Shown here: positions 1-64,000 of the stretch, piece by piece
Layout of the letters: each line of letters begins with the position of its first letter
Position numbering within the stretch: position 1 is the first letter of the stretch
DNA from: an uncultured Thermoplasmata archaeon
GTDB lineage: Archaea; Thermoplasmatota; Thermoplasmata; UBA10834
Reading direction: 5' to 3'
DNA length: 64,000 bases
NCBI GenBank assembly: GCA_963748615.1
Contig: CAVVJQ010000003.1
Span: forward strand, 304,599 to 368,598
The notes under the pieces: generated by a model
Told to the model about the DNA's origin: nothing
Databases searched by the model: none
What the model saw: only the letters and a program-made list of their open reading frames with translations
Made by a program: the position numbers and the translations under genes

Positions 1-121
1 CCCGTCTGGTTGAAGCCGAAACGCCCGAGAACGCAGTCGCGCTCGCGATGAGCGCGATCTCTCCGAAAGAGTAATGTAAATCGCGTAAGCTTATTATCAT
101 CACCGAGGAGGTGAATTCTGC

Positions 122-1009
122 GTGCCAACATCGATAGTATCCGTGGTCCATAATCCAGACAGGAGCATCGCCCTCAAGAAGGCCGTGGAAACCATGGGCA
201 TGCCCGACATCAATGGCAAGCGCGTCCTCATAAAACCAAACTTCAACACGGCTGATCCAACGCCTGGGTCCACCCACAACGACACGCTCAGATCGATGGT
301 AGAGCTGATAATGAAGCGCAACCCAGCAGGATTGGATGTGGGTGATAGGAGCGGACCCGCAGATACCACGAAGGTGTTCCAGGATAAAGGCGTCTTCGAC
401 CTCGCAGAGAAGATGGGGTTCGGTTGTGTCATCTTCGATAAAATGCCGAAGGACAGATGGATGAAGATTAAACCACCAGGTAGCCATTGGAGGAACGGAT
501 TCCTCTTTGCCAGACCCGTTCTGGAAGCAGATGCGGTGATTGGCCTATGTTGCCTTAAGACCCATCAGTATGGTGGCCACTTCACGATGGCACTCAAGCT
601 CACCACGGGCATGGTGCACGGAAGCAACATGACCGAGCTTCACACCGCCCTGATCAACCAGAGGAATATGATAGCCGAGATGAACGTGGCGTACAAGCCT
701 GCACTGCTGGTCATGGATGGCATCGAGGCATTCTATGAGGGTGGACCGGTCACGGGCAAGAGATGGTCAGCCAATCTCACATTCGCATCAACGGACAGGA
801 TAGCGATGGATGCGGTCGGTGTGGCGGCCCTGAAAATGCACGGCACCACGAGGAAGATAGAGAGCAGGTCGGTCTTCGAGCAGGACCAAATCAAGAGGGC
901 GGTCGAACTCGGCCTCGGAGTGACGAACCCGGACGACATAGAACTCGCACCTGCCGACGAGGAATCGGAAGAGATGGTCGAGAAGATACAGCCGTTCCTT
1001 TTCAGATGA
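122..1009 (+). CDS. DUF362-domain protein (putative Fe-S cluster-binding)
   Basis: 295-aa ORF. The N-terminal pattern ...GKRVLIKPNF... and overall architecture are typical of the DUF362 family. Confidence 0.65.
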   Translation: MPTSIVSVVHNPDRSIALKKAVETMGMPDINGKRVLIKPNFNTADPTPGSTHNDTLRSMVELIMKRNPAGLDVGDRSGPADTTKVFQDKGVFDLAEKMGFGCVIFDKMPKDRWMKIKPPGSHWRNGFLFARPVLEADAVIGLCCLKTHQYGGHFTMALKLTTGMVHGSNMTELHTALINQRNMIAEMNVAYKPALLVMDGIEAFYEGGPVTGKRWSANLTFASTDRIAMDAVGVAALKMHGTTRKIESRSVFEQDQIKRAVELGLGVTNPDDIELAPADEESEEMVEKIQPFLFR

Positions 1010-1026
1010 TCGTAATCGGATATGGC

Positions 1027-1320
1027 TCATGGAGCGGGTCGTGTCTCTGCATCGAAACGGCGCTTCATCACGACTATGGTCGCTGTGAGAGCACAACCCG
1101 TTATGTTCGCAATGATTATCGCAATGTCGTTCATGTGTATGCCATATAGCAACCACAGGAACATTCCCATGCCGAGTATCGCAGGCATCAGAAAGGAGAC
1201 ATCATCCATCTTCCTGGAACGCCAACCTTTGACAATCTGCGGAACATAACCCGATGAGGTCATGGCACCAGCGAGAATACCGAGAACCGTCCAAGCTTCC
1301 ATGATACCAGTGAAGGGCAT
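1027..1320 (-). CDS. SemiSWEET-like PQ-loop membrane protein
   Basis: 97-aa protein with three predicted TM helices and a PQ motif (VPQIVKGW). The size matches single-PQ-loop SemiSWEET transporters. Confidence 0.55.
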   Translation of the reverse strand: MPFTGIMEAWTVLGILAGAMTSSGYVPQIVKGWRSRKMDDVSFLMPAILGMGMFLWLLYGIHMNDIAIIIANITGCALTATIVVMKRRFDAETRPAP

Positions 1321-1415
1321 AAGCGGTAATTCCTATTTTTCATGGAATAGACCAAACGGTCGTCCATCATCAACTGTAAGTATAGGTACCCCATAATCGA
1401 CGTGAAAGAAGGTGT

Positions 1416-2138
1416 ATGACAATGCCCGCGGTAGAAGTGAAGAACCTGGATAAGAACTATGGTTCATTCAGAGGAGTCAAAGGCATCTCATTCGAAGTGG
1501 AAGACAGGGAGGTCTTCGGACTCATCGGTCCCAACGGGGCTGGGAAGACGACCACGCTGAGAGTGATCGCCACGCTCCTGGAGATATCCGGAGGCTCCGT
1601 GAACGTATTCGGGCACGACCTGGCAAAGGAACCCCACGAGGTGCGCAAGATACTGAGTTACTTGCCGGAGGATGCGGGCGCCTACAAGAACCTCACGGGC
1701 AGAGACTACCTCAGGTTCATCGCCAATTTCTTCGGGAGCGGTCAGACGGCCAAGGATATCGTCTCTAGAGGGATCGAGATAGCCAACCTCGGGGATCGCA
1801 TCGACGACAAGGTGAACACCTACAGCAAGGGCATGACCAGGAGATTGCTCGTGGGAAGGGCACTCATGACGAATCCGAGACTTGCGATACTGGATGAACT
1901 CACATCAGGTCTGGATGTCGTCAATGCGCAGGAGATAAGGAAGATAGTCAAGGACATTGCCAGGAAGGGTACCACCGTACTGCTGTCGTCCCACAACATG
2001 CTCGAGGTCGAGTACATGTGCGACAGGATCGCCTTAATCAACGATGGCGTCATAGTCGAGATGGGCACTCCTGCAGATCTGAAGAAGAAGTATGATGCAT
2101 CCAACATCGAGGACGTCTTCATGAGTGTGGTAGCATGA
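1416..2138 (+). CDS. ABC transporter ATP-binding protein
   Basis: Walker A motif GPNGAGKTT, an ABC signature-like YSKGMTRRL, a Walker B motif ILDELTSGLD and an H-loop. Confidence 0.9.
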   Translation: MTMPAVEVKNLDKNYGSFRGVKGISFEVEDREVFGLIGPNGAGKTTTLRVIATLLEISGGSVNVFGHDLAKEPHEVRKILSYLPEDAGAYKNLTGRDYLRFIANFFGSGQTAKDIVSRGIEIANLGDRIDDKVNTYSKGMTRRLLVGRALMTNPRLAILDELTSGLDVVNAQEIRKIVKDIARKGTTVLLSSHNMLEVEYMCDRIALINDGVIVEMGTPADLKKKYDASNIEDVFMSVVA

Positions 2139-3412
2139 AGGCTCTGACAAACATAATCAGGAAAGAGATCAAGGAGATGCTAACGAAATCCACGATCCTC
2201 CCGATCATAATACTGGCGATGTTATTCGGCTATCTCGGAAACATGATGAGCGGGGTCCAGGATGAGGCGACCTCAGAGCCGGTCATTGCCGTTGTGGATC
2301 TGGACGATGGCGTGCTCTCGGACATCACTCTGACCGTGCTGTCCAAAGGAGCTGGCATAGTCTACAACGGGACGGATATCGATGAAGGTTTGGCGATAGC
2401 CAAGGAAGAAGGCGCCACCGCACTCCTGGTCATACCGTCTAATTTCACTGAGAATATATCCAACGGGACCGTTGGAACGATCGAGATATTCTGGATAATG
2501 AAAGGTGCGGGACTTCTGGATTCCATATCTTCGATCTCGGTGCAGAACCTGATCTACAGTGTCGAATCAGGCATATCGGCATATATGATCGAGACAGGGT
2601 CATCCAGCGATCCCTCATTGGTCCTCAATCCAACTACCACGACGGACACTACATTATTCAGGGACAAGGAGATGGACGGTATCTCACCCAGCACTCTCGA
2701 TGCAATCATCTCGTCTCAATCACTGACCGTCCCGTTGATCATCATGATGATCATCATGATGGCTGGAGGGACAGTAATCAGCTCCATGGGTATGGAGAAA
2801 GAGAGCAAGACGCTCGAGACGCTCCTGACACTTCCAGTCAAGCGCAGTTCCATAGTCACAGGGAAACTGGTGGCCAGCGCGATGATCGGGCTCCTGATGG
2901 CCGGAATATACATGCTTGGATTCAATTACTACATGACATCGTTCTCCGCAGGTGTTGATATCGATCTCGCGGAATACGGGCTCGCCCTGAACGCTCTGGA
3001 TTATGTCCTGATATGCGTGTCGCTCTTCGTGAGTCTATTGGCGGCGCTGTCACTATGCATGGTGCTAGGTACTTTCACGCGGGATTACAAATCCGCGCAA
3101 ACTCTGACCGCCCCCGTGGCCATACTCGCGATGATCCCGATGTTCATCACGATGTTCAAGGACTACAACACATTGCCCTTGGCCGCTCAAGCCCTCCTGT
3201 TCGCGATACCATTCTCCCATCCGATGATGGCTATGAGAAGCTTGATGTTCGACGACTATGTCCTGGTGATATCCGGCATCATCTACGTCACGATATTCGC
3301 AGTGGTGATGATAGCGACCGCGGTCTGGATCTTCAGGACGGATAGATTGTTGACGGGCAGCAGGAAGAGGAACTCTCGCATGTTTCCAGTCATGCGACTA
3401 CTGAAGAGATGA
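2135..3412 (+). CDS. ABC-2 type transporter permease
   Basis: Overlaps the upstream ATPase gene by 4 bp. 425 aa with a large extracytoplasmic loop after TM1 and multiple C-terminal TM helices. Confidence 0.7.
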   Translation: MKALTNIIRKEIKEMLTKSTILPIIILAMLFGYLGNMMSGVQDEATSEPVIAVVDLDDGVLSDITLTVLSKGAGIVYNGTDIDEGLAIAKEEGATALLVIPSNFTENISNGTVGTIEIFWIMKGAGLLDSISSISVQNLIYSVESGISAYMIETGSSSDPSLVLNPTTTTDTTLFRDKEMDGISPSTLDAIISSQSLTVPLIIMMIIMMAGGTVISSMGMEKESKTLETLLTLPVKRSSIVTGKLVASAMIGLLMAGIYMLGFNYYMTSFSAGVDIDLAEYGLALNALDYVLICVSLFVSLLAALSLCMVLGTFTRDYKSAQTLTAPVAILAMIPMFITMFKDYNTLPLAAQALLFAIPFSHPMMAMRSLMFDDYVLVISGIIYVTIFAVVMIATAVWIFRTDRLLTGSRKRNSRMFPVMRLLKR

Positions 3413-3467
3413 CCCCATCACCAGATTGAAAAGCTTTATCAGATGACTACGTCATCAAGACGGAGTC

Positions 3468-4721
3468 ATGCTATCTGAGATCTGGGCCGAGATATCCAAT
3501 GACCTGTGGTTCCAGGTCGCCATGCTGCTAGCGATTGCGATTGCGTCCAGCATGATATTCGTCAGAGTAGGGCTTCCGAAGACTGTGGGACAGATAGCAA
3601 TCGGCATCATAATCGGCCCCAGCGTACTCAACCTCATCACCATCTCGGTGAACGGGACGGACGGAGCAGGCAATACAGACATAATCACCCTATTGGCCAC
3701 CTTTGGCGCAACCGTCATGCTGTTCGTCATAGGATTGGAATGCGACTTCGGTGAGATCTACACGAAGAAGAACATATCCATCGCGATCGGCGGCATAACC
3801 CTCCCGTGGATAGGAGGGTTCGTGCTCGCATCCACACTCCTCCCAGGAGCGAACTTCGCGCAGTCCATCTTCGTCGGAACCGCCCTCGTCGCTACGAGCG
3901 TCGCAATCACCGGAGGCGTCCTGAGGGAGATGGGCATCATATCATCGAAGATGGCAAAGACCATACTCGGCGCGGCGGTCGTTGACGACGTGCTGGGGAT
4001 GATTGTACTCGCCATCTCCATCGGGGTCGGGACCGGTAGCGGTATCGATGTCTCAGATGTAGCGTTGATATCCATAGCAGCGATATTGTTCGTTGTTGGT
4101 GGCACTTTCGTTGGTTCTAGGATAATAGTGAAGATAATCGGCATGACTGAACGGCAGGGGCTCAAGCACGGCATACCCGAGAGCGGGTTCATTCTAGCGC
4201 TCTCATTCGCGTTCATTTACGCCTTCGTCTCCAACCAGATAGGCATCTCGGCTATCGTTGGAGCGTTTGTCGCGGGCACGAGTTTTTCGAGATGCGAGTA
4301 CAGGAAACAATTCAGGGAAGGAATCGTCTTCTTGGAATGGGCATTCGCACCGATCTTCTTCATATCGCTCGGGGTGCTCGTCGACATCAGGCTGCCTCTG
4401 GACATCTGGATTTTTGCGATCGCCCTAGCGGGAGTCGCGATCCTCACAAAAGTCGCGGGAAGTGCGATCCCCGCAAGGATATTCGGAATGACAAAGACCG
4501 AATCAGTGGCAATAGGTCTTGGCATGGCAGCCAGACTGGAAGTTGCCATGATCATTGCGCTCTATGGCTTGAATGAGGGCATCATAGACAATACGATCTA
4601 CTCGGTCATCGTGCTCATGGGAGTCATAAGCGTGCTCATCGCGCCAACCTTGCTGAGAAGAATCATGAAGAAGCTCCCAGTAACCAATGCCTCAAATGTA
4701 GTGGAGACCTGCGACATCTAG
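3468..4721 (+). CDS. cation:proton antiporter (CPA family Na+/H+ or K+/H+ exchanger)
   Basis: 417-aa polytopic membrane protein whose N-terminal and internal segments resemble the Kef/NhaP-type exchanger core. Confidence 0.75.
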   Translation: MLSEIWAEISNDLWFQVAMLLAIAIASSMIFVRVGLPKTVGQIAIGIIIGPSVLNLITISVNGTDGAGNTDIITLLATFGATVMLFVIGLECDFGEIYTKKNISIAIGGITLPWIGGFVLASTLLPGANFAQSIFVGTALVATSVAITGGVLREMGIISSKMAKTILGAAVVDDVLGMIVLAISIGVGTGSGIDVSDVALISIAAILFVVGGTFVGSRIIVKIIGMTERQGLKHGIPESGFILALSFAFIYAFVSNQIGISAIVGAFVAGTSFSRCEYRKQFREGIVFLEWAFAPIFFISLGVLVDIRLPLDIWIFAIALAGVAILTKVAGSAIPARIFGMTKTESVAIGLGMAARLEVAMIIALYGLNEGIIDNTIYSVIVLMGVISVLIAPTLLRRIMKKLPVTNASNVVETCDI

Positions 4722-5046
4722 ACCCAGATATCGATCTCAGAGCTAGACTTGAGAGATGAAATGCTTCGCAATTCTAGCGTGGCACCATATCGCTCATCGG
4801 GGCATATGGAGTGCACCATAGAAATTCCATGCACGCATCGATGGAATTCATGAGGAAATCAGACAGTCATCGCTTGACCCGCCTTCGCCTGCTGTTGATG
4901 GATACATAAGCGCATTTGTTTTGGTAGCAAAAGAGATGAGAATAGGCTATTGCTTTTCACATTGGGTTTATATAGCATATTTCCTTTTCGAACGTAATGC
5001 ACCTAGTACTGACTCGGTGCCAACCGTGAGGGGGAATTGGACAATT

Positions 5047-7686
5047 ATGAGAGCTAGATATAGTGTGAAGAGAGCAGCAGCTATTCTGACATTCTTATTC
5101 GCGTTCGTACTCGTCGGGACCTCGCTCGGAGCGCTCAGCCTATTCGAGAACGCGTCTGCGGAAGACCTGCTGGGAATTGATGTTGACCGAACTTTCACTG
5201 TCGGCGTGGTGGACATGTCGATCTCCACGCTGAATCCGAACACATATGTGACTAGCAGCGAGGAAATGGTCATCGTCTCATGCTACAGCTCGTTGCTGCA
5301 ATACGATGAGGGCGGCAATGTGATAGGAGACCTTGCGAGGACTTGGACAACGGACCAGGACGGCCTCGTATGGCACTTCGACCTTGTGGATACGGCGTAC
5401 TTCTGCGACCCAATGGAACCGATTTCAAAAAACCACCAAGTCACTGCTGAAGATGTCATCTTCACATATGATAGCATCCAAGATGATGCCACCAGTCGAT
5501 TGCATTACGCTCTTCCGGACATCATTTCGGACATCTATTCTGAAGGGCAGTTCAGCGTGACAATTGAGCTCAGTCATCCATTCGCGGCGTTCCAGGATTC
5601 GCTCATCAATATCCCTATACTTCCCAAGTATGTCTGGGAAGGCGAGGACCTGACGAATTTTGACAACCTGCCGATGATTGGATCCGGGCCGTTCTACTAC
5701 GCAACTACGGGACTCCCTGACTCAGGCATCGTCGAGCTCAGAAAGAATCCCATCTGGCACATGACCGAAGAGCATGGATGGTCCATCAGGGTCGACAGAT
5801 GGCTCATCATAAACGAATTGGATACTAGCACGGCTTGGCTAGATGTATCACATGGCAACATAGATTGCATGTTGGATGTCCCAGGCAATGTATTCACATC
5901 CACACTTCCGATGCCGGAAGTCATAGGATTTCACCAGTCTGGAGGGTTTGTGTATGAGTTCAACCTCAACCAGATGACTGATGACATTAGAGAAGGTCTC
6001 GGAGGTCCCTTCAACGCAGGGACTAGTAACCAGCTGCTGCTTGACAGCACGGTCAAGATGGCTATTGCGATGAGTGTCGACAAGGACGCTTTTGTTCAAG
6101 AAGTGATAGATGGTTTGGGAGAGCCGGCGGATTCACTTATTCCTCATGCCAACCCATGGCACTTTGATTATCCAGACCCGATTCAATTCGACCCACTAGC
6201 AGCCAGGGAGATGCTGATGGACGCTGGATGGCGCTATGATATCACCGGAAACCAAGCATCCGAGAACACGGTTCCGTTATGCAAAGCTGGCGGGACGGAT
6301 CCCCTCTCGTTCAGGTTCTATACACTAAACACGGCCGTGCAATGGCAGATAGGTGCAGAGCTAATATTGAACTGGTGCCGCGAGACTGGGGTAGATCTCG
6401 ATCTGACATTCCTGAGCATTAACGAGATGAACACCGTGTGGAATTCCGCAGACTACGATCTTTGGTTGTGGGATTGGGTGTTCGATCCGCTCGGAGACCC
6501 ATCGATGAGCATACTCGAAGTGCTCACGACGGAAGCAATCGGTACCGACAGCGACGTGTTCTACTCCGACTCGACCTATGACGCACTTTACGAAGAGTCT
6601 CTCGTGACAATGGATCCTGTTCTCCGTGCACAGATAATCGATGAGATGCAGACAATGGCCTATGAAGACATGGGTTGCCAATGCATCGCCTACAGAGAAG
6701 ACCTGTACGCGTTCAACACTCAGCATTGGGAGAACTTCGGTGATCTGGACTCGAAGTATATGATGCGGCCTGATGTTTCCAACCTTTGGATATCCTTGAG
6801 CATGAGCCCTGTGGAAAACGCGGCACCCCATATCTATGTGCATTCGGATAACGTCGTCGCAGAGGTTGGCGAGGAAGTGGCCCTCTTCGTAGCCGCGACG
6901 GACGATGACGCTTCGACAGTGCTCGAATACAGATGGTTCTGGGGCGATGGCACTTCCAGCGATTGGAGCTATTCACCCACTGCCTCGCACACATATCTGA
7001 AGAACGGGGTGTATACCGCTGACATCGCAGTGAGAGAGGCATCCTCATCTAATGGGTATGACGACCACTTCGTCACGACCGCTGACCTGACTTTGGCCAT
7101 ATACGATTTCTCCAACGAAGCGCCTGTCATTCTCAGCATAATGTACAGCCCATTGGACCCGGATACATCCAATAGCGTCATGTTCTCTGCAGATGTCTAC
7201 GATTCAGAAGGAGATCCGTTGGAGTACTCGTGGAACTTCGGAGATGGCACTGGGGCGAAGGGACTGAGCGTGACACATGTGTTCCAGGAAGCTTCTGCAT
7301 ATCTTGTGACGCTGTCGGTGACCGACAATATGCTCGGAATCGGAACGAGACCTGCAACATGCTCGGTCCTCGTTATGATCGACTCGAACTTGCCTCCATC
7401 GTTATCGGTGCCTGATTTCGATCCGATAGCGCCCAAGACAGAGACGGAGTTCCATGTGTACGCGAGCGACCCAGATGGGGACCAGCTTATGTTCGTGTGG
7501 GACTGGGGAGATGGCACTTCGACTGAGACATATGAACCGTTTGCGACCCATTCGTACAACCGCGGCGGAACCTATGTCATCAATGTGATGGTCACGGATC
7601 TCACAGGCCTGTCAGGGCATGAGGTACGAGATACCGGAACGGTCTATGTGTACAGCGGCCAATCGAAACACGGCGGCACAAAGTGA
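5047..7686 (+). CDS. secreted family-5 solute-binding protein (Opp/Dpp-like) fused to C-terminal PKD domains
   Basis: Signal peptide MRARYSVKRAAAILTFLFAFVLVGTSLGALS. An SBP_bac_5-like domain is followed by at least 4 PKD repeats with WxFGDG/WxWGDG motifs (WFWGDGTSS, WNFGDGTGA, WDWGDGTST). A TATA-like tttatata lies about 70 nt upstream. The in-frame stretch upstream of 5047 has no signal-peptide logic. Confidence 0.75.
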   Translation: MRARYSVKRAAAILTFLFAFVLVGTSLGALSLFENASAEDLLGIDVDRTFTVGVVDMSISTLNPNTYVTSSEEMVIVSCYSSLLQYDEGGNVIGDLARTWTTDQDGLVWHFDLVDTAYFCDPMEPISKNHQVTAEDVIFTYDSIQDDATSRLHYALPDIISDIYSEGQFSVTIELSHPFAAFQDSLINIPILPKYVWEGEDLTNFDNLPMIGSGPFYYATTGLPDSGIVELRKNPIWHMTEEHGWSIRVDRWLIINELDTSTAWLDVSHGNIDCMLDVPGNVFTSTLPMPEVIGFHQSGGFVYEFNLNQMTDDIREGLGGPFNAGTSNQLLLDSTVKMAIAMSVDKDAFVQEVIDGLGEPADSLIPHANPWHFDYPDPIQFDPLAAREMLMDAGWRYDITGNQASENTVPLCKAGGTDPLSFRFYTLNTAVQWQIGAELILNWCRETGVDLDLTFLSINEMNTVWNSADYDLWLWDWVFDPLGDPSMSILEVLTTEAIGTDSDVFYSDSTYDALYEESLVTMDPVLRAQIIDEMQTMAYEDMGCQCIAYREDLYAFNTQHWENFGDLDSKYMMRPDVSNLWISLSMSPVENAAPHIYVHSDNVVAEVGEEVALFVAATDDDASTVLEYRWFWGDGTSSDWSYSPTASHTYLKNGVYTADIAVREASSSNGYDDHFVTTADLTLAIYDFSNEAPVILSIMYSPLDPDTSNSVMFSADVYDSEGDPLEYSWNFGDGTGAKGLSVTHVFQEASAYLVTLSVTDNMLGIGTRPATCSVLVMIDSNLPPSLSVPDFDPIAPKTETEFHVYASDPDGDQLMFVWDWGDGTSTETYEPFATHSYNRGGTYVINVMVTDLTGLSGHEVRDTGTVYVYSGQSKHGGTK

Positions 7687-7757
7687 CGAGGAGCCAGCAC
7701 CGAGACGCAAGAACCGTGTCCTCCGAAAAGACGTCTCATTAAGGGGCTGAGAAATGA

Positions 7758-7800
7758 GGGGGCCATAGCCCCCAACAAACCTCTTTTTCTCATTTTAACA
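7758..7800 (+). terminator. GC hairpin plus T-tract terminator downstream of the SBP-PKD gene
   Basis: gggggc-cata-gccccc is a perfect 6-bp GC stem. It is followed by aacaaacctctttttctcatttt. Confidence 0.5.
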
Positions 7801-7952
7801 TAAGACGAAAAGGGCGATGACCGCCAACCATCTGAACGCTCTCCTCGGAGTCATGACTGTCTTCGAAAATCCAAACGCATCATGTACAATGGAATGTGGG
7901 TAATGGGAATCGGGTACCACTTGGCAATCTCAGACGGTTGTGTCCTTGATCA

Positions 7953-8486
7953 TCATTTCGTGACATATCCTAATGGAAGAATCTTTGGCCCACTCCATTC
8001 ATCACGAAGGATGCTGTACATCGCGGTGTCCCTATAAGCACCTCTACTGAAGAATGATTTGCGTATCAGTCCCTCCATAGTGAATCCTGCCTTCTCTAGG
8101 ACCCTCTGAGACGCCTTATTGTCCGGATGCGTCTCGGCCTGGACACGCACTACAGCCTTGTGAAGGAACAGGTAGTCCACTATCATCTGCACGACTTCGC
8201 TACCGTATCCCTTGCCGCGCTCGTCCTTGATCAGCATGTAGCCTATTCCAAGACAGTCCTTCGATTTGAAGTGGCCGACGTATCCGATCTTGGTCCCATC
8301 CTTCTTCTCGACCAAATACCACTGTCCATCACCCCTGCCATCGTGTTGCTTTTCGAGATCTTCCAGAGATACCTGATCGAACGGCTCGAACTCACCAACG
8401 AAATCCACATCGTTCATCCATTGCTTAATCAGCGAGAGATCGCTCTTCTCGACAAGTTCCAGGTTGATCTTGTGACCTTTCAGCAT
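7953..8486 (-). CDS. GNAT family N-acetyltransferase (RimL-like)
   Basis: Acetyl-CoA binding motif region ...RGKGYGSEVV...QRVLEKAGF. Start moved to the internal Met MLKGHKINLE because the upstream extension is atypical. Confidence 0.7.
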   Translation of the reverse strand: MLKGHKINLELVEKSDLSLIKQWMNDVDFVGEFEPFDQVSLEDLEKQHDGRGDGQWYLVEKKDGTKIGYVGHFKSKDCLGIGYMLIKDERGKGYGSEVVQMIVDYLFLHKAVVRVQAETHPDNKASQRVLEKAGFTMEGLIRKSFFSRGAYRDTAMYSILRDEWSGPKILPLGYVTK

Positions 8487-8638
8487 ATGAGCCCATGGCT
8501 CAATCACAATCCGGCCAGATGAACCTTTCCACCACCATGCGTTACTAGAAGTTCTCCGAGCATTCGAGAAGTCGGAAAAAGGTCCGAGTTTCAATCCCCT
8601 CGATTGACCAAAAAGACGACTATACTAGCGATGTGTTG

Positions 8639-8760
8639 GAGTGGACCGAAGGGGATTTGAACCCACATTTTCGACTGGCTCGGCTGAAAACGGTACATAG
8701 TCCTTCCAGAATGGCATCTCGGGAGGGAGCGGAAAACTTGGTGGCGACCCATGGATTACA
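8639..8760 (-). repeat. tRNA-like element A: exact copy of tRNA-Ala 3' end (positions ~51-73 plus 3-nt trailer) with a ~95-nt conserved arm
   Basis: Bases 8639-8664 (gagtggaccgaaggggatttgaaccc) are identical to 12104-12129. The extended sequence is homologous to element B (10391-10500). No 5' acceptor strand complementary to TCGGTCC could be found. Confidence 0.55.
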
Positions 8761-8862
8761 TGTCAGCCGAATAGTTTAAATGCCATCCTTCAATCGAACA
8801 GCCAGCAGCACCATCCGAGAGAGCGGCTCAACTCCGCACGAAGGGGTCTGCACGGTGATATC

Positions 8863-10215
8863 TTGAAGAAGACAGATGTTCTAGTTGTTGGAGGCGGGCC
8901 CGCTGGCAGCCTCGCGGCGATGACAGGAAAGGCAAGCTTCCCTGACAAGGAATTCATTATCATGAGCAACGAGACCCATTCCATGGTCCCGTGCGGAATA
9001 CCGTACATATTCGGTACCTTGAACGGGGTGGAGAAGAATCTTCTTCCCAGCGGGAGGTTCGCTAATGCAGGAATCGGACTCATCACGGGAGAGCTCACCT
9101 CGATTGACAAGGAAGCGCGCATCTGTGAGATGGCAGACGGGACCAAGATAGGTTACGATCGCCTTGTTCTCGCGCTTGGCTCATTCCCAGTCGTCCCGAA
9201 GTGGCTCAAACAGACGGACCTGAAGAACGTGCACGTGGTCAAGAAAGAGAAAGAACACTTAGATATGCTCTTCGAATCCCTGCAGGAACTGAAGAAGATC
9301 GTAATCGTTGGTGGAGGTTTCATTGGCGTGGAACTCGCCGACGAGCTTAACAAAGCAGGCAAGGATGTGACCGTCGTCGAGATACTCCCACACATACTGG
9401 GTCTGGCGTTTGACCAGGACATTGCGACGGAGATTGAGAAGATTATCACACAGAGAGGGGTCAAGCTCAGAACAAGCATGGGGACCAAACAGATTCTCGG
9501 CACGGATAAGGTAGAGGGTGTGCTGCTTGAGAATGATGAGAGGTTGGAAGCTGACGCCGTAATACTTGCAGTAGGATACAAACCGAATACAGCGGTTGCG
9601 GAACTCTCGAAGATATCACTCAACGAGATGGGGTTCATACGTGTGGATGAGTACATGCGCACCGAGGATTCCAACATCTATGCCGTTGGCGACTGCGCAG
9701 AGAAGCGAGACTTCTCGACCAGGAAAGTATCCGGTCTCATGCTAGCATCGACAGCGTCTACCGAGGCAAGGATAGCGGGCATGAACCTCTATGGACTCTC
9801 CGTCGTGAAGGCATTCAAGGGCACTATCGCGATATTCTCAACGGCCATTGGGGATCACGGATTCGGTTCGGCAGGTCTCACCGAGACCGTAGCCAAGCGA
9901 GAGGGATTTGAAATCGTCACGGGTGTATTCGATGGCGTCGACAAACATCCGAGCACACTTCCTGGAGTGCACAGGCAGCTGGTCAAACTGGTCGTTGCGA
10001 GGGACTCCGGCGCAATACTGGGCGGCGAAGTCCTATCCGGGACGAGCGCAGGGGAGATAGTCAACCTGATCGGTTTCATGATCCAGAACAGAATGACCGT
10101 CGACGCAGTCCTGAGCTCCCAGATAGGAACACATCCACTGCTTACGGCTCCACCCACTGCGTACCCTCTGATCAAGGCGGCCGAAAACGCTGCTAGGAAG
10201 ATACGCGGTCCTTGA
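8863..10215 (+). CDS. FAD-dependent pyridine nucleotide-disulfide oxidoreductase (NADH oxidase / CoA-disulfide reductase type)
   Basis: N-terminal FAD-binding motif VVGGGPAG, a single redox-active Cys motif SMVPCGIPY, and a second NAD(P)-binding fold GGGFIGVELA. TTG start. TATA-like tttaaat at ~8773. Confidence 0.8.
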   Translation: MKKTDVLVVGGGPAGSLAAMTGKASFPDKEFIIMSNETHSMVPCGIPYIFGTLNGVEKNLLPSGRFANAGIGLITGELTSIDKEARICEMADGTKIGYDRLVLALGSFPVVPKWLKQTDLKNVHVVKKEKEHLDMLFESLQELKKIVIVGGGFIGVELADELNKAGKDVTVVEILPHILGLAFDQDIATEIEKIITQRGVKLRTSMGTKQILGTDKVEGVLLENDERLEADAVILAVGYKPNTAVAELSKISLNEMGFIRVDEYMRTEDSNIYAVGDCAEKRDFSTRKVSGLMLASTASTEARIAGMNLYGLSVVKAFKGTIAIFSTAIGDHGFGSAGLTETVAKREGFEIVTGVFDGVDKHPSTLPGVHRQLVKLVVARDSGAILGGEVLSGTSAGEIVNLIGFMIQNRMTVDAVLSSQIGTHPLLTAPPTAYPLIKAAENAARKIRGP

Positions 10216-10390
10216 AGCGTTGCAGTTCACGAGATGCGACAAGATCATAGTCCGTTAGCATGCCAGTGCTGAGACTCGTGAGAAGTGATCTATACGATCC
10301 TATTTGGGTTCGCAGAGTACCGACAATCACTTACTCAATTCATCCAATCTAGTGCAGGTCCCCTAACAGCAGGGTTCCTCATCGAATAGT

Positions 10391-10500
10391 TGGCCGAAAG
10401 GGATTTGAACCCATATTCTCGACTGATTAAACTCAAGAAGGCACATGGTCATTCCAGAAAGGCGCCTCAGGAATGGTAGCTGGAATGAGGATCGGACGAA
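10391..10500 (-). repeat. tRNA-like element B (diverged paralogue of element A)
   Basis: Ends with GGGTTCAAATCCCTTTCGGCCA (T-arm/acceptor-3'-like). The remaining ~90 nt align with element A (shared blocks cattccagaa, catg, tcgactg). It sits just upstream of the catalase gene. Confidence 0.45.
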
Positions 10501-10566
10501 CCAGTACATATCTGCCGAGAGATGCAAATACCCATAACGCGTTCACAAGTTGGGGAGGATTGGAGG

Positions 10567-12081
10567 ATGACCGGTAGAAAGAGGAAGAAGAGCCTCACGA
10601 CAGCTTTCGGGAGACCCGTGGGAGATGACCAGAACAGCGAGACCGCAGGGACACGTGGCCCGGTGTTGATGCAGGATGTCCACCTGCTTGAGAAGTTGGG
10701 ACACTTCGACAGAGAACGCATACCGGAGAGGGTAGTCCATGCCAAAGGAGCGGGTGCCAGCGGATACTTTGAGGTCACAGCCGATGTCACTGAGTACACG
10801 AAAGCTAAGTTCCTCTCCAATGTTGGCAAGCGGACCGATGTCTTCGTGCGATTCTCCACCGTAGGAGGCGAGAAGGGCTCGGCGGACTCTGAGCGTGACC
10901 CAAGGGGGTTCGCGATCAAGTTCTATACCGAGGAGGGCAACTACGATCTGGTGGGTAACAATACACCGGTATTCTTCATAAGGGATCCGCTAAAGTTCCC
11001 GGACTTCATCCACACGCAGAAGCGCAACCCTGCAACGAACCTCAAGGACCCAAACATGTTCTGGGACTTCCTCTCGCTCACCCCAGAATCCATCCATCAG
11101 GTGACTATCCTCTTCTCTGATCGCGGCACTCCTGCGACTTACCGACACATGAATGGATACAGCAGCCACACTTACAAATGGCACAATGCGAAGGGAGAGC
11201 AGTTTTGGGTGAAGTACCATCTCAAGACAAATCAAGGCATAAAGAATCTAACAAGGCAGGACGCTGAAGCGATGCGCGCTAAGGATCCAGACCACGCGAC
11301 CAGAGATTTGTACAACGCGATTGCCCGAGAGGACTATCCCTCATGGACTCTGGAGATTCAGGTCATGGGGGTCTCCGATGCGAAGGACTATCGTTTCGAC
11401 GTGTTCGACATAACGAAGGTTTGGCCCCATGGAGACTACCCAGCCATCAGGGTTGGAGAGCTGGTGCTGAACCGCAATCCCGAAAACTACTTCGCAGAGG
11501 TCGAGCAAGCTGCATTCGCCCCCAGCAACCTCGTCCCAGGAATCGCTCCTTCGCCAGATAAGATGCTCCAGGCACGTCTGTTCTCATATCACGACACACA
11601 CATACACAGGCTCGGGCCCAACTACCACCTGATACCGGTCAACAGCCCGAAAAACGCACTCGAAATGAGCTACCAGCGTGACGGGTCCATGCGCGTTGAT
11701 TCGGGCGGGGGGTCCGGCCCGAACTACTGGCCCAACACATTTGGAGGACCAGCACCAGATATTGCCAGTAAGGATCCGCCCTTCGCGGTGAATGGGGACG
11801 CGGGCAGGCACTCCTACACTCATCCGAATGACGATTTCGTACAGCCAGGAGACCTGTACAGGAAGGTTATGACCGATAAGGATCGGGAACACCTAGTGGG
11901 GAACATCGTGAGCCACCTCGGAGGAGCGCAGAAGAGGATTCAGCTCAGACAAACCGCTCTGTTCTTCAAGGCGGATGCCGACTATGGCAGAAGGGTAGCT
12001 GATGGCCTTGGCATCGATTTGAAGGTGGTCGAGAGGTTGGCAGGGATGACTCAGGAGGAAAGAGTCACTGAAACCAGCTGA
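10567..12081 (+). CDS. katE: monofunctional heme catalase
   Basis: [23 protein letters not shown] is the catalase active-site signature with the distal His. Full-length clade-3-like catalase. Start set at [15 protein letters not shown], the conserved catalase N-terminus. Confidence 0.9.
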
Positions 12082-12106
12082 GACGTCGGAAACGACAAAG
12101 TCCGAG

Positions 12107-12178
12107 TGGACCGAAGGGGATTTGAACCCCTGACCTCCTGCTTGCAAAGCAGGCGATCTTCCGCTGATCTATCGGCCC
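12107..12178 (-). tRNA. tRNA-Ala (anticodon UGC)
   Basis: Cloverleaf: acceptor GGGCCGA/TCGGTCC with a G3:U70 pair, the Ala identity element. D-stem GATC/GATC. Anticodon stem CCTGC/GCAGG with loop TTTGCAA. T-arm AGGGG-TTCAAAT-CCCCT. Discriminator A; CCA not encoded. Confidence 0.8.
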
Positions 12179-12523
12179 CTGCGGGATGGGGGCTCATTGG
12201 CCGTTTCGGTTAAATATCTTTCCTGGCACGGGTTCTGTATGGTTATTGGATGGTGTTGTTGATGGTGTCTTTTTCCGGTGCCACAAGTATCCCACACATC
12301 GCACATGTAATGTGCATATAGCCGCGGGGGGGATGTGACCATGGCCAGATGCTTCCTTCGATGCTCCACAGAGCAGTCGTGTTCCAGCGTGACGCGGTGA
12401 TGACCCTCTTCGACCCAGAGACGGGCGCACGGTCGGAGCCGAATGGAACGAGTCAATTGGTCCGGCGGTCATTAGGACCACCACCCGATAATCGACAGGA
12501 CCCTCGGACCAAACCTCATCGGA

Positions 12524-13690
12524 TCAGACAGATGAGAACACACAGGTGTCAGACCCGGTGGCTATACATGAGATTTCCCTGATGATGACCTTTCGTCCCA
12601 CGGCTCTCGTGACCAGTTCGCTCAGGATCGGCTCGAGGAACCTGCATATGGTATGATCGAAGCGGACGCAGCATCTTGCGAACACGGATTCGATACTGAT
12701 GGTGGTCTCTCCACTGGCCATGTCAATCCGATCTAACGAGTAGAAAGTCGCCCATCCGCTCCGAACCAGCGTCTGCAGGCCACGGTCGATGACCTCCCTA
12801 CCCTGCCCAGAGACATCCTTCGGTCTCAAGGGCACCATTGATTCCAGCATCGCATAGAGTTCCTGCACACCTTTGGCGGATGATTCATGATACTTGGCGA
12901 ACATCGAGGCTAGTCCCTGGATATCGGCTTGGACAAGTAGCGGGGAATCCGATGCCAATTGGCTGGAAGATGATGAATCCGAGGACGGACTGCCTCCTCC
13001 GAATGAGAATGATTCGGGTTGTTGACTTGCGCTGCCCCCTCCACCAGACATCGCATGACCATCACCGCGGTCTTCTCTGCGGAGCTCTTCAGGCTTTACA
13101 CGTCTGTGCCGTCCATCCTCCTTGCCTCTATCATATTCTGCATCCAGTTTTCGGAGGACCCCCAATCCTTGGGCGAGGGACATTAGTTCCTTTCGTTTTG
13201 AGCCCACCCATCCGACCGTCTCCATATGTCCGTAATAACCGACCTCCACCCCCAGTTCGTACCCTTGCTTGAATAAAGAGGTGACTGCTTTTGAAACAGT
13301 GGATCCTGAGGCGGACCTGAGTCTATCATCCCTGAGGGCGTCCTTCATCGCCCGCAACAATTCCTTCCCTTCGAAAGGCTTCGAGATGAAACCAACAGCA
13401 CCTCTTGCCAACGCTATTTCCTTTATCCTGGAATCTGCGCTAAGGAACAGGACCCTCGCAGACGGGTCAGTGGCGAGTATCTCATCCATTGCCTCGATAC
13501 CACTCTTGACCGGCATCCTGTGGTCCATTAGAATCAGGTCGGGTTTGGGTGAGAGTTCAAGGTACTTCTTGACCGCGGAGTCCCCGTCGAAGGCGAACCC
13601 CACCACGTCGAAACCCTTCAAAGAGAGTGTGTCCCTGAGTATCTGGACTATAAGCTTCTCGTCATCGACTATGAGTATCCTCGGTGGCAC
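12524..13690 (-). CDS. response regulator, receiver domain plus C-terminal V4R domain
   Basis: CheY-like receiver (LIVDDE...DLILMDHRMP...K). Gly/Ser-rich linker. C-terminal Cys-containing V4R-like domain (CCVRFDHTICRF...SCIATGSDTC). GTG start abuts the HK stop codon. Confidence 0.7.
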   Translation of the reverse strand: MPPRILIVDDEKLIVQILRDTLSLKGFDVVGFAFDGDSAVKKYLELSPKPDLILMDHRMPVKSGIEAMDEILATDPSARVLFLSADSRIKEIALARGAVGFISKPFEGKELLRAMKDALRDDRLRSASGSTVSKAVTSLFKQGYELGVEVGYYGHMETVGWVGSKRKELMSLAQGLGVLRKLDAEYDRGKEDGRHRRVKPEELRREDRGDGHAMSGGGGSASQQPESFSFGGGSPSSDSSSSSQLASDSPLLVQADIQGLASMFAKYHESSAKGVQELYAMLESMVPLRPKDVSGQGREVIDRGLQTLVRSGWATFYSLDRIDMASGETTISIESVFARCCVRFDHTICRFLEPILSELVTRAVGRKVIIREISCIATGSDTCVFSSV

Positions 13691-15769
13691 CTAACCACCT
13701 CGTAGAAGCAATATCGAGACCTTTGTGCCTTGTGTCCAATCGCCCTGCACGCGATTAGATATGGATATCTGGCCGCGCGAGCGCTCGATGATCATCTTCG
13801 AGATGAAGAGACCCATGCCAAAACCGCGTTTGATCTCCCAGTAATCCTTTGACGGCTTGAGCAGGTTGGGCTTGACATCGTCTGGAATGCCTGTCCCCCT
13901 GTCCTCTATGACAACCTCCAAATAGCCATGTCGGTGAGGAGATTCCGTCAAAGATATGGTCACATCTATGGATTCGGTGACGGTATTCTCGATGGAGTTC
14001 ACCAGTATGTTCTCGATGGCCACCTCAATCTTTGAATCGGCCAGCGCGATGGCATGAGGCGTGGCGGGATCGAAATCGATGGAGATTGCCTGGTCATCCC
14101 CCGCGCCCGTCATTTGCCTTGCGATGAGATCCATGATTGACTGCGCGAGATCGACCTCGACCATAGCGGTGGGTTGCTGGCTAACCCCGGTCAGCTCGCG
14201 AAGCCTCTCGATCATCGTGGATATGACCCGCACCTGTTTCCTCATATCCTGTGCATGTTGCCGGACTGCATCTGGTGTCTCGGCATTGTCCTCGATGAGC
14301 TCACTGAAGGACATCAATGCCGTGGAGTAGTTTGCTATATCGTGGCACAATAGATCGAGGTAGGTCGCCGATTCTCCCCTTGCCCGTTCCGCCTCGCTCA
14401 GCATCTGCATCCTCTGGACAGCGTATGCAAGCGTGTTCGCCTGTATCTTGAAGAATATCTTAGCTTGGTCGTCGAACGGTGAGTGGTCCTGGGACAGCAG
14501 CAGAACATATCCAAGCACATGTGGCCCTGATGTCATCCGCGCCCATATCCCAGAGGACATGCCAGAGGACTGCAGGACCTCCGACACGAGAGGCGAACCA
14601 GCACACTCCACAGATTCAAAACCAGAGGAATCCTGAGAGGGAAATAGCGAGGTCGGCTCGATTCCACGGGAATCATCAAGAGATATTGGTGTGCCTTCGA
14701 GCAGGCCGAACTTGGATTCGAGAAACAACCTGCCAAAGTCGGAGTCCATCAAGTATATCATGCCGGCATCGGCACAGAACGAGGTCGTCAGTGCGCGGAT
14801 GGCATTGTCCAGGAGTTCCTGCATGTTCTCCGCGGAGGACATCACCCATAGCAGGTCGGTCATCGATGAGCGTTCCCTATCGAGTTCCCCCAGCTCGGAC
14901 ATGTCCCTCATCATCACCAAGATGCTTGAGACAGAGCGGTCCGGAGCGATCATGGGTGCGATGCTGACATCATACACCATAGCCTTTGCGGATTGGTCAT
15001 CGGCGACTATTCTGACCGGAAGGAACCTGTTGTGTGTGGATCTCTTCGTGACACGGCACGATTCGATCATATCCATCAATGATCCAGTATCCGCGGCCTG
15101 GAAGACTTCCATGAACGGCTTTCCCATGACTCCACTATGAGGTCCCCCGGGAGGCATATACTGCAAAAGGTGTGAATTATGGTTGATTATCCGGAGATCC
15201 GAATCCAGCTCGATTATGGCCATGGGAGCGCTCTCGATCAGATTCTTGGTCCTCTGGAGAAGATCCTCGATCATCCTACCGCGGGCGATCACTTCCTGCG
15301 ACGATCGCATCCGCTCAGAGATATCACGACAGAAGCTGTCGATCCCGACGATCCGGCCGTCCTCGGACCTCAGAGGTATTGCGCTATGTTCCGTCCATAG
15401 GACGGAACCGTCCTTTCGCATCATGCGAGCAACAGCGGGCTCGGTATATGGCACGCTACCATCGAGGAGGCCAAGGAATATCGGCAAGTCATCGGGATGA
15501 AACAGGCTCGGCAAAAGGTTCGGGTTGGCATGGAAATCCTTTGGAGAGTGGCCTAACAATGTTTGACATGAAGGGTTGATGTACATCGTCCGAGGTTCTG
15601 GAACCGCCAGATGCCTGAATATGACATCCCTGGAATTCTCCACCAAGAATCGGAACGTCGCATGATGGTCTCCAGACTGATGGCCATGAGACCCGGCCCC
15701 ATCATCTGCTCGCTCTGCCCCCATGTATGACTCCTTCGTTTTGACCACGCAATTTCCGGAATGCATCAC
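13691..15769 (-). CDS. sensor histidine kinase (PAS/GAF sensors, HisKA, HATPase_c)
   Basis: H-box region LLCHDIANYSTAL. C-terminal ATPase motifs (N, G1 DRGTGIPDD, G2 GFGMGL). Immediately upstream of the response regulator gene. Confidence 0.8.
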   Translation of the reverse strand: MMHSGNCVVKTKESYMGAERADDGAGSHGHQSGDHHATFRFLVENSRDVIFRHLAVPEPRTMYINPSCQTLLGHSPKDFHANPNLLPSLFHPDDLPIFLGLLDGSVPYTEPAVARMMRKDGSVLWTEHSAIPLRSEDGRIVGIDSFCRDISERMRSSQEVIARGRMIEDLLQRTKNLIESAPMAIIELDSDLRIINHNSHLLQYMPPGGPHSGVMGKPFMEVFQAADTGSLMDMIESCRVTKRSTHNRFLPVRIVADDQSAKAMVYDVSIAPMIAPDRSVSSILVMMRDMSELGELDRERSSMTDLLWVMSSAENMQELLDNAIRALTTSFCADAGMIYLMDSDFGRLFLESKFGLLEGTPISLDDSRGIEPTSLFPSQDSSGFESVECAGSPLVSEVLQSSGMSSGIWARMTSGPHVLGYVLLLSQDHSPFDDQAKIFFKIQANTLAYAVQRMQMLSEAERARGESATYLDLLCHDIANYSTALMSFSELIEDNAETPDAVRQHAQDMRKQVRVISTMIERLRELTGVSQQPTAMVEVDLAQSIMDLIARQMTGAGDDQAISIDFDPATPHAIALADSKIEVAIENILVNSIENTVTESIDVTISLTESPHRHGYLEVVIEDRGTGIPDDVKPNLLKPSKDYWEIKRGFGMGLFISKMIIERSRGQISISNRVQGDWTQGTKVSILLLRGG

Positions 15770-16029
15770 AGGGGGGATCTCAGCGCCCCTTCTCGAACCA
15801 CCCTCGGCTCGGATAAATGCGCGAACGGCTCGTTATGTCAACGACGATGTCAAATAAGTTGTCCGTTGGGTCTCATACCTGAAAATCATCGGAGACAACT
15901 GTATCGAAGGAAAACAATGGGAAAGAGCGCGCGAATAGGATGTCGCGAGCGATTCAAGGGATGCCCTGAAACAATTCAAATCGAGAAATCAGTTTACATG
16001 ATGTGCATTTAAATCGCACAGGGTCGATA

Positions 16030-16341
16030 TCAGGAGCGCAGCACGATCTCGATGTTGACGCCGTCTGGAACCTGTATCCTCATGAGCTGTCTGAGGGCAC
16101 GCTCGTCCGCGTCAAGATCGATCAGGCGCTTGTGTACGCGCATCTCCCAGCGGTCCCAGGTCTCGGAACCCTCGCCATCGGGACTCTTGCGCACGGGCAC
16201 GAGTAGTCTCTTTGTCGGGAGAGGTATAGGTCCGGATATGTCCACGCCTGTCTTTTCACTAATCATCTTAATCTGCTTACAGACGCTGTCGACCTTCTTG
16301 GGGTCTGTTCCGCTAAGAGAAATCCGGGCTCTTTGAGACAT
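16030..16341 (-). CDS. rps10: 30S ribosomal protein S10
   Basis: 103-aa protein with the typical S10 sequence ...[14 protein letters not shown]...PLPTKR.... Last gene of the str cluster. Confidence 0.9.
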
Positions 16342-16391
16342 ATCAACAAAACCTCACATGAAAAACATAAGGGAAAGGGGGTTTAAGGGTT

Positions 16392-17663
16392 TTACATCTC
16401 CTTCTTTTCGACATCCACGACCATGCCAGCCGCAACGGTCTGGCCCATGTCTCTGACCGCGAACCTGCCGAGCTGCGGGAAGTCCTTAGCCTTCTCAATC
16501 GCCAGTGGCTTGGACGGCTGGATCTTCACGATCGCCGCGTCACCGGTCTTGAGGAACTGTGGGTTCTCTTCCTTGACAGCGCCCGTCCTCGGGTCGAGCT
16601 TCTTCTGAAGCTCAAGGAATGTGCACGCTACCTGAGCTGTGTGCATGTGGAACACAGGTGTGTATCCGACAGTGATCACGCTCGGGTGGTTCAGGACCAT
16701 TATCTGCGCGGTGAAGGTCTTCGCGACCGTCGGTGGGTTGTCAACCGGGCCAGCGACATCTCCCCTCTTGATATCTGTCTTGGCGATGCCTCTGCAGTTG
16801 AATCCCACATTGTCACCAGGCAAAGCCTGTGTGAGCATCTCATGGTGCATCTCGATCGACTTGACTTCTCCGACCTTGTTCGACGGCATGAAGATGATCT
16901 TCATGTCTGGCTTGAGCACGCCTGTCTCGACCCTGCCCACTGGAACGGTTCCCACACCAGTGATGCTGTACACATCCTGCACTGGGAGTCTGAGCGCCTT
17001 GTCGGTCATCTGGGACGGGGGCTTGAGCATATCGAGTGCCTGAACGAGTGTCGGGCCCTTGTACCAGGGAGTGTTCGCCGAGACCGACGCAATGTTGTCG
17101 CCCTTGAATCCGGAGCACGGTATGAACGGAATCTCGTCCGTCTTGTACCCGACCGTCTTCAGAAGCTCGGTCACTGCCTTCTTGGTCTCCTCATACTTCG
17201 CCTGGTCGTACTTGACCGCGTCCATCTTGTTGATATCGATGACGATCTGGTTCACACCGAGCGTCCTTGCCAGGAAGATGTGCTCCTTCGTCTGGGCCTG
17301 AGGACCTTCGATCGACGATACGACGATGACCGCCGCATCTGCCTGGCTGGTACCAGTGATCATGTTCTTCACGAAGTCCCTGTGTCCAGGTGCGTCGATT
17401 ATGGTGAAGTAGTACTTCTGGGTGTTGAACTTCTTGTGTGCAACATCGATGGTGAGACCTCTCTCTCGCTCTTCCTTCAGTCCATCCATGACCCATGCGA
17501 ACTCGAAAGTCGCCTTGCCCTTCGTCTCGGCCTCCTTCCTGTACTTCTCGATGATATGGGCCTCAACGTGGCCCGTGTCGAGGAGCAAGCGACCGACGCT
17601 GGTCGACTTACCGTGGTCAACATGTCCGATGAACACCAAGTTCATATGTGGTTTCTCTGCCAT
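16392..17663 (-). CDS. tuf: translation elongation factor EF-1 alpha
   Basis: [17 protein letters not shown] and NKMD GTPase motifs. 423 aa. Confidence 0.95.
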
Positions 17664-17751
17664 ATCATGGCCTCCATTGTCTTCTTTTCGAGCATGATGC
17701 TCTTGGTATATTAGTCTTTTTGCAAAGGGAATCTGGACTGTGGCTATTCCA

Positions 17752-19950
17752 TCAGCCCGAGTAGTACGCAGCGTCGTACGGCTCAGGCTTCAGTCCCTTC
17801 CTCTGCCTTATCTGCAGCACGGCCTTGTCCAAGGGGTCCTTGGGCATCGGCTCGAAGCCAGCGTTCTCAGTCGACCAGAGCGCCCTGCCACTCGTGGCAC
17901 CCCTGATGGATGCTGCGAAACCGAACATCTCGGAGACGGGGCACTTGGAAGCTACGATAGTCATCTCGCCTTCCTGCTTCATGTCCTCTATCACTCCACG
18001 CCTCTGCTGGACCTCACGGATCGCATCGCCCATGACGTCCTGGGGCACATTGATGAAGACCTTCTGCATGGGTTCGTAAAGTGTACGGCCAGCCTGGCAC
18101 ATCGCACCGTATATGGCGGATCTTGCAGCGGGGATAACCTGAGCAGGCCCCCTGTGTATGCTGTCCTCGTGCATCTTTGCGTCTACGAGCTTGATCTTGA
18201 CAGCCATGCACTTCTCGTTGGCCAACGGACCTCGGTTCATGGCTTCTACGTAGGCCTCTTTGATCAATTCCATCGTCTCGTGAAGGTACTGGATACCTTT
18301 GGTCATGTCGAGCAGCATGTTGGTCCCGTGGAAGGCCACGATGCCTCTCGCCTCGTCCCTGTCCATGCCCAAGTCCTGGAGCTGCCTTGCGACCGCCTTC
18401 GAGTCCTTGACCTTGCCCTCGACGTCGATGACGCCGGAACGCATTGCCTGGACGATGTCTGCAGAGAGCGGTTCGACCTCGATGTAGAACTTGTTGTGCT
18501 TGTTCGGGGACTTGCCCTCGAACGGGCCGCCCATCCCAATCACGCACTCCCTGAACACGACGATCGGCTGAGATGTCTTGATCTCGACCTTGTGCTCGTT
18601 GACTATCCTGTATTGAGTGATCTCGAGATGCAGTTCGCCCATGCCGGACATCAAATGCTCGCCAGTCTCCTGATTGATCTCGACCTGGATCGACGGATCT
18701 GCCTTCGCGACCGTGCGCAGGACATCCACCAGCTTCGGCAGGTCCTTCGTGTGCTTGGCCTCGATGGCTACTGTGACGACAGGGTCGCTGTAGTGCACGA
18801 TCTTCTCGAAAGACGCCATCTCAGGGTCGCTTGATACCGTGGAACCCGCGATCGCATCCTTGAGCCCAGATACTGCGACGACATTGCCCGCATCCAGCTC
18901 GTCGACCGGTATCCTATCGGCACCGACCGTGAGCGAGACCATCTGGGCTCTGTTGGGGTCAGGCATGCCTATGACATGCAGTTCCTGGCCTTTCCTGATC
19001 TTGCCACTGAAGAGACGGCCGACCGCGACCTCACCAGCGTGCGGATCCACTATGATCTTGGTGACCATGAGTGCGACTGGACCTTCGGGGTCGCAGTTCA
19101 ACATCCCCTTTCCGAAATTAGACTCGGGGTCCCCATGCCATATGACTGGAATCCTGAGCTTCTGAGCCTCATCTGGGTTCGGCAGATGTATGATGACCAT
19201 CTCTAGGAGGACCTCGTGGAGAGGAGCCTTCTTCGCAAGGGTCTTCTGGTCGCCGTTCTTGCAGAACTCGTACACCTGCTTGAAATTGATGCCAGTAGCC
19301 TTCATGAAGGGCACGGATATGGCCCAGTTGTTGTACGCAGAGCCGAATATGACATTGCCAGTCTCGACCTTCAACGCCCACTTGTCCTTCAGTTCTGGTG
19401 GTAGGAGCTTCTTGATCTTCTCGTTGACTTCGTTGACGATGCCAGCTAGACGTGCCTGCATCTGCTCCGGGGTCACCTGAAGCTCGTTTATCAGCCGGTC
19501 GACCTTGTTGATGAACAGGATCGGATGCACCCTCTCTTTGATCGCCTGTCGTATGACGGTCTCGGTCTGAGGCATCACACCTTCGACCGCGCATGCAAGG
19601 ATGACGACGCCGTCGATGGCCCTCATGGCCCTCGTGACATCGCCGCCGAAGTCGACGTGGCCAGGCGTGTCGATGAGATTGATCAGATACTCCTGACCCT
19701 TGTAATCGTAAACCATCGATGCGCTCGCGGCGTTGATCGTGATCCCTCTAGCCTGCTCCTGCTCGTCGAAGTCGAGGAGCAGCTGCTTGCCAGCGAGATC
19801 CCCAGACATCATGCCCGATCCAGCGATCAGGTTGTCTGAGAGCGTCGTCTTTCCGTGGTCAATGTGCGCAGCGGTTCCGATGTTACGGATGAATTTAGTC
19901 TGCCTCATCAGAGCTTGCGCCTTGCGGATATTGTCTTCTTTTCTTCCCAT
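17752..19950 (-). CDS. fusA: translation elongation factor EF-2
   Basis: [24 protein letters not shown]. 732 aa. Diphthamide-region His (HRGPAQ... context). Confidence 0.95.
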
Positions 19951-20034
19951 AATATCACCATGGGTCTAGCTCAGTTCATATACGACAGTAAAGCGTCGAA
20001 CATGAAAGCATGATAAGAGGTTTGTCAAACGAAC

Positions 20035-20763
20035 TCAGCGAGCGGACGAAGACACCCTTTCGATCTCTTCCTTCTTGGCAACCGCGCTGCTGTTCATGTC
20101 GTTCTTGGCTGCGAGCAGTAGTTGGTTTGCGAGACACTCACCTATCGGGGTCTTGCTCCCATGCGAGGATTCCAATGTGGCCTGGCATACATACCTCAGA
20201 GCGAGGTCGACCCTCCTTGCGGGAGCGACATCGACGGCCTTCGGCACGGATATGCCTCCGTAACGCAGCCTAGTGACCTCTTCTCTTGGCGCGGCGTTGA
20301 GCAGCGCGTCGACCAGTACCTGGAGAGGGTTCTGACCCGTCTTGGCATGAATCATCTCGAAGGCGTTCTCGACCGCCATGTAGGATCCCATCTTCTTGCC
20401 CGTGAAATCCTCGGTCCTCATCATGTTGTTGATGAGGCGTTCGACTATGCTCATCTTGGCCTTCCCGAAGGCCTTGGCAGTGTGTCTTCCACCGGTGTGT
20501 GGCACGGATATGGGGGTGATATCGATGTATCTCGCCATACCCGGGTCACTTATGGTGACGACCGAAGCGTCGTACTTGCCGAAGAGGAGTACATTGGCAA
20601 TCGGTTTCGCCGGCTCCGCTGCCTCCTTAGCCTCCACGGCCTTGCTCTCTGGTGGTTTCTGTTCGCCTGTCTGCGGTTGAGTAAGCGGTGCAGCAGCTGC
20701 CTCAGGGGATGCAGTAGGCTCCGGGGCTTGGGTCTCCTGCTCTGGTTTCTTCTCATCTGCCAT
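20035..20763 (-). CDS. rps7: 30S ribosomal protein S7 with ~55-aa low-complexity N-terminal extension
   Basis: The conserved S7 core starts at ...LLFGKYDASVVTISDPGMARYIDI. It is preceded by an Ala/Pro/Glu/Lys-rich segment. There is a 4-nt gap to the S12 stop. Confidence 0.85.
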   Translation of the reverse strand: MADEKKPEQETQAPEPTASPEAAAAPLTQPQTGEQKPPESKAVEAKEAAEPAKPIANVLLFGKYDASVVTISDPGMARYIDITPISVPHTGGRHTAKAFGKAKMSIVERLINNMMRTEDFTGKKMGSYMAVENAFEMIHAKTGQNPLQVLVDALLNAAPREEVTRLRYGGISVPKAVDVAPARRVDLALRYVCQATLESSHGSKTPIGECLANQLLLAAKNDMNSSAVAKKEEIERVSSSAR

Positions 20764-20767
20764 TTGA

Positions 20768-21205
20768 TCACCTCACAGGTTTCTCCTTTCTGCCCCTCAC
20801 CAGCTCGTTTAGAGAGACGTTGTTCACTTTGATTACCTTGTATCTGACACCGGGGATGTCACCGTAGGACCTACCCATCCTGCCTCCGATGCCCTCGACC
20901 AGCACCTCATCGTGCTCGTCTATGAAATTGATGGCACCGTCGCCGACGGCGAAGGCGGTGATCTGCCTCCCGTTCTTGATCAGTTGGATCTTGACACACT
21001 TCCGTATCGCAGAGTTGGGCTGTTTCGCCTCTATACCAACCTTCTCAAGCACTACCCCTTTAGCCTGGGCTGAGCCTTCAAGAGGGTCGGACTTCTCCTT
21101 CAAGTGCAGCTGCCTGCGCTTGTAATAACGGTCGCTCCATCTCATCATCTGTCGGCTCTGCTTGAGCTTTCTGGCTGTGATTAGACCTCTAGGCAATAGG
21201 TTCAC
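20768..21205 (-). CDS. rps12: 30S ribosomal protein S12
   Basis: 145-aa protein with ...[25 protein letters not shown]... the S12 signature. Confidence 0.9.
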
Positions 21206-21385
21206 CTTTCGCTACGGAAGTAAGCCCTACAAATCCGTCAGCCTATTAAAACTTACGGTTATACTGTCCGCACTGCCAGCATTCCAGGTTGCCGCTCCGG
21301 GGACAATTTTCTCAAGGGGCCTTGATCTTCCGGACGACGGGAAGCATCCAAGGGTATAAACCGTTTCTGCCTGGGATCTTAACGG

Positions 21386-21967
21386 TCAAGACCTACCTCT
21401 CGATTCCCCCAGCACCAGGGCGGACGATATCAGATGGGCTATCCTGAGCGGTTCTGGGAGGGCTCCTCTCACGGTCGTCTGGCGCACCAGCTCCTCGAAC
21501 TCGGACCATTCAAGACCGACCCCGCACGCGAACAGGGGCTTGTGTTCCGTCCGTATCTGCCTCAGATCCAGCCGGGTCATCAGTCCGAGTCGGTCCTTCC
21601 AGTCGGTGAAATGCTTCTTCAGGGCAGATTCGATCTCCTTGAAATCGGGTCTGTCCCGTGTGACCGTTAGCACAGGGACCGATGTGCTCTCGTGCAACCG
21701 TCCCACATCGACCACGTTGAATCCAGCGAGCGCGATGCCGTCGATCATGACCGCTTTGATCTGGTCCTTGTATCTCGACCCGAGGATCAGCTCGATCAAT
21801 CGATCGGTGGAATCCGAGCCATCGACCTTGGCACGGGTCCTCATGACAGCTTCAAGATAGTTCGGCGTCCTTACGAGGGCTCCGACCACCAGTGAGTCGT
21901 CATCCTCGAACTTGAAAGGAGAGTCGTCTATGCCCAGTATCCTGATCTGTCGCTTCATCTCACTCAC
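21386..21967 (-). CDS. UPF0215/DUF99 family protein
   Basis: N-terminal IRILGIDDSPF motif is typical of DUF99. Confidence 0.65.
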   Translation of the reverse strand: MSEMKRQIRILGIDDSPFKFEDDDSLVVGALVRTPNYLEAVMRTRAKVDGSDSTDRLIELILGSRYKDQIKAVMIDGIALAGFNVVDVGRLHESTSVPVLTVTRDRPDFKEIESALKKHFTDWKDRLGLMTRLDLRQIRTEHKPLFACGVGLEWSEFEELVRQTTVRGALPEPLRIAHLISSALVLGESRGRS

Positions 21968-22338
21968 GCGAGCGGAAGGGAACCTGTGATCGAATCGACA
22001 AGTCCATCCGGCCCCGGGCCGATACCCAGGCAGGTGGTCGTGTTGGAAGGCAGCTCGGTCAGACCAGCGTCTGTGATAAGACTGTGTGGAAGTCCTGCCC
22101 TTGCAGCCTTCTCGTTCAATTCGAAGAGCTCAGCCAAGGTCTTCACCCGTACGACCACTTTCTTCTGGCCCTCTTTGTACCACGAATGGAACCATCCGGA
22201 ATTCTTGGCCTTAGCCTGCAGGGAGCACGAGACAGCTGCGTGCGCCACCTGGGCAGCCAGCTTTCCCACGGACATCTTCAGGTCGTCCCGGACCACGATG
22301 ACCAGCTTGTACTCTAGATCTCCCTTTCGCACAGCCAA
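21964..22338 (-). CDS. pth2: peptidyl-tRNA hydrolase (archaeal Pth2)
   Basis: KLAAQVAHAAV... the Pth2 family core. ~124 aa. Confidence 0.8.
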   Translation of the reverse strand: MAVRKGDLEYKLVIVVRDDLKMSVGKLAAQVAHAAVSCSLQAKAKNSGWFHSWYKEGQKKVVVRVKTLAELFELNEKAARAGLPHSLITDAGLTELPSNTTTCLGIGPGPDGLVDSITGSLPLA

Positions 22339-22908
22339 TCACTTCGCCTCCCGGTCCATCCGGTCGAGCGACTCGTTGACCTTCTCGATCCGAACCCTCA
22401 GCTCGTCTATCCTCCTCTGGTAGTAGAGGCTCTTGTTAGGATTTGAAGTCGACGACCGAGCGGCATATTTCTCGACCGTACGCACCAGATCGTCCCGCTC
22501 TATCAACAGCTTCTCGGCCTCTCTCTTCTTCCCCGGGAATGCGGACCTCATGCCGAAGGCCTTCTGAGGGGGAGGCGGTCGGTAGAGACTGGGATGCGCG
22601 AGTCCCATGGAGGGATACGCCCCTCTGAACCACCCACCCGCTAGGAAAATGCCGGTGAGCGACAGGAGGCTGATCCACAGCGGTACAGCGGTGACATATC
22701 CTTCCTCATCGGTACTCATGGCGTTGAGCACGAACCCCACGAAGATGGCGATCACGATACTCAGTCCCATGCCCAATGCGACCCTGTAAACGACATCGTA
22801 TTCAGGGTCGAGCTCGCCCCTCCTGGGAAAGAGCATGCATACGAGCGTGTAGCCCGGAAGGAAGAATACTATCAATATCCCCGCGAACGCCTGCAACAGA
22901 CCGCTCAT
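22339..22908 (-). CDS. membrane protein (DUF1616-like), C-terminal coiled coil
   Basis: Three to four N-terminal TM helices. Pro-rich linker. C-terminal charged helix. Confidence 0.45.
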   Translation of the reverse strand: MSGLLQAFAGILIVFFLPGYTLVCMLFPRRGELDPEYDVVYRVALGMGLSIVIAIFVGFVLNAMSTDEEGYVTAVPLWISLLSLTGIFLAGGWFRGAYPSMGLAHPSLYRPPPPQKAFGMRSAFPGKKREAEKLLIERDDLVRTVEKYAARSSTSNPNKSLYYQRRIDELRVRIEKVNESLDRMDREAK

Positions 22909-23018
22909 CTTGCTCCAGGCGAGTGCAGAAGAAGGAGCATATTTAATTGTTTTCTGGGTGGGGATGCGCCGATGGTTGTGAAACCATAATATCCACCCTC
23001 ACGTTACATCCGGTTGAA

Positions 23019-24968
23019 ATGTTCGAACTGAAGCACAGGGATGGGCTCGCCCGGGTATGCGAGCTCACCACTAAGCACGGCAAGGTGACCACCCCCGCAC
23101 TGCTACCGGTGGTGAACCCGAACCAGTTGACCATCAAACCCGTAGATATGAGGGAGAGGTTCGGGGCCGAGATACTGATAACCAATTCATACATCATCAA
23201 TAAGGATCCCAACCTGAGGGAGCGCGCATTGAAGGAAGGACTGCATAAGCTCCTTGGATTCGATGGGTCCATCATGACCGACAGCGGGACCTTCCAGAGC
23301 TACGTCTACGGAGATGTCGATGTCGGCCATCGGGAGATCGTGGAGTTCCAATCGGCGATAGGTTCGGACATCGGGACGATACTGGATGTCTTCTCAGAGC
23401 CGACATTCTCGAGGGAGCAGACGGAAGATGCGGTCAATGTGACCCTCAGCCGGGCAGAGGACTCTGTCTCCTTGAAGGGGAACATGCTCTTGGCGGGCCC
23501 GGTGCAGGGAGGGACATACCAGGACCTGAGAGAGGAGTGCGCTAAGAAGCTGTCCGCAATGGACTTCGATGTGCACCCGATCGGAGGCGTGGTCCCGTTA
23601 TTGGAGAACTACAGGTACACCGATATCGTTGAGATCATAATCGCATCGAAGAAGGGGCTCAACCCATCCAGACCGGTCCACCTGTTCGGTGCTGGACATC
23701 CGATGATCTTCCCGCTCGCAGCGCTTCTAGGCTGCGACATGTTCGATTCTGCGTCCTATGCGAAGTACGCGAGGGAGGAGCGGATGATGTACCCTACGGG
23801 AACGCGGTTCCTGAGGGAGATGCACGACCTCGCATGCGATTGTCCGGTCTGCTCCAAGACATCCATAAAGGAACTGACCCAGATGCCGATGGAAGAGCGT
23901 ACGAAGAAGCTCGCGGAGCACAACCTATCCGTCAGTCTGAGTGAGATCAAGAAGGTCAGGAACGCGATCCATGATGGAGCCATATGGGAGATGGTCGAGA
24001 TGCGTGCGAGAGCCCATCCATCACTCCTGTCAGCCCTCAAGATACTCAAGAAGCATTCGAAGTACCTCGAAGTATTCGAGCCGACCAGCAGGAGGGGGGC
24101 GTTCTTCTACTGCGGACCAGAGAGCTACGACAGACCTGTGGTAGAGAGATACAGGGAGAGGTTCTTCACTCGATACAGGAAGCCTGATGCAAAGGTGCTC
24201 GTCGGGTTCGAAGAGTCTGGGAAACCATATGGCAGGAACTACGCGAACGAGATCGCTAGCATCTCCGCGAAGGCAGATGCGAATTTCATTGTCGCATCGT
24301 TCTTCGGTCCTGCGCCCATAGAGCTGGACGAGTTCTATCCCATCGCACAATCCGTGGTCCCAGACGACCTCGATCAGGAGGTGAGGGAGAAGATGAGAAA
24401 CACGATGGAGAGGCACGCTCACCAACACGGCTATCCTCTGGCAGTCATGTGGGACGGACAGGAGACCCTGGACTTCCTAGAGGAGATCGCCCCTGGAAAG
24501 GGGGGCTTCGACTTGGACCTGCTCCGTGTCAAGGCGGTGCTGGACATGCAATTCGGCAGAGGAGCCTCAGATATCCTATGCGGCAAGAAGGTCGAGTTCG
24601 TCAAATCCAAGAACACTGGCAAGATCCGGAACGTCATCATAGATGGCATCCACGCATTCTCCATGAGGGCACATGACGGAAGGCTCACGCCCAAGATGGA
24701 GGGGGCGAAGATGCTGATGGATATACTCCCACCTCCTGCGATGAGGGTGGTCGTGGAGGATGAGCCTGCGACTTTCGCGGAGAAAGGGAACAACGTCTTC
24801 GCAAAATTCGTCGTGGACTGTGACCCGGACATAAGGATCAAGGATTCCGTCTTCGTCGTTAACACGAAGGACGAATTGGCCGCGGTCGGCAGAGCGCTCA
24901 TGGTAAGAGACGAGATGCTGGCATTCAAGAGAGGCATCGCAGTCCGCGTGAAGGAATCCGTCGACTAA
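23019..24968 (+). CDS. tgtA: archaeosine tRNA-guanine transglycosylase (ArcTGT) with C-terminal PUA region
   Basis: N-terminus MFELKHRDGLARVCELTTKHGKVTTPALLPVVNP is the TGT fold. Zn-binding CDCPVCS. Long C-terminal extension typical of ArcTGT. Confidence 0.85.
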   Translation: MFELKHRDGLARVCELTTKHGKVTTPALLPVVNPNQLTIKPVDMRERFGAEILITNSYIINKDPNLRERALKEGLHKLLGFDGSIMTDSGTFQSYVYGDVDVGHREIVEFQSAIGSDIGTILDVFSEPTFSREQTEDAVNVTLSRAEDSVSLKGNMLLAGPVQGGTYQDLREECAKKLSAMDFDVHPIGGVVPLLENYRYTDIVEIIIASKKGLNPSRPVHLFGAGHPMIFPLAALLGCDMFDSASYAKYAREERMMYPTGTRFLREMHDLACDCPVCSKTSIKELTQMPMEERTKKLAEHNLSVSLSEIKKVRNAIHDGAIWEMVEMRARAHPSLLSALKILKKHSKYLEVFEPTSRRGAFFYCGPESYDRPVVERYRERFFTRYRKPDAKVLVGFEESGKPYGRNYANEIASISAKADANFIVASFFGPAPIELDEFYPIAQSVVPDDLDQEVREKMRNTMERHAHQHGYPLAVMWDGQETLDFLEEIAPGKGGFDLDLLRVKAVLDMQFGRGASDILCGKKVEFVKSKNTGKIRNVIIDGIHAFSMRAHDGRLTPKMEGAKMLMDILPPPAMRVVVEDEPATFAEKGNNVFAKFVVDCDPDIRIKDSVFVVNTKDELAAVGRALMVRDEMLAFKRGIAVRVKESVD

Positions 24969-25225
24969 TGCTTCCGTGACACTATCTTCTCGGCGACGCT
25001 TATGCACGACATGAAATCATCGAGCGTATGCAGGGCGCTCTTCAGCGACCCCGCGGTTATCTTGGCTCTTATGACCTCACCGCAGACCTCGGACTCGAGA
25101 TAGCCTTCGTTGTCCTGCTCGACCGACTTGTGGACCTTGACCGCCTCGCTCTCGGACCTGAACCTCAGTTCGAGCGTGCATATGACCTGGGGGCATTCAT
25201 CCTGGTCGACCATGTGTTCAATCAT
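24965..25225 (-). CDS. KEOPS complex subunit Pcc1-like
   Basis: 86-aa protein. The C-terminal SLKSALHTLDDFMSCISVAEKI matches the Pcc1 consensus (...slrAslnsylrwi...). Confidence 0.55.
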   Translation of the reverse strand: MIEHMVDQDECPQVICTLELRFRSESEAVKVHKSVEQDNEGYLESEVCGEVIRAKITAGSLKSALHTLDDFMSCISVAEKIVSRKH

Positions 25226-25231
25226 CCACGG

Positions 25232-25257
25232 CCGACAAAGTACTTAGAAGTTGTCGG
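25232..25257. promoter_or_regulatory. 7-bp inverted repeat (ccgacaa-N12-ttgtcgg) in divergent Pcc1/nitroreductase promoter region
   Basis: Perfect inverted repeat seen directly in sequence. Position is consistent with a regulator binding site. Confidence 0.3.
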
Positions 25258-25283
25258 TGATGACTTATGGTTAGGGTGACCAC

Positions 25284-25802
25284 GTGGATGTTGTCGAGTG
25301 CATCGAAGGGAGGAGGAGCATAAGAGAGTTCGGACCGGACCCGGTTGATGAAAGCACCATCATTGAGGGGCTGAGACTGGCCAACCAAGCTCCTTCCGCG
25401 GGCAATCTACAGGCACGGGACTTCATCATCGTAAAAGACTCGAAAACAAAGAAGAGGCTGATGGAGGCGTCGCACGGGCAGGAATATGTTTGGAAGGCGC
25501 CGGTAGTCGTCGTGTTCTGCGCCAATCTCGAAAGGATAGCGCATTACGGCCAGAGAGGTCGCGAACTGTATTGTCTGCAGGATGTCGCTGCAGCTGTGGA
25601 GAACTTATCATTGTACCTTCACAGCAAAGGACTGGGAAGCGTCTGGGTAGGAGCGTTCGATGAAGATGCGGTGTCATCGGTGCTCGGTCTGCCAACCCAT
25701 GCGAGACCTGTTGCGATGATGCCAATCGGATACCCCGTGGACAAAGGCATCATGAGAAAACGGCTCTCACTCGAGGAGATCGTGCACAGAGAGAGATGGT
25801 GA
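25284..25802 (+). CDS. nitroreductase-family protein
   Basis: Conserved RRSIREF, ...PSAGNLQ... and C-terminal FMN-binding region. GTG start. Confidence 0.75.
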   Translation: MDVVECIEGRRSIREFGPDPVDESTIIEGLRLANQAPSAGNLQARDFIIVKDSKTKKRLMEASHGQEYVWKAPVVVVFCANLERIAHYGQRGRELYCLQDVAAAVENLSLYLHSKGLGSVWVGAFDEDAVSSVLGLPTHARPVAMMPIGYPVDKGIMRKRLSLEEIVHRERW

Positions 25803-26041
25803 CCGCAGTGGATTGGAAGGTAGATAGGACGATGGCCGCATGGGGGATCGCATTCGGGATCCTCGCCATACTCACGGGAGCGTTCCTGTTGAGTGCGGTG
25901 GAAGGCGGTTTCATCGCAGAGGGATTCTTCCTCATAGTCATCTCATGGGTCATCGTCCTGGTTGCGGTGGCGAAGTTTTTCCAGGTGGTCGGAAGATGGT
26001 CCAAGGGGGAAGGCCTGAGGAGGAAGAAGGAGGAGTGGTAG
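25796..26041 (+). CDS. small membrane protein (2 TM helices)
   Basis: 81-aa protein with two hydrophobic helices and a basic C-terminus. Overlaps the nitroreductase stop by 7 nt. Confidence 0.35.
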   Translation: MVTAVDWKVDRTMAAWGIAFGILAILTGAFLLSAVEGGFIAEGFFLIVISWVIVLVAVAKFFQVVGRWSKGEGLRRKKEEW

Positions 26042-26111
26042 CCCCGGGAGGATTCGAACCTCCGTCGCAGGCTCCAAAGGCCCGCATGATTGACCACTAC
26101 ACTACGGGGCT
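26039..26111 (-). tRNA. tRNA-Gln (anticodon UUG)
   Basis: Acceptor AGCCCCG/CGGGGCT. D-arm GTAGTGG. Anticodon stem CGGGC/GCCTG with loop CTTTGGA. T-arm GGAGG-TTCGAAT-CCTCC. Discriminator A. 3' CCA is encoded. Confidence 0.75.
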
Positions 26112-26181
26112 GTTGCGTTCCGTGCGGCTACATTGCAGCCTTTCCATATTAACCGTTTCCAAAGAACTTGAAAGCCGGCTC

Positions 26182-27069
26182 TCACTTTCTCGAGATTATT
26201 ATGACGCCGACGGCGGTCAACGCGCCACCCATGCCAGATACCCATCCTATCGTTTCACCGAGCAACATCCAAGCGAAGACGATCGTCACGATCGGCATGA
26301 AGTACATGGAAGCTCCAGTGACGGACGCGGCCAATCCTGTCAGCGCCCTGAACCAGAGCACATACCCGATCACAGTGCACAGTACTCCGACATAGAGCGC
26401 AGCCACGAAGAAGCTGAGGGGGAATGCCTGGACCGTGAGCACGGCATCTGTTACGGCGAACGGCACCATCATGATCGTGCCGATTATCGTGATATAGGCA
26501 GTGCTTGCGATGGGATCGTACTTCTTCACGATCTTCTTGCCCTCGACCGTGTAAACCGCCCAGAAGAAAGCGCATATGACCTGCAGCAACCCGCCGACGA
26601 TCACCTGCCATTCGGATATGAAGGATATGGACCCGTTGGTGATGACCAACACGGAGCCGCATGCGGCGATGGCGAGTCCGATCTTCTCTTCGCCGGAAAT
26701 CTTCTCGCCCAGACGTCGAGCGGAAAGCACGAAGATCATCACAGGGCATAACAGAAACACCAGGATGGATGATATCGAGGCACCTGCGAGACCGATGCCG
26801 ATGTACTGCAGTATGAAGTATATGCCGACGCCAATGAACGCCAGCATCAGGAAGCTCCTCCGATCCTCCCTGTCAACACCGCTCGGACGTCTCATGAGAA
26901 GATATGCCCCGAAGATAAGGGATGCCACAACGAACCTGGCCATCGAGAGCATTACAGGCGAAGAACCATCCTTGATGGCGACATCGACGAATACGAAGGC
27001 GCTACCCCAGATGATGGCCGTCACTGCCAGAAGGATGAACAGGAAGGTCTTTCGCTGCATCGTCGTCAC
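26182..27069 (-). CDS. EamA/DMT superfamily transporter
   Basis: 295-aa protein with 10 TM helices and duplicated EamA-like halves. Confidence 0.8.
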   Translation of the reverse strand: MTTMQRKTFLFILLAVTAIIWGSAFVFVDVAIKDGSSPVMLSMARFVVASLIFGAYLLMRRPSGVDREDRRSFLMLAFIGVGIYFILQYIGIGLAGASISSILVFLLCPVMIFVLSARRLGEKISGEEKIGLAIAACGSVLVITNGSISFISEWQVIVGGLLQVICAFFWAVYTVEGKKIVKKYDPIASTAYITIIGTIMMVPFAVTDAVLTVQAFPLSFFVAALYVGVLCTVIGYVLWFRALTGLAASVTGASMYFMPIVTIVFAWMLLGETIGWVSGMGGALTAVGVIIISRK

Positions 27070-27167
27070 TCCCTCGGTTCCGCGGTGTTGATGGTGAAGC
27101 CATACACCACTAGGTACGCTTTCATCTGATTCCTTGCATCATTATCCAGTATTATTCACTTTCCACA

Positions 27168-27452
27168 GTGATTGGGTGTGATTCCGATGAAGATAGCTTC
27201 ATATGCAACAAAGCCGCTCGTTATATTCTGATAATCATGTCGTCCACCAAGGATGCGAAGAAGTACTCATCGGAGATGAACAATTACCGAGCATCCACGA
27301 AGAAGTTGGCAAAGGCCGCCAAGCTCAGGGCGAAATCAGCTAGGCTCAGGGAGCAGGTGGCCCGTTACGATGCCAAGATAAGGAATCTACAGAAGAAGAT
27401 CTCCGAGCTCGAGAGAAGGGCGAATCAGATAGCTGGCCCACCCGGAAAGTGA
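27168..27452 (+). CDS. small basic coiled-coil protein (hypothetical); likely start at Met-24 (27237)
   Basis: Lys/Arg-rich heptad sequence KKLAKAAKLRAKSARLREQVARYDAKIRNLQKKISELERR. Sits in a locally low-GC (~45%) segment. Overlaps the next ORF by ATGA. Confidence 0.4.
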   Translation: MIGCDSDEDSFICNKAARYILIIMSSTKDAKKYSSEMNNYRASTKKLAKAAKLRAKSARLREQVARYDAKIRNLQKKISELERRANQIAGPPGK

Positions 27453-27862
27453 CCGATCCCATATCAGCAACATATATATACGATGAAATAGATATTGTCA
27501 GACAATCGTCATACACGGGATGGGATGTTGAATTGAAGAGGAAGCTCGCTGTGCCCCTCGCGATCCAGAAAATCGAGGCCCACAACGGAAACACGATGTC
27601 TAGAACCAGGACACTGAGAATGCCTCAAGATGACCCGAAAGGTTTCGATATCCTCTCGAAGCTGGCGGAGAACCGCATGAGGATAAACCAACTGCACACG
27701 GAGATCGATCTACTGCCAGGGAAGGTCGATTGCCTGGATGTGATAAACGAGCTGGACTACCTCAAGGCGAACATAGAACTCAGCCTCTTGGAGATAGGGG
27801 CAGGCATAGAAGCTACACCGAGTTCAGAAGAGATCCTGTTCCAAGAAGCAGCCTTCGCCTGA
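27449..27862 (+). CDS. hypothetical acidic protein (137 aa)
   Basis: Translationally coupled to the upstream small ORF (ATGA overlap). No recognisable domain. Confidence 0.4.
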   Translation: MTDPISATYIYDEIDIVRQSSYTGWDVELKRKLAVPLAIQKIEAHNGNTMSRTRTLRMPQDDPKGFDILSKLAENRMRINQLHTEIDLLPGKVDCLDVINELDYLKANIELSLLEIGAGIEATPSSEEILFQEAAFA

Positions 27863-27984
27863 GAATTCGGATGTAGGCCGCTTTAGAAACCCCTTCTTGA
27901 CATCATTCTGAGTCGATTTGATGATTTTCGAGCGCACCATTTAAGTGTGATTCCGACACTCCTGGCCCAAGGAGTCGAGCGCGG

Positions 27985-28950
27985 ATGAATGCAATCAAAC
28001 CAGCTAAATTGACAGAGGGCGCGACCATCGGCATAGTGTCTCCATCGGGCTTCTCAGAACCGTTCGGCCTCGGACAAGCCATCAACTATCTGAAGAGCCT
28101 CGACTACAAGGTCGTGCTCGGGGAGTGCACCAAGAACATCACGCGAAGGGGCTTCAGCTCTGGAAGGGATGAGCAGAGGGCGGATGAGCTTGTCAGCATG
28201 TTCGCGAACGAGGATGTGGATGCGATATTCGCCTCGCGAGGTGGCTATGGCGCGATGCGCATCCTCGACCTGATAGATTTCGATATCATCAAGAGCAACC
28301 CCAAAATATTCCTCGGATACAGCGACATCACTACGCTGCACATAGCAATCCATCAACGCACGGGCCTCGTCACATTCCATGGCCCTTCAATCGAGGGATA
28401 TGCCGGGGACAACCCGGAGAAGGACCCAGCGACAGGAAAGGAGAACATCGATCGAGCATTGGGATTACTCTCTCGCGCGGAGCCTTGGGGGAGGATAGAT
28501 AATCCTCCGAACGGAATGTTGTTGAGGACCGTCGTTCCCGGGAAGGCCAGCGGCAAGATAGTGGGAGGCAACCTCTCGATGATCGTGCATACACTGGGAA
28601 CGGAAGACTCGATCGATACTAACGAGAAGATACTCTTCCTCGAAGATGTCTACGTCTCAGAATATGATATAGATAGGCTGCTGGTGCACATGCACCTTGC
28701 CAGAAAACTCCAGGATACCGCAGGGATCATCTTCGGCCAGATATCCAGCTTCCATAAGAGGGATCTGCCTGGACCGAGCTTGGAGGAAGTCATACAGGAT
28801 ACGATCGGTCGCCTCGATGGCATCCCATCATACTCTGGTCTTTGCTGTGGTCATGGAACCATGAAGGTCGTTATTCCCGAAGGCGTGAGAGCTTCGATGG
28901 ATGCGACCGACCCATCCTTGGTCATCGAAGAGAGTCCGCTCAAGGAGTGA
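27985..28950 (+). CDS. LD-carboxypeptidase (peptidase S66, MccF/LdcA-like)
   Basis: Ser nucleophile context GYSDIT and a C-terminal catalytic His/Glu region. 321 aa is the family length. Confidence 0.8.
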   Translation: MNAIKPAKLTEGATIGIVSPSGFSEPFGLGQAINYLKSLDYKVVLGECTKNITRRGFSSGRDEQRADELVSMFANEDVDAIFASRGGYGAMRILDLIDFDIIKSNPKIFLGYSDITTLHIAIHQRTGLVTFHGPSIEGYAGDNPEKDPATGKENIDRALGLLSRAEPWGRIDNPPNGMLLRTVVPGKASGKIVGGNLSMIVHTLGTEDSIDTNEKILFLEDVYVSEYDIDRLLVHMHLARKLQDTAGIIFGQISSFHKRDLPGPSLEEVIQDTIGRLDGIPSYSGLCCGHGTMKVVIPEGVRASMDATDPSLVIEESPLKE

Positions 28951-28955
28951 TAGCC

Positions 28956-29381
28956 ATGAGATCCTCTAAGGAGGGGGTCGACCACGCAGTGGACTGTTGG
29001 AACAGAGGATGCAACTGCGCAGAATCAACCCTCAGTGGAGTCTGTCATGCACTTGATATAGAGCTCAGCGTGCAGTGCCTCAGAATGGCCACGCCGTTCG
29101 GAGGAGGGATAGGACGTTCAGAAGATATCTGCGGCGCGATGACTGGTGCGCTGCTAGCGATAGGTGCTGCGCGTGGAAGATCCGATCCCAAAGATGATAA
29201 GTCGAGGAGCTACGGACCCGCTGGAGAGTTCTATAAGAGATTCGTCGAGGAGTTCGAATCATCCAAATGCAGGGAGCTCAACAATAGCGACTTCACGACC
29301 CCGAATCACAGAGATAGATGCACGAAATACGTCATTGGAGCGACACGATTGGCAATCAACATACTCGGAAATGAACGATGA
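28956..29381 (+). CDS. C_GCAxxG_C_C family redox-active protein
   Basis: Motifs CNCAESTLSGV, EDICGAMTGA and a C-terminal Cys pair. Start set at MRSSKEG, 6 nt after the upstream stop. Confidence 0.7.
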   Translation: MRSSKEGVDHAVDCWNRGCNCAESTLSGVCHALDIELSVQCLRMATPFGGGIGRSEDICGAMTGALLAIGAARGRSDPKDDKSRSYGPAGEFYKRFVEEFESSKCRELNNSDFTTPNHRDRCTKYVIGATRLAINILGNER

Positions 29382-29478
29382 TAGACCTTTCGAACAATGT
29401 ACCTGTGCCAGACGGATTTCAGAAAACGTATAAATATTGACCCATATATACATCAACAGCTCCGGGATGGGATGGTAG

Positions 29479-29808
29479 TTGGAGTCTATATCGAAACTTG
29501 ACGAGCCGATTGTGGACAGACATACGGAAGTTCTAGGACACCCAGCGAAGAGACGCAAGAATACTCTGGGACCATCGTTCTTCACCCTCAGCGGAGGGAT
29601 TCTCAGACGCGAACATAGGACATCCAACAGGATAGATTCGATGCTATCCATGATGATCGAGACGTCCCAGGAAGAGAGCGCCTCCCCCCATGTGGACAAG
29701 AACCTGGACTACCTCCACACAAGCCTGCAGCTGGACATGATCTCCATGGTGGCGCTCGATTTCAGCCCGCTCGATGATGAGGACATAATCGACAGAGAAG
29801 GGATCTGA
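29479..29808 (+). CDS. hypothetical protein
   Basis: 109-aa ORF in an otherwise non-coding-looking 550-bp gap. No domain recognised. Confidence 0.2.
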   Translation: MESISKLDEPIVDRHTEVLGHPAKRRKNTLGPSFFTLSGGILRREHRTSNRIDSMLSMMIETSQEESASPHVDKNLDYLHTSLQLDMISMVALDFSPLDDEDIIDREGI

Positions 29809-29937
29809 AGCTCTTTTTTCCCCCACCCCCATGATTTGCCTTGCATGTTCTTTTCGATGAGCGGGAGCTCCGCCTAGAAACAAGAAAAATGAAAACCATT
29901 GAAAAGGTTTCTGGGAAATGGTTTCGACCTTCGTCCT

Positions 29938-32900
29938 TCAGAGATTCTGGTCTTCCGGAGGCGCTGGTTCCTCCATCGCGATACCATCGACACCAGAGTC
30001 GTTCGCACCGGACGACTTGCCACCCTTGCCCTTCTTCATAAACATTATGGCAAGAAGAGCGACAATCGCAAGCGCTGCCACGATTCCAATCGGGAGACCG
30101 TACTGCTCGATGAATGTCTTCTCATCGTCGTCGACTGGTTCCTCATTGATCGTGACGCTTACTGTCGCCTCATCAGTCTGGCCGGAACCGTCCCTGACCG
30201 TCAGGGTGACATCGTATGTGTCCGCTACATCGAATGTGAACGAGAACGATGCAGTGTATCTTGTCACTGTAGCATCCTCGTACACGAACGTCCAGGTGTA
30301 GTTCACTATGCCGATATCATCAGATGATCCAGTGCCGCTGAAGGTAACCGATGTCCCGACTGTCGCTGATGCAGGTGTCACTGTCGCAACTGCTGTCGGA
30401 TCTGCATCCGTAGAAGACGCCTCCACGGTGACCGTCACAGTTGTGGTGTCGTAGTTCCCGGCAGCATCTGTCACATTCAAGGTCACGATGTAGGCACCTG
30501 CGATGTCGAACTCGAACGAGACCGTCGCACCATCCAACGATACCGGAGCACCGTTGTAGGTGAAAGTCCAAGTGTAGCTATCGATACCCACATTGTCAGT
30601 CGAAGTCGTTCCAACGAATGTGACTGTCGCTCCTGCATCGACCTCTGTCGCGCTAGCGGAAGCATCAGCAACGGGAGACTGTGTATCCAAGACCGTCACC
30701 GTCACTGTCGCGGTGTCGCTGTTCCCTTCGTCGTCGGTCACTGTCAAGGTTATCTCGAATACTCCAGCGTTCTCGAAGGTGTATTCGACTGTCTCGCCGA
30801 TCAATTCGACTGCCACGCCGTCGGTGAAGGTCCACACGAAGTCCATCTCATCGTCGTAGTTGTCGCTGGACCCAGATCCATCCAGAGTCACCGTCGCATC
30901 CATATCGACTTCAGATTCGGAAGCTTCTGCGACCGCGACTGGAGCTTCTGTGTCACGAACGATTATGTCTATCTCGTCGGAGCCCTCGTTGTCCATCGCA
31001 TCCTTGGCCACAAGGGTCACAGTGTACGAACCGGGCGTATCGAACTGGTAGGACATGGACTCACCATAAAGGGTCACGATGACCTCATCCACCAGTGTCC
31101 AAGTCCAATTGACCACATCGACATTGTCACTTGAGCCGGATCCATCGAATGTGACTGTATCACCCATGTCAACATCCATGTCATCGGCCACTGCAACAGC
31201 GGTTGGGTCCGTTGCATCAGTGATCGTGACTGAGACCACATCTGGATCAGACTCCTGATCAATGGTGTCACGGACCACCAGGGTCACTGTGTATGTACCG
31301 ACATCCAGGAATTCGTACTCCGGCTGCGAACCGTACAGCGTGACCGACAGCTCCTCGATCACCCAGGTCCAGTTGACGACAGGGCCTGCATCATCGGAAG
31401 AACCCGTGCCATCGAACATGACGAGTTCATCCTCGGGTGCGGTTATGTCTTCACCTGCATCTGCGACGGGTGGAGCATCCGCCACGACCTCAATCGTTGC
31501 GGACGCGCTCACGTTGTGGCTCATTCCATCATCGACATATACCCGGCAAGTGTGCGTTCCGATTGTGTCGTACGCGTAGTCTACATCCTGACCAACAAGG
31601 AGGACGCTACCGTCGTCGTAGAAGTCCCACGTGTATGTCAGATCATCTTCGTCAGGATCGCTGGCATCTGCGTAGTATCCAGTCGTTTGACCTACAGCGA
31701 CAGTCTTGTCCGCGGGGTAGGTCGTGAATTCCGGCTCATAGTTGATGCCTGCAGGGCGGACGGTCGTCTTCGCACTGCTGGTCACATTGTGACTCGACAG
31801 CGAGAAGCCGTCATACACCCATACCTGGCGAGTGTAGTTGCCGACGACGGTGTATGTATGGGTTATCGAATTGCCGACGAAGTACCCTGTGCCATCGCCA
31901 AAGTCCCATGTGTATACGAGCGCTTCACCATCTGCATCAGTCGCGACTGCAGTGTACGTACGAGAGACATCTTGCGTCACGTTGATCCAGGTCAATGAAT
32001 TCAATACAGGTTTAGCGTTGATGAACGCATATCCTGCGGCAGATTCATTGTAACCCTTATTATCATCGGCCCACACCCGGTACACGTATCCATCCTCAGC
32101 TGAGGATTGGGTGTAGGTATGCGTAGTTGATCCACTCGTTGTCACAGATACCTTCTCATCGCCCCAATACCAGGTGTACTTCAGAGAGTCAGAGTTGGGG
32201 TCGACCACATCGACGGAGAACGAGGTCGCCTCATTTGTCGTACCGTATACCGTTGCAGGGTCCTCCTGGAATTCTGGAGGATCATTTGGCAGAACGACCA
32301 CGGATAGCTCAGATGAGACATTCGCTGCGCCGTCGGATGCATGCATATACACAGTGTGGGTTCCAGCAGCCTCATACGAGTGGGTGGTCGAGCATTCGAC
32401 CACCGAACCGGTTCCCGCAAAGTGCTCCACATAATAGCTTCCGTCACCGAATTCGAAGGTTATCGTCAACGGGTCTTCGTCCTTGTCGCTCGCGAGTCCG
32501 ACGAATACCAGGTCTTCACCACAATATGTAGCAGCGGGCGTTGAGTCCGTTATGGTGAACCCCTGGATGACCGGAACCTTGTTCGACATCGTGATGACGC
32601 TCACAAGTCCCGAATCCGAGACATTGTGATTATCCAGACCCGTCAGATCATCTACCCACACCGTCAGCGTGTACGTTCCTCTCGAATTGTAGGCATGGTC
32701 CGCTGATGAAGTGGTCGTGACGGAGAATTCCCCGTCGCCCCAATACCACGTATACCGCAGTTCATCCCTAGAATCTGGGTCGCTCGCCGTCGCGGTGTAA
32801 GTGTAGGTCTGCTTCGCGATCTTGTTCGCGTAGTCGGGAACCGTCACGGTTGGAACCCTGTTGGAAGTGACCGGCACATAGGCGTATCCCATCGTCGGCC

Positions 32901-35322
32901 TGTCGACCGCACCGATGTGCTTGTCATCGACAGAGACTGATACCGTAAAGGATGTCGCCGTGAGGAATTGGTGCGTGACCGTCTGTCCACCCAATATGCC
33001 TCCATCGCCGAAGTTCCATGTGTAGTAGAGAGTGTCGGCCTCCTCGTCGGTAGCGACACAAGAGAAGGTTATCTCAGTACCAGTGTCGGGATCGACTGGA
33101 TCAACGATGATCTCCTGGATGACCGGCTCGGCATTGGTCATATCCCTGACAGTGACCGTCGCCTTGGTCCATGTCATGAAGCCATCATCGAATCCATTAG
33201 ACAGACCATTCTCATAGACAGCGATGTAGACAGTGTATACACCGTCCGCATCATATGTGTGAGACATCGAAACGGTCCCGGTTTCATCAACGAGCACATC
33301 GGACGTCGCGCTGCCATCGCCCCAGAACCACTTCATTCTGAGCGGGGTCGTGTCATCATCATCGGAGACAGTAGCGCTAAACCCATTGATCGGTGTATTC
33401 ATGTCACCAGTCAGGGCAGCAGTGTATCCGTTGAATTGAGGAGCCTCATTGTCGGTCGGCTGCACCCTCATTCCGAGGTACTGGAATGTGACATCCGGAA
33501 GCAGCATGTAGGTGCTGTTCCAGTCACCGTAGTTCGACCAGTACTTCGTGCTAGCTGCGTACAGATCCTTCCTGAAGGCAATGCATTGGCAACCCATGTT
33601 CTCGTATGCCATCCTCTGCATGTCGTTTACAATCTCACGCCTGATCGAGGGATCCATGGTAACGAGACTCTCATTGTACAATGCATCGTAGGTCGCGTTC
33701 GACCAGTACACATCACTGTCTATGCCGATCGAATCGGTCGTCAAGACAGACAACACGCCAGTACATGGATCGTTCAATGGACCGAATATCCAGTCCCACA
33801 GCCAGATGTCGTAATCGGCTGCGTACCAGTAATTGGTCAATGTAGTACCGCTCACAAGCTCCAGATTGAGCTTGATACCGGCATCCTCCGTCCAGTTCAC
33901 AATCATTCTGGCGCCCTCTTCCCACTCTGTGGCAGAGTTGAGACTGTAGAACCTGAATTCGAGCGGATCGCCGAATCCACCAGTCGGCAGCGCCCTGTAC
34001 AATGGACACGTGTCGTCGGTCGCGGCCTTCCCCAGCGCATCATACTTCCAACCCGCATCGTTCAAGATAACACGAGCAGCAGCGGGGTCGAATGGAATCT
34101 GACTCTCACCATCTACGCTACCGTACTCGTAGTACCAAGGATTCACGTCAGGGACCAGAGATGTGGCAACGCTTCCGAGATCCTCCAACACTTCATGTAT
34201 GAAGTTGGGTTTATCAACGCACATCGCAATCGCCAGCTTGACCTCGTCTATCAGCAGCAGCTGGCTGTTCGTTCCACTCTTGGTAGTGCCGCCGAGCTGT
34301 GCTCTGAGATCATCGGTCATCTGGTTGAGGTTGAACTCATAGACGAATCCTTGGCTCTGGGCGAATCCAAGGACATATGGCGTGACATCCGCCTCGGACA
34401 CGTAGACCGAGGGGGAGACGCCGAGCATGACATCGATCGTACCGTCCTTGACATCCTGCCATGCAGTGCTCGCTTCGAGTTCACCCACGATGAAAAGCTG
34501 ATCTATATGCATCTGCCACCCACAGTTCTCTTCCATATACCAGTTCGGATTCCTTCGGAGCTCAACTGTGTTGGTAGTCGGCAGGCCGTCAGTGGCGTAG
34601 TACCATGGGCCTGAACCCACTGGGGGCAGATTGTCGAAATTCTGAGGGTTAACAGTCTCCCATATGTACTTCGGCAGAATCGGCATTGTGAATATATCGT
34701 TGTACGGTGCATATGGCTTGCACAATGTGAGAATCATCTCGTAATCGTTAACCTTTACCATCGAACCAACCGCATCGCCCATGCTTCCGTGGAGTCGGCT
34801 CAGATCGTTGTCCTGATACATCCACAACGACCATATCACATCGTCTATCGTGAGGTGTCTTGACTCCTTCACGATAGGGTCGGTGGGGTCAGGATCAGTT
34901 GGATCGCAGAAGTAGACGTTATCCCATATTTTGAAATTCCATGTCAATCCATCAGGGGTAGAACTCCATTCGTAAGCAAGATCCCCGATGACGTTATTGT
35001 CCACATCTCTTTGAAGAAGCGCGCTGTACAAACTCCAAATCACCATGGCCTCGGCCATCCAGGTATATGTATTCGGATTCAGAGTTGATATCGTCAGCTC
35101 ACCGCTCAGGCCCACCACAAATTGGCTTCGCTCGCGTTCGGCCGCGCTCGCCTCATCAACAATCTTCACGGCATCTCCGCCTGTAAGGAAGGACGGGATA
35201 CCGACCATCAATATCGCCAGGACAACTGCGAGTAGAGTCTTGGTCGCTCTTGCCCTGAATATGTTCCTACTCTTGCCAATACTATCCATCATTGATTCCC
35301 CCATTCGTACATCAGATTCCAA
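29938..35322 (-). CDS. giant membrane-anchored surface protein: signal anchor + family-5 solute-binding (Opp/Dpp-like) domain + ~12 PKD domains + C-terminal TM and short cytoplasmic tail
   Basis: 1794 aa. N-terminal TLLAVVLAILMVGIPSFL. An SBP_bac_5-like ~600-aa domain paralogous to the 5047-7686 product. Repeated WxFGDG/WxWGDG and VNWTW PKD motifs. Thr/Val-rich stalk. C-terminal LPIGIVAALAIVALLAIMFM followed by KKGKGGKS. TATA-like element ~65 nt upstream. Confidence 0.85.
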   Translation of the reverse strand: MESDVRMGESMMDSIGKSRNIFRARATKTLLAVVLAILMVGIPSFLTGGDAVKIVDEASAAERERSQFVVGLSGELTISTLNPNTYTWMAEAMVIWSLYSALLQRDVDNNVIGDLAYEWSSTPDGLTWNFKIWDNVYFCDPTDPDPTDPIVKESRHLTIDDVIWSLWMYQDNDLSRLHGSMGDAVGSMVKVNDYEMILTLCKPYAPYNDIFTMPILPKYIWETVNPQNFDNLPPVGSGPWYYATDGLPTTNTVELRRNPNWYMEENCGWQMHIDQLFIVGELEASTAWQDVKDGTIDVMLGVSPSVYVSEADVTPYVLGFAQSQGFVYEFNLNQMTDDLRAQLGGTTKSGTNSQLLLIDEVKLAIAMCVDKPNFIHEVLEDLGSVATSLVPDVNPWYYEYGSVDGESQIPFDPAAARVILNDAGWKYDALGKAATDDTCPLYRALPTGGFGDPLEFRFYSLNSATEWEEGARMIVNWTEDAGIKLNLELVSGTTLTNYWYAADYDIWLWDWIFGPLNDPCTGVLSVLTTDSIGIDSDVYWSNATYDALYNESLVTMDPSIRREIVNDMQRMAYENMGCQCIAFRKDLYAASTKYWSNYGDWNSTYMLLPDVTFQYLGMRVQPTDNEAPQFNGYTAALTGDMNTPINGFSATVSDDDDTTPLRMKWFWGDGSATSDVLVDETGTVSMSHTYDADGVYTVYIAVYENGLSNGFDDGFMTWTKATVTVRDMTNAEPVIQEIIVDPVDPDTGTEITFSCVATDEEADTLYYTWNFGDGGILGGQTVTHQFLTATSFTVSVSVDDKHIGAVDRPTMGYAYVPVTSNRVPTVTVPDYANKIAKQTYTYTATASDPDSRDELRYTWYWGDGEFSVTTTSSADHAYNSRGTYTLTVWVDDLTGLDNHNVSDSGLVSVITMSNKVPVIQGFTITDSTPAATYCGEDLVFVGLASDKDEDPLTITFEFGDGSYYVEHFAGTGSVVECSTTHSYEAAGTHTVYMHASDGAANVSSELSVVVLPNDPPEFQEDPATVYGTTNEATSFSVDVVDPNSDSLKYTWYWGDEKVSVTTSGSTTHTYTQSSAEDGYVYRVWADDNKGYNESAAGYAFINAKPVLNSLTWINVTQDVSRTYTAVATDADGEALVYTWDFGDGTGYFVGNSITHTYTVVGNYTRQVWVYDGFSLSSHNVTSSAKTTVRPAGINYEPEFTTYPADKTVAVGQTTGYYADASDPDEDDLTYTWDFYDDGSVLLVGQDVDYAYDTIGTHTCRVYVDDGMSHNVSASATIEVVADAPPVADAGEDITAPEDELVMFDGTGSSDDAGPVVNWTWVIEELSVTLYGSQPEYEFLDVGTYTVTLVVRDTIDQESDPDVVSVTITDATDPTAVAVADDMDVDMGDTVTFDGSGSSDNVDVVNWTWTLVDEVIVTLYGESMSYQFDTPGSYTVTLVAKDAMDNEGSDEIDIIVRDTEAPVAVAEASESEVDMDATVTLDGSGSSDNYDDEMDFVWTFTDGVAVELIGETVEYTFENAGVFEITLTVTDDEGNSDTATVTVTVLDTQSPVADASASATEVDAGATVTFVGTTSTDNVGIDSYTWTFTYNGAPVSLDGATVSFEFDIAGAYIVTLNVTDAAGNYDTTTVTVTVEASSTDADPTAVATVTPASATVGTSVTFSGTGSSDDIGIVNYTWTFVYEDATVTRYTASFSFTFDVADTYDVTLTVRDGSGQTDEATVSVTINEEPVDDDEKTFIEQYGLPIGIVAALAIVALLAIMFMKKGKGGKSSGANDSGVDGIAMEEPAPPEDQNL

Positions 35323-35619
35323 ATCATCGTGCGAATCTATTCGAAATCCTATTTATTCCATCATTCAACTTGAGTTTTATAGAGAAGTCGCACTAATCGA
35401 AATTGACCATGTACCGTAATCAGCAGGTCTAAGGCTCTGCGCGACTGGTGACCGCATCCGACCGCACTACTCCCCCGTGCCCTCTTAGAGAAGGACTAAG
35501 GAGTTAAGCTCGGGGCGCTATAAAATCCTTTTGAATATTGTCCATCGTATGATTGTCATCCAAGGGCATCATAGCGCAATACTGGCGCATCAGATTGCAT
35601 CTCGGAAGATAACGTACAA

Positions 35620-35650
35620 CCTGCACGGGTTCGAACGGCGGTCCGAACCG
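35620..35650 (-). terminator. imperfect hairpin downstream of the oppC-like gene
   Basis: ggttcgaac-ggcg-gtccgaacc is an 8/9-bp stem located 45 nt after the OppC-like stop. Confidence 0.3.
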
Positions 35651-35694
35651 TATGAACGGCACCCGCTATGAACGGGCGAGAAGCCTCTTCGAAA

Positions 35695-36654
35695 TCATCG
35701 TTTCCTTAGCTTCGGGTTCATTACCTCATCCAAGGCATATCCGAGCAGCGTGAAGCCCAAGACCACGAACACGATGCAGAGACCTGGCATTATGATCCAA
35801 TAGTGAAGGCCAATATGGAACGCACCCTGGCTGAACGCGTGGCTAAGCATGGTGCCCCAAGTCACGACGCCGATAGGTCTCATTCCGAGGAAACTCAGGG
35901 TCGCCTCCGACAATATGGATATCGCGACCGTCAAGATGGTGTTGGCGAACACCAGAGGGAATGAATTCGGGAGGATATGTCTTCGGATGATCTGCATGTC
36001 CCCCGAACCGATGGCACGAGCTCGCTCGATATACTGCCGCTCTTTGATCGAAAGCACCTGGGAACGGACCAGACGAGCGGTTCCAGACCATCCGGTCAGT
36101 CCAATGATCAGGATGATACCTGTGAGATTGATCTCTCCAAGGAACGCAGCTATGATGATCATAAGGACGAGCCATGGGATTGACAGAACGATGTCGTTGA
36201 GCCTCATGATGACCTCGTCCTTCCAACCCCCTACATAACCCGAGTATAGACCGATCAGCGCGCCAAGGAATGATGCAATCATCGCGGAGACTACGCCGAC
36301 GATGATGGAGGTCCTGGCACCATACAGAAGCTGACTGAATATATCGAACCCGAAAGCGTCCGTGCCCATGATATGTTCGCTAGATTGAGGCAGCAAGTCT
36401 TCGAACTGCCCCACGCCTTCCGGATTCACTGTGTAAGGAGCTAGGTAGGGTCCGAACGCCGCAATCAATGCGAAGAAAACCAACAGGCAGATTCCGATTA
36501 GACCCATCGGATTCCTCAGTACCTGCTTGGTCATCTTGCGCCAATTATGAAGCGTCAGTCGAATCTTCTCGTGGGTGACATCGGAGAGTATGCCCTTCCT
36601 GGAAGCTTTGCCTTTGTTGGTGTTATCACTTTCCATTTGGGTCACCTCACGCAA
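35695..36654 (-). CDS. ABC peptide/nickel transporter permease (OppC/DppC-like)
   Basis: 319-aa protein with a BPD_transp_1 core and an N-terminal OppC-type extension. Overlaps the upstream permease by 8 bp. Confidence 0.85.
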   Translation of the reverse strand: MREVTQMESDNTNKGKASRKGILSDVTHEKIRLTLHNWRKMTKQVLRNPMGLIGICLLVFFALIAAFGPYLAPYTVNPEGVGQFEDLLPQSSEHIMGTDAFGFDIFSQLLYGARTSIIVGVVSAMIASFLGALIGLYSGYVGGWKDEVIMRLNDIVLSIPWLVLMIIIAAFLGEINLTGIILIIGLTGWSGTARLVRSQVLSIKERQYIERARAIGSGDMQIIRRHILPNSFPLVFANTILTVAISILSEATLSFLGMRPIGVVTWGTMLSHAFSQGAFHIGLHYWIIMPGLCIVFVVLGFTLLGYALDEVMNPKLRKR

Positions 36655-37666
36655 TCTTGATCCTTGGGTCGATGTAAAGCAGAATCACATCAGCGAATAG
36701 GTTCGCTAACACGACCGCAGCGCCACCTACGACAATTATGAATTGCAGGATCGGGAAGTCCCTGTTGTAGATGGCATTTAGAGTTCTGTACCCGATACCA
36801 GGATAATTGAAGATCACTTCGACCTGATACGCACCGCCGATTACGAACGCAATGCCCATCGCGATCAGTGTGACCATCGGAGCCATACCGTTCGGTAGCG
36901 CATGTCTTCTCAGGACCATGTAGTCCGTCAACCCTTTCGCCCTCGCGGTCGTGATGAAATCCTCAGTCATGACATCGACGAGCGAACTCCTCATGACCAG
37001 AGACACGCCTGCCAAGGACCCGATCGACAACGTCAGAGCCGGTAGTATCAGATGCTCGAGGACGCTCAGCACGATCGGGAGCTCCCATTTGAATGTCGGA
37101 CCATAGGTGATGGTGTCGAAATACCTGCCAGTCGGCAGCTGTGGCCACCAATCCATCCCAAGCGGGTAGGAATTGAACAGAATCTGCAGTATGATGGCGA
37201 ACCAGAATATCGGCATGCCGTAGAAGAACAAGGATACTCCTGTCGATGAGAAGTCGAACGCACCACCCCTACGATATGCAGAATATGCGCCCACGGCCAT
37301 GCCGATGAGGGTCGTGAAGACGGTCGACGTCCCGACCAATAATAAAGTCCACCTCATATCGTTGAAAATGATATCTGCAACAGGTCGAGAATTTTGCATG
37401 TAGGATATGCCCCAATCAAGAGTCATCGTGTTCTTCATGTACACGATATATTTCTCGGGAAGGGATGCGTTCAGGTGGAACCGTTCCATCAAATCATACT
37501 TTAGAGCCTCGTTGAACTTCGGATCCCTTGGGACCATGGTATCGATGGGATTACCAGGCATCCAGTGAATCAGCAAGAAGTTCAATGTCATGATCCCAAG
37601 AATCGTTATGATTGCGAAGATCGACCGCTTGATTATCATCTGTCTAAACGAACGGGATGCCATCAA
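36647..37666 (-). CDS. ABC peptide/nickel transporter permease (OppB/DppB-like)
   Basis: 339-aa protein with a BPD_transp_1 permease core (EAA-like loop region ...ARAKGLTDYMVLRRHALPN). Confidence 0.85.
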   Translation of the reverse strand: MMASRSFRQMIIKRSIFAIITILGIMTLNFLLIHWMPGNPIDTMVPRDPKFNEALKYDLMERFHLNASLPEKYIVYMKNTMTLDWGISYMQNSRPVADIIFNDMRWTLLLVGTSTVFTTLIGMAVGAYSAYRRGGAFDFSSTGVSLFFYGMPIFWFAIILQILFNSYPLGMDWWPQLPTGRYFDTITYGPTFKWELPIVLSVLEHLILPALTLSIGSLAGVSLVMRSSLVDVMTEDFITTARAKGLTDYMVLRRHALPNGMAPMVTLIAMGIAFVIGGAYQVEVIFNYPGIGYRTLNAIYNRDFPILQFIIVVGGAAVVLANLFADVILLYIDPRIKIA

Positions 37667-39747
37667 CGATCACCTCTAGACACTTCGGTTCTCATTGCCT
37701 CGCGCGGTATATCGGTTCTCCTTCTCAGCATATTTCTAAGGGCAGCCTTGTCGGAAACGTACTTTTCCTTGAGGGCGGACCTGGCTCCATCATCCTTCGC
37801 GGATGCTCGCGCTTTCCGATATGACGTCTTCAGATCCTTCATTCGAAGCCTATACTCATCGAGAGTCATTCCATGCTGATCAAGCCACTTCCTGTAGCGA
37901 CCAAGAATCAACGCGCGCAGGGCAAGCCCACCGATCGATCCGAACAATATCAAGAGACCAACATAGTCCCATTCATCCCAGACACGGTCCGCTCTGGGAG
38001 CGAAGTTCGAGACTACAACTCGCATCGTGTAAGAGATATTGTGGAATCCGATACCGATCTGATTATCAGTAATCCAGACCATTGGATGGTATTCATTGGA
38101 CAAATCGTATGTGTAATTGACGGTGATCGTTACGTTCCCACTTGAATCGTAATCCGTCGTCTGAATGTGCATGATACTACTGTTGTCATCAAAATCCCAG
38201 TACAGGTCAATGGGGTCCATCTCATTGTCGTGTATTTTGAATGTGAAGGTGACGACAGAACCAGGCAATGCGTAGGTGCGTTCGGACATCCCTAGTGCAA
38301 AGGATACTATGCTCGGAGCCTGGTTCGTCGAATTGATCATGAGCAGAAGATATCTCGTCACTTCATGGCCGTCTCGACCGTCGGTGATGACCACGGTCAC
38401 ATTGTAGATTCCACTCTTGTTGTAGCCGTGGCTCTGGATGAAAGCGAAGGGAGCGGTCCCTCCACTAGATTGCTGAGTGACAGTGTCAGAAGAATCACCG
38501 AAATCCCAGACTGCAGTCATGACGTCCCCATCGACATCGTTGGCCCTCGCGGTGAATGTAACGTTCACCGTCGTGTTGACATCGTCGAGTATCAGTGTCG
38601 GTGCGGTGTAGCTGATGACCATCATGGCCAGTGGCGCATAGTTCAGCGTCACTGTGACCTTGGCTCTCACGGATATATTATGAGGGAATATCTGGTCAGG
38701 AATCAATGCATCACTGACGTAGAGGGTGACCGTGTAATTGCCGACTTCCTCGAAAGTGTGAGTGATATTGAGCGAGAGATTCGTGCCGGGAGGAGCAACA
38801 TCAGTATGGTAGACCTCGGTGTGATAGATGCTTACGCTGTTGTTGAATGTGAATGTCCATGTCAGAGCCTCACCCTCGAGATCCAGAGCAGAAGCATAGA
38901 AGGTCACTTCACTCATCGGACTCGACTCGTTCTTCGATGAGACTAGGGTGATGTTCGGCACGAAATTGTAGGGCAGGTTGATCGTCACATTTGTCAGGGA
39001 TGATATCATGTGCCCCTCGGAATCTTCGACTGTTACAGTCAACCAATAGTATATCGGGTCCGCCTCATTCCAGCCAGGAGCGACATCTGGATCCCATGTG
39101 TGTGTCTGATTCGCATAGACGCCTGATGCGGCGGGTCCGGTCGAGTTCGTGGCCACAGGCGATCCGTCACCGAAATCCCAGGTTACCGTCAGCTCGTCAT
39201 CATCAACGTCTTCCACACCAACGCTCAGGTTCACGGGGACTCCCGGATCGGCTGTCATTCCAGTAGGTAGACGGCGAGTGAAACTCGGAGGTGCATTCTC
39301 CACTACATAGACCAGAATCGTCTCGCTAACGGTGTTCGTTCCGTCACCCACGTACAGCTTAGCCTGGAAACATGTTCCTTGGGTGTAACTCAGGTTGCCG
39401 ATGTGGTCGTAGGTGAATTTCGTCACTATCGAGCCAGGATTAACAGTATTGTTGACTGAATATGGACTCTGAGTGTTGTTCGTGCTGTTGGCGAGTCTTG
39501 CATCGTAGAATATTGTGAAGGTAAGAGAAGAAGAAACATCGCTCGATGCGTTTGCATAGAATGTCACCTCATCCCCAACATATACGCGAGATGGACTGGC
39601 GACGAAATTGATGATTGTGCTTGCCTCGATGCGCGCAGGAATCTCAGACGGCTCTATATCATTCGTGAAAGGAATTGGCATGATGCCCATGATGGGCGAG
39701 ATCAGTGAGACCGACAGGAAAAGGACGGCCACCGAGATTTGGGTCAT
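37663..39747 (-). CDS. PKD/Ig-like repeat surface protein with C-terminal TM anchor and basic coiled-coil cytoplasmic tail
   Basis: Signal peptide MTQISVAVLFLSVSLISPIMG. PKD motifs VTWDFGDGSP, AVWDFGDSSD, LYWDFDDNSS. TM segment LLILFGSIGGLALRALILG followed by an Arg/Lys-rich tail. 4-bp overlap with the oppB-like gene. The alternative upstream start at 39915 would add a 56-aa non-signal leader. Confidence 0.7.
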   Translation of the reverse strand: MTQISVAVLFLSVSLISPIMGIMPIPFTNDIEPSEIPARIEASTIINFVASPSRVYVGDEVTFYANASSDVSSSLTFTIFYDARLANSTNNTQSPYSVNNTVNPGSIVTKFTYDHIGNLSYTQGTCFQAKLYVGDGTNTVSETILVYVVENAPPSFTRRLPTGMTADPGVPVNLSVGVEDVDDDELTVTWDFGDGSPVATNSTGPAASGVYANQTHTWDPDVAPGWNEADPIYYWLTVTVEDSEGHMISSLTNVTINLPYNFVPNITLVSSKNESSPMSEVTFYASALDLEGEALTWTFTFNNSVSIYHTEVYHTDVAPPGTNLSLNITHTFEEVGNYTVTLYVSDALIPDQIFPHNISVRAKVTVTLNYAPLAMMVISYTAPTLILDDVNTTVNVTFTARANDVDGDVMTAVWDFGDSSDTVTQQSSGGTAPFAFIQSHGYNKSGIYNVTVVITDGRDGHEVTRYLLLMINSTNQAPSIVSFALGMSERTYALPGSVVTFTFKIHDNEMDPIDLYWDFDDNSSIMHIQTTDYDSSGNVTITVNYTYDLSNEYHPMVWITDNQIGIGFHNISYTMRVVVSNFAPRADRVWDEWDYVGLLILFGSIGGLALRALILGRYRKWLDQHGMTLDEYRLRMKDLKTSYRKARASAKDDGARSALKEKYVSDKAALRNMLRRRTDIPREAMRTEVSRGDR

Positions 39748-40151
39748 GCGATTGTTCTTTCTCTTCGACAAATCAGCTGGAATTCCGAGAAAATGAATTC
39801 CTCTGAGCCCCCGACGATCCGAGTCCAAGCTTCTCTTCCCCCTCGAATAAGCGCCCGTACCGTGGATAATGAAGAGTGACCGCATCCACGCAATCGACGC
39901 GCGCCTCGACCGCACGAATGTCCTAACTCTATATAAAAGATAACAACATGATTATAATTATACATAGCACATATTAATTCGGTTCTGAATACAAACATCA
40001 TGTGTCCATCGCATCCGAATCGAACATCTGGATATCACCCACTTGCCTTCATTTTCCAGAGAGAAGTTCATAGTTCGAATAATGAACGAATGCTTGTGAT
40101 AGACACTTCGCCCATCGCATCGATCGCGGAAGGATATCCTCAGGTCCGCCT

Positions 40152-40478
40152 TTAGTCTTCCCGACGAACCTTGCGAACAACGTCCTCTCCTCGTCTGATG
40201 TATGACGCACCGATTATCCCGAACGAGGCGAACGCGATGGACACACCAGCAAGAGCAAACAACGCCGTCACGAGTCGAGAAGTCTCCGTAGACGGCACTA
40301 GGTCCCCGTAGCCGACCGTCGTTATCGTGCACACAGTGAAGTAGAACGAACTAGTCCAACTCCACCCTTCCATCAGATGGTAGGTCACCGTCCCCAGAGA
40401 GATCATACCAGAGAGTGCCAAGAAAGTCGCCGCGAGCTGAGCGTTGAGGCTCCCTAACGATATACCGAACAGCTTCAT
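40152..40478 (-). CDS. minimal two-TM potassium channel pore protein
   Basis: 108-aa protein. Selectivity filter TTVGYGD sits between two TM helices (KcsA-like pore only). Confidence 0.7.
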   Translation of the reverse strand: MKLFGISLGSLNAQLAATFLALSGMISLGTVTYHLMEGWSWTSSFYFTVCTITTVGYGDLVPSTETSRLVTALFALAGVSIAFASFGIIGASYIRRGEDVVRKVRRED

Positions 40479-40537
40479 GCACCGTGTATCTACGTATGAT
40501 AATCATATACCGTCGTTCGACAAGAGATTAAAGAAGG

Positions 40538-40647
40538 CGCGGGGAGGGGGATTTGAACCCCCGAACTCTTTCGAGCACTGGATGTTTGCCTGTCCCATCT
40601 GGGACGAGATAGCAATCCAGCGCCTTGCCGGGCTGGGCCATCCCCGC
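40538..40647 (-). tRNA. tRNA-Ser (anticodon GCU) with 26-nt intron after position 37
   Basis: Acceptor GCGGGGA/TCCCCGC. Anticodon stem CTGGA/TCCAG with loop TTGCTA|intron|A. Long variable arm TGCTCGAAAGAGTTC. T-arm GGGGG-TTCAAAT-CCCCC. Discriminator G. Confidence 0.75.
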
Positions 40648-40956
40648 ATCGATGGCGCATAATAGAACGCCGTTCTTTAATAGTTTGTATCATGGAGCAG
40701 GCCCTTGGCCGAGCGTCTAGCTCTGCAATGACACCTGCCCGATCATGGAACTAGTAGAGTCGTTCAGGATATAGGCAATGTAGTCGACATCCGAATCATG
40801 CGCTCCAGCATCAGTTGCGCGAGAGAAGATTCGTGATGACTCAGTAAATGGCTCGCGAGTCTTGCTGCATCGAGGAACAGCTCAATCGCAGCATACGGAC
40901 ATGAATTAGTTATATTCACGATGCATTTCCAAATAGGACATGTGAGGTGGGACGTG

Positions 40957-42717
40957 ATGGGAGAGATGGACCGAGATGGAGTGACGGAAACTCCGGAGAG
41001 GCCGATCAAAGGATCGGGGACAATCTCTCGCAAACTCCTCGCAGTCATGATTGTAACTGTTCTACTTGGGGCATCAGGCATATTCGTGTGGTATGAGTAC
41101 TTCAGACACTGGGACGTCGATGACCTCAACGATGCGGTCAATGTCATAAACGAGATGGGCCCGATCATCGAAGGGTTCGACACGGATCTCGCTGGAAGGA
41201 CTGTGACTGTCGACGCGGAGGTCAAGGATATCCGAACTCATCAGACGAGTCTGGGGCAACTGAATCTGATATATCTGGTGGGTGGAAGATATGTGGGACT
41301 CATGCAATGGGGACCTATCGATTTCGAGGTCGGCGATTCAATCGAGATGAAAGTCTCCTTCGAGTGGGCCGTTATAAATGGAGTCGAGGGGGTCTACTCC
41401 CCCCAGGCAGTGCTCGGGATCGGCCATCTCGAGCAGATACAAATCATATTCCAGGAGGGGAACTGGGTCTCCTCCGAATGGGTCGCAGAATTGGAGGATA
41501 CGCAGGAGGACGTCATAATCAGAATCATCAAGGTTGGTGAACCGGTTCAACTGTCTATCTGCAATTGCAGCATCAGGGCGGGTGCCAATGTTGGCACCAT
41601 GGAGTACGCGGATTTGCTGGGATATTATGCAGACACACCAGATCTGGACGGTATGTCGGACTTGAAGAACACCGAAGGACCGAACGGCACAATATCATTC
41701 TCTGATGCGAACGACGATGGATATCTGGATGACGGCGATTCGTTCACCCTGCACAATTTGGCCCGGCCGAATACAGCATGCGGAGCGCAGACATATTTCC
41801 TGAGAGTGTCACGGATATTCTATGAGGACGAGGCCCTACCGTATGCTGTGTACCAAGAGCCGCACGTGTTCCATGCATATATCGTCATGACGCAAGAGGG
41901 GGTTCTGTGGGTCACGGATTCGGGAATGCCTCATGCCACGGCATCACTTAGGACCGTTCAGGAAGGGGTGGTGGTCACGATAGATTATACTTCGAAACCT
42001 GTGAGCTGGGATGATATTGCGTTTCTATTCTCCGATGGAATGAACAGCGGGAACTGGCATCCGAACGCGACGGCGCTCATGAGCGATGCTCCAGCGCAAT
42101 ACAGCTGTGGCGTGGAAGATATAAATGAAATGTCAATAGAGTGTATTGTCACGGATCATGCAGGCAATGGTCTCCTCGATGTCGACGATATGATCGAGAT
42201 CGTTGCCGTGGACGGTACCCATCTCAACCGAACAAGATACTCCACAGTCTTCTGCATATGCACGCAATTGTCGACTGCGATGTTCGATGAGTCATTTCTC
42301 TATGATGCCATCCCCGTAAGCGAGTGCGCCATCGTGAACGACGAATATTCGATCGCAGTGACATTCGGTCCAGTCCACAACGGAACCGGATACAATTATG
42401 AATTGATGGATATCTTCTGGGACGAGGTTGTTATCGACATAGGATACGACGAGAACATGGTCGAATGGAACCCCGATGTCTCCATCATGATGACGGGTGT
42501 GCAGACCACTTGGATCTCCGATGGCATCCAGCTCGGAAATATGTCCGTGCTCTGCATCATAGAGGACCTCCAGGGCAACGGACTAGTAAACACAGGGGAC
42601 ACCGTCCAGATCCTCGTCACCTTGGGAGAAGGGTTCAGTCCGGATACGGATTATTCGCTCAGTGTCCATCACATTCCCACGGACTCAGACATCTGCGCGG
42701 TGACGTTCACGGGATGA
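40957..42717 (+). CDS. type-II membrane-anchored extracellular protein with three internal ~130-aa repeats (hypothetical)
   Basis: N-terminal TM LLAVMIVTVLLGASGIFVW. Repeated motif D-x-x-GNG-x-LD-x-GD (DANDDGYLDDGDSF, TDHAGNGLLDVDDMI, EDLQGNGLVNTGDTV). TATA-like ttatatt ~50 nt upstream of this ATG. Confidence 0.55.
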   Translation: MGEMDRDGVTETPERPIKGSGTISRKLLAVMIVTVLLGASGIFVWYEYFRHWDVDDLNDAVNVINEMGPIIEGFDTDLAGRTVTVDAEVKDIRTHQTSLGQLNLIYLVGGRYVGLMQWGPIDFEVGDSIEMKVSFEWAVINGVEGVYSPQAVLGIGHLEQIQIIFQEGNWVSSEWVAELEDTQEDVIIRIIKVGEPVQLSICNCSIRAGANVGTMEYADLLGYYADTPDLDGMSDLKNTEGPNGTISFSDANDDGYLDDGDSFTLHNLARPNTACGAQTYFLRVSRIFYEDEALPYAVYQEPHVFHAYIVMTQEGVLWVTDSGMPHATASLRTVQEGVVVTIDYTSKPVSWDDIAFLFSDGMNSGNWHPNATALMSDAPAQYSCGVEDINEMSIECIVTDHAGNGLLDVDDMIEIVAVDGTHLNRTRYSTVFCICTQLSTAMFDESFLYDAIPVSECAIVNDEYSIAVTFGPVHNGTGYNYELMDIFWDEVVIDIGYDENMVEWNPDVSIMMTGVQTTWISDGIQLGNMSVLCIIEDLQGNGLVNTGDTVQILVTLGEGFSPDTDYSLSVHHIPTDSDICAVTFTG

Positions 42718-43179
42718 TATTCGACGATTATGCGGGCCTGAGTACGAAATCCTCAAATACCACGCAGTTGTAGATAGTAGGGGGAGGACCGTCGGAGCGA
42801 CACATGTTGCTTCGTGAACCGAGTTCGAAACGCATATATACAGCATCGAACTTAGCGGGACTACCCAATCTGCGACATACGGCGATGGTTGAGAGGGAGG
42901 CGCTTATGCCTTTTCTGATGATCAACCAACATCCACTTGTCGCAGACATGATGGAGGATCGAGATCTCCGGCGTTAGCCGTGTACTCTCGATTCTGACGT
43001 TCGATGGCAGAATAGGTTTCGTGCAAAAAACTCCGCGACGACACGTTCGTCGCGCAGCAGGGAACACGTATAATAGGTGCTAAAGTGAGTGATCCTTGTC
43101 AATTCAAGAAACGAAGACCAAGCGAAATTGCGACCGACAATAATAGTGAATGATAGTACTGTGTATCGACGACAGATCA

Positions 43180-44646
<1,467 letters not shown>

Positions 44647-44882
44647 TACGCAATCAACGGAGGGGAACTACCCCTCCAACCAGATTTGCAGAAGAAGGCA
44701 TGGTTCCAAGACCTGGAACGCAACTGTCTGCCATCGAACGACCATCATAACTTTTTCATTCACATCGATCAGCTTCAGCTCTTTTGACATTGAACCTGAA
44801 AAGTGCGAAAACGCTCTTGAGCCAATGGATCAAGAAGATAAAACGGTAAGAGGTTTAATGGGTTTTATCTCGACTTCCACCA

Positions 44883-46499
44883 TCATTCTACAGGCGGTGG
44901 AGGCACGGACTTCGGTCTCATGAACATCATGACGACCAACAGCAGGATGACTATGATGACCAGAACGATCACGACATAGTTCATCGTGTTGTCCGTATCA
45001 TCGGCCGCTACGTCAGCGCTCACGTTGTCGAGCGAGTCCTGCAGCAGTGCCACCTGGTCCTGCAGTGCGCCGATCTCGTCCATCAGATCCTGGTTGTCAG
45101 AGGATACGGACGATTCCAGCGCCGCCAGTGCATCCTCCAGATCAGACACCTGTGTCTGGAGAGCGGCTATCTCCGTCTGAAGTGCGGCTATGTCCTCGGC
45201 CTGCAAGTCCACCTGACCAGATAGAGCATCCAACTGTGCTGTCATTGCATCCTGCAAAGCAGTCAGGTTCTCTTCGAGCATGGCCACCTGCTCCTCGAGC
45301 GTGTATGCACTCAGCACGGTGAATTCGAGTTCAACTTCGTTGAATTCGATACCCCCTGCATCGGTGTTTATGTACCATAGGACCGAGACGATGTAGTCAC
45401 CGGGACCGAAACTCACGGGCACGGTCATATCGAACCCGACTGACGAGTATGTCCCAGAGACATATCCATAGATGGGATTGAATGGAATGTCGTCGGATGA
45501 CATTATCGCCGCGAGATATTCAATGCCGCTATCTGGCATCGCATATGCCAGGTCAACGCTGACCATGACGGTGAAGCTCTCTCCCGGGTTCAAGGTCGTC
45601 TTTGACAGGCTCGCGTGCGTTACATACACCTGCAGTGATGAGACATCGCCACGGGTGGCCAGATCGTCGTTCCCGCCGAGGGCGTAGATGATGCCCTCTG
45701 AACTCATGGCCGCGCCGAGGTACCTGGCAGCGAACGTGACATTCTCGAGCTGCGTCCATTCAGCGGTTTCCGTGTTGTAGCAGAAGCTTGTGTTGTAAGC
45801 TTCACCGACGTTCCATCCACTCGAACTCCCGCCAATGACGTATATGAGAGCATCCGGACCCATTATGGCAGCGTGCGCTGCAAGGGCGATCGGCATATTA
45901 TCCAATGTGCTCCATGAGTCGTCCCAGTAGTAGTATCTGTAGACACTGTCAGTCGCAGTGTAGGCACCATCTCCGCCGCCGAAGTAGTAGAAGTACGAGC
46001 CGTCCGCCACCAATGCGCCGGCAATCGGTGCCGCGGGTGCGCTCGCCCTCGCGGACCATACGCCAGTCTCGGTGTTATAGATGTATGTCGCGGAACCCAG
46101 ACCTTCGCCGCCGACCAGCAGAACCTCATAGTCGTAATAGCCGGCAACCGCCTTGCCTTCCCAGACAGTTCCTGGAGCAACGGTGCCGTAGCTCCAGCTG
46201 TCAGTCATGGGGTCGTATATCTGGGTGTAATCAACTGCGCCCAAGGAAGTGTTGACACCTCCTATCACATATATCTTCCCGTCGTGTCCCATTGCACCAG
46301 CTGCGCCTCGCACACCAACATCCATGGGGGCGATTGCGGACCAATCTCCTGTCGCTGGATCAAAGGCATAGCAATCTGGGACCACTGCCCCATATCCAGA
46401 TCCGGCGAATTCGTTCACTCCGCTGAGCGCGTATACTATGCCGTCCTCGCTCTGAACAACAACTCCCTGCGTCATATTGAGAGCCATTGGCCCCTCCAC
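44883..46499 (-). CDS. Kelch-repeat beta-propeller surface protein with coiled-coil stalk and C-terminal TM anchor (signal peptide apparently in a different frame upstream)
   Basis: Repeated GG/Y/W Kelch blades (GKIYVIGG, ALIYVIGG, GIIYALGG). A ~90-aa heptad region (ALQDAMTAQLDALSG...IAALQTEIAALQTQVSDLEDALAALE). TM segment VIVLVIIVILLLVVMMFM. GTG start as listed in the ORF track. Confidence 0.7.
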   Translation of the reverse strand: MEGPMALNMTQGVVVQSEDGIVYALSGVNEFAGSGYGAVVPDCYAFDPATGDWSAIAPMDVGVRGAAGAMGHDGKIYVIGGVNTSLGAVDYTQIYDPMTDSWSYGTVAPGTVWEGKAVAGYYDYEVLLVGGEGLGSATYIYNTETGVWSARASAPAAPIAGALVADGSYFYYFGGGDGAYTATDSVYRYYYWDDSWSTLDNMPIALAAHAAIMGPDALIYVIGGSSSGWNVGEAYNTSFCYNTETAEWTQLENVTFAARYLGAAMSSEGIIYALGGNDDLATRGDVSSLQVYVTHASLSKTTLNPGESFTVMVSVDLAYAMPDSGIEYLAAIMSSDDIPFNPIYGYVSGTYSSVGFDMTVPVSFGPGDYIVSVLWYINTDAGGIEFNEVELEFTVLSAYTLEEQVAMLEENLTALQDAMTAQLDALSGQVDLQAEDIAALQTEIAALQTQVSDLEDALAALESSVSSDNQDLMDEIGALQDQVALLQDSLDNVSADVAADDTDNTMNYVVIVLVIIVILLLVVMMFMRPKSVPPPPVE

Positions 46500-47020
46500 C
46501 TGCCATGTCGGGACAGTAGGACGCCCCTGATGCAGAAGGAAGACTTGCCAGTGAGCATAGTGCCAATAACGACACGATGCATACTGCCATGCCTCTCACT
46601 ACCATAACATTCTTCATTTTCTCAACCTCATCGATCCACCCAATATACATTGAGTGCATCCCAATAGGCCATCTGAGCCTAATTCAATATCGTATGAGCG
46701 GTTTAAAAGTCCTCCGGAATCCACATTTCCAAATGTAAGAAGAATCGGCGCAATGTCGAAGCCCACGGAAAGTGAACCAGGAGAAAGGAGAAGACAGAAT
46801 CAACAATGTGAAACGGAATGGACTATGGCAATATTCAACATCCATCGAAAAACAATCGATAAGTGCACGGTGAAAACCAACTGACTTTCGATGCCTGTTC
46901 CGAATGTTTTTATACCACGGCTCGATACCTCCAATCACACGGCTTATCCGCAGGTCTGGCATCCTTTTGGCTGCACCTGTGTGGAAATAGGGTGATACTC
47001 CGAGCTAGGGAAGAGATACC

Positions 47021-48046
47021 ATGATGATTTTGAAGATGAAGAAAGAGGACCTTCCTGCTTTCCTCGAGAGCGCAAAGGAATGGGGAGAGCTATGGGGTCC
47101 TGCGAGCAAGGGAGGGAAGACCACCTACGCGAAGGTCGAGTCGCTCTCCCAGATGGATCTGAAGGCGACCAGGACGGTCATCCCGCCGAAGAAGTTCCTA
47201 TACCCGCCAAAGTTCACAATGTTCGACTTTGACGAGGAAGGTTTCGTCGAGAGGACGGGCGACGTCTCGAAGAAGATTCTGTTCGGTCTCCACCCATGCG
47301 ACATACACGGGATATTGATCATGGACAAGCTCTTCCTGGAGACATACAAGGATCCGTATTACGCCGAGCGCAGGGAGAAGACCATACTCATGGGTCACAG
47401 CTGCATCCCGGATGAGAGGTGCATGTGCTTCGCGACGAACACGGATTTCGTCGCTGAGGGCTTCGACCTGTTCTTCACGGACCTCAAGATGTTCTACCTG
47501 GTCTGGGTCGGCTCGAGCAGGGGACACGACCTCATCAGGATGAGGCCCGAGCTGTTCAGCAGGGACATCAACAAGGACGATATCCTCAATTACACTGAAT
47601 ACCGGAAGTGGAAGAACTCCCAGTTCAAGGCGAAGGTGGACTTCACCGGCATGCCTGACATATTCGAGCTCGCATACAGCAGCCCGATATGGGAGGAGCT
47701 GGGGGAGAAGTGCCTGTCATGTGGACAGTGCTCCATGGTCTGCCCGACCTGCAACTGCTTCAACGTGGTCGACGAGGTCGAACTCGGGACCGCGGAAGGT
47801 ACGAGGGAACGGTCCTGGGACAGCTGCATGTTCAGGGAGTATTCGCTCGTAGCGGGCGGCCACAACTTCAGAGACAAGAGAGCAGACAGACTGAGGCTCT
47901 GGTACACTCACAAACTGCAGGCATACATCGGCGAGTTCGGGAAGCCGGCCTGCGTTGGCTGCGGAAGATGCGTCTCGACCTGCCCGGTCGATATCAATGT
48001 CGAGACGGTCTCGCAGGCGTTGAAGGAACAGGAGGTGGGCAAGTGA
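47021..48046 (+). CDS. hydB: sulfhydrogenase-type NiFe hydrogenase beta subunit (HydB/AsrA-like, 4Fe-4S)
   Basis: Two ferredoxin-like CxxCxxCxxxCP motifs (CLSCGQCSMVCP, CVGCGRCVSTCP). Homology pattern of group-3b beta subunits. Confidence 0.8.
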   Translation: MMILKMKKEDLPAFLESAKEWGELWGPASKGGKTTYAKVESLSQMDLKATRTVIPPKKFLYPPKFTMFDFDEEGFVERTGDVSKKILFGLHPCDIHGILIMDKLFLETYKDPYYAERREKTILMGHSCIPDERCMCFATNTDFVAEGFDLFFTDLKMFYLVWVGSSRGHDLIRMRPELFSRDINKDDILNYTEYRKWKNSQFKAKVDFTGMPDIFELAYSSPIWEELGEKCLSCGQCSMVCPTCNCFNVVDEVELGTAEGTRERSWDSCMFREYSLVAGGHNFRDKRADRLRLWYTHKLQAYIGEFGKPACVGCGRCVSTCPVDINVETVSQALKEQEVGK

Positions 48047-48945
48047 AGAGACTGTGCGTAGTGCTGGACGACAGGGAGGTCGATGAGAACCCATACCAGC
48101 CGGACATGTGGAGGATCGTCCGCAAGTACCCGTTGACCAGCGATGTGAATTTCTTCCAGGTGAGGCCCGTGGATGTGGACGAGGCGTTGAAGATGAGCTA
48201 TCTTCCTGGGCAGTTCGTCATGCTCTCCGTCCCTGGAGAGGGTGAGGCACCGTTCTGCATATCGTCCACGCCTTCGAGACCGGGACTCCTGGAGTTCTGC
48301 ATAAGGAAGACGGGGACCCTGACGGAATCCCTCTTCGGACTGAAGGAGAACCAGACCATCGGGATAAGAGGACCTTACGGGAACACTTTCCCCATCGAGA
48401 AGATGGAAGGCAAGGACATCATGATCGTCGCCGGAGGTATGGGAGTCGCTCCGCTGAGGTCGCTGCTGCTTTACATCCTGGACAACAGGGACAAGTTCGG
48501 CAAGGTGACCTACCTGCACGGCGCGAAGAACCCTGGTGAGATGCTCTTCAGGGATGAGTTCTTCCAGCTGAAGGAGCGGGAGGACCTGAACTGTCTCTTG
48601 ACGGTGGACAAGGACGACACGGGCAAGTGGACCGAGAAGGTCGGATTGATCACGACCCTGTTCAAGGACCTCGGACCGGTCGACGCGAAGAACACATACG
48701 CGGCCGTGTGCGGTCCGCCTATCATGTACAAGTTCGTGATGGAACACCTGGTGAAGCTCGGGATACCGAAGCATCAGATCGTCATGACCCTGGAGAGGAG
48801 GATGAAGTGTGGGGTCGGCAAGTGCGGGCACTGTGCCATAGAATATCTGTACACTTGCATCGACGGTCCTATATTCACCTACTGGGACGTGCTCCATATG
48901 AAGGAGCTCATAGGGAGGGGTGTCAGTGACAAAATCATCGCCTAA
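48043..48945 (+). CDS. hydG: sulfhydrogenase gamma subunit (FAD/NAD(P)-binding, 2Fe-2S)
   Basis: Ferredoxin-reductase-like fold (GPYGN, MIVAGGMGVAPL). C-terminal CGVGKCGHC cluster. GTG start overlaps the hydB stop (GTGA). Confidence 0.8.
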   Translation: MKRLCVVLDDREVDENPYQPDMWRIVRKYPLTSDVNFFQVRPVDVDEALKMSYLPGQFVMLSVPGEGEAPFCISSTPSRPGLLEFCIRKTGTLTESLFGLKENQTIGIRGPYGNTFPIEKMEGKDIMIVAGGMGVAPLRSLLLYILDNRDKFGKVTYLHGAKNPGEMLFRDEFFQLKEREDLNCLLTVDKDDTGKWTEKVGLITTLFKDLGPVDAKNTYAAVCGPPIMYKFVMEHLVKLGIPKHQIVMTLERRMKCGVGKCGHCAIEYLYTCIDGPIFTYWDVLHMKELIGRGVSDKIIA

Positions 48946-49717
48946 GATCGGAATATACGGTTTCACGGGTTGCGCAGGCGACCAGCTCATGATACTCAAC
49001 TGCGAGGATCAGCTGGTGGACATCTTCGGCGCGACCGAGATACGCTCGTTCGTGATGGCGAAGAGCGACAACCACGAGGGAGAGCTGGATGTCGCGCTCG
49101 TTGAGGGTTCGATATCCACCGAGGCGCAGCTGAAGCATCTGAAGGATATCAGGGAGCGCGCCAAGATCCTCATCGCGATCGGCACATGCGCCTGCTGGGG
49201 AGGGCCCCAGGCGATGAAGCTCGGCGAGGGCGGATACGAGGAGCGCTACAAGAAGGTCTATGGCAACGCCAAGATCACCATATCCAAGGCATTCGAGGCG
49301 CAGCCACTGGACGCGTTCGTCAAGGTGGACATGAAGATCCCGGGATGCCCGATCGACAAGATGGAGTTCTTGAAATCAGTATCGAAACTGGTAGCTGGCA
49401 AACACCCATACCTGCTGAAGTCACCCGTATGTCTGGAGTGTAAGTGGAAGGAGAACACCTGCCTGCTCAACGAAGGCAAGTTCTGCGCAGGTCCACTCAC
49501 GAAGGGCGGTTGTGGCGCGGTATGCCCGTCGCACAACCTACCGTGCGTCGGCTGCTGGGGACCGACTGACGACCTGAACGTGACATCGGAGTACAACCTG
49601 CTCAAGGAGAAGGGGTACGATCCGGCTGAGATCATCACGAAGATCAGGAAGTTCGGAGGGTCTGGTGTCGTAGAGCTTGTCAAGGACCTCGAGAAGAAGA
49701 AGGGGGCTAAGAAATGA
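48920..49717 (+). CDS. hydD: NiFe hydrogenase small (delta) subunit
   Basis: N-terminal GCAGD plus proximal-cluster Cys (GTCACWGG, CxxC...CVGC). Confidence 0.8.
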   Translation: MSVTKSSPKIGIYGFTGCAGDQLMILNCEDQLVDIFGATEIRSFVMAKSDNHEGELDVALVEGSISTEAQLKHLKDIRERAKILIAIGTCACWGGPQAMKLGEGGYEERYKKVYGNAKITISKAFEAQPLDAFVKVDMKIPGCPIDKMEFLKSVSKLVAGKHPYLLKSPVCLECKWKENTCLLNEGKFCAGPLTKGGCGAVCPSHNLPCVGCWGPTDDLNVTSEYNLLKEKGYDPAEIITKIRKFGGSGVVELVKDLEKKKGAKK

Positions 49718-51006
49718 AGGAGCTTAACGTTCCAGCACTCGCAAGGGTCGAGGGAGACGGTGGCATAACCGTCACACTCGACGGCAAGAAGGTAAAGAGC
49801 GTCACATTGGATATCCATGAGGGCCCGAGGCTCATAGAGCAGCTGGTCCGCGGCATGACCCCGGCTGACGATCTGAACGTGGTGCCGAGGATATGCGCCA
49901 TATGCACCCTCTCGCACAAGTTCGCCGCGATCCGCGGCCTTGAGAAGGCGCTCGGCATAACGCCACCGGAGAAGGCGCAGCTCACGAGGGAGCTCATGAT
50001 GCTCGGGGAGAATGTCGAGAGCAACTCGCTCCACACGTTCCTGCTGGCCCTACCAGATTTCCTCGGATATCCGTCCGCGATCGCGATGTTGAACGACTTC
50101 GGGGACGATGTTAAACGCGCACTGCGCCTGAAGAAGTTCGGCAACCATGTCATGGAGGTCACGAGCGGAAGGATAGTCCACGGCGAGAACCCGGTCCTGG
50201 GAGGCTTTGGCAAGTATCCGAGCAAGAAGGCTCTGGAGGAGATCAAGCTCAGATCCCGTGAACTTGTCCCCGATGCGGCCCGAGCAGTCGAGCTGTTCGC
50301 GACGGCGGTCGAGTACCCGAAGTATCCAGAATCCGAGAAGATGGTCTTCATGTCCGTGAACGCGCCGAAGAAGCAGTACGGATACTATGGAGATACGATC
50401 CTCATCTCGAACGGCAAGGAGACGAGCGTGGAGGATTACAAGAAGCTCACGAACGAGCGTGTTGTCCCGCACTCCTTCGCCAAGAGGTCGTTGTTCAACG
50501 AGAAGACCTTCACGGTCGGTGCTAACGCAAGGATGGTCAACATGGGGAAGAGGCTGGACGGACAGGCCGCCGACCTCTTCAAGGAGCACTTCAACGAGAG
50601 GTGGCTCACGAACCCCTTGTACAACAATCTCGCGCAGGCCATCGAGCTGTTGTGGTCGATGGAGCACCTCCCGGAAGCATGCGACCAGGTCGCAGCGATG
50701 GACGATCCCGCGATAGAGATGCCGACAAGGCAGACAGGGTCTGGCACCGGAGCGGTCGAAGCTCCACGCGGTACGCTCTACCATCACTACGAGATTAAGG
50801 ACGGGCTGATCGATGTCGCGGACATCATCACACCCACGGCTCAGAACCTCGACGACATCGAGATGCATATGAAGCTCACGGCCGAGAGGATGCTCGCAGA
50901 TGACAAGAGCGATGCCGAGGTCAGATTGGGCCTTGAGATGGTAGCGAGGGCGTACGATCCATGCATAAGCTGCGCGACACACCTTGTGAATCTGAAGAGG
51001 ATCTGA
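49714..51006 (+). CDS. hydA: NiFe hydrogenase large (alpha) subunit
   Basis: N-terminal Ni-binding RICAICTLSH and C-terminal DPCISCATH motifs. 4-bp overlap with hydD. Confidence 0.9.
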   Translation: MKELNVPALARVEGDGGITVTLDGKKVKSVTLDIHEGPRLIEQLVRGMTPADDLNVVPRICAICTLSHKFAAIRGLEKALGITPPEKAQLTRELMMLGENVESNSLHTFLLALPDFLGYPSAIAMLNDFGDDVKRALRLKKFGNHVMEVTSGRIVHGENPVLGGFGKYPSKKALEEIKLRSRELVPDAARAVELFATAVEYPKYPESEKMVFMSVNAPKKQYGYYGDTILISNGKETSVEDYKKLTNERVVPHSFAKRSLFNEKTFTVGANARMVNMGKRLDGQAADLFKEHFNERWLTNPLYNNLAQAIELLWSMEHLPEACDQVAAMDDPAIEMPTRQTGSGTGAVEAPRGTLYHHYEIKDGLIDVADIITPTAQNLDDIEMHMKLTAERMLADDKSDAEVRLGLEMVARAYDPCISCATHLVNLKRI

Positions 51007-51479
51007 GGCACTGTCTCGCGGATATCGCGGGCAAGGGGCGAATATACGTCCTTGGCCTGGGGTACACGGACAAGGCCGATGACGGTGCGGGTGTGCTCGT
51101 GGCCGAGGCCTTGAAGAAACTCTTTCCAACCTATTCATTTTCTGAACATGACGGAGTAGAGGGCACTGTCCTGGACATCTCCGAGAAGCACGAGGATGCG
51201 ACCATATTCTTCGTGGACGCCGCGGGGCTCAAGGCAGAGCCTGGGACCATTCGCGTGATCATGAGAGAGGAGATACAGGACAGGGAGATCACGACTCACA
51301 GGGTCGCGGTCGCGCTGCTGTCCGCCATGCTGGCCAAGGAGGGCAAGAGGATCGCAGTCATCGGCATACAGCCAGGCACGATCGAGTTCCGAGCAGAGGT
51401 CTCGCAGCCAGTCGCGGAAGCAATCGCTGTGGTCACAGATGTCCTCGGCGACCTGATGAAGTCGGCGAACCATGACTGA
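50961..51479 (+). CDS. hydrogenase maturation endopeptidase (HycI/FrhD-like)
   Basis: ...YVLGLGYTDKADDGAGVLVAEAL... is the typical protease N-terminus. The start is uncertain because the ORF overlaps the hydA 3' end by 46 nt. Confidence 0.65.
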   Translation: MHKLRDTPCESEEDLRHCLADIAGKGRIYVLGLGYTDKADDGAGVLVAEALKKLFPTYSFSEHDGVEGTVLDISEKHEDATIFFVDAAGLKAEPGTIRVIMREEIQDREITTHRVAVALLSAMLAKEGKRIAVIGIQPGTIEFRAEVSQPVAEAIAVVTDVLGDLMKSANHD

Positions 51480-51576
51480 TTCGCCACCGTGGATCAGATA
51501 GGCCTGGTGACTCCATTAGAAGTTGTAGCAAATCTTTAAGTTGGTCCGAACTGTTCTCCGTATCCCGTGAGTTAAG

Positions 51577-53187
51577 ATGAAGTGTATTATTGTCACGGGC
51601 GGAGTTTTGTCAGGCCTCGGAAAAGGCATCACATCGTCGTCCATCGGATGCGTTCTGAGAGCACGTGGTGTCAATGTCACGGCTATGAAGATCGACCCAT
51701 ACCTCAACTCCGATGCGGGGACACTCAACCCGTTCGAACATGGAGAGGTCTTCGTCCTTGATGATGGGGGAGAGGCCGACCTCGACCTCGGCAATTATGA
51801 ACGTTTCATGGATGCCAGCCTCACCAGCGACCATGTCATGACCACGGGAAAGGTCTATGGCAATGTCATCGAGAAGGAGAGGGATGGGCACTTCCTGGGA
51901 AAGACCGTGCAGATAATCCCGCACATAACGAACGAGATCAAATCGATGATATCCAATGTCGGGATCAAATCCGGTGCCGACGTGGTCATAGTCGAGCTCG
52001 GTGGCACGGTCGGTGACATCGAATCCATGCCGTTCCTGGAGGCCATGAGACAGATGCACTCCGAGATGGGCCATGAGCACATTCTGTTCGTACATACCAC
52101 CCTCGTTCCGGCTTTGGGAGCGTTGAAGGAGCAGAAGACGAAGCCGACCCAGCACTCAGTCAGAGAGCTAAGAGGACTTGGGATACAGCCCGATGTGATC
52201 GTCGCGAGATGCGAACGGCCGCTCGAGGACAGCGCGAGGAAGAAGATAGCACTCTTCTGCGACGTCCCCTTGGAAGCTGTCGTGAGCGCCCCCGATGCGA
52301 AATCGATCTACCAAGTCCCGATATTCCTGGAGGAACAGGGGCTCCCAGATTATCTGATGAAGCGGATGAACATCAACGTTCCCAAGGACGGATTGAAAGA
52401 CTGGAAGAAGTTCCTGAACAAGGTCATGAACCCCAAGCACGAGGTCAAGATCGCGCTCGTGGGGAAGTACATGGACCAATACGATTCGTACATGAGCCAT
52501 TATGAGGCTTTGGCGCATGCGGGGGCGGAACTAGACACCAAAGTCACTTTCATCAGACTTGAAGCAGAGGCTATCGAGAAGGACAACCCCAAGAAGCTTC
52601 TGGAAGATGCAGATGGCATTCTCATACCGGGGGGGTTCGGCTCGAGAGGCGCCGAGGGCAAGATGGAGGCGATCAAGCACGCCAGGACGAACAACGTCCC
52701 GTTCCTGGGGGTATGCCTCGGATTCCAGCTAGCCACGGTCGAGTTCTCGAGGAACGTCCTTCAGATGCACGATGCAAACAGCACTGAGTTCGACTCACAC
52801 ACATCACATCCAGTGATAGACATCCTACCCGAGCAGAAGAATGTGACGAGGAAGGGCGCGACCATGCGATTGGGAGCGCAGGCGGTCGTGATAGAGAAGG
52901 GATCGAACGCCGAGAAACTCTATGGATCGAACGAGATCTCGGAGAGACACAGGCACAGGTACGAGGTCAACCCGCACTACATCGACAGGATACAGGAGAG
53001 CGGGCTCAAGTACACTGGAAGGTCGCCCGATGGCAAGAGGATGGAGATTTTCGAGCTCGAAGGGCATCCGTTCTTCATGGGATCCCAGTTCCACCCAGAG
53101 TTCAAGTCGAGACCTCAGAAACCGGCGCATATGCATTTCGGCCTGGTCAAAGCCGCTCTGGAGTTCTCGAAGAAGAGGAAGAAGTAG
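51577..53187 (+). CDS. pyrG: CTP synthase
   Basis: N-terminal synthase domain (IIVTGGVLSGLGKGI). C-terminal glutamine amidotransferase with GVCLGFQ and catalytic His/Glu. Confidence 0.95.
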   Translation: MKCIIVTGGVLSGLGKGITSSSIGCVLRARGVNVTAMKIDPYLNSDAGTLNPFEHGEVFVLDDGGEADLDLGNYERFMDASLTSDHVMTTGKVYGNVIEKERDGHFLGKTVQIIPHITNEIKSMISNVGIKSGADVVIVELGGTVGDIESMPFLEAMRQMHSEMGHEHILFVHTTLVPALGALKEQKTKPTQHSVRELRGLGIQPDVIVARCERPLEDSARKKIALFCDVPLEAVVSAPDAKSIYQVPIFLEEQGLPDYLMKRMNINVPKDGLKDWKKFLNKVMNPKHEVKIALVGKYMDQYDSYMSHYEALAHAGAELDTKVTFIRLEAEAIEKDNPKKLLEDADGILIPGGFGSRGAEGKMEAIKHARTNNVPFLGVCLGFQLATVEFSRNVLQMHDANSTEFDSHTSHPVIDILPEQKNVTRKGATMRLGAQAVVIEKGSNAEKLYGSNEISERHRHRYEVNPHYIDRIQESGLKYTGRSPDGKRMEIFELEGHPFFMGSQFHPEFKSRPQKPAHMHFGLVKAALEFSKKRKK

Positions 53188-53209
53188 ATCGGCACCCAGT
53201 CACGTTATC

Positions 53210-56200
53210 TCACTTCTCTGGGGGTCGAGCCTTCGGAAGCATGATCTTGAAGACCGTGCCATTCGAGAAATCGCCAGGGACCCTGTCCTCGACCCATATC
53301 CTGCCCTGGAACTTCTCCACGATGGTACTAACGATTGATAGACCGAGCCCGAAACCTTTCACGCCGGTACTGCCAGTGGCGAACCTTTCGAACACGGTCT
53401 TCTTGCGTTCATCTGGGATCCCACGGCCCCGGTCGATGACCGATATCACCCAGAAGGCCCCCTGAGCATCGGTCGCATCCGAGACCATGACATCGACATG
53501 GATCGATTTCGCACTGTCGAACTTGACAGCGTTAGATATGATGTTCTGGAACAGGTCGGTGATATATTGATTCGCCATCACGTAGTGCGCGCCCTTCGGA
53601 ACCGATGACGCCACCGTCACTGCCCTGTCGGGGAACGACTTGTTCAAAACCTCCACTGCGCTGGCGATCGGATTGTATATGTCCCACTGCACGAAGTCCT
53701 TGTCGGACATCGCCCGGACCTTGGATAACTTGCGTATGTTGTCAATGATGCGCGCGTTGTTCCTCACCTGCACCAACGCCTTATCAGCATATCTGCGCTG
53801 GCCATCGTCCAGGCGCTTGTCCTGGAGCAACAACTCGATATAGCCCATGATGCCCTGGTTGAAGTTGTTGATGTCATGGGTCATCAGATCGTTAAGCAAC
53901 GCAATCTCGTTGACGGCAAAAACCTGCTTCTCGAACAACCTGGAGTTCTCGACAGCGATCGACGCGATCCCTGACAATATCTCGAGGAACTCGATCTGCT
54001 CCTTTGTGGGAACCTTCATATCGACCGGTTCGTCCACAAGCATATATCCGATGAGCCGACCACTTCGATCCTTCAGAGCGAGCATCAGGATATCTCTCTC
54101 ATGCCAGGCGTCTTCTGATTCGCGAGGTTTCGATGCGAGTTCGGGATGCGCGATGAAGTCGAACTTCTCTATACCATAATCCTGCTTCTCGTATGGGACA
54201 TAATAACTAGTCTCGGCCACGCGGAACTCGTCCCTCATGTCCTCGAGGACATCCTCTGCAGGCATGTGCTCGCCCACCGACACCCATTCAGGGTATCCGG
54301 CCAACGCGCAGTTCACGAACACATTCTTCTCAGGCTCGAGCAGGGACACGGACGCGCGCTTGAATCCGAACGACCGAACGGTCGCATTCGCAAGTCTCCG
54401 CAGGAGGGTGTCGAGGCTGTCCATGTACATCACGGATGTCGTCAGTTCGAGTACGCTGGACATCTGTTCGATCTTCTTCTTGCTCTCACCCAGAAGGGTC
54501 TCTTCCGTCTTGTATAGTTCAGCGTTCTCCACCGCGACCGTGGCTTGGTTGGCGAACAACTGAGCAATCTCGAATTCGGATGATGTGAAAACCTTGCCAC
54601 CCTGTCGATACACTGTGAGCACGCCAATCACACGTTCACGGCCCTTAAGCGGAATGGCCATGATGGCCTCCTCATCCAATGGCGTGCCCTCGACCTGGAC
54701 TGCGCGGGAATCTGAGATTGCGTCATTGATAACCTCGGCCTTGCCCGTCTGAGCGACTTGGCCTGTGACTCCAACTCCGATCGGGAATATATCCGACATC
54801 ACCTCGTCCGTATACGGCCCTATCGCGAGAACGGGCACGACCATCTCCCCACTTGCATCTAGTCGATAGAATGTGAGGGCATCGTACCAGATGACCTCGC
54901 GGAGTTTCTCCGCGACGTATTCGTATATCCCGCTCGAATCGATCTGTCTCTGCATGAGGAAGGCGGTCTCGAGGAGCGCTAGCTGAGACCGCACCCTCTG
55001 GTTCAGGGATGTCAGCAGGTTGGAGTTCTCAAGGGCGATTGCGGCATGATCCGCGAGCGACGACAAGAAAAGCGCGTCGCTCTTCGTGAATTTGGCACCG
55101 TCCATCTTGTTGTATACGTTTATCACGCCGATGCCTTTGCCCTCGATTATCAGAGGTGCCGATACGATAGATTTGATATTGAACAGCTGCCCATCCCTCT
55201 GACTTGCGTCCGGATCGAGCAGATAATTGTTCACGACTTCGGTCTTGAGACGAGAAATGGCTCGTCCAGTGACTCCCCGAGCGGAATTGAATTCGAGCTG
55301 GTCCAGCAATGACTTCTCGACATTGCATGATGCCATCCATCGCAAGTGCCCTGATCCCTCGTCTTTCAGACCGACCAGAGCCTTCTCGCCCTTAAGCAAG
55401 GCTGCGGCGTCCTTTGCAACCTGGTCCAGGATCACTGCGGGCTCCCTCCTGAAGGAGATCTGTTTGCTGATCCTGTCCAGGATGGTAAGAGCCTGCTCCC
55501 GTTCCTTGGATTCCGTGAATGTCCGAGCGTTGATTATGGCGGTGGCGAGGATATCGGCGAGCATCTCGAGCAATGTGACATCGTTCCTGGTGAACGCATC
55601 CTTGGTGTCGCTCTGGATGTCCAATACACCTATGAGATCGCCTCTAAAGACTATAGGGATTGCCAGCTCGGATTTTGTCGCGCTGATATCCTTACTCACG
55701 TAGCGTGGGTCTGCATCGACGTCCCCAGTCACCAGCGTCTCTCCGAAGAAAGCGGCATGACCGATTATGCCCTCCTTGAGCTTGATTGTGATATCCCGGT
55801 GGACCTGTCGGACCTTGGAGCCATCGCCCGCATTGAAGTGCAGTTCACCTCGATCCTTGTCCATCATCATGACCACGACATGTTGGTACCCGAAGCCGCT
55901 CGCAATAGACTTGGCGAACTCCTTCATCAGGTCGTGTGGGTCCATGATCGATGTCACCACTCGGCTGATCTTGTTGATGGTCGTAAGCTGGTTGACCCGT
56001 TTTGCAAGCTCGGCGGTCCTGGCCTCCATCTTCTTCTCGAGCTGATATTTGTACTTCTCGAGCTCGACCTTCTCGGACCGTTCCCTCGTGATGTCCCTGA
56101 ACAGACCGACTATGCCGATCGCAGTTCCTTCGGGTGTCTTTACGGGTTTGGTCTCGACGTGGAGGATGGAGGGTCCATTGCCATCTCGATTGATGGTCAT

Positions 56201-56818
56201 CTCTCCGGACCATCCGTGGTCCATCGAGTCCTTGAGTACTTGACGCATCATGGCCTCGGGTTCGATGTGCTCCTCCATCGTCATTATGTTGAGCTTCGAG
56301 AGTCTATCCCTGCTGTACCCTGTCACCGTCTCGAAAAACTTGTTGGAATAGACGATGCGCCCATCCGCATCTGCAACAGCGACCGCTTCTGCCATCTGGT
56401 CGAGCGATGCGGCGAGACTCCTCAGATACTGCTCCTGTTCGGTCTGCACGGTTATGTCACGTTCGAAGGAGAAATAGTATACTTCACCGGTCTCATCGTC
56501 CTCGTATCTGGTCGTAGTCAGCTCGTATACCGTCCCGTCCGGCTCCTTGGCCGTGCGAGAATGCGGAAAATTGGACGGGTCCCAGTTCTGCGCAACGGGG
56601 CAGCCTTTGCACACGTCCCCGGATCCGAGCGCAGTCTCGTAACACTTCTTGCCCACAAGATCGCCGTATGAATCCCGCAGGGCCTTGCTCATGAAAACGA
56701 CTGTGCGGTCCTCGCGGACCACGGATACGCGTCCTGGATATGCTTCTAGCAGCGAAAGCCGATGCTCGAACGAACCGGATGGCTTCTCTTGCTTTAGGGT
56801 GTCTATTGAGCTTCTCAT
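53210..56818 (-). CDS. large multi-sensor histidine kinase (PAS and GAF repeats, HisKA, HATPase_c)
   Basis: H-box THDINNFNQGIMGY. ATPase G-boxes DRGRGIPDE and GFGLGLSI. At least 3 PAS and 3 GAF-like segments. Start placed at MRSSIDTLKQ, with a TATA-like element ~55 nt upstream. A longer in-frame ORF extends to 56974. Confidence 0.7.
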   Translation of the reverse strand: MRSSIDTLKQEKPSGSFEHRLSLLEAYPGRVSVVREDRTVVFMSKALRDSYGDLVGKKCYETALGSGDVCKGCPVAQNWDPSNFPHSRTAKEPDGTVYELTTTRYEDDETGEVYYFSFERDITVQTEQEQYLRSLAASLDQMAEAVAVADADGRIVYSNKFFETVTGYSRDRLSKLNIMTMEEHIEPEAMMRQVLKDSMDHGWSGEMTINRDGNGPSILHVETKPVKTPEGTAIGIVGLFRDITRERSEKVELEKYKYQLEKKMEARTAELAKRVNQLTTINKISRVVTSIMDPHDLMKEFAKSIASGFGYQHVVVMMMDKDRGELHFNAGDGSKVRQVHRDITIKLKEGIIGHAAFFGETLVTGDVDADPRYVSKDISATKSELAIPIVFRGDLIGVLDIQSDTKDAFTRNDVTLLEMLADILATAIINARTFTESKEREQALTILDRISKQISFRREPAVILDQVAKDAAALLKGEKALVGLKDEGSGHLRWMASCNVEKSLLDQLEFNSARGVTGRAISRLKTEVVNNYLLDPDASQRDGQLFNIKSIVSAPLIIEGKGIGVINVYNKMDGAKFTKSDALFLSSLADHAAIALENSNLLTSLNQRVRSQLALLETAFLMQRQIDSSGIYEYVAEKLREVIWYDALTFYRLDASGEMVVPVLAIGPYTDEVMSDIFPIGVGVTGQVAQTGKAEVINDAISDSRAVQVEGTPLDEEAIMAIPLKGRERVIGVLTVYRQGGKVFTSSEFEIAQLFANQATVAVENAELYKTEETLLGESKKKIEQMSSVLELTTSVMYMDSLDTLLRRLANATVRSFGFKRASVSLLEPEKNVFVNCALAGYPEWVSVGEHMPAEDVLEDMRDEFRVAETSYYVPYEKQDYGIEKFDFIAHPELASKPRESEDAWHERDILMLALKDRSGRLIGYMLVDEPVDMKVPTKEQIEFLEILSGIASIAVENSRLFEKQVFAVNEIALLNDLMTHDINNFNQGIMGYIELLLQDKRLDDGQRRYADKALVQVRNNARIIDNIRKLSKVRAMSDKDFVQWDIYNPIASAVEVLNKSFPDRAVTVASSVPKGAHYVMANQYITDLFQNIISNAVKFDSAKSIHVDVMVSDATDAQGAFWVISVIDRGRGIPDERKKTVFERFATGSTGVKGFGLGLSIVSTIVEKFQGRIWVEDRVPGDFSNGTVFKIMLPKARPPEK

Positions 56819-57008
56819 CGTCGTCGGTTTCACCCTACTCCGAGGCTGGCAATCCGACTCATAGTTCCCGGTCATCAATAAACGTTTCGTAGCGGGTGGT
56901 CTCCATGGAGAAGAAGGTGTTCCGCGCACCCGCTCGGGTCTGCGATTGCCAGAGATGGCCGCGATGGAATCCAATAGCTTTAACTAGCAAATCCACTATG
57001 GAACCACG

Positions 57009-57635
57009 ATGGCAGCCGACGAGAGTGTCGATTACGAAGCCCTCCTCGAAAGGGCAAAGAAGAAGTTGCCCCAGAAAGTGGAATCACACGAGAGGTTCAA
57101 GATACCCGAGCCAGATGTGATGATCGAGGGCAAGACGACAGCCATCAGGAACTTCGCTGATATCGTCGGTACCCTGAGACGGGAACCCGATCACCTCCTA
57201 GGATATCTGCTGAGAGAACTCGGGACGGCAGGAACGATGGAGGGAACGAGGGCCGTCTTCAAGGGTAAGGTCGCCACATCGCAGATCATCGACAGGATCG
57301 ACAATTACGTTTCAGAATATGTTTTATGTTCGGAGTGCGAGAGCCCTGACACGAACATGGTCAAGGACGGCAGGGTGCTCATACTCACCTGTGAGACCTG
57401 TGGCGCCCACAGACCAGTGCATGTGAGAAAGCACATGAAGGCCGAGGAAGTGAAGGAGATAGAGGCCGGAAAGGTGTACGACCTCCTCATAAAAGATGTC
57501 GGCAAGAAGGGAGATGGGATCGCCCGCAAGGGAGAGTTCATCATCTACGTTCCAGGCACTGCAAAGGGTGTTCAGGTCAAGGTCAAGATCGAGAAGGTGT
57601 CCGGAACGGTGGCCTTTGGAACGCTCGTCAGGTAG
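57009..57635 (+). CDS. translation initiation factor aIF2 beta subunit fused to a C-terminal TRAM domain
   Basis: aIF2beta core with zinc ribbon CSECESPD...CETCG (~residues 1-140). It is followed by a ~65-aa segment matching the TRAM beta-barrel (KVYDLLIKDVGKKGDGIARKGEFIIYVPGTAKGVQVKVKIEKV). Confidence 0.8.
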   Translation: MAADESVDYEALLERAKKKLPQKVESHERFKIPEPDVMIEGKTTAIRNFADIVGTLRREPDHLLGYLLRELGTAGTMEGTRAVFKGKVATSQIIDRIDNYVSEYVLCSECESPDTNMVKDGRVLILTCETCGAHRPVHVRKHMKAEEVKEIEAGKVYDLLIKDVGKKGDGIARKGEFIIYVPGTAKGVQVKVKIEKVSGTVAFGTLVR

Positions 57636-57644
57636 GACACGGCG

Positions 57645-58547
57645 TCACGGGATCGTTATCTTGCCTCTCACGGTAGGCCTTACGGATCCGCCGACATCCA
57701 CTTTCTTGATGGTAGATCCACGCTTCTCTATCCGGACATGAATCCTGGATGGTCGCCCCATGAAATGCCCTTGCTCGATTATCACTTCACCCATTCTATC
57801 CCTGGGTATGAAATCGTTGTCCGCGATGTATGAGGCGAGCGCACCTGCGGGCATGCCAGATGCGGGATCTTCATGACACGACGGTGTCGGGAGGAAGCAC
57901 CTCGCATGGACAGTCGTGGAAGAATCGAAGCCACCCCACACATAGACCGCGACCGCGCCTACCTCGAGGTCCTTGCATAGGCTGACGAGTTCGTTCGGTC
58001 GCGGGTTTAGCTTTTCGATCACTTCGAGGGACCGCACCGCGACCAGCAGACAAGGCAACCCAGTCGACGCCCTGCTCATTGGGAACTCCTTGTGGAATAT
58101 CGATTCCGCACCGATGCCCAGCGCGCTGGCCACCTCGGTCACTTCATCAACCTTGGAGAACATTGGCCTCTTCTGAGTCATCCAGACACTCTTGGTCCCC
58201 TCAGAGTTGAGCTCCACATAGAAAGGGAGTATGCCCACGGAGGTCTCGGCTCTGTGTCTGCTCCCGAAGGTTGTCCCGAAAGCATCTTGGTCGGCCATAG
58301 CCCACAGCGCGCCGATCGTCGAGTGCCCGCTTATCGGGACCTCTGAGTCAGCATCGAAGAATCTCAGTTTGACATCCGCCTTCTTCGACCTCATGACGAA
58401 GACCGTCTCTGGTGATCCGAGCTCGTATGCTATGCCCTGCATCACGATCTCGTCGAGCGTGTCCGCGCCGAACACGACCCAGGTAGGATTGCCACTGAAC
58501 CGGCTCTCGGCGAACACGTCCAATTTGAGCACTTCCAGCTCAGTCAC
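57645..58547 (-). CDS. PhzF-family isomerase-like protein
   Basis: 300-aa protein with the duplicated DAP-epimerase-like fold and conserved N-terminal FGADTLDE. Confidence 0.75.
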   Translation of the reverse strand: MTELEVLKLDVFAESRFSGNPTWVVFGADTLDEIVMQGIAYELGSPETVFVMRSKKADVKLRFFDADSEVPISGHSTIGALWAMADQDAFGTTFGSRHRAETSVGILPFYVELNSEGTKSVWMTQKRPMFSKVDEVTEVASALGIGAESIFHKEFPMSRASTGLPCLLVAVRSLEVIEKLNPRPNELVSLCKDLEVGAVAVYVWGGFDSSTTVHARCFLPTPSCHEDPASGMPAGALASYIADNDFIPRDRMGEVIIEQGHFMGRPSRIHVRIEKRGSTIKKVDVGGSVRPTVRGKITIP

Positions 58548-58632
58548 GGATATTGCTAGGGCTTTTGGCTATATTGATGTTTTTCCCACCAGACGCAAAA
58601 GTATTTCTAAAGCGCTGCGGAATAGCGTGACG

Positions 58633-59559
58633 ATGGACGACACCAACAGGGCAGTTCTGATCATGGCTGCGATATTCGTGTTCTCGCAGTTGGGAGCGCT
58701 TGTACTCGTTGCGTCCGCACTTGGAGAGGAGAACCAGGCGTTCGAGGACCCGAACGACCCGATGATACCTGTCTATTATGTGATAGCAATCGTGATGTTC
58801 ACATTCCTTGTATTATACATAATAAAGAAGAAGCGGGACGACGTCGTGAGGATCATATTCATCGGCGCGGTATCGTTCACGATATTCTATGTGATCCTGA
58901 CAGTCGCGATACTCTTCGACGAGGGATTGTTGGCGCTGATGACCTCGATCGCGCTCACAGCCATCCTCGTATATCTGCTCGTGAAGAAGCCAGAATGGTA
59001 CGTCGTCGACGCGACAGGAATACTAGTCGCGATTGGCGTCATCGGGATACTGGGCGTATCCCTCAACATCCTGCCAGTTCTGATATTACTCATAATCCTC
59101 GCCGTATATGATGCGATATCTGTCTACGGCACGAAGCACATGGTCGACTTGGCGGATGGCGTGACCAAGATGCACCTGCCCATCCTGCTGGTCATACCGA
59201 AGAGAAGAGGGTTCTCATATCTCCGCCAGAAGTCTTTGAAGGCTCAGCTCGACGAGGGAGAGGAGAGGGAGGCCATGTACATGGGCCTGGGAGACATCAT
59301 AATCCCAGGAGTGCTCGTGGCTTCGGCGTTCTATTTCCTACCATCCGAGATCCTGGGAGGAATGGAGGGCAACCTCCTGGTCGCCCTAGGAACCATAGTC
59401 GGCGCAACCATCGGATTCTTGGTGCTCATGAGGTACGTGCTCAAAGGGAACCCTCAGGCAGGGCTACCGTTGTTGAACGGCGGCGCTGTCGCCGGATACG
59501 CGATAGCCTATCTGATAGTATTCCAGGAATTCTCCCTGGGGATCTCATTGCCATGGTGA
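58633..59559 (+). CDS. presenilin/signal-peptide-peptidase homologue (A22 family intramembrane aspartyl protease, PSH-like)
   Basis: Nine predicted TM helices. Catalytic YD (LAVYDAISV) and GxGD (MGLGDIIIP) motifs. PAL-like AGLPLL near the C-terminus. The upstream part of the listed ORF overlaps the PhzF gene and is excluded. Confidence 0.75.
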   Translation: MDDTNRAVLIMAAIFVFSQLGALVLVASALGEENQAFEDPNDPMIPVYYVIAIVMFTFLVLYIIKKKRDDVVRIIFIGAVSFTIFYVILTVAILFDEGLLALMTSIALTAILVYLLVKKPEWYVVDATGILVAIGVIGILGVSLNILPVLILLIILAVYDAISVYGTKHMVDLADGVTKMHLPILLVIPKRRGFSYLRQKSLKAQLDEGEEREAMYMGLGDIIIPGVLVASAFYFLPSEILGGMEGNLLVALGTIVGATIGFLVLMRYVLKGNPQAGLPLLNGGAVAGYAIAYLIVFQEFSLGISLPW

Positions 59560-59563
59560 TCAG

Positions 59564-60199
59564 ATGAAAGAATTGAAACTGCTGATATGCGCCGACCTTC
59601 ACGCATCGGAAGATGCGATCAAGCTGCTAGGTAAGGTGGCCAGCGAAGACACGTTCGATGCGGTAGTGGTGTGCGGCGACCTCACGACATATGGCTCCGA
59701 GAAGTATGTGAAGAAGGTCATTGACACTTTCGGAGACAAGCTCCTGGCAGTTCCAGGCAACTGCGACACCGCGGACATGCTTAAGTTGCTGGAACAATCG
59801 GGATGCAGCCTGCACGGCGCATCGTCCGAGATAGATGGTAGAGTGTTCTATGGCTGCGGTGGAGGGCTCCCCTCGCCCGCGTCAATGCCATTCGAGCTGG
59901 ATGAACAGGAGATAGTGCGAATATTGAACGATGTCGCGGTCAAGGGAGGCGTCATGGTGACCCATACGCCACCCCATGGCATGAACGACATCGACAGGTC
60001 TGGAAGGAACGCTGGATCGCAGGGGATCATGGGAGTGATCGAGAAGCACAGGCCGAGGATGGTCCTCTCGGGACACATCCATGAGTCGAGAGGGTGCAAG
60101 AAGAAGGACGGCACGGTATTCGTGAACCCGGGACCAGCTAGGGGAGGGCACTATGCTATCGTCAGGATAGGGGACGACGTCCTGGTCGACCTATTCTGA
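59564..60199 (+). CDS. metallophosphoesterase (calcineurin-like)
   Basis: Motifs CADLH, GDLTTYG, GNCD, GHIHES. Confidence 0.8.
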   Translation: MKELKLLICADLHASEDAIKLLGKVASEDTFDAVVVCGDLTTYGSEKYVKKVIDTFGDKLLAVPGNCDTADMLKLLEQSGCSLHGASSEIDGRVFYGCGGGLPSPASMPFELDEQEIVRILNDVAVKGGVMVTHTPPHGMNDIDRSGRNAGSQGIMGVIEKHRPRMVLSGHIHESRGCKKKDGTVFVNPGPARGGHYAIVRIGDDVLVDLF

Positions 60200-60264
60200 G
60201 CCTTCGGTGAGTCACAAAAGCTTTTAATACCCTTCCCACTTTCACATCTCGCGAGAGGTTTCAG

Positions 60265-60651
60265 ATGGCCATTTGGCAAGGAAGACCAAAGAGGAAGTCT
60301 TCGGGCGGAAGGATCACACCGGCCAGGAAGAAGAGGAGATTCGAGATCGGCCGAGAGAAGCAGTTCACCCGCCTGGGCCCCAGGAAGGTCAAGATGTACA
60401 GGACGAAAGGGGCAAACTCGAAGGCAAGACTCCTGCTGGCCGATACAGTAAATGTCGTGGATCCTAAAACGAATACCGTCAAGAAGGTCGTTATCCAGAC
60501 AGTCAAGAGCAACCCCTCGAACCCGAACTATGTCCAGCGTAACATCATGACGAAGGGCGCGACGATCATGACTGAGCTGGGCGAGGCTGTCATCACATCC
60601 AGATGCGGTCAGGACGGCGTCGTGAACGCCACCTTGATCAAACCGGAATGA
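60265..60651 (+). CDS. rps8e: 30S ribosomal protein S8e
   Basis: MAIWQGRPKRKSSGGRI... is the S8e N-terminus. 128 aa. Confidence 0.85.
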   Translation: MAIWQGRPKRKSSGGRITPARKKRRFEIGREKQFTRLGPRKVKMYRTKGANSKARLLLADTVNVVDPKTNTVKKVVIQTVKSNPSNPNYVQRNIMTKGATIMTELGEAVITSRCGQDGVVNATLIKPE

Positions 60652-60695
60652 TCGGCGACCAGGTTCGGAGCTCGTTTTTCCGATTCTCTGCTTGA

Positions 60696-62124
60696 TTACG
60701 CTGAGCGCGTTATGTTTGCATTTCTCATGCGAAGCGAGGGCAGTGTGGATGGCGGAGCAGCTTCGTCCCACCAGAAGACCTCTTGGGCGGTCTTTGTTAT
60801 GCCGTCCACAGTTCTTCCAGAGATTGAGCATGTTGTCGCTCACCCGGATATTCTTCACAGAGCCAACGATCTCCCCGTCCCGTATCTGCAGGATGGCGTC
60901 TCGTGGGATCGTCGAGAAATCACCCTTCGAATAGCTCTGGAACCTGGTGTACCAGGCGTTGTTCAGGTAGAGGCCGGACGCGGTATCCTCTATCAACTCG
61001 TCCAACTTCCAGCATCCTGGCTCCAGTATGGGATGGAAGGCGGTCGGCTGTCCAGGTGTATCGAAGGTAGATGGGACGAGGGACCCCATGTTGCCAGTGG
61101 GCTTAGCCTTGAACTTCTTCGCGGTTGCCGTGCTATGAAGATATGTCTTGAGGACTCCATCCTTGATCACGACGTTCCGCCTAGTGGGTCGACCCTCGTG
61201 GTCGAACGATCTTCGAGATATGGATACGATCGTCGGGTCATCCACGAACGTGACATCTTCAGACATAACCTTCTTCCCGACCTTCTTCGCAAACATCGAC
61301 ATGCCGATATCCACAGCGAAAGCCGACATCATGAGGGTGGTCGAATGCGTCAGGCTTCCCAGGAACAACGGTTCGACGATGATGTCGGTCTTGCCAATAT
61401 CGCCCTGGATGGGATTCCTAGCCTTTCTCGCCAGAATCCCTGCGCGGACTCCGGTGCCTTTTGCATCCATCTTGGCGATGCGGGGAACGCAACAGACCGC
61501 GTGGCCAGAGGCTTCCGGCTCCGAGAATGCACGGACGGAGAGTTCGACGGACGCGGACTCATCATTCGCGTACGCGCCCCCGGAGCTCGCGATGCCGGTC
61601 CGGTGATGTCGCGCGAAGAATGTCCCGCCGACCTCGACCGCTCCCTCGGACTCTGCGCCAGATATCGCATCGTAGACGAACTTCGCAGGAGACCGAATGT
61701 CCGTGATCTTCTTGTCCGCAATGGATCGTTTGTACTTGAATCGGCCACTCGGGATGCCGCGATAGTTCTTGTTCTCAGGGGCGATCCTCGCGGCCTGGAC
61801 TGCAGCTGGGACCGCATCCAGCGCGTGGTCGATGTCCCTCAGGTCCGTGGCGAAGTTCTTCTTGCCTACCGCGACGAAGAGAACCGCGTGATGCTCCCGC
61901 CACATGTTGGAAGCATCGATGCGGTTGGATGAATACCGGATCTGATTGGTCCTGGACTCGATCACTTCGCATATGGCGTCGTCTGCGCCGAGGCTGCGGG
62001 CCTTCTGGACGATCTCCTCGGCCGTTTCCTTGAAGCCTTTCAAGAGAGAGTCACCCCCCTCAAGCGCATCATCGGGCCGCCCGTGAACACCGCCATGCTC
62101 TGGATCGGGTCGCCCTTCCCACAT
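60696..62124 (-). CDS. pmbA: TldE/PmbA-like metalloprotease partner with apparent 1-nt frameshift near 60810
   Basis: PmbA/TldD fold through ...RDGEIVGSVKNIRVSDNMLNLWKN. The family C-terminus (VDGITKTAQE...PPSTLPSLRMRNANITRSA*) continues in the +1 frame and ends 45 nt beyond the convergent S8e gene. The listed ORF's extra 220 codons are antisense to S8e and the phosphoesterase. Confidence 0.6.
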
Positions 62125-63482
62125 TCCGCAGCCTGGTATTCGACATTCTTGGACACCGCATCCAGGGAACCCCAGAACTCAGGGGTCGTTATCTCGAGAA
62201 CGCACTTTCTCGCTGGCCCAGCCAATTCGCCATCCTTGATGAAATAGGCCTCGCGAGAGACGTATTTCTGATTGAACCTCTTGTCATCGATGTTCCATTC
62301 GGTGAACGAGTGCATCAACACGCCCGACTTCACCGACCCGAATATCTCATCATCCTCGAAATCGCCAGGGGCGACATACGTGTTCGCCATACGGACTATC
62401 GGCTCCTGAAGGTACGTTTCGGACCTTGAGGAACCATTGCTGGTCGTGCCCAGCCTACCAGCGGTCTCCCTGTTGGTATAGAACTCATTGATGATGCCCG
62501 CCTTGTAAAGGTATCGCGGATGGGCCTTCACCCCTTCCTGATCATATGCATAGTAACCGTACGAGTTCCGGACCGTCGGGTCGTCTATGACCGTCGCATA
62601 TTCCGAGCCTATCCTCGAACCGATCATATCCGGGGAAACGAATGATTTGCCAGCTTGGGACATCTCTCGCCCCAGTATACGGTCAGCCTCCATAGGGTGC
62701 CCGCAGGATTCATGAGCAGCAATGCCAGCCACCTCGGGGCCACAGACAAGGTCATACTTGCCAGGCTTCACCGGTTTGCCATGCTCGATCATCTTCTTCA
62801 GCATGTGCACCTCCTTGTCGAGCGCGTTCGGAATGTCCCATCCCTCGGCGATCTCCCAGCCACCGGTTCCGCCCCATTCCCTCATCGATTGTTCGCTCTG
62901 ACCTTTCGAGGAGACCACCAGGAACGAATCGAACCTCAGCCTGGGCAGACGCGATGAGATCATTGACCCTTCGGAGTTGGCGAAATAGCTCTCGATCCGG
63001 GCATCGCGGAGCTCGAGGAATCTCCCCTGGATCTTCACCTTCGAACCCATGATGGACTTGTCGACCCCTTTGAGGAACTCGACCCTGTCGTCGATCGTCA
63101 TGTCTGCGATGGGTTTGGACTCGCCGACCGACCAACTCGTGGTGACGGTGGGTTCGTCCGAGAAGGAGATTGGCTCCTTCAGGTTGACGTTCCTTGCCAG
63201 TTTGAACGCCTTGTCCGCCATCGCCTTACCGATCTCACTCGAGATGCCGTTCGTGCTTGCAAAGCCTATCCCAGTCGGAAGGACCACGCGGACGTTCATT
63301 CCGATATCCCTGTTCGATCCGAGACTGCTGACCACTCCGGACTGAACCGTGACATCCGTCCTCTCAGAGACTTCCATACGGACCTCCACCAGTTTCGCAT
63401 TTGCGAACGAGCGTGCATAGTCAAGGACCGTTTCTGCGATATCTTCGTCAATCACAACCTCGCCTCGGCCAGGTAATCGCAT
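62040..63482 (-). CDS. tldD: TldD-family metalloprotease
   Basis: HESCGHPME is the HExxxH-type motif. Conserved C-terminus ...ECGKGDP...GGPMMRLRGVTLS. Start set at MRLPGRGEVV. Confidence 0.8.
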   Translation of the reverse strand: MRLPGRGEVVIDEDIAETVLDYARSFANAKLVEVRMEVSERTDVTVQSGVVSSLGSNRDIGMNVRVVLPTGIGFASTNGISSEIGKAMADKAFKLARNVNLKEPISFSDEPTVTTSWSVGESKPIADMTIDDRVEFLKGVDKSIMGSKVKIQGRFLELRDARIESYFANSEGSMISSRLPRLRFDSFLVVSSKGQSEQSMREWGGTGGWEIAEGWDIPNALDKEVHMLKKMIEHGKPVKPGKYDLVCGPEVAGIAAHESCGHPMEADRILGREMSQAGKSFVSPDMIGSRIGSEYATVIDDPTVRNSYGYYAYDQEGVKAHPRYLYKAGIINEFYTNRETAGRLGTTSNGSSRSETYLQEPIVRMANTYVAPGDFEDDEIFGSVKSGVLMHSFTEWNIDDKRFNQKYVSREAYFIKDGELAGPARKCVLEITTPEFWGSLDAVSKNVEYQAAECGKGDPIQSMAVFTGGPMMRLRGVTLS

Positions 63483-63562
63483 AGTCCAGTAGATAAGAGT
63501 ACTTCCGAACGTGCGGACCGACAGGATTAGATATGGGTGGGACGTTTGGACAAATGAGCCAT

Positions 63563-63859
63563 ATGACCGTAGACCCTGAGAAAGCCATCGTCCTCTGGCC
63601 GACTTATTTCGACGTGAAGATAAGCAGGGAGGATGGACGGCGAGTGCCAAGGAGGGACGCCATCGATGCACCTACCGCACATATGCTTTATCAGGCGGTG
63701 AGGGCCCTCGACCTCGATTGTATACTCGAACTCGAAAAGGCGTATCCGAGGTTCTGGTACAGGAAAGAGGGAAGAGTGCTTGTGGAGCCCAAGCTGGACA
63801 AGAAGAAGTTGGTTGCCGAGGTGGCAGCTAGACTGAAGACGGTACCCCGCGAAAAGTAG
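63563..63859 (+). CDS. srp19: signal recognition particle protein SRP19
   Basis: IVLWPTYFD...SREDGRRVP is the SRP19 signature. ~98 aa. The start could alternatively be 63554. Confidence 0.75.
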   Translation: MTVDPEKAIVLWPTYFDVKISREDGRRVPRRDAIDAPTAHMLYQAVRALDLDCILELEKAYPRFWYRKEGRVLVEPKLDKKKLVAEVAARLKTVPREK

Positions 63860-64000
63860 GTCGGAACTCAACGGTCCTGAGGGGTCTCCACTTCTTCGAC
63901 GAGCATCTTGCCCGCGGACACGCTGTCGACCGAGTGTATCACCGCTCCGCAATCGGAGATGGTCTCCTCGAGACTCTCGAAATCGATTGCGTTGCCGACG

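Follow-up and report, generated by a model that had tools for sequence, protein, structure and literature searches.

The interval 8639-12129 of the 64-kb stretch of DNA analyzed here (the window), which comes from an uncultured Thermoplasmata archaeon, is best read as two tandem modules without an integrase that form the tRNA-proximal edge of an island and would have entered by the recombination mechanism set out below (probability about 0.7). One module consists of a non-coding arm (arm L) and the oxidoreductase gene nox, the other of a second copy of the arm (arm M) and a catalase gene. Coordinates of the repeats, arms and module boundaries are given in Table 1, and other loci are designated by L numbers.

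Table 1. Features of the two-module islet and its surroundings (window coordinates)
Feature	Position	Strand	Description
Weak partial match to family hairpin end	7718-7785	-	Profile positions 1-69, nhmmer E = 4.8e-5
Displaced flank	8597-8638	.	Would have adjoined the tRNA-Ala 3′ end before insertion; 88% identity to left flank of the L022 element
Left att-like core	8639-8664	-	Perfect 26-nt copy of the tRNA-Ala(UGC) 3′ end without a tRNA body
Arm L	8665-8746	-	Non-coding, hairpin end missing; core + arm = profile positions 32-125, nhmmer E = 1.5e-27
nox promoter and 5′ UTR	8747-8862	+	Start of homology to element-free nox loci
nox	8863-10215	+	FAD-dependent pyridine-nucleotide-disulfide oxidoreductase, Nox/CoADR family; Pfam Pyr_redox_2 1.5e-58 and Pyr_redox_dim
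nox module 3′ flank	10216-10386	+	Travels with nox
Middle att-like core	10387-10412	-	22/26 match to the tRNA-Ala 3′ end, where the two modules meet
Arm M	10413-10490	-	Second copy, hairpin end missing; 10393-10490 = profile positions 27-124, nhmmer E = 1.1e-18
Catalase promoter and 5′ UTR	10491-10566	+	Motif ACATATCTGCCGA at 10506-10518; SD-like GGAGGA ahead of ATG 10567
Monofunctional heme catalase	10567-12081	+	504 aa; Pfam Catalase 8.4e-198 and Catalase-rel
Spacer	12082-12103	.	Catalase stop codon to tRNA 3′ end, 22 nt; too short for an integrase remnant
Intact tRNA-Ala(UGC)	12106-12178 (or 12107-12178)	-	attB-like anchor; ARAGORN; Rfam tRNA 70.1 bits

The 26-mer GAGTGGACCGAAGGGGATTTGAACCC occurs exactly twice within the window, at 8639-8664 and 12104-12129, and shuffled sequences gave an expectation of 0 matches with 3 mismatches tolerated. 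The sequence-only reading had described a perfect direct repeat whose right copy belongs to an intact tRNA-Ala(UGC) and whose left copy lacks a tRNA body, and all of this was confirmed: the copies are identical at 26/26 positions, ARAGORN and Rfam agree on the tRNA at the right end, and both find no tRNA at the left end, where the repeat has no 5′ acceptor strand to pair or covary with. The right copy spans the T-loop, the 3′ strand of the T-stem, the 3′ acceptor strand, the discriminator and 2-3 trailer bases. That reading overlooked a third, diverged copy (85% identity), which bears an acceptor-stem change. The left and middle copies, for which a role as functional tRNA genes was rejected on negative ARAGORN and Rfam results and the absence of a covarying partner strand, run on into arms L and M, paralogous elements of ~100 nt that are 76% identical over 85 nt. 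Exactly two genes lie between the outer repeats, as had been stated, namely the oxidoreductase and the catalase. The earlier picture of a single islet was supported as regards an insert at the tRNA but not as regards one unit, as an internal, diverged att-like site separates two modules.

The nox translation contains a single active-site Cys in SMVPCGIPY, a family-level motif, and is matched by the CoADR and H2O-forming Nox models of NCBIfam with every equivalog score below its cut-off (H2O-forming Nox NF046103, 185.8 with a cut-off of 600; CoADR, 225.5 with a cut-off of 458). Judged from its sequence, the protein is a Nox/CoADR-family oxidoreductase with putative water-forming activity. Its upstream signals are the motif ACATGTCAGCCGA (8758-8770), a TATA-like TTTAAAT (8776-8782) and an SD-like GGTGAT (8853-8858). 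For the catalase, 10567 is the likely start, and the upstream motif listed in Table 1 also precedes the catalase gene of L023. Arm L lies upstream of nox and arm M upstream of the catalase, so both elements precede O2-detoxification genes, and a 13-nt motif, ACATRTCWGCCGA, is found ahead of both TATA-like boxes. These features would fit duplicated regulatory regions (for example, a shared oxidative-stress promoter or operator) with an incidental resemblance to tRNA. We regard this explanation as very improbable, because the 13-nt motif belongs to each gene's own promoter rather than to the element and is kept at element-free nox loci, while the element adjoins many unrelated genes, mainly at their 3′ ends. 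Moreover, 26/26 identity that includes the tRNA trailer bases is not incidental.

Horizontal movement of the two genes had also been suggested. The islet is host-like in composition, with no anomaly in GC content (0.537, compared with 0.539 for the window) or tetranucleotide usage (z = -0.75). The closest homologs of nox (77-96% identity) and catalase (83-87% identity) are from Thermoplasmatota where named. Because both composition and homologs point to the same lineage, the data do not support an origin beyond the clade, and the mobility that these comparisons document is within the clade only. Orthologs of nox with 86% identity are found in at least three other genomic contexts, and the catalase occurs in at least three contexts. 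Homology to element-free nox loci begins at 8747 for L037 and at 8754-8779 for L030-L035. The nox homolog of L036 is 96% identical at the amino acid level, and its DNA is 91% identical to the window over 8754-10411, with homology breaking off inside the middle core directly after ...GGTTTGAACC. For the catalase, a relative's complete genome (L023, CP070748.1) has the gene next to a tRNA-Ala of the CGC isoacceptor, with only a decayed remnant of the element upstream. Given this arrangement, the linkage between catalase and tRNA-Ala may be old rather than the product of a recent insertion.

The tRNA-Ala(UGC) site is unoccupied or otherwise occupied in relatives. The gene adjoins an RR-V4R gene in L038, L039, L040 and L041 as it does in the window, and the 906-kb contig L040 retains the synteny of the window (TGT, S12-S7-EF2-EF1a-S10-HK-RR) on to tRNA-Ala. 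Neither nox nor catalase is present at the tRNA in L038 and L040, which thus supply the empty site that had been proposed for comparison: the tRNA is followed directly by a flank, F1 (...CTGGCTATGCGTAGGTG). Copies of F1 in the window, L001, L010 and L022 are found instead on the left side of the displaced tRNA fragment, in the order F1, core, arm. Positions 8625-8664 of the window, which comprise the last 14 nt of the flank and the core, are 87.5% identical to 4078-4117 of the L038 reverse complement. L039 has another module at this tRNA, made up of the element and a single ORF for a 169-aa Zn-ribbon protein. Taken together with homology breaks at the cores, the sites of these relatives indicate a hypervariable island anchored on the tRNA, in which the islet makes up two tandem modules. 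The expectation of a tRNA-targeted insert without an integrase, with a duplicated tRNA 3′ segment at its far end, was therefore borne out by comparative evidence.

Replacement at the strain level stops exactly at the tRNA 3′ end. L040 and L041, which come from a single sample, share 99.8% identity to the right of the tRNA 3′ end and are unrelated on its left; the difference between them is a swap of the entire segment, not a clean insertion. Homologous recombination with the conserved tRNA as one anchor could also produce this picture.

We propose that the modules enter through conservative site-specific recombination, with a crossover within the T-loop and 3′ part of the tRNA gene. Insertion would restore an intact tRNA at the right end and push the original tRNA 3′ end, together with the old downstream flank, to the left end (8597-8664). 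Every module opens with a core resembling the tRNA 3′ end and a conserved non-coding arm of ~70-100 nt, which is probably an attP-type arm recognized by the recombinase. The enzyme would be of the tyrosine-recombinase type. The outer repeats are perfect and the inner core is diverged, whereas simple serial accretion would make the junction nearest the tRNA the youngest. Based on this pattern, the most likely history is either joint entry of the two modules as a pre-assembled composite or an inner junction older than the outer ones.

The window itself has no integrase among the ~29 ORFs scanned with Pfam, consistent with what had been reported from its sequence. Pfam was also run in bulk on 56 ORFs (≥170 aa) of L001-L022, and neither these nor the precomputed Pfam tables of L023-L041 contain an integrase. 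Two unknown proteins of L008 (412 and 328 aa) matched no integrase in Pfam or PHROGs and no sequence in the PDB, and no contig was seen in a circular or excised form. Because none of the scanned sets yielded a recombinase, the enzymatic step is purely what we infer, and an enzyme missing from the window and from beside the examined copies would have to act in trans.

An unlikely alternative would dispense with a dedicated system altogether: the tRNA gene and the ~100-nt arms would anchor homologous recombination after DNA uptake and so shuffle the genes between them. No copy has a linked integrase, the arms are long enough and similar enough (86-99% identical) to serve, and the comparison of L041 with L040 (83% identity in the left flank, 99.8% in the right) resembles an imported tract that ends in the tRNA. 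However, a displaced tRNA fragment joined to the old flank is the product of reciprocal insertion and not of homologous replacement, breakpoints recur inside the same ~20-nt core, and the direct repeats are just 17-26 nt long. We therefore favor site-specific insertion of modules at the tRNA gene.

The arms belong to a wider family, with at least 25 full copies across loci L001-L022. The full element of ~125 nt is found in Thermoplasmata MAGs and 18 metagenome contigs, and viral contigs gave no match to its pattern. Arm L is 88-98% identical to the copies in L001, L002, L007 and L011. Most copies have the stop codon of a cargo ORF 0-50 nt from the hairpin end, and the cargo consists of diverse accessory genes, including those for M14 peptidase, HEPN, Imm5-like and Zn-ribbon proteins, MIP, MttB and a restriction-modification methylase. 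L010 and L012 are 99% identical from core to core and have different neighbors. The window modules are atypical, with cargo directed away from an arm that lacks its hairpin end, and this counts against the favored reading. The weak match at 7718-7785 lies between an SBP/PKD gene and a GNAT gene, and its membership in the array is uncertain; its sequence (GGGGGCCATAGCCCCC...CAAACCTCTTTTT) also scores as a terminator-like hairpin. Exact CAAACCYCTT sites occur only twice in the 64 kb, and the hairpin end is therefore not a general terminator motif.

Sequence variation among the copies begins just past GGGTTCAAATCC: the 3′ strand of the T-stem and the acceptor strand vary, and the T-loop and arm are invariant. 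The tRNA-like part of the element varies as expected of target-derived sequence. The arm has no codon periodicity (0.35, 0.32 and 0.30 variation per codon position), and the element matches no Rfam family. A coding fragment such as SSV-type int(N) was rejected on this lack of 3-periodicity and on stops or loss of the ATG in several copies. An intron-containing tRNA, a split tRNA or a tRNA-like RNA was also rejected, as there is no 5′ acceptor partner or Rfam match and the RNAalifold covariation term is -0.02; the T-stem changes of L014 are uncompensated. A ssDNA or RNA fold with four nested stems is weakly supported, with four pairs changed on both sides, a number reached by 35 of 500 shuffles, and was not retained. 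Inverted matches to the internal motif ATCTCGGGAAGGG were no better in the left flanks than in control windows (mean best match 8.52, compared with 8.54), and such a copy was likewise rejected. Given the lack of a covariation signal, codon periodicity or an Rfam family, the element looks like a DNA site rather than an RNA or a protein.

Another explanation holds that the element is a tRNA-derived, non-autonomous (MITE-like) transposable element or a small tRNA-like RNA gene that spread through Thermoplasmata, with nox and catalase as resident genes that happen to have copies upstream. The element is indeed multi-copy, strongly conserved and frequently found at contig ends, and its full form has terminal inverted repeats of ~10 nt (AAGGGGATTTG / CAAACCCCTT) and nested inverted repeats. 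Its ssDNA fold reaches a z-score of -2.0 for one full copy, and covariation is weakly above that of shuffles. Nevertheless, we consider this highly unlikely. The weak terminal repeat stands alone, with no target-site duplications or cargo-free insertions seen; every copy found has adjacent variable cargo, and the homology blocks take in the cargo gene from core to core. The target-like variation of the tRNA-like part, the low covariation term and the lack of an Rfam family also weigh against it, as do the window copies, which fold no better than shuffles (z-scores above 0 in 3 of 4 strand folds). Finally, nox and catalase are absent from the site in relatives.

An intact tDNA with a displaced 3′ fragment is an accepted mark of tyrosine-integrase islands, many of which have attP in the T-stem region (PMC4383910), and archaeal tRNA-targeted elements have been described (PMC9897764). 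The islet shares with Islander-type islands, including PYG1 and TKV-like elements, the intact tRNA and direct-orientation 3′ fragment around foreign DNA, here a cognate 26/26 repeat, as well as a proposed T-stem/T-loop crossover and an unoccupied site in relatives (PMC4383910, PMC9897764), whose flank at the tRNA is found at the far end of the insert. Its interval of 3.4 kb exceeds the Islander minimum of 2 kb, and the repeat cores are intergenic, outside conserved coding sequence. In contrast to such islands, the insert has no tyrosine integrase inside or alongside it and only nox and catalase between its repeats. Moreover, its units are ~1.7 kb with one gene each, rather than the usual 9-23 kb or more, and it has an internal second att-like site and a ~100-nt arm common to unrelated cargos.

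The tycheposon-shaped islands of Prochlorococcus are similarly anchored at few tRNAs, carry adaptive cargo and are heterogeneous at the site within populations; likewise, successive integrations push older elements inwards and leave scattered partial tRNAs (bioRxiv 10.1101/2020.12.28.424599). This comparison class also takes in integrase-less, cis-mobilizable remnants formed by tandem accretion. Tycheposons, however, carry tyrosine or serine recombinase and replication genes, whereas the modules described here are in an archaeal host, have no such linked genes and consist of a single gene and a conserved arm.

Integron cassettes, including archaeal ones, also combine a single ORF with an imperfectly palindromic element of ~100 nt at its 3′ end, form tandem arrays beside a fixed site and recur among different neighbors, and integrase-less CALIN-like arrays, which the present arrays resemble, are common (PMC9668308). 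The element family likewise contains reshufflable single-ORF units with a trailing element, as ORF stops abut the element and L010 and L012 share a unit. In contrast to integrons, no IntI was found at the locus, where the tRNA is bordered by RR-V4R and HK genes. The element lacks the R''/L''/L'/R' organization and the GTTRRRY core, and a classical attC was rejected, as the aligned copies, judged by eye, have no conserved RYYYAAC...GTTRRRY pair. Here, the 3′ end of a tRNA provides the fixed site, a tRNA copy closes the element, and typical cassettes of this family have their own promoter.

These likenesses raise the tentative possibility that Thermoplasmata have an integron-like cassette system that uses tRNA 3′ ends, mainly of tRNA-Ala, as its fixed site, is served by an unlinked recombinase and has nox and catalase among its cassettes. 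The imperfectly palindromic element of ~100-125 nt, with its copy of the tRNA 3′ end, may then be the recombination site, and single genes may be captured, excised and reshuffled. The two units of the window are atypical as cassettes because their cargo is reversed. A tRNA-targeted islet is a known kind of feature, and the cassette-like variant was not found described in the literature searched.

Together, these results suggest how a Thermoplasmata archaeon of an anaerobic type can acquire or shed oxygen-defense genes in the form of small plug-in units beside a tRNA, and they provide a conserved, easily searchable DNA element as a marker of such units across many uncultured relatives. Should no recombinase exist, the locus would still be a well-delimited, tRNA-anchored hypervariable island with population-level polymorphism. 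If a dedicated recombinase does exist, the system would represent an archaeal cassette-capture platform distinct from integrons and offer a means of charting the flexible gene pool across a large uncultured group, and its minimal att site could become a candidate genetic tool.

Exactly two perfect matches to the 26-mer GAGTGGACCGAAGGGGATTTGAACCC are present in the window, and shuffled sequences gave no match even when up to three mismatches were allowed. As the sequence-only reading had it, the right copy belongs to an intact tRNA-Ala(UGC), of which it forms the 3' part (ARAGORN; Rfam tRNA, 70.1 bits), and no tRNA body was found at the left copy by ARAGORN or Rfam. The same reading took the enclosed interval for a two-gene islet. 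The genes for a Nox/CoADR-family flavoprotein (nox) and a heme catalase are indeed there, but a diverged third copy of the repeat (22/26 identity) lies between them and had been overlooked, so that the islet is two tandem modules. The left and middle copies of this repeat, or core, run rightwards into paralogous non-coding stretches (arms L and M), which share 76% identity across 85 nt. The resulting order is flank, core and arm L, nox, core and arm M, catalase, core and tRNA body.

Positions of features in the window and in the compared loci.
Feature	Locus	Position	Remark
Hairpin with CAAACCTCTT tail	window	7718-7785	between SBP/PKD gene and GNAT gene
GNAT gene	window	7953-8594	
Left core	window	8639-8664	identical to right core
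nox	window	8863-10215	between outer repeats
Middle core	window	10387-10412	diverged
Catalase gene	window	likely ATG 10567, end 12081	between outer repeats
Right core	window	12104-12129	
tRNA-Ala(UGC)	window	12106-12178	minus strand
303-aa ORF	window	25840-26751	no Pfam match
tRNA-Gln(UUG)	window	26036-26111	overlapped by 303-aa ORF
Hydrogenase cluster	window	47689-51006	FAD/NAD-binding Fe-S subunit, NiFe small subunit (Oxidored_q6), large subunit
13-nt motif ACATRTCWGCCGA	window	8758-8770, 10506-10518	
13-nt motif	L023	9932-9944	
13-nt motif	L036	5-17	
13-nt motif	L037	561-573	
Closest catalase homolog	L023 (CP070748.1)	10001-11728	
Internal cassette junction	L012	1690-1720	also in L005, L008, L010
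Plasmid- or provirus-like stretch	L008	5924-14559	right of two cassettes
Elements near non-matching tRNAs	L002 (oriented)	17-138, 1502-1575	
Elements near non-matching tRNAs	L021 (oriented)	234-358, 4396-4432, 4803-4879	
Elements near non-matching tRNAs	L013	4470-4593, 6565-6614	
Diverged CGC-type element	L038 (reverse complement)	1630-1773	
Diverged CGC-type element	L040 (reverse complement)	7427-7540	
Second arm type	L036	~1660-1740	right of nox
Second arm type	L038 (reverse complement)	~215-300	far left island boundary
Second arm type	L040 (reverse complement)	~5985-6070	far left island boundary

Elsewhere in the window, the NiFe hydrogenase cluster is consistent with the group-3b type that had been mentioned. 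The 303-aa ORF is probably not a real gene.

When the core-arm junction was used as a search pattern, matches came from 18 metagenome contigs and from four genome loci, three of them in Thermoplasmata MAGs; the fourth, in a Woesearchaeota MAG, was left out of further analysis. A profile built from the analysed loci picked up at least 25 copies of full length (~125 nt) within this set. In the orientation of the window's plus strand, the full element comprises a core resembling a tRNA 3' end, a block of high conservation (ACATTTTCGACTGGCTC), a variable segment, the inverted repeat CCTTCC-N14-GGAAGG, and a G/C hairpin with CAAACCCCTT after it. The hairpin end is missing from both copies in the window, whose matches span profile positions 32-125 and 27-124. 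Many copies lie at contig ends, as expected of repeats. In most loci a cargo ORF occupies the minus strand with its stop 0-50 nt from the hairpin end, and the cargo comprises varied accessory genes (M14 peptidase, membrane, Zn-ribbon, HEPN, Imm5-like and pentapeptide proteins, MttB, MIP and a restriction-modification methylase). No published description of this family was found in the literature searched.

Related sequences were also seen. The window hairpin at the GNAT gene resembles the element's hairpin end (nhmmer E = 4.8e-5), and this gene could itself be a decayed module that joined the island earlier. In L038 and L040, loci from relatives, a diverged element beginning with a tRNA-Ala(CGC)-type 3' end (TGGACCCTGTGGG) directly follows a 269-aa minus-strand ORF; therefore, sub-families keyed to other tRNA-Ala isoacceptors exist. 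In L036, L038 and L040, tRNA-3'-like cores are followed by an arm of a different, unrelated type (GAGCCAGTRTGTYACGACTCGAATTCAATCAGCGGGAAA...CTAAACC), and the far-left boundary core of L038 and L040 comes from a different source tRNA (..GTCTGGATWTGAACCC). Elements whose core is of the tRNA-Ala(UGC) type also occur at distances of 0.4-4.4 kb from tRNA-Gly(GCC), tRNA-Pro(UGG) and tRNA-Ala(GGC) genes, which share one relative orientation and have 3' ends that do not match the core.

We considered whether the element acts as RNA, protein or DNA. An RNA was rejected because no Rfam family matches, the consensus fold is weak with a covariation term of -0.02 (RNAalifold), and T-stem and acceptor-like changes among copies are uncompensated. 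A nested inverted-repeat model with four stems had weak support. A coding sequence was rejected because copies vary without codon periodicity and several contain stops or lack the ATG. Given these negative tests, we take the element to be a DNA site.

Two comparisons place the module boundaries at the core. The element-bearing loci L010 and L012 are 99% identical from core to core across a 466-aa gene and have different neighbours on both sides. L036, which encodes the closest nox homolog (96% at the amino acid level), matches the window over 8754-10411 and loses homology inside the middle core, after ...GGTTTGAACC. Across the full set of copies, the T-stem 3' strand and acceptor strand vary and the arm and T-loop do not, as expected if crossover took place within the T-loop and the outer sequence were target-derived. 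The L012-type internal cassette junction has the sequence GGGATTCAAATCGAAGGGGATTTGAACCC. It forms an inverted repeat of ~11 nt surrounding CGAAGG, composed of the core and an inverted T-loop-like sequence from the neighbouring cassette, and may be a complete recombination site.

Orthologs of the RR-V4R gene right of the tRNA were found in L038 (77%), L039 (59%) and L040/L041. L040, a 906-kb contig, is syntenic with the window (TGT, Endo_dU, S12, S7, EF-2, EF-1a, S10, HK, RR and tRNA-Ala(UGC)). An empty tRNA-Ala site, which the sequence-only reading looked to in relatives, is present in L038 and L040: nox and catalase are absent, and a flank, F1 (...CTGGCTATGCGTAGGTG), directly adjoins the tRNA 3' end. 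In the window, L001, L010 and L022, F1 instead lies left of the displaced core, which is followed by the arm; this is the classical relationship of attB to attL. L039 carries one module at the tRNA, a full element with a 169-aa Zn-ribbon ORF, flanked by a 17-nt repeat. L041, from the same sample as L040, is 99.8% identical to it rightwards from the tRNA 3' end and to the left carries ~3.9 kb unrelated to L040, with two elements and other cargo. Thus, a hypervariable island, polymorphic within a population, has its edge at this tRNA-Ala.

The L040/L041 replacement in particular fits homologous recombination with the tRNA and arms as anchors, a serious alternative that leaves the displaced tRNA fragment with its old flank unexplained. 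The best-supported reading is conservative site-specific recombination, by which modules would have integrated at the T-loop and 3' end of the tRNA, where tyrosine integrases are known to integrate (PMC4383910). The window holds two integrase-less modules in tandem, and the perfect outer repeats around a diverged inner core suggest that both probably arrived together, as a composite.

The enzyme is the weak point of the site-specific reading. The islet had been said to lack an integrase, and none was found among the window ORFs scanned, the 56 ORFs of element-bearing loci, the Pfam tables of L023-L041 or the plasmid-like region of L008. That stretch encodes an Eco57I-type restriction-modification methylase, a Prim-Pol protein, and 412-aa and 328-aa proteins of no assigned function; no recognisable integrase or tRNA was found within 14 kb in L008. 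Compared with tRNA-targeted islands, the locus has the tDNA plus fragment and the empty site but not the integrase. It is like the tycheposons of Prochlorococcus, tRNA-anchored islands built by accretion (bioRxiv 10.1101/2020.12.28.424599). Unit size and ORF-plus-element layout recall integron cassette arrays (PMC9668308), from which it differs in having neither IntI nor attC core motifs.

Finally, we examined the origin of the two genes. Of the nox homologs with 77-96% identity, those that are named are Thermoplasmatota, and the next-best matches fall to 63%. Orthologs at 86% occur in at least three other contexts, all element-free, and the upstream sequence they share with the window is confined to the promoter of nox itself, from about 8747. 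The catalase family is very conserved (at least 79% identity across Thermoplasmatota, ANME-2, Spirochaetes and Desulfobacterota), and its closest matches (83-87%) are Thermoplasmatota. The closest (87%), in a relative's complete genome, lies directly upstream of tRNA-Ala(CGC) with only a decayed element remnant on its upstream side; another (85%) has an unrelated context. The downstream flank of this tRNA-Ala(CGC) resembles the left flank of the L007 element (81% over 78 nt). The 13-nt motif precedes the TATA-like boxes of nox and catalase by ~10 nt, is also found upstream of their homologs elsewhere, and is a candidate common operator of an oxidative-stress regulator, independent of the mobile element. 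The islet's base composition is host-like, with no GC or tetranucleotide anomaly, and the nearest homologs of both genes fall within Thermoplasmatota (for nox, where named), not outside the host clade. These comparisons support mobility of nox and catalase within the clade but give no support to import from outside it.

Follow-up and report, generated by a model that had tools for sequence, protein, structure and literature searches.

A gene-insertion hotspot at the tRNA-Ala(TGC) gene of an uncultured Thermoplasmata archaeon: probable successive insertion of catalase and NADH-oxidase genes

Known integration systems and the tRNA-Ala(TGC) locus

The review PMC8371274 documents integrated archaeal elements that have lost their integrase, together with cases of tandem integration at a single locus, and 'gene capture' in archaeal chromosomes by SSV-type integrases has been described (She et al., 2001, 2004, cited in PMC8371274; PMC7253208). 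CIMEs (cis-mobilizable elements) are described as decayed bacterial ICEs or IMEs, and in Streptococcus site-specific accretion builds ICE/IME tandems (PMC5704250). The tycheposons of Prochlorococcus bring along their own tyrosine recombinase as well as genes for replication, and fragmented integrases are found in the islands that they form (bioRxiv 10.1101/2020.12.28.424599).

The locus considered here belongs to a stretch of 64,000 nucleotides of an uncultured Thermoplasmata archaeon (hereafter the window; loci of other genomes and metagenomes bear L numbers), in which a preliminary description had noticed two tRNA-like elements, A and B, beside an NADH-oxidase-type gene (nox) and a catalase gene. 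The features of the array are as follows:

4722..12105, no strand: variable island from the tRNA-Ala 3' end to the Na/H-exchanger gene, delimited by the empty or differently filled sites of relatives
12106..12178, minus strand: intact tRNA-Ala(TGC) gene, called by ARAGORN, with an Rfam tRNA match of 70.1 bits at 12107-12178
10567..12081, plus strand: catalase (Pfam Catalase, E 8e-198)
10413..10490, minus strand: arm of element B, diverged type I (nhmmer 10389-10490, E 4.9e-19, model positions 27-128)
10387..10412, minus strand: core of element B (GGGTTCAAATCCCTTTCGGCCAACTA), a partial copy of the tRNA-Ala 3' end with 85% identity
8863..10215, plus strand: nox, NADH-oxidase-type flavoprotein (Pfam Pyr_redox_2, Pyr_redox, Pyr_redox_dim)
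8665..8735, minus strand: arm of element A, type I (nhmmer 8640-8735, E 7.8e-29)
8639..8664, minus strand: core of element A, matching the final 23 nt of tRNA-Ala without a mismatch, plus CTC
7953..8486, minus strand: GNAT acetyltransferase (Pfam Acetyltransf_3)
7718..7785, minus strand: element C, the decayed left half of a type I element, i.e., the hairpin and the first half of the arm (nhmmer E 1.3e-4, model positions 1-69)
4921-7686: SBP_bac_5/PKD gene inside the variable island

In the sense of the tRNA, the array runs from tRNA-Ala through catalase with B, nox with A, GNAT with C and the SBP/PKD gene to the conserved Na/H exchanger. The tRNA-Ala(TGC) gene, 100% identical in the relative L060, is the anchor of the array in the attL/attB role. 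Catalase is the cargo of the cassette adjacent to it, nox that of the second cassette and GNAT that of a third, presumably older cassette closed by C, the arm of B being part of the catalase cassette and the arm of A part of the nox cassette. Each of the three units is bounded by core copies and contains one non-mobility gene. The genes of the cassettes in the window are closely packed: intergenic gaps measure 24-171 nt and leave no room for remnants of a recombinase. Base composition does not mark out the island, and no recognizable att copy was detected at its distal end at the Na/H exchanger.

Like integrative elements and genomic islands that a tyrosine recombinase inserts into the 3' part of a tRNA gene, with attL and attR direct repeats as their bounds, the locus has an intact tRNA at one end and a partial direct repeat of its 3' part at the other, the repeat extending from the T-arm to just past the tRNA, with an element arm beside the distal copy and empty sites in relatives; unlike them, the island of the window has no integrase, beside the tRNA or elsewhere, and the units measure 0.9-1.75 kb and hold a single gene. 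The catalase, nox and GNAT units retain both att sites and have no genes for recombination or transfer, and in this, as well as in their tandem arrangement at one target gene end, they resemble CIMEs (PMC5704250), from which they differ in their archaeal hosts, in the compact single-gene units and in that no helper element was found. As in tycheposon islands, the location is adjacent to a tRNA, full and partial tRNAs serve as flanks, newcomers would displace older elements inward of the island and the cargo is environmentally adaptive, but no recombinase, replication gene or fragmented integrase was seen in this array. Integrons share with it compact one-gene cassettes with unrelated cargo, each with a conserved end element (~60-130 nt), and a fixed proximal site; here, however, the proximal site is the 3' end of a tRNA, and the cassettes have their own promoters and stand in either orientation. 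Neither IntI nor attI is found next to the array, whose neighbours are the Na/H exchanger at one end and, at the opposite end, the gene of ribosomal protein S10 or a two-component system. Instead of attC-type imperfect inverted repeats only two short inverted repeats are present, and with RNA energy parameters neither strand folds better than shuffles. With SSV-type gene capture the locus has in common the archaeal chromosome, the overlap of a tRNA gene with the att site and the fixation of integrated DNA as host genes; it differs in that the split int(N)/int(C) pair which defines such capture was searched for and not found.

Structure and distribution of the elements

Elements A and B were recovered on the minus strand at the places first reported and consist of a copy of the last 23 bases of tRNA-Ala joined to a conserved arm of ~100 bases; they are not tRNA genes. 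The repeated core comprises the last 23 nt of the tRNA (12107-12129) and 3 nt of its flank, and the DNA following the intact tRNA is bounded by direct repeats of this 26-nt block (12104-12129), which recurs in the same orientation with 100% identity in A (8639-8664), 3.5 kb away, and with 85% identity in B, where three mismatches fall within the 23 nt and four within the block. The mismatches in B, whose cassette is nonetheless the nearest to the tRNA, require either a diverged source attP or decay. Core copies follow each other at a spacing of 1748 and 1717 nt. The sequence GGGTTCAAATCCC occurs four times in the window as against 0.06 occurrences expected, namely in both elements, in tRNA-Ala(TGC) and in a tRNA with an intron at 40538-40647. 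The preliminary description had overlooked that the T-arm/acceptor block is a copy of the neighbouring tRNA-Ala, and had also overlooked the third, decayed copy at 7718-7785, which includes a terminator-like hairpin (7758-7773).

The similarity of A and B was correctly said to continue beyond the tRNA-like end; it extends over ~85-100 nt and lies far above shuffled controls. The two align without gaps over 85 nt at 76% identity, and, with the tRNA-derived 26 nt left out, the arms alone gave a local score of 39, attained by none of the 2000 dinucleotide shuffles (mean 15.3, sd 2.3, maximum 28). No similarity of the arms to the 5' two-thirds of tRNA-Ala was detected.

A, B and C belong to a family of ~128-nt repeats made up of a hairpin, a ~75-nt arm and a copy of the tRNA-Ala 3' part; the first ~30 positions of the family element are absent from A and B. 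All three were detected by an nhmmer model built on 15 sequences of other genomes, the sequences of the window having been left out. The search for further copies revealed at least 14 distinct ones in Thermoplasmata MAGs and metagenomes, all bordering small unrelated gene units. The full copies are 88-97% identical to the consensus and come from Thermoplasmata MAGs and freshwater/wetland metagenome contigs; their flanks differ, and many stand at contig ends. The arm of A is 97.8% identical to the copy in L001 and 89% to that in L037. Two types of arm, that of the ~128-nt type I element and a ~65-nt type II arm, are combined with one core. Every copy takes up the tRNA sequence from the T-stem onward and stops 0-3 nt past the tRNA, while the acceptor part varies freely among copies (e.g., TTCGGTTCA, TTCGATCCA, TTAGGTCAA) or is wholly replaced. 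The arm and core flank genes of carboxypeptidase, HEPN, Zn-ribbon, membrane and GNAT proteins, mostly at their 3' ends. Nine further metagenome matches (L022, 26, 28, 29, 31, 34, 38, 39, 43) proved to be ordinary bacterial tRNAs. The motif GAAAAGGCCATAGGGGCGGA, which often follows cores and tRNAs, was considered as the P' arm of the element and rejected in this role, since it stands before internal small genes too and the window does not contain it; it is retained as a promoter-like cassette motif.

As for the cargo, nox and catalase are captured genes, both antisense to tRNA-Ala, with the catalase stop codon 24 nt from the tRNA end. Catalase homologues with 80-87% identity are present in Thermoplasmata, Methanosarcinales/ANME-2, Spirochaetes and Desulfovibrio-type bacteria, and in five relatives the gene stands in five different contexts; the exact catalase protein of the window, with either start codon, is encoded by no contig of the look-up collection. 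Homologues of nox at 96% and 86% identity also occur in other contexts. The GNAT gene (likely start ATG at 8486, the longest ORF reaching 8594) encodes a protein with 82% amino acid identity to the GNAT of L037, which is likewise placed after an element copy and is followed by the other half of a decayed copy (2824-2877).

Close relatives, breakpoints and the proposed integrations

Relatives at 90-93% DNA identity share a backbone of S10, tRNA-Ala and then the Na/H exchanger. In L060/62/63, L064 and L067, all within this identity range, only ~640-660 nt separate tRNA-Ala from the exchanger, i.e., the site is empty, and no copy of arm and core was detected at E<=0.05 in the ~650 nt after the tRNA. 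The DNA bounded by the repeats is thus absent from these relatives, and in L061/L069, L037 and L068 it is replaced by other DNA: eleven other genes are found between tRNA-Ala and the exchanger in L061 and L069 (the island of the latter, 10.7 kb, is complete), and in L037 the S10 gene and tRNA-Ala (98.7% identity) are followed by an unrelated gene of a 445-aa membrane protein, an element copy and then GNAT.

The tRNA-derived core is precisely where near-identical units change neighbours. L042 and L027 share 98.8% identity as far as the core end and are unrelated beyond it; the pairs L042/L040, with 91% identity as far as the core, and L024/L030, with no difference across the element, diverge past the element. 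The homology of L051, whose nox is 96% identical, to the window runs through nox to position 10411, inside the core of B, and beyond this point L051 has a different arm type and a different gene. Contigs L065 and L066 stop exactly at the tRNA 3' end, and the sequence found immediately after tRNA-Ala in L061 recurs behind the element core in L001 and L042 and, in weaker form, behind that of A in the window. Copies also seem to exchange sequence among themselves: copy b of L032 is 99% identical to copy a of L025, so that homologous recombination between repeats contributes as well and could mimic some of the breakpoints.

Considering the direct repeat of the core, the conserved arm family, the empty or otherwise filled sites of relatives and the breakpoints at the core, A and B are probably attR-type junctions, left behind as units integrated site-specifically, one after another, at the 3' end of tRNA-Ala(TGC), as one suggestion of the preliminary description (tandem att-site scars with conserved integrase arm sites) had anticipated. 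The incoming unit would presumably be a small circle composed of a cargo gene and an attP, the latter comprising the conserved arm and a copy of the tRNA T-arm and 3' acceptor. A crossover within the 23-nt core, the likeliest place being the TTCAAAT loop flanked by the inverted GGG and CCC, would insert the unit directly after the tRNA; the unit's own copy would rebuild the tRNA 3' end, and the arm with the core would remain at the distal end of the unit. Newer units would then enter next to the tRNA, older ones being shifted outward, and a tyrosine-type recombinase would act in trans.

The search for an integrase employed Pfam, NCBIfam, PHROGs and PDB with cargo and flanking ORFs of the window and of the other loci. 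No recombinase was revealed when all ORFs of the 64-kb window with at least 120 aa, the 10.7-kb island of L069, which is complete, and the surroundings of the ~20 copies scanned were examined; Pfam recognized no integrase in the window, in either of two complete islands or around any copy. Four scans of viral contigs with the arm, core and arm-plus-core patterns found neither element part in viral contigs nor a free or circular form, the only matches being ordinary phage tRNAs (L004-L020).

Alternative readings and biological meaning

As to where such units come from, two proposals deserve discussion. The units may be stumps of a large integrase-bearing virus or plasmid integrated at tRNA-Ala and reduced to one gene and an attR end, with no dedicated cassette system being involved; we regard this as possible, yet doubtful. 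It agrees with the integrase-less elements and tandem integrations reviewed in PMC8371274, with the decayed arm fragments (C, L037 2824-2877, L001 3078-3125 and the remnants in L069) and with a cargo gene (L001 1831-3099) matching virus protein families of unknown function. It accords poorly with at least 10 independent units of 0.6-1.7 kb, which are compact, hold one or two intact genes with spacers of 24-171 nt and show no pseudogene debris, with two complete islands containing no integrase fragment, and with the 88-97% conservation of the arm beside unrelated cargo, where adjoining non-coding DNA cannot be aligned. The other proposal, which we advance only tentatively, is that the type I element and the type II arm, with their shared core, are sites of a cassette system native to this Thermoplasmata lineage. 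Promoter-bearing single-gene cassettes would enter, and be shuffled within, a platform that has the tRNA-Ala(TGC) 3' end as its anchor, and a recombinase encoded elsewhere in the genome would move them.

A purely local origin of the repeats, through segmental duplication or gene conversion at the tRNA 3' end and with no site-specific recombinase involved, seems very improbable. Copies can indeed homogenize one another, as the 99% identical pair in L032 and L025 indicates, but such a process explains neither the same arm and core on unrelated genes in many genomes, nor the empty sites of close relatives, nor the constant start of the repeat at the T-stem and its end 0-3 nt past the tRNA.

The preliminary description had also proposed a shared cis-regulatory module, the elements being located just upstream of nox and catalase. 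They do lie there, but are divergent from both plus-strand genes, and the distances between arm and start codon had to be corrected to ~128 nt for A and nox and ~77 nt for B and catalase. Both genes run antisense to the tRNA, which places their promoters against the arm and hence the elements near the gene starts. Two promoter regions are relevant here:

10503..10533, plus strand: catalase promoter region with an operator-like motif at 10503-10517 (AGTACATATCTGCCG), followed by a TATA-like GCAAATA at 10524-10530
8755..8784, plus strand: nox promoter region with an operator-like motif at 8755-8769 (ATTACATGTCAGCCG), followed by a TTTAAA box at 8774-8781

A common motif, ACATRTCWGCCGA, together with a TATA box, is thus present between each arm and its gene; it is separate from the elements and accounts for the leftmost similarity of A and B. 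The catalase version of it is conserved ahead of the catalase genes of L044, L045, L047 and L050, all of which have no tRNA-like element, and the matching nox version ahead of nox in L051, L052/55/57 and partly L058. What stands of the proposal is therefore the adjoining operator-like motif with its TATA box. A role of the elements themselves in the control of oxidative-stress genes, as a leader or as a module acting in cis, is very unlikely, in spite of their position before two genes of O2/H2O2 detoxification and the real motif in between, since the motif is separable, being conserved at catalase and nox orthologues without arm or core, and the arm and core flank unrelated genes, mostly at 3' ends. 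The common motif may offer a candidate entry to an uncharacterized archaeal oxidative-stress regulon.

It is still less credible that the arms are int(N) fragments of 'suicidal' integrases of the SSV type, whose gene is split on integration. A short ORF (MPFWKDYVPFSAEPVENVGSNPLRST...) does begin in the arm and run through the core, with a TATA-like box ~27 nt upstream; this ORF (MPFWKDYVPF...) reaches no integrase in about 20 copies, in-frame stops interrupt it in some well-conserved copies, differences by codon position (22/30/21) show no third-position excess, and an ORF of this kind is missing from type II arms. Neither the window nor any of nine relatives has an int(C) after tRNA-Ala, and no int(N) and int(C) joined in frame across the att site were found.

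The least probable reading makes A and B functional RNA genes, either as 3' halves of tRNAs that are split or permuted or as members of a small-RNA family whose 3' end resembles a tRNA. It could appeal to the perfect T-loop and 3' acceptor sequence, the strong family conservation and a TATA-like box ~27 nt upstream of a conserved ATG in full copies, but is opposed by the freely variable or replaced acceptor part, by the loss of the first ~30 family positions in A and B and by the presence of an intact tRNA-Ala(TGC). Only the T-arm and the 3' acceptor strand of a canonical or intron-containing tRNA are present; in line with the early failure to fold a cloverleaf, no tRNA was called at A or B by ARAGORN, at the Rfam gathering score or at Rfam E<=10. 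The 50:64 pair of the T-stem is mismatched in all copies, and no 5' half of a split tRNA or complementary leader was found within the window; these observations, too, speak against the 'highly unusual tRNA genes' once envisaged. The suggestion of a small RNA family finds no support either, with no Rfam match, folding z-scores of 0.5 and -0.2 (no better than shuffles, on both strands) and an RNAalifold covariation term of 0.01; the same results give no indication of a structured cis-regulatory RNA.

Returning to the att-type junctions, the locus is probably a gene-insertion hotspot of the archaeon, into which the catalase and NADH-oxidase genes were inserted one after the other, and a puzzling tRNA-like element is thereby replaced by a concrete, testable history. 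If the native cassette system were real, it would represent a functional analogue of integrons, with the arm and core in the place of attC and the tRNA end in that of attI, and one operating without an integron integrase neighbourhood or a folded attC. The conserved recombination element, with its two arm types and one core, can be used to search these genomes for variable islands. The window's sole catalase and NADH oxidase genes are horizontally acquired cargo, stacked singly behind tRNA-Ala in an anaerobic Thermoplasmata lineage, and, with close relatives being empty or otherwise filled at the same spot, the locus gives a direct view of how such archaea can acquire oxygen tolerance and lose it again.

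Copies of the tRNA-Ala 3' end next to nox and catalase

The minus-strand 3' ends of element A (8760 to 8639) and element B (10500 to 10391) consist of GGGTTCAAATCCC followed by (C/T)TTCGG(T/C)C(C/A)A. The window contains four occurrences of the 13-mer GGGTTCAAATCCC, where 0.06 would be expected, its other two sites lying in real tRNAs, namely tRNA-Ala(TGC) and an intron-containing tRNA at 40538-40647. The last 26 nt of A (8639-8664) are 100% identical to 12104-12129, which covers the terminal 23 nt of tRNA-Ala (third base of the 5' T-stem strand through discriminator base) and 3 nt beyond, and the B core (10387-10412) displays 85% identity to the same tRNA-Ala 3' block. The T-arm/acceptor-like character of these ends was rightly perceived in the preliminary description, but their origin as copies of the neighbouring tRNA-Ala 3' end was missed. 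The three core copies (A, B and the tRNA) are direct repeats spaced by 1748 and 1717 nt.

Features of the island and of the adjoining tRNA-Ala
4921-7686, SBP_bac_5/PKD-repeat protein gene (921 aa)
7718-7785, element C, a decayed third copy
7953-8486, GNAT acetyltransferase gene
8639-8760, minus strand, element A
8863-10215, plus strand, nox (NADH-oxidase-type flavoprotein)
10391-10500, minus strand, element B
10567-12081, plus strand, catalase gene
12106-12178, tRNA-Ala(TGC)

In the sense of the tRNA, tRNA-Ala is succeeded by antisense catalase, B, antisense nox, A and GNAT, with spacers of 24 nt from the tRNA end to the catalase stop, ~77 nt from the catalase start to the B arm, 171 nt from the B core to the nox stop and ~128 nt from the nox start to the A arm. 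Upstream of the core, A and B align without gaps over 85 nt (76%), and their arms show no alignment with the 5' two-thirds of tRNA-Ala. The local alignment of the arms only, with the core removed, scored 39, compared with a mean of 15.3 (sd 2.3, maximum 28) in 2000 dinucleotide shuffles; the proposed pair of alignable tRNA-like elements is therefore real, and its similarity exceeds that of shuffled controls.

Several other RNA-related features were registered in the window. The 110-nt intron-containing tRNA (40538-40647, minus strand; described previously as tRNA-Ser) carries GGGTTCAAATCCC as its T-arm, is recognized by Rfam at 44 bits and was missed by ARAGORN; the adjoining 598-aa ORF (40921-42717) belongs to no Pfam family. 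The archaeal SSU rRNA gene (43180-44647) is solitary, and since no LSU or 5S rRNA was detected anywhere in the window, the rRNA genes are unlinked. An inverted partial T-arm copy (GGGGATTGAAAC) at 8588-8605, ~40 nt downstream of the A core, accounts for weak spurious Rfam matches (mir-961, CRISPR-DR18). Another large SBP_bac_5/PKD-repeat protein (1794 aa) is encoded at 29938-35322; the one at 4921-7686 is part of the variable island behind tRNA-Ala, and relatives with an empty site, i.e., a tRNA-Ala with no island after it, lack it.

The repeat family and the adjoining promoters

Further copies, the search for which had been suggested previously, were found with a pattern derived from the arm-core junction: it located the element in two Thermoplasmata MAGs (loci L001-L003; L numbers denote loci and contigs of MAGs, metagenomes and relatives compared with the window) and 14 metagenome contigs. 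The full element (type I) of ~128 nt comprises a G+C-rich hairpin with a T-run behind it, an arm of ~75 nt and, lastly, the tRNA-Ala core of 23 nt; its copies share 88-97% identity with the consensus, DNA flanking either side is unrelated, and contigs often end at a copy, a usual effect of repeats. A profile made from 15 copies, none of them from the window, detected A (E 7.8e-29) and B (E 4.9e-19), and exposed C (E 1.3e-4), which lies immediately past GNAT and retains the hairpin and half of the arm, namely the first. The hairpin is missing from A and B, its place being occupied by the nox and catalase promoters.

Another arm of ~65 nt (type II) stands on the same core in L068, L051 and L061/L069, where the identity to the tRNA extends 4 nt more in the 5' direction than it does in type I.

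Sites of the type II arm (AAGGGGTTTAGCTCCGGTCAATTCCCCGCTGATTGAACCCGAGTCGTGACACACTGGCTTCTCAG) with the tRNA-Ala core
L068, 4811-4900
L051, 1639-1727
L069, 7787-7812 and 8419-8477

Copy b of L032 (1702-1827) is 99% identical to copy a of L025, the two copies of L025 itself (109-234 and 1701-1826) being 87% identical to each other. The distal copy of the tandem pair in one population variant is thus nearly the same as the proximal copy of the other, which suggests gene conversion or recombination between element copies.

The leftmost A/B similarity (8755-8784 and 10503-10533) lies outside the repeat family and comprises an operator-like sequence (ACATGTCAGCCGA and ACATATCTGCCGA on the plus strand; shared motif ACATRTCWGCCGA), common to the nox and catalase promoters, and a TATA-like box. 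In L044, L045, L047 and L050 the motif is kept upstream of catalase; L051, L052/55/57 and, in part, L058 keep it upstream of nox, and neither arm nor core adjoins the gene at any of these loci. Consequently, the shared cis-regulatory module supposed earlier does exist, but it stands beside the elements, not inside them; ACATRTCWGCCGA is a candidate operator of an oxidative-stress regulon.

Many small cassette genes, frequently those of Zn-ribbon or membrane proteins, are preceded at ~45-60 nt by a 20-nt motif, GAAAAGGCCATAGGGGCGGA, which was also observed directly after tRNA-Ala (L037) and tRNA-Gly (L002). The motif has the look of a promoter or of a signal for the start of a cassette. The 64-kb window does not contain it, although the L068 backbone DNA is ~93% identical to that of the window.

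Sites of GAAAAGGCCATAGGGGCGGA
L001, 1571 and 3134
L002, 6515 and 6870
L003, 4493, 3753 and 1287
L024, 954
L035, 1084
L037, 523
L068, three (about 3770, 4270 and 4490)

Filled and empty sites in relatives

Exact-sequence look-up of ribosomal protein S10 of the window gathered nine relatives with 90-93% DNA identity, one labelled Thermoplasmata UBA10834. The common backbone comprises S12, S7, EF-2, EF-1alpha, S10 and tRNA-Ala(TGC), followed by a Na/H exchanger, an ABC transporter and DUF362. In L060/62/63, L064 and L067 the exchanger follows the tRNA within ~640-660 nt, and this space holds no copies of the arm or core. At the same position the window bears 7.4 kb (4722-12105), L061/L069 a 10.7-kb island with 11 other genes, and L068 three small Zn-ribbon genes that terminate in a type II arm with a perfect core. 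In L037 the tRNA is followed by an unrelated 445-aa membrane-protein gene, a type I element, an orthologous GNAT (82% amino-acid identity) and a decayed element half; the L065 and L066 contigs end exactly at the 3' end of the tRNA. The 5' side of the tRNA is variable too, as its genes differ between the window and relatives: a histidine kinase (13691-15769) and a V4R-domain response regulator (12524-13690) stand between S10 and tRNA-Ala only in the window and L061/L069, and the same space (12179-16029 in the window) holds a 183-aa gene in L060/62/63 and L065, and no called gene in L064, L066, L067 and L068.

Comparison of loci places the breakpoints at the core. L042 and L027 share 98.8% identity as far as its last base and are unrelated from there on, L042 and L040 are 91% identical up to the core and diverged beyond it, and L024 and L030 are identical across the element and diverged beyond it. 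L051, with a nox 96% identical to that of the window, matches the latter from the nox promoter across the gene and its 3' flank as far as 10411, a position within the B core; past this point the B arm and catalase are replaced in L051 by an arm of type II and another gene. The sequence right after tRNA-Ala of L061 (CACCTACGCATAGCCAGACAAAT) also stands behind the core of the element in L001, in L042 and, more diverged, in A of the window. These breakpoints show the attB/attR relationship (target site and junction) expected for site-specific integration. Each arm moves together with the gene lying tRNA-proximal to it, and what follows the core is part of the next unit.

The carried genes are mobile. 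Catalase homologues at 80-87% identity occur in Thermoplasmata, Methanosarcinales/ANME-2, Spirochaetes and Desulfovibrio-type bacteria, five relatives hold the gene in five different contexts, and in the complete MAG genome CP070748.1 (L044) an orthologue (87% identical) is convergent to tRNA-Ala of the CGC isoacceptor (11655-11728). Behind this tRNA, a stretch of ~40 nt is similar to the flank that follows a type I core in L024 (about 180-221). Homologues of nox at 86% identity are located elsewhere, without the element.

Probable integration into tRNA-Ala and alternative explanations

According to the best-supported reading, the 3' end of tRNA-Ala(TGC) was the target of one integration after another, which left A, B and the decayed C as attR-type junctions and brought in nox and catalase as captured cargo. 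The core holds inverted GGG and CCC flanking the 7-nt TTCAAAT, a form typical of tyrosine-recombinase sites in tRNA T-arms. Given this form of the core, the crossover would occur in the T-loop, and the tRNA 3' end would be rebuilt from the incoming copy. No recombinase was found when all window ORFs from 120 aa upwards, the whole island of L069 and, at the other loci, the cargo genes and their neighbours were examined, and neither arm nor core was found on viral contigs. The units might be stumps of larger integrase-carrying elements, a less favoured explanation; considering that they are compact, that two whole islands contain no integrase debris and that one conserved arm occurs on many unrelated single genes, we lean toward genuinely small cassettes moved in trans.

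An RNA gene has little in its favour: neither A nor B was called as a tRNA or Rfam family (ARAGORN; Rfam to E ≤ 10), the covariation term of the family alignment in RNAalifold was 0.01, single sequences folded no better than shuffles on both strands (z = 0.5 and -0.2), the T-stem position 50:64 is mismatched in all copies, the acceptor part is variable or replaced, and the window holds no complementary split-tRNA partner. A short ORF (MPFWKDYVPFSAEPVENVGSNPLRST...) begins in the arm and runs through the core; as an N-terminal stump of an SSV-type integrase it was rejected, having no continuation into a recombinase in about 20 copies, in-frame stops in otherwise well conserved copies, and differences at codon positions 1/2/3 of 22/30/21.

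That direct repeats of partial tRNAs serve as att sites is well known. Descriptions exist of accretion in tandem and of CIMEs devoid of an integrase (PMC5704250), of tycheposons, i.e., islands anchored on tRNAs where new arrivals displace older elements inward (10.1101/2020.12.28.424599), and of archaeal integrated elements that lack an integrase or stand in tandem (PMC8371274), and the A/B array shares the general phenomenon with these systems. A limited literature search, little aimed at this lineage, yielded no description of the element family or hotspot in Thermoplasmata. With a lower probability, the family may represent a platform of cassettes, similar to an integron, that has a tRNA as its anchor.

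Follow-up and report, generated by a model that had tools for sequence, protein, structure and literature searches.

How does an Opp-like permease pair work in an archaeon when no ATPase is encoded beside it and its neighbors are two large, membrane-anchored PKD proteins? The window (the whole stretch of DNA analyzed, 64,000 nucleotides from an uncultured Thermoplasmata archaeon) raises this question with four minus-strand open reading frames, 39915..37663, 37666..36647, 36654..35695 and 35322..29938: a PKD partner, OppB, OppC and then, past a 372-bp spacer, a 1794-aa giant in which a family-5 solute-binding protein (SBP5), 12 PKD domains and a transmembrane (TM) helix are joined. These frames match the coordinates of the original prediction, and their Pfam domains bear out the layout that it described. 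A literature search turned up no paper on this layout or on SBP-PKD fusions, and as far as that literature shows, the claim that this is "not a described transporter layout" stands. The answer argued here is that the cassette is probably half of a split peptide importer, an ABC transporter of Opp/Dpp type (PepT family) that is typical of a group of uncultured, non-methanogenic Thermoplasmata. It is a conserved, undescribed form of the ordinary Opp transporter and no new class of machine.

The giant (29938..35304, minus strand, 1788 aa from M7; the ORF extends to 35322) begins with a signal peptide and the SBP5 domain, continues with 12 PKD domains (seven of type I, then five of type II) and ends in a TM helix with a short tail. 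Its N-terminal region had been called a family-5 binding protein, and genuinely has that fold: Pfam places SBP_bac_5 at aa 111-519 (E 2e-41); the AlphaFold model of aa 55-640 has a pLDDT of 90 and a pTM of 0.86; and Foldseek aligns this model with the solved family-5 SBPs AapF, NikZ, DppA, GbpA, AppA and MppA at target-normalized TM-scores of 0.71-0.89. The domain (family 5, cluster C) spans aa ~62-625 (33448..35139, minus strand). About 12 PKD domains had been expected beyond it, and a self-built PKD profile, run with hmmsearch, resolves aa 634-1726 (30145..33423, minus strand) into 12 PKD-like domains, seven of them divergent "WxFGDG / NxxP-linker" domains and five of them similar "FDGSGSSD" domains; Pfam registers 11 PKD_4 and 10 PKD stretches. 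Recent DNA-level tandem duplication was not found among these repeats. Hydrophobic segments lie at aa 24-46 and, as the hydropathy peak of the predicted C-terminal TM anchor, at aa ~1738-1765 (30028..30111, minus strand). A conserved AxA motif before the SBP domain suggests that the signal peptide is removed by signal peptidase (SPase I). The binding protein is exported and held by its C-terminal helix, with the 12 PKD domains between binding domain and anchor.

C-terminal anchoring of archaeal OppA proteins has been described (PMC3387779): the OppA-class proteins of Saccharolobus solfataricus and Aeropyrum pernix likewise combine a family-5 SBP, a signal peptide and a C-terminal TM anchor with an Opp-type permease, and the giant has the same N-terminal signal segment, SPase I motif and C-terminal TM. 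The difference lies in between. The OppA-class proteins have a glycosylated Ser/Thr linker; in the giant 12 PKD domains, some 1,100 aa, take its place, and ST-rich segments are absent. The Thr-rich stalk that had been ascribed to it does not exist, because no 40-aa window exceeds 35% Ser+Thr.

The fusion is not special to the giant, because the window holds a second, orphan SBP5::3×PKD gene (5026..7686, also given as 4921-7686, plus strand) and soil relatives (L037-L039) encode SBP5::PKD proteins within canonical B-C-D-F operons: in this archaeal group SBP5::PKD is the norm. The orphan protein is 45% identical to the giant across the SBP domain and PKD domains 1-3, and its own orthologues (P0003, P0011, P0015) are also orphans. 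Every cassette-linked SBP examined has the C-terminal anchor, including the giant, whose orthologues are 1782-1871 aa long (L003, L004, L014, L017, L020, L021, L024, L029, L083); the orphan SBPs lack it.

OppB (339 aa, 36647..37666, minus strand; BPD_transp_1, E 1e-37) and OppC (319 aa, six TM helices in a TM scan, 35695..36654, minus strand; OppC_N plus BPD_transp_1) form the membrane channel, and both carry the EAA loops at which ATPase subunits dock: TARAKGLTDYMVLRRHALPNG in OppB, conserved in all clades, and ERARAIGSGDMQIIRRHILPNS in OppC. A family-5 SBP accompanied by two distinct BPD_transp_1 permeases with EAA loops, one of them with OppC_N, places the cassette in the PepT/Opp-Dpp-Nik family (TC 3.A.1.5). 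NCBIfam assigns the permeases at family level (Opp2B, 216 bits; Opp4C, 253 bits), both under the equivalog cut-offs. The oppC ORF overlaps oppB by 8 nt and the oppB start overlaps the stop codon of the partner; the two permease genes share a transcript and translational coupling with the gene for a sequon-rich, single-pass membrane protein of five PKD domains.

That partner was rightly described as a PKD/Ig membrane protein, but probably not with its right length. Its ORF is extendable to 39915 (GTG), which corresponds to the 750 aa first proposed; the start is most likely M57 (39747), giving a 694-aa protein (37663..39747, minus strand), and a database protein, P0153, is 100% identical to it over 694 aa. 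A signal peptide is followed by five Ig/PKD-like domains with NxxP linkers, and a TM helix leads into a helical cytoplasmic tail. Pfam finds PKD and PKD_4 in the partner as in the giant, both having tandem PKD/Ig-like beta-sandwich domains on the outer side of the cell. The AlphaFold model (pLDDT 86.7) shows five beta-sandwiches at 44-580, the TM helix at 592-624 and helices at 629-676. The basic coiled-coil tail that had been singled out is not a trait of the family: only close relatives have the long basic tail, and family-wide conservation past the TM helix extends over about 25 residues only, with a conserved juxtamembrane cytoplasmic motif.

Are the giant and its partner, then, primarily envelope components, S-layer-like proteins or adhesins, with the SBP serving as a surface receptor and the permeases separate or secondary? 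Both are long PKD/Ig arrays with membrane anchors; the partner has 25 N-X-S/T sequons in 694 aa; a Foldseek search for a specific structural relative of the partner gave only generic tandem-Ig matches (TM below 0.25); and PKD proteins are among the proposed archaeal S-layer candidates (PMC11284389). Nevertheless this is an unlikely reading of a pair whose one member overlaps oppB, stop on start, in a gene order that is invariant in 34 loci, and whose other member has a complete SBP fold and counterparts in the canonical five-gene operons of relatives. An operator-like motif common to both transcription units (see below) and an S66 peptidase linkage inherited from a bacterial transport operon also speak against it.

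The genes of the cassette belong together. In uncultured Thermoplasmata the partner lies upstream of OppB in all 34 related loci in which the upstream side is present, and the SBP keeps its position in 24 of the 25 testable loci; three independent look-ups with database gene calls return the same partner-B-C-SBP order. The survey of relatives that had been proposed as a check rules out a chance neighborhood. Genomes often hold several cassettes (L012, L016 and L020 in JAOTTD; L005 and L019 in CP070732.1), to which clade B adds more. One might still regard the cassette as the decaying, non-functional remnant of an Opp system that has lost its ATPases, seeing that no ATPase is present in the window or at any related locus and that one locus, L079, has a degraded oppC and lacks the SBP gene. 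The idea is barely credible in the face of ORFs that are intact at 65-97% amino-acid identity across dozens of genomes. Codon positions 1 and 2 are 93-99% identical and third positions 64%, which indicates purifying selection; EAA loops, spacer and promoter are all conserved.

The absence of OppD and OppF genes from the locus, a central element of the original prediction, holds and can be generalized. The sole ABC_tran domain of the 64-kb window, at 1416-2138, is paired with an ABC-2 permease, and none of 36 clade-A and 25 clade-B loci has an ABC ATPase near its permeases in fetched flanks of up to 10 kb; the two ATPase subunits (ABC_tran plus oligo_HPY) expected beside the permeases of such a system are encoded neither in the window nor in the flanks of these 61 loci. 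The intact coupling loops of both permeases imply that ATPases are needed in trans, and genes in trans, rather than an ATPase-less mechanism, best explain what is missing. An OppBC that works without ABC ATPases, as a binding-protein-dependent facilitator, a secondary transporter or a signaling device coupled through the partner or through extra membrane domains, could appeal to the lack of adjacent ATPases at all 61 related permease pairs, to the partner's juxtamembrane motif and to the extra polytopic region (roughly 10 predicted TM helices) of many OppC paralogues. The proposal is very improbable: the EAA loops are fully conserved, the OppC of the window has no extra domain, and orphan oppDF loci of matching composition exist. 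We know of no ATPase-independent type I ABC importer.

Where might the ATPases be? In the closest bacterial relatives the system is a single operon, S66–SBP–OppB–OppC–OppD–OppF–S58–M20. Its distal half, oppD-oppF-S58-M20, occurs as an orphan on at least nine metagenome contigs, amid conserved archaeal neighbors such as FEN-1; the tetranucleotide profiles of these contigs correlate with this lineage at 0.88-0.95, and the permease-linked oppD loci all fall into another composition group. From composition and operon logic we infer that the orphan oppDF genes probably belong to this lineage and may belong to this genome. (A note on scope: the metagenome scan covers the best 80 of more than 600 matches, and a 1.06-Mb contig that carries a cassette is not among these; a protein search with a Thermoplasmata OppD gave at least 8000 matches, and the 120 matches listed are all from another clade; exact-sequence cluster look-ups yielded no contig that matches.) OppD and OppF would accordingly be supplied from a separate oppD-oppF-S58-M20 locus and would serve several cassettes. 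Several ATPase-less cassettes occur per genome; orphan oppDF is seen on unlinked metagenome contigs only. Sharing of ATPases among importers has been described, and reported only for bacterial sugar importers (PMC7658222): MsmX, MsmK and MsiK are orphan ATPases that energize incomplete importer sets encoded elsewhere. They are homodimeric; here the importer is archaeal and Opp-type, the ATPase would be an OppD/OppF pair, and its sharing is a proposal.

What the importer might carry is suggested by its neighbors. Convergent with the giant gene lies one for a cytoplasmic S66 peptidase (LD-carboxypeptidase/MccF family; 27985..28950, plus strand; Pfam Peptidase_S66 and S66C) with a GYSD nucleophile motif and no signal peptide. 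The peptidase gene accompanies the giant in the window and at seven related loci (L003, L004, L014, L017, L020, L024, L083), and it stands directly upstream of the SBP gene in nine bacterial relatives. The operons of Solirubrobacterales and Thermoleophilales (L064, L076 and others), which encode the closest non-archaeal OppB (37-40% identity), have the same S66 linkage, and their S58 and M20 genes are those found beside the orphan archaeal oppDF; they differ in keeping all genes in one operon, in an SBP with neither PKD domains nor C-terminal anchor, and in having no partner. The original prediction envisaged a surface capture or adhesion apparatus coupled to peptide uptake: the uptake half is strengthened, because the S66 linkage is conserved and the bacterial operons carry S66, S58 and M20, and for adhesion no evidence was found.

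Sequence models do not name the substrate, since no NCBIfam equivalog cut-off was reached, and the giant's SBP is as similar to nickel binders as to peptide, opine and chitin binders. Non-peptide import is known from several Opp-class systems of archaea and thermophiles, and a nickel-chelate complex or an oligosaccharide could be proposed here also: sequence comparison with solved structures puts NikA and NikZ among the top matches, chitin-oligosaccharide binders figure among the structural neighbors, and the top NCBIfam match of OppB, below cut-off, is a nickel permease model. Against this stand the three peptidase families (S66, S58, M20) of the ancestral operon, of which S66 is retained beside the giant and S58 and M20 at the orphan oppDF locus, and a non-peptide substrate is accordingly doubtful. 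The substrate is probably a short peptide, which may contain D-amino acids, for example a stem peptide of bacterial cell walls. E. coli offers a parallel, in that its family-5 SBP MppA feeds cell-wall peptides to the cytoplasmic S66 LD-carboxypeptidase LdcA in murein-peptide recycling. The archaeon makes no murein, and any murein-type substrate would therefore come from outside the cell.

A possible sequence of events can be sketched. The long stalk could let the binding domain explore its surroundings within a radius of about 45 nm at most before returning to the permease; once inside the cell, the peptide would be cut down by S66, S58 and M20 peptidases of the cytoplasm. The partner may be an accessory subunit at the permease that keeps PKD-tagged binding proteins close, including the unanchored orphans; that it is a docking platform for them is a guess. 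Partner-like proteins do coexist with normal ATPases, as is evident from L063, where a PKD protein precedes B-C-D-F. A binding domain perched atop 12 PKD domains makes for awkward substrate delivery, a feature that sits uneasily with a split importer.

Other importers handle the same parts differently. The E. coli DppABCDF and OppABCDF systems share transporter family and fold with the cassette (among the structural neighbors of the SBP domain are MppA and DppA in 8z1z), but their SBPs are soluble and periplasmic and their ATPases are encoded in the operon, whereas the giant is membrane-anchored and the ATPases are absent from the locus. GlnPQ and OpuA also keep the binding domain near the channel, by short covalent fusion to the permease; the cassette has instead a very long PKD stalk with its own anchor, and a PKD membrane protein that is likewise separate. 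A bolder scheme, and a rather improbable one, makes the partner a fifth ABC-importer subunit, a membrane-anchored PKD "dock" beside OppBC that would capture the PKD tails of anchored giants and of unanchored orphan SBP5::PKD3 proteins, with several docks sharing one OppDF motor: a modular, cellulosome-like harvesting surface that would let the archaea exploit the walls of dead bacteria as a source of D-amino-acid peptides.

These Thermoplasmata are common in soils and sediments, and a lifestyle based on peptides and amino acids has been proposed for them (bioRxiv 10.1101/2020.03.09.984617). With several copies per genome, the cassette could be the chief means by which they take up peptides. 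If the split-importer reading is right, ATPase sharing would be known for the first time in an archaeal importer and in one of Opp type, a transporter class that has been studied very thoroughly would gain a conserved additional membrane subunit, and there would be a concrete, testable hint at archaeal scavenging of bacterial cell-wall peptides. Automatic annotation hides this coherent system behind the labels "PKD domain-containing protein" and "ABC transporter substrate-binding protein".

The spacer between oppC and the giant (35323..35694, minus strand) is conserved in its own right: blocks of it are 86-89% identical to L004, when third codon positions of oppB and oppC are only 64% identical, and nhmmer finds matches to it in the two closest relatives only. 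The hairpin predicted after oppC is there, in the form of weak hairpins just past the gene, but their fold is no better than that of 12 of 200 shuffled sequences (z -1.79). A structured RNA or riboswitch in the spacer was rejected (no stable fold, z +0.68; no Rfam match), and a C/D-box sRNA spotted by eye was dropped because its boxes are not conserved in L004. The spacer also contains a BRE/TATA-like box (~35520-35533) and a TGCGGTC direct repeat (35450-35466). The promoter-like region of the partner-oppBC unit (39876..39943, minus strand) has a TATA-like box at 39931-39943 and TGCGGTC at 39878-39884 and 39908-39914. Both transcription units have the same TGCGGTC repeat downstream of TATA-like boxes, which speaks for their co-regulation. 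The two leaders hold 4 of the 17 copies of TGCGGTC in the window; the exact 12-mer GGATGCGGTCAC occurs only in the partner promoter region and the spacer, and the leader arrangement is conserved in L003 and L004.

The layout of the cassette is real and conserved. A scan of a genome collection with OppB yielded 80 loci, mapped by our own ORF calling and BLAST, of which 36 form clade A (OppB 64-97% identical). The gene of the PKD-bearing membrane protein (the partner) lies directly upstream of OppB in all 34 clade A loci whose contig extends far enough, its stop codon mostly overlapping the start of oppB. In 24 of the 25 testable loci, an SBP5::PKD gene lies 3' of OppC, separated from it by ~110-450 bp: the grouping of genes in the original prediction is no chance neighbourhood. 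The same order emerged from three look-ups begun from distant partner homologues (33-42% identity; database gene calls, precomputed Pfam), and in one related locus, L083, the match to the window extends beyond the cassette (hydrogenase, Kelch, cassette, GCAxxG, S66). Genomes can carry multiple cassettes (L012, L016 and L020 in JAOTTD; L005 and L019 in CP070732.1). Clade B (25 loci in the same MAGs, 44-51% identity) has the order SBP5::PKD(~1280 aa)-OppB-OppC, without the partner. One copy (L079 7986-12128, in CP070736.1) looks decayed: an intact partner and OppB are followed by an OppC that can hardly be recognised, with no SBP gene after it. A literature search found no paper that describes this transporter layout. 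Three features peculiar to the lineage distinguish this Opp-type importer: a PKD stalk, a putative PKD partner subunit, and inferred trans ATPases.

The giant binding protein (35322..29938, minus strand; 1794 aa) matches Pfam SBP_bac_5 at aa 111-519 (E 2e-41), followed by 11 PKD_4 and 10 PKD stretches; hydropathy places a signal-like segment at its N-terminus and a TM helix at its C-terminus. A profile made from its own repeats resolves 12 PKD-like domains (aa 634-1726), seven of them divergent, with "WxFGDG" cores and NxxP linkers, and five more uniform, with "FDGSGSSD". The expected dozen PKD domains and C-terminal anchor are thus borne out; the Thr-rich stalk is not, a Ser/Thr-rich linker being absent. 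The confident AlphaFold model of aa 55-640 (pLDDT 90, pTM 0.86) superposes on solved family-5 binding proteins (target-normalised TM-scores 0.71-0.89), which disposes of the possibility that the N-terminal region is not an SBP5 fold. Is the giant an oddity? The lengths of complete SBPs downstream of OppC group at ~1200-1400 aa and 1780-1870 aa (one exception, in L005, has 594 aa and no PKD domains), which argues that it is a conserved orthologue.

Nor is the SBP5::PKD fusion itself confined to the giant. The best database matches of the giant's SBP domain are orphan SBP5::PKD proteins of ~885 aa, and a second copy lies within the window itself (SBP5::3xPKD; 4921-7686, also given as 5026-7686), 45% identical to the giant across the SBP domain and first three PKD domains; fusion is the rule in this archaeal group. 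Both in the window and in the related locus L001 the orphan gene has an ABC-2 ATPase-permease pair nearby. The orphan proteins (window gene; database proteins P0002-P0020) lack a C-terminal TM helix, and many end in a conserved tail (e.g., "SGQSKHGGTK" or "GNGYQHGGSRG"), perhaps a signal for sorting or attachment.

A PKD domain is ~4 nm long. A binding domain on a 12-PKD stalk would reach up to ~45 nm, with an effective concentration near the anchor estimated to be still in the micromolar range. In archaeal OppA-class proteins the N-terminus is cleaved and a C-terminal helix, preceded by a Ser/Thr linker, provides the anchor (PMC3387779); in the giant, PKD domains stand in place of that linker.

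The partner ORF (39915..37663, minus strand) matches only PKD and PKD_4 in Pfam. It had been given as 750 aa, but its start is probably M57 (39747), for a length of 694 aa, and a database protein of 694 aa is identical to it. Its AlphaFold model (pLDDT 86.7) has five Ig/PKD-like β-sandwiches, a TM helix at 592-624 and cytoplasmic helices. The basic cytoplasmic tail ascribed to it holds for close relatives, where it is long, but not for the family, in which only ~25 residues after the TM helix are conserved ("R.R..LE..G.T.EE.KLR"; 77 homologues) and the tail is typically ~30 aa and net acidic. Its 25 N-X-S/T sequons suggest heavy glycosylation. In type, the domains of the partner match the SBP-proximal PKD domains of the giant; together with the orphan SBPs that lack a C-terminal anchor, this hints that the partner may dock binding proteins that bear a PKD tag. 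Third codon positions of the partner gene (window 37663-39747; L004, a related locus, 3520-5604) are 88.5% identical, against ~64% for oppB/oppC, a mosaic that suggests recent recombination at this surface-protein gene. A 598-aa ORF on the other strand upstream of the cassette (40921-42717, plus) with no Pfam or NCBIfam match is 96% identical in L004 and fragmented in L003.

The OppB-like (37666..36647, minus; BPD_transp_1) and OppC-like (36654..35695, minus; OppC_N and BPD_transp_1) permeases are 93-99% identical to those of L004 at codon positions 1+2 and 64% at position 3, which argues for purifying selection; with the EAA coupling loops kept in both, they should still dock ATPases. OppC of many paralogous cassettes (L012 11031-13013; L024 4799-7054; L021, L015, L005, L008) has an additional polytopic membrane region that matches nothing in Pfam, either inserted after TM1 (~340 aa, ~10 predicted TM helices) or as an N-terminal extension (~450 aa, ~11 predicted TM helices); in L019, L029, L084 and L085 one or two PKD domains take its place.

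Where, then, are the ATPases? The absence of oppD/oppF from the locus is confirmed, the window's sole ABC ATPase being paired with an ABC-2 exporter permease, and the flanks of all 61 clade A and B loci contain no ABC ATPase. Soil Thermoplasmata (L037-L039) keep ATPases inside the operon (SBP5::PKD-B-C-D-F), and a Methanomassiliicoccales-like contig (L063) has a PKD protein, then B-C-D-F. The OppF of L038 (12931-14718) has a hydrophobic insertion of ~150 aa inside ABC_tran, probably membrane-spanning. A metagenome scan with L063 OppD gave 79 loci from the best 80 of >600 matches; among the matches listed, 9 of the 79 have oppD-oppF and no permease gene inside 6 kb, and their archaeal surroundings are conserved (FEN-1, Rpe, MFS, MBL, (DUF1028), OppD, OppF, S58, M20, amidohydrolase). 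Their tetranucleotide profiles correlate at 0.88-0.95 with the clade A/B fragment centroid (leave-one-out median 0.95), partly a GC effect, and the permease-linked oppD loci among the matches listed all fall in other composition groups. The case that these orphan loci belong to the cassette-bearing lineage is circumstantial. Precedent for shared ATPases exists only among bacterial sugar importers (PMC7658222); sharing is reported there, whereas here it would extend to an archaeal Opp-type system.

Among bacteria, the closest OppB relatives (Solirubrobacterales, Thermoleophilales) have a single operon, S66-SBP5-OppB-OppC-OppD-OppF-S58-M20. In the archaeal lineage, by contrast, the S66 peptidase gene (GYSD motif intact, no signal peptide) adjoins the giant in the window, L003, L004, L014, L017, L020, L024 and L083. 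S58 and M20 adjoin the orphan oppDF. The most economical interpretation is that an ancestral operon broke in two, one half for "capture and channel" and the other for "motor and peptidase". Sequence and fold of the SBP by themselves do not discriminate between peptide, nickel and sugar, but three cytoplasmic peptidase families (S66, S58, M20) point to peptide. S66 includes muramoyl-tetrapeptide LD-carboxypeptidases and S58 D-aminopeptidase-type enzymes, so that cell-wall-derived or other D-amino-acid peptides are a reasonable guess.

Blocks of the oppC-giant spacer are 86-89% identical to L004, against 64% at synonymous sites, and a BRE/TATA-like box lies inside it. The exact 12-mer GGATGCGGTCAC occurs twice in the 64 kb, once in this spacer and once upstream of the partner gene, each time with a second TGCGGTC nearby and a TATA-like box upstream; this arrangement, common to L003 and L004, looks like a common operator for two transcription units. 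The spacer has no stable RNA fold and no Rfam family. The hairpin proposed after oppC comes down to small hairpins, and 12 of 200 shuffles fold at least as well. The organism is archaeal: the window also codes for aEF-1α, aEF-2 and archaeosine TGT. By the names of its close relatives in the databases it falls within uncultured Thermoplasmata. A complete archaeal 16S rRNA gene (43180-44647, plus; 1500 bits), ~3 kb upstream of the cassette, could serve to place the organism; 23S rRNA had no match up to position 45000, the end of the scan. An Rfam tRNA match at 40538-40647 (minus), not called by ARAGORN, spans 110 nt against a 71-nt model and thus probably contains an intron.
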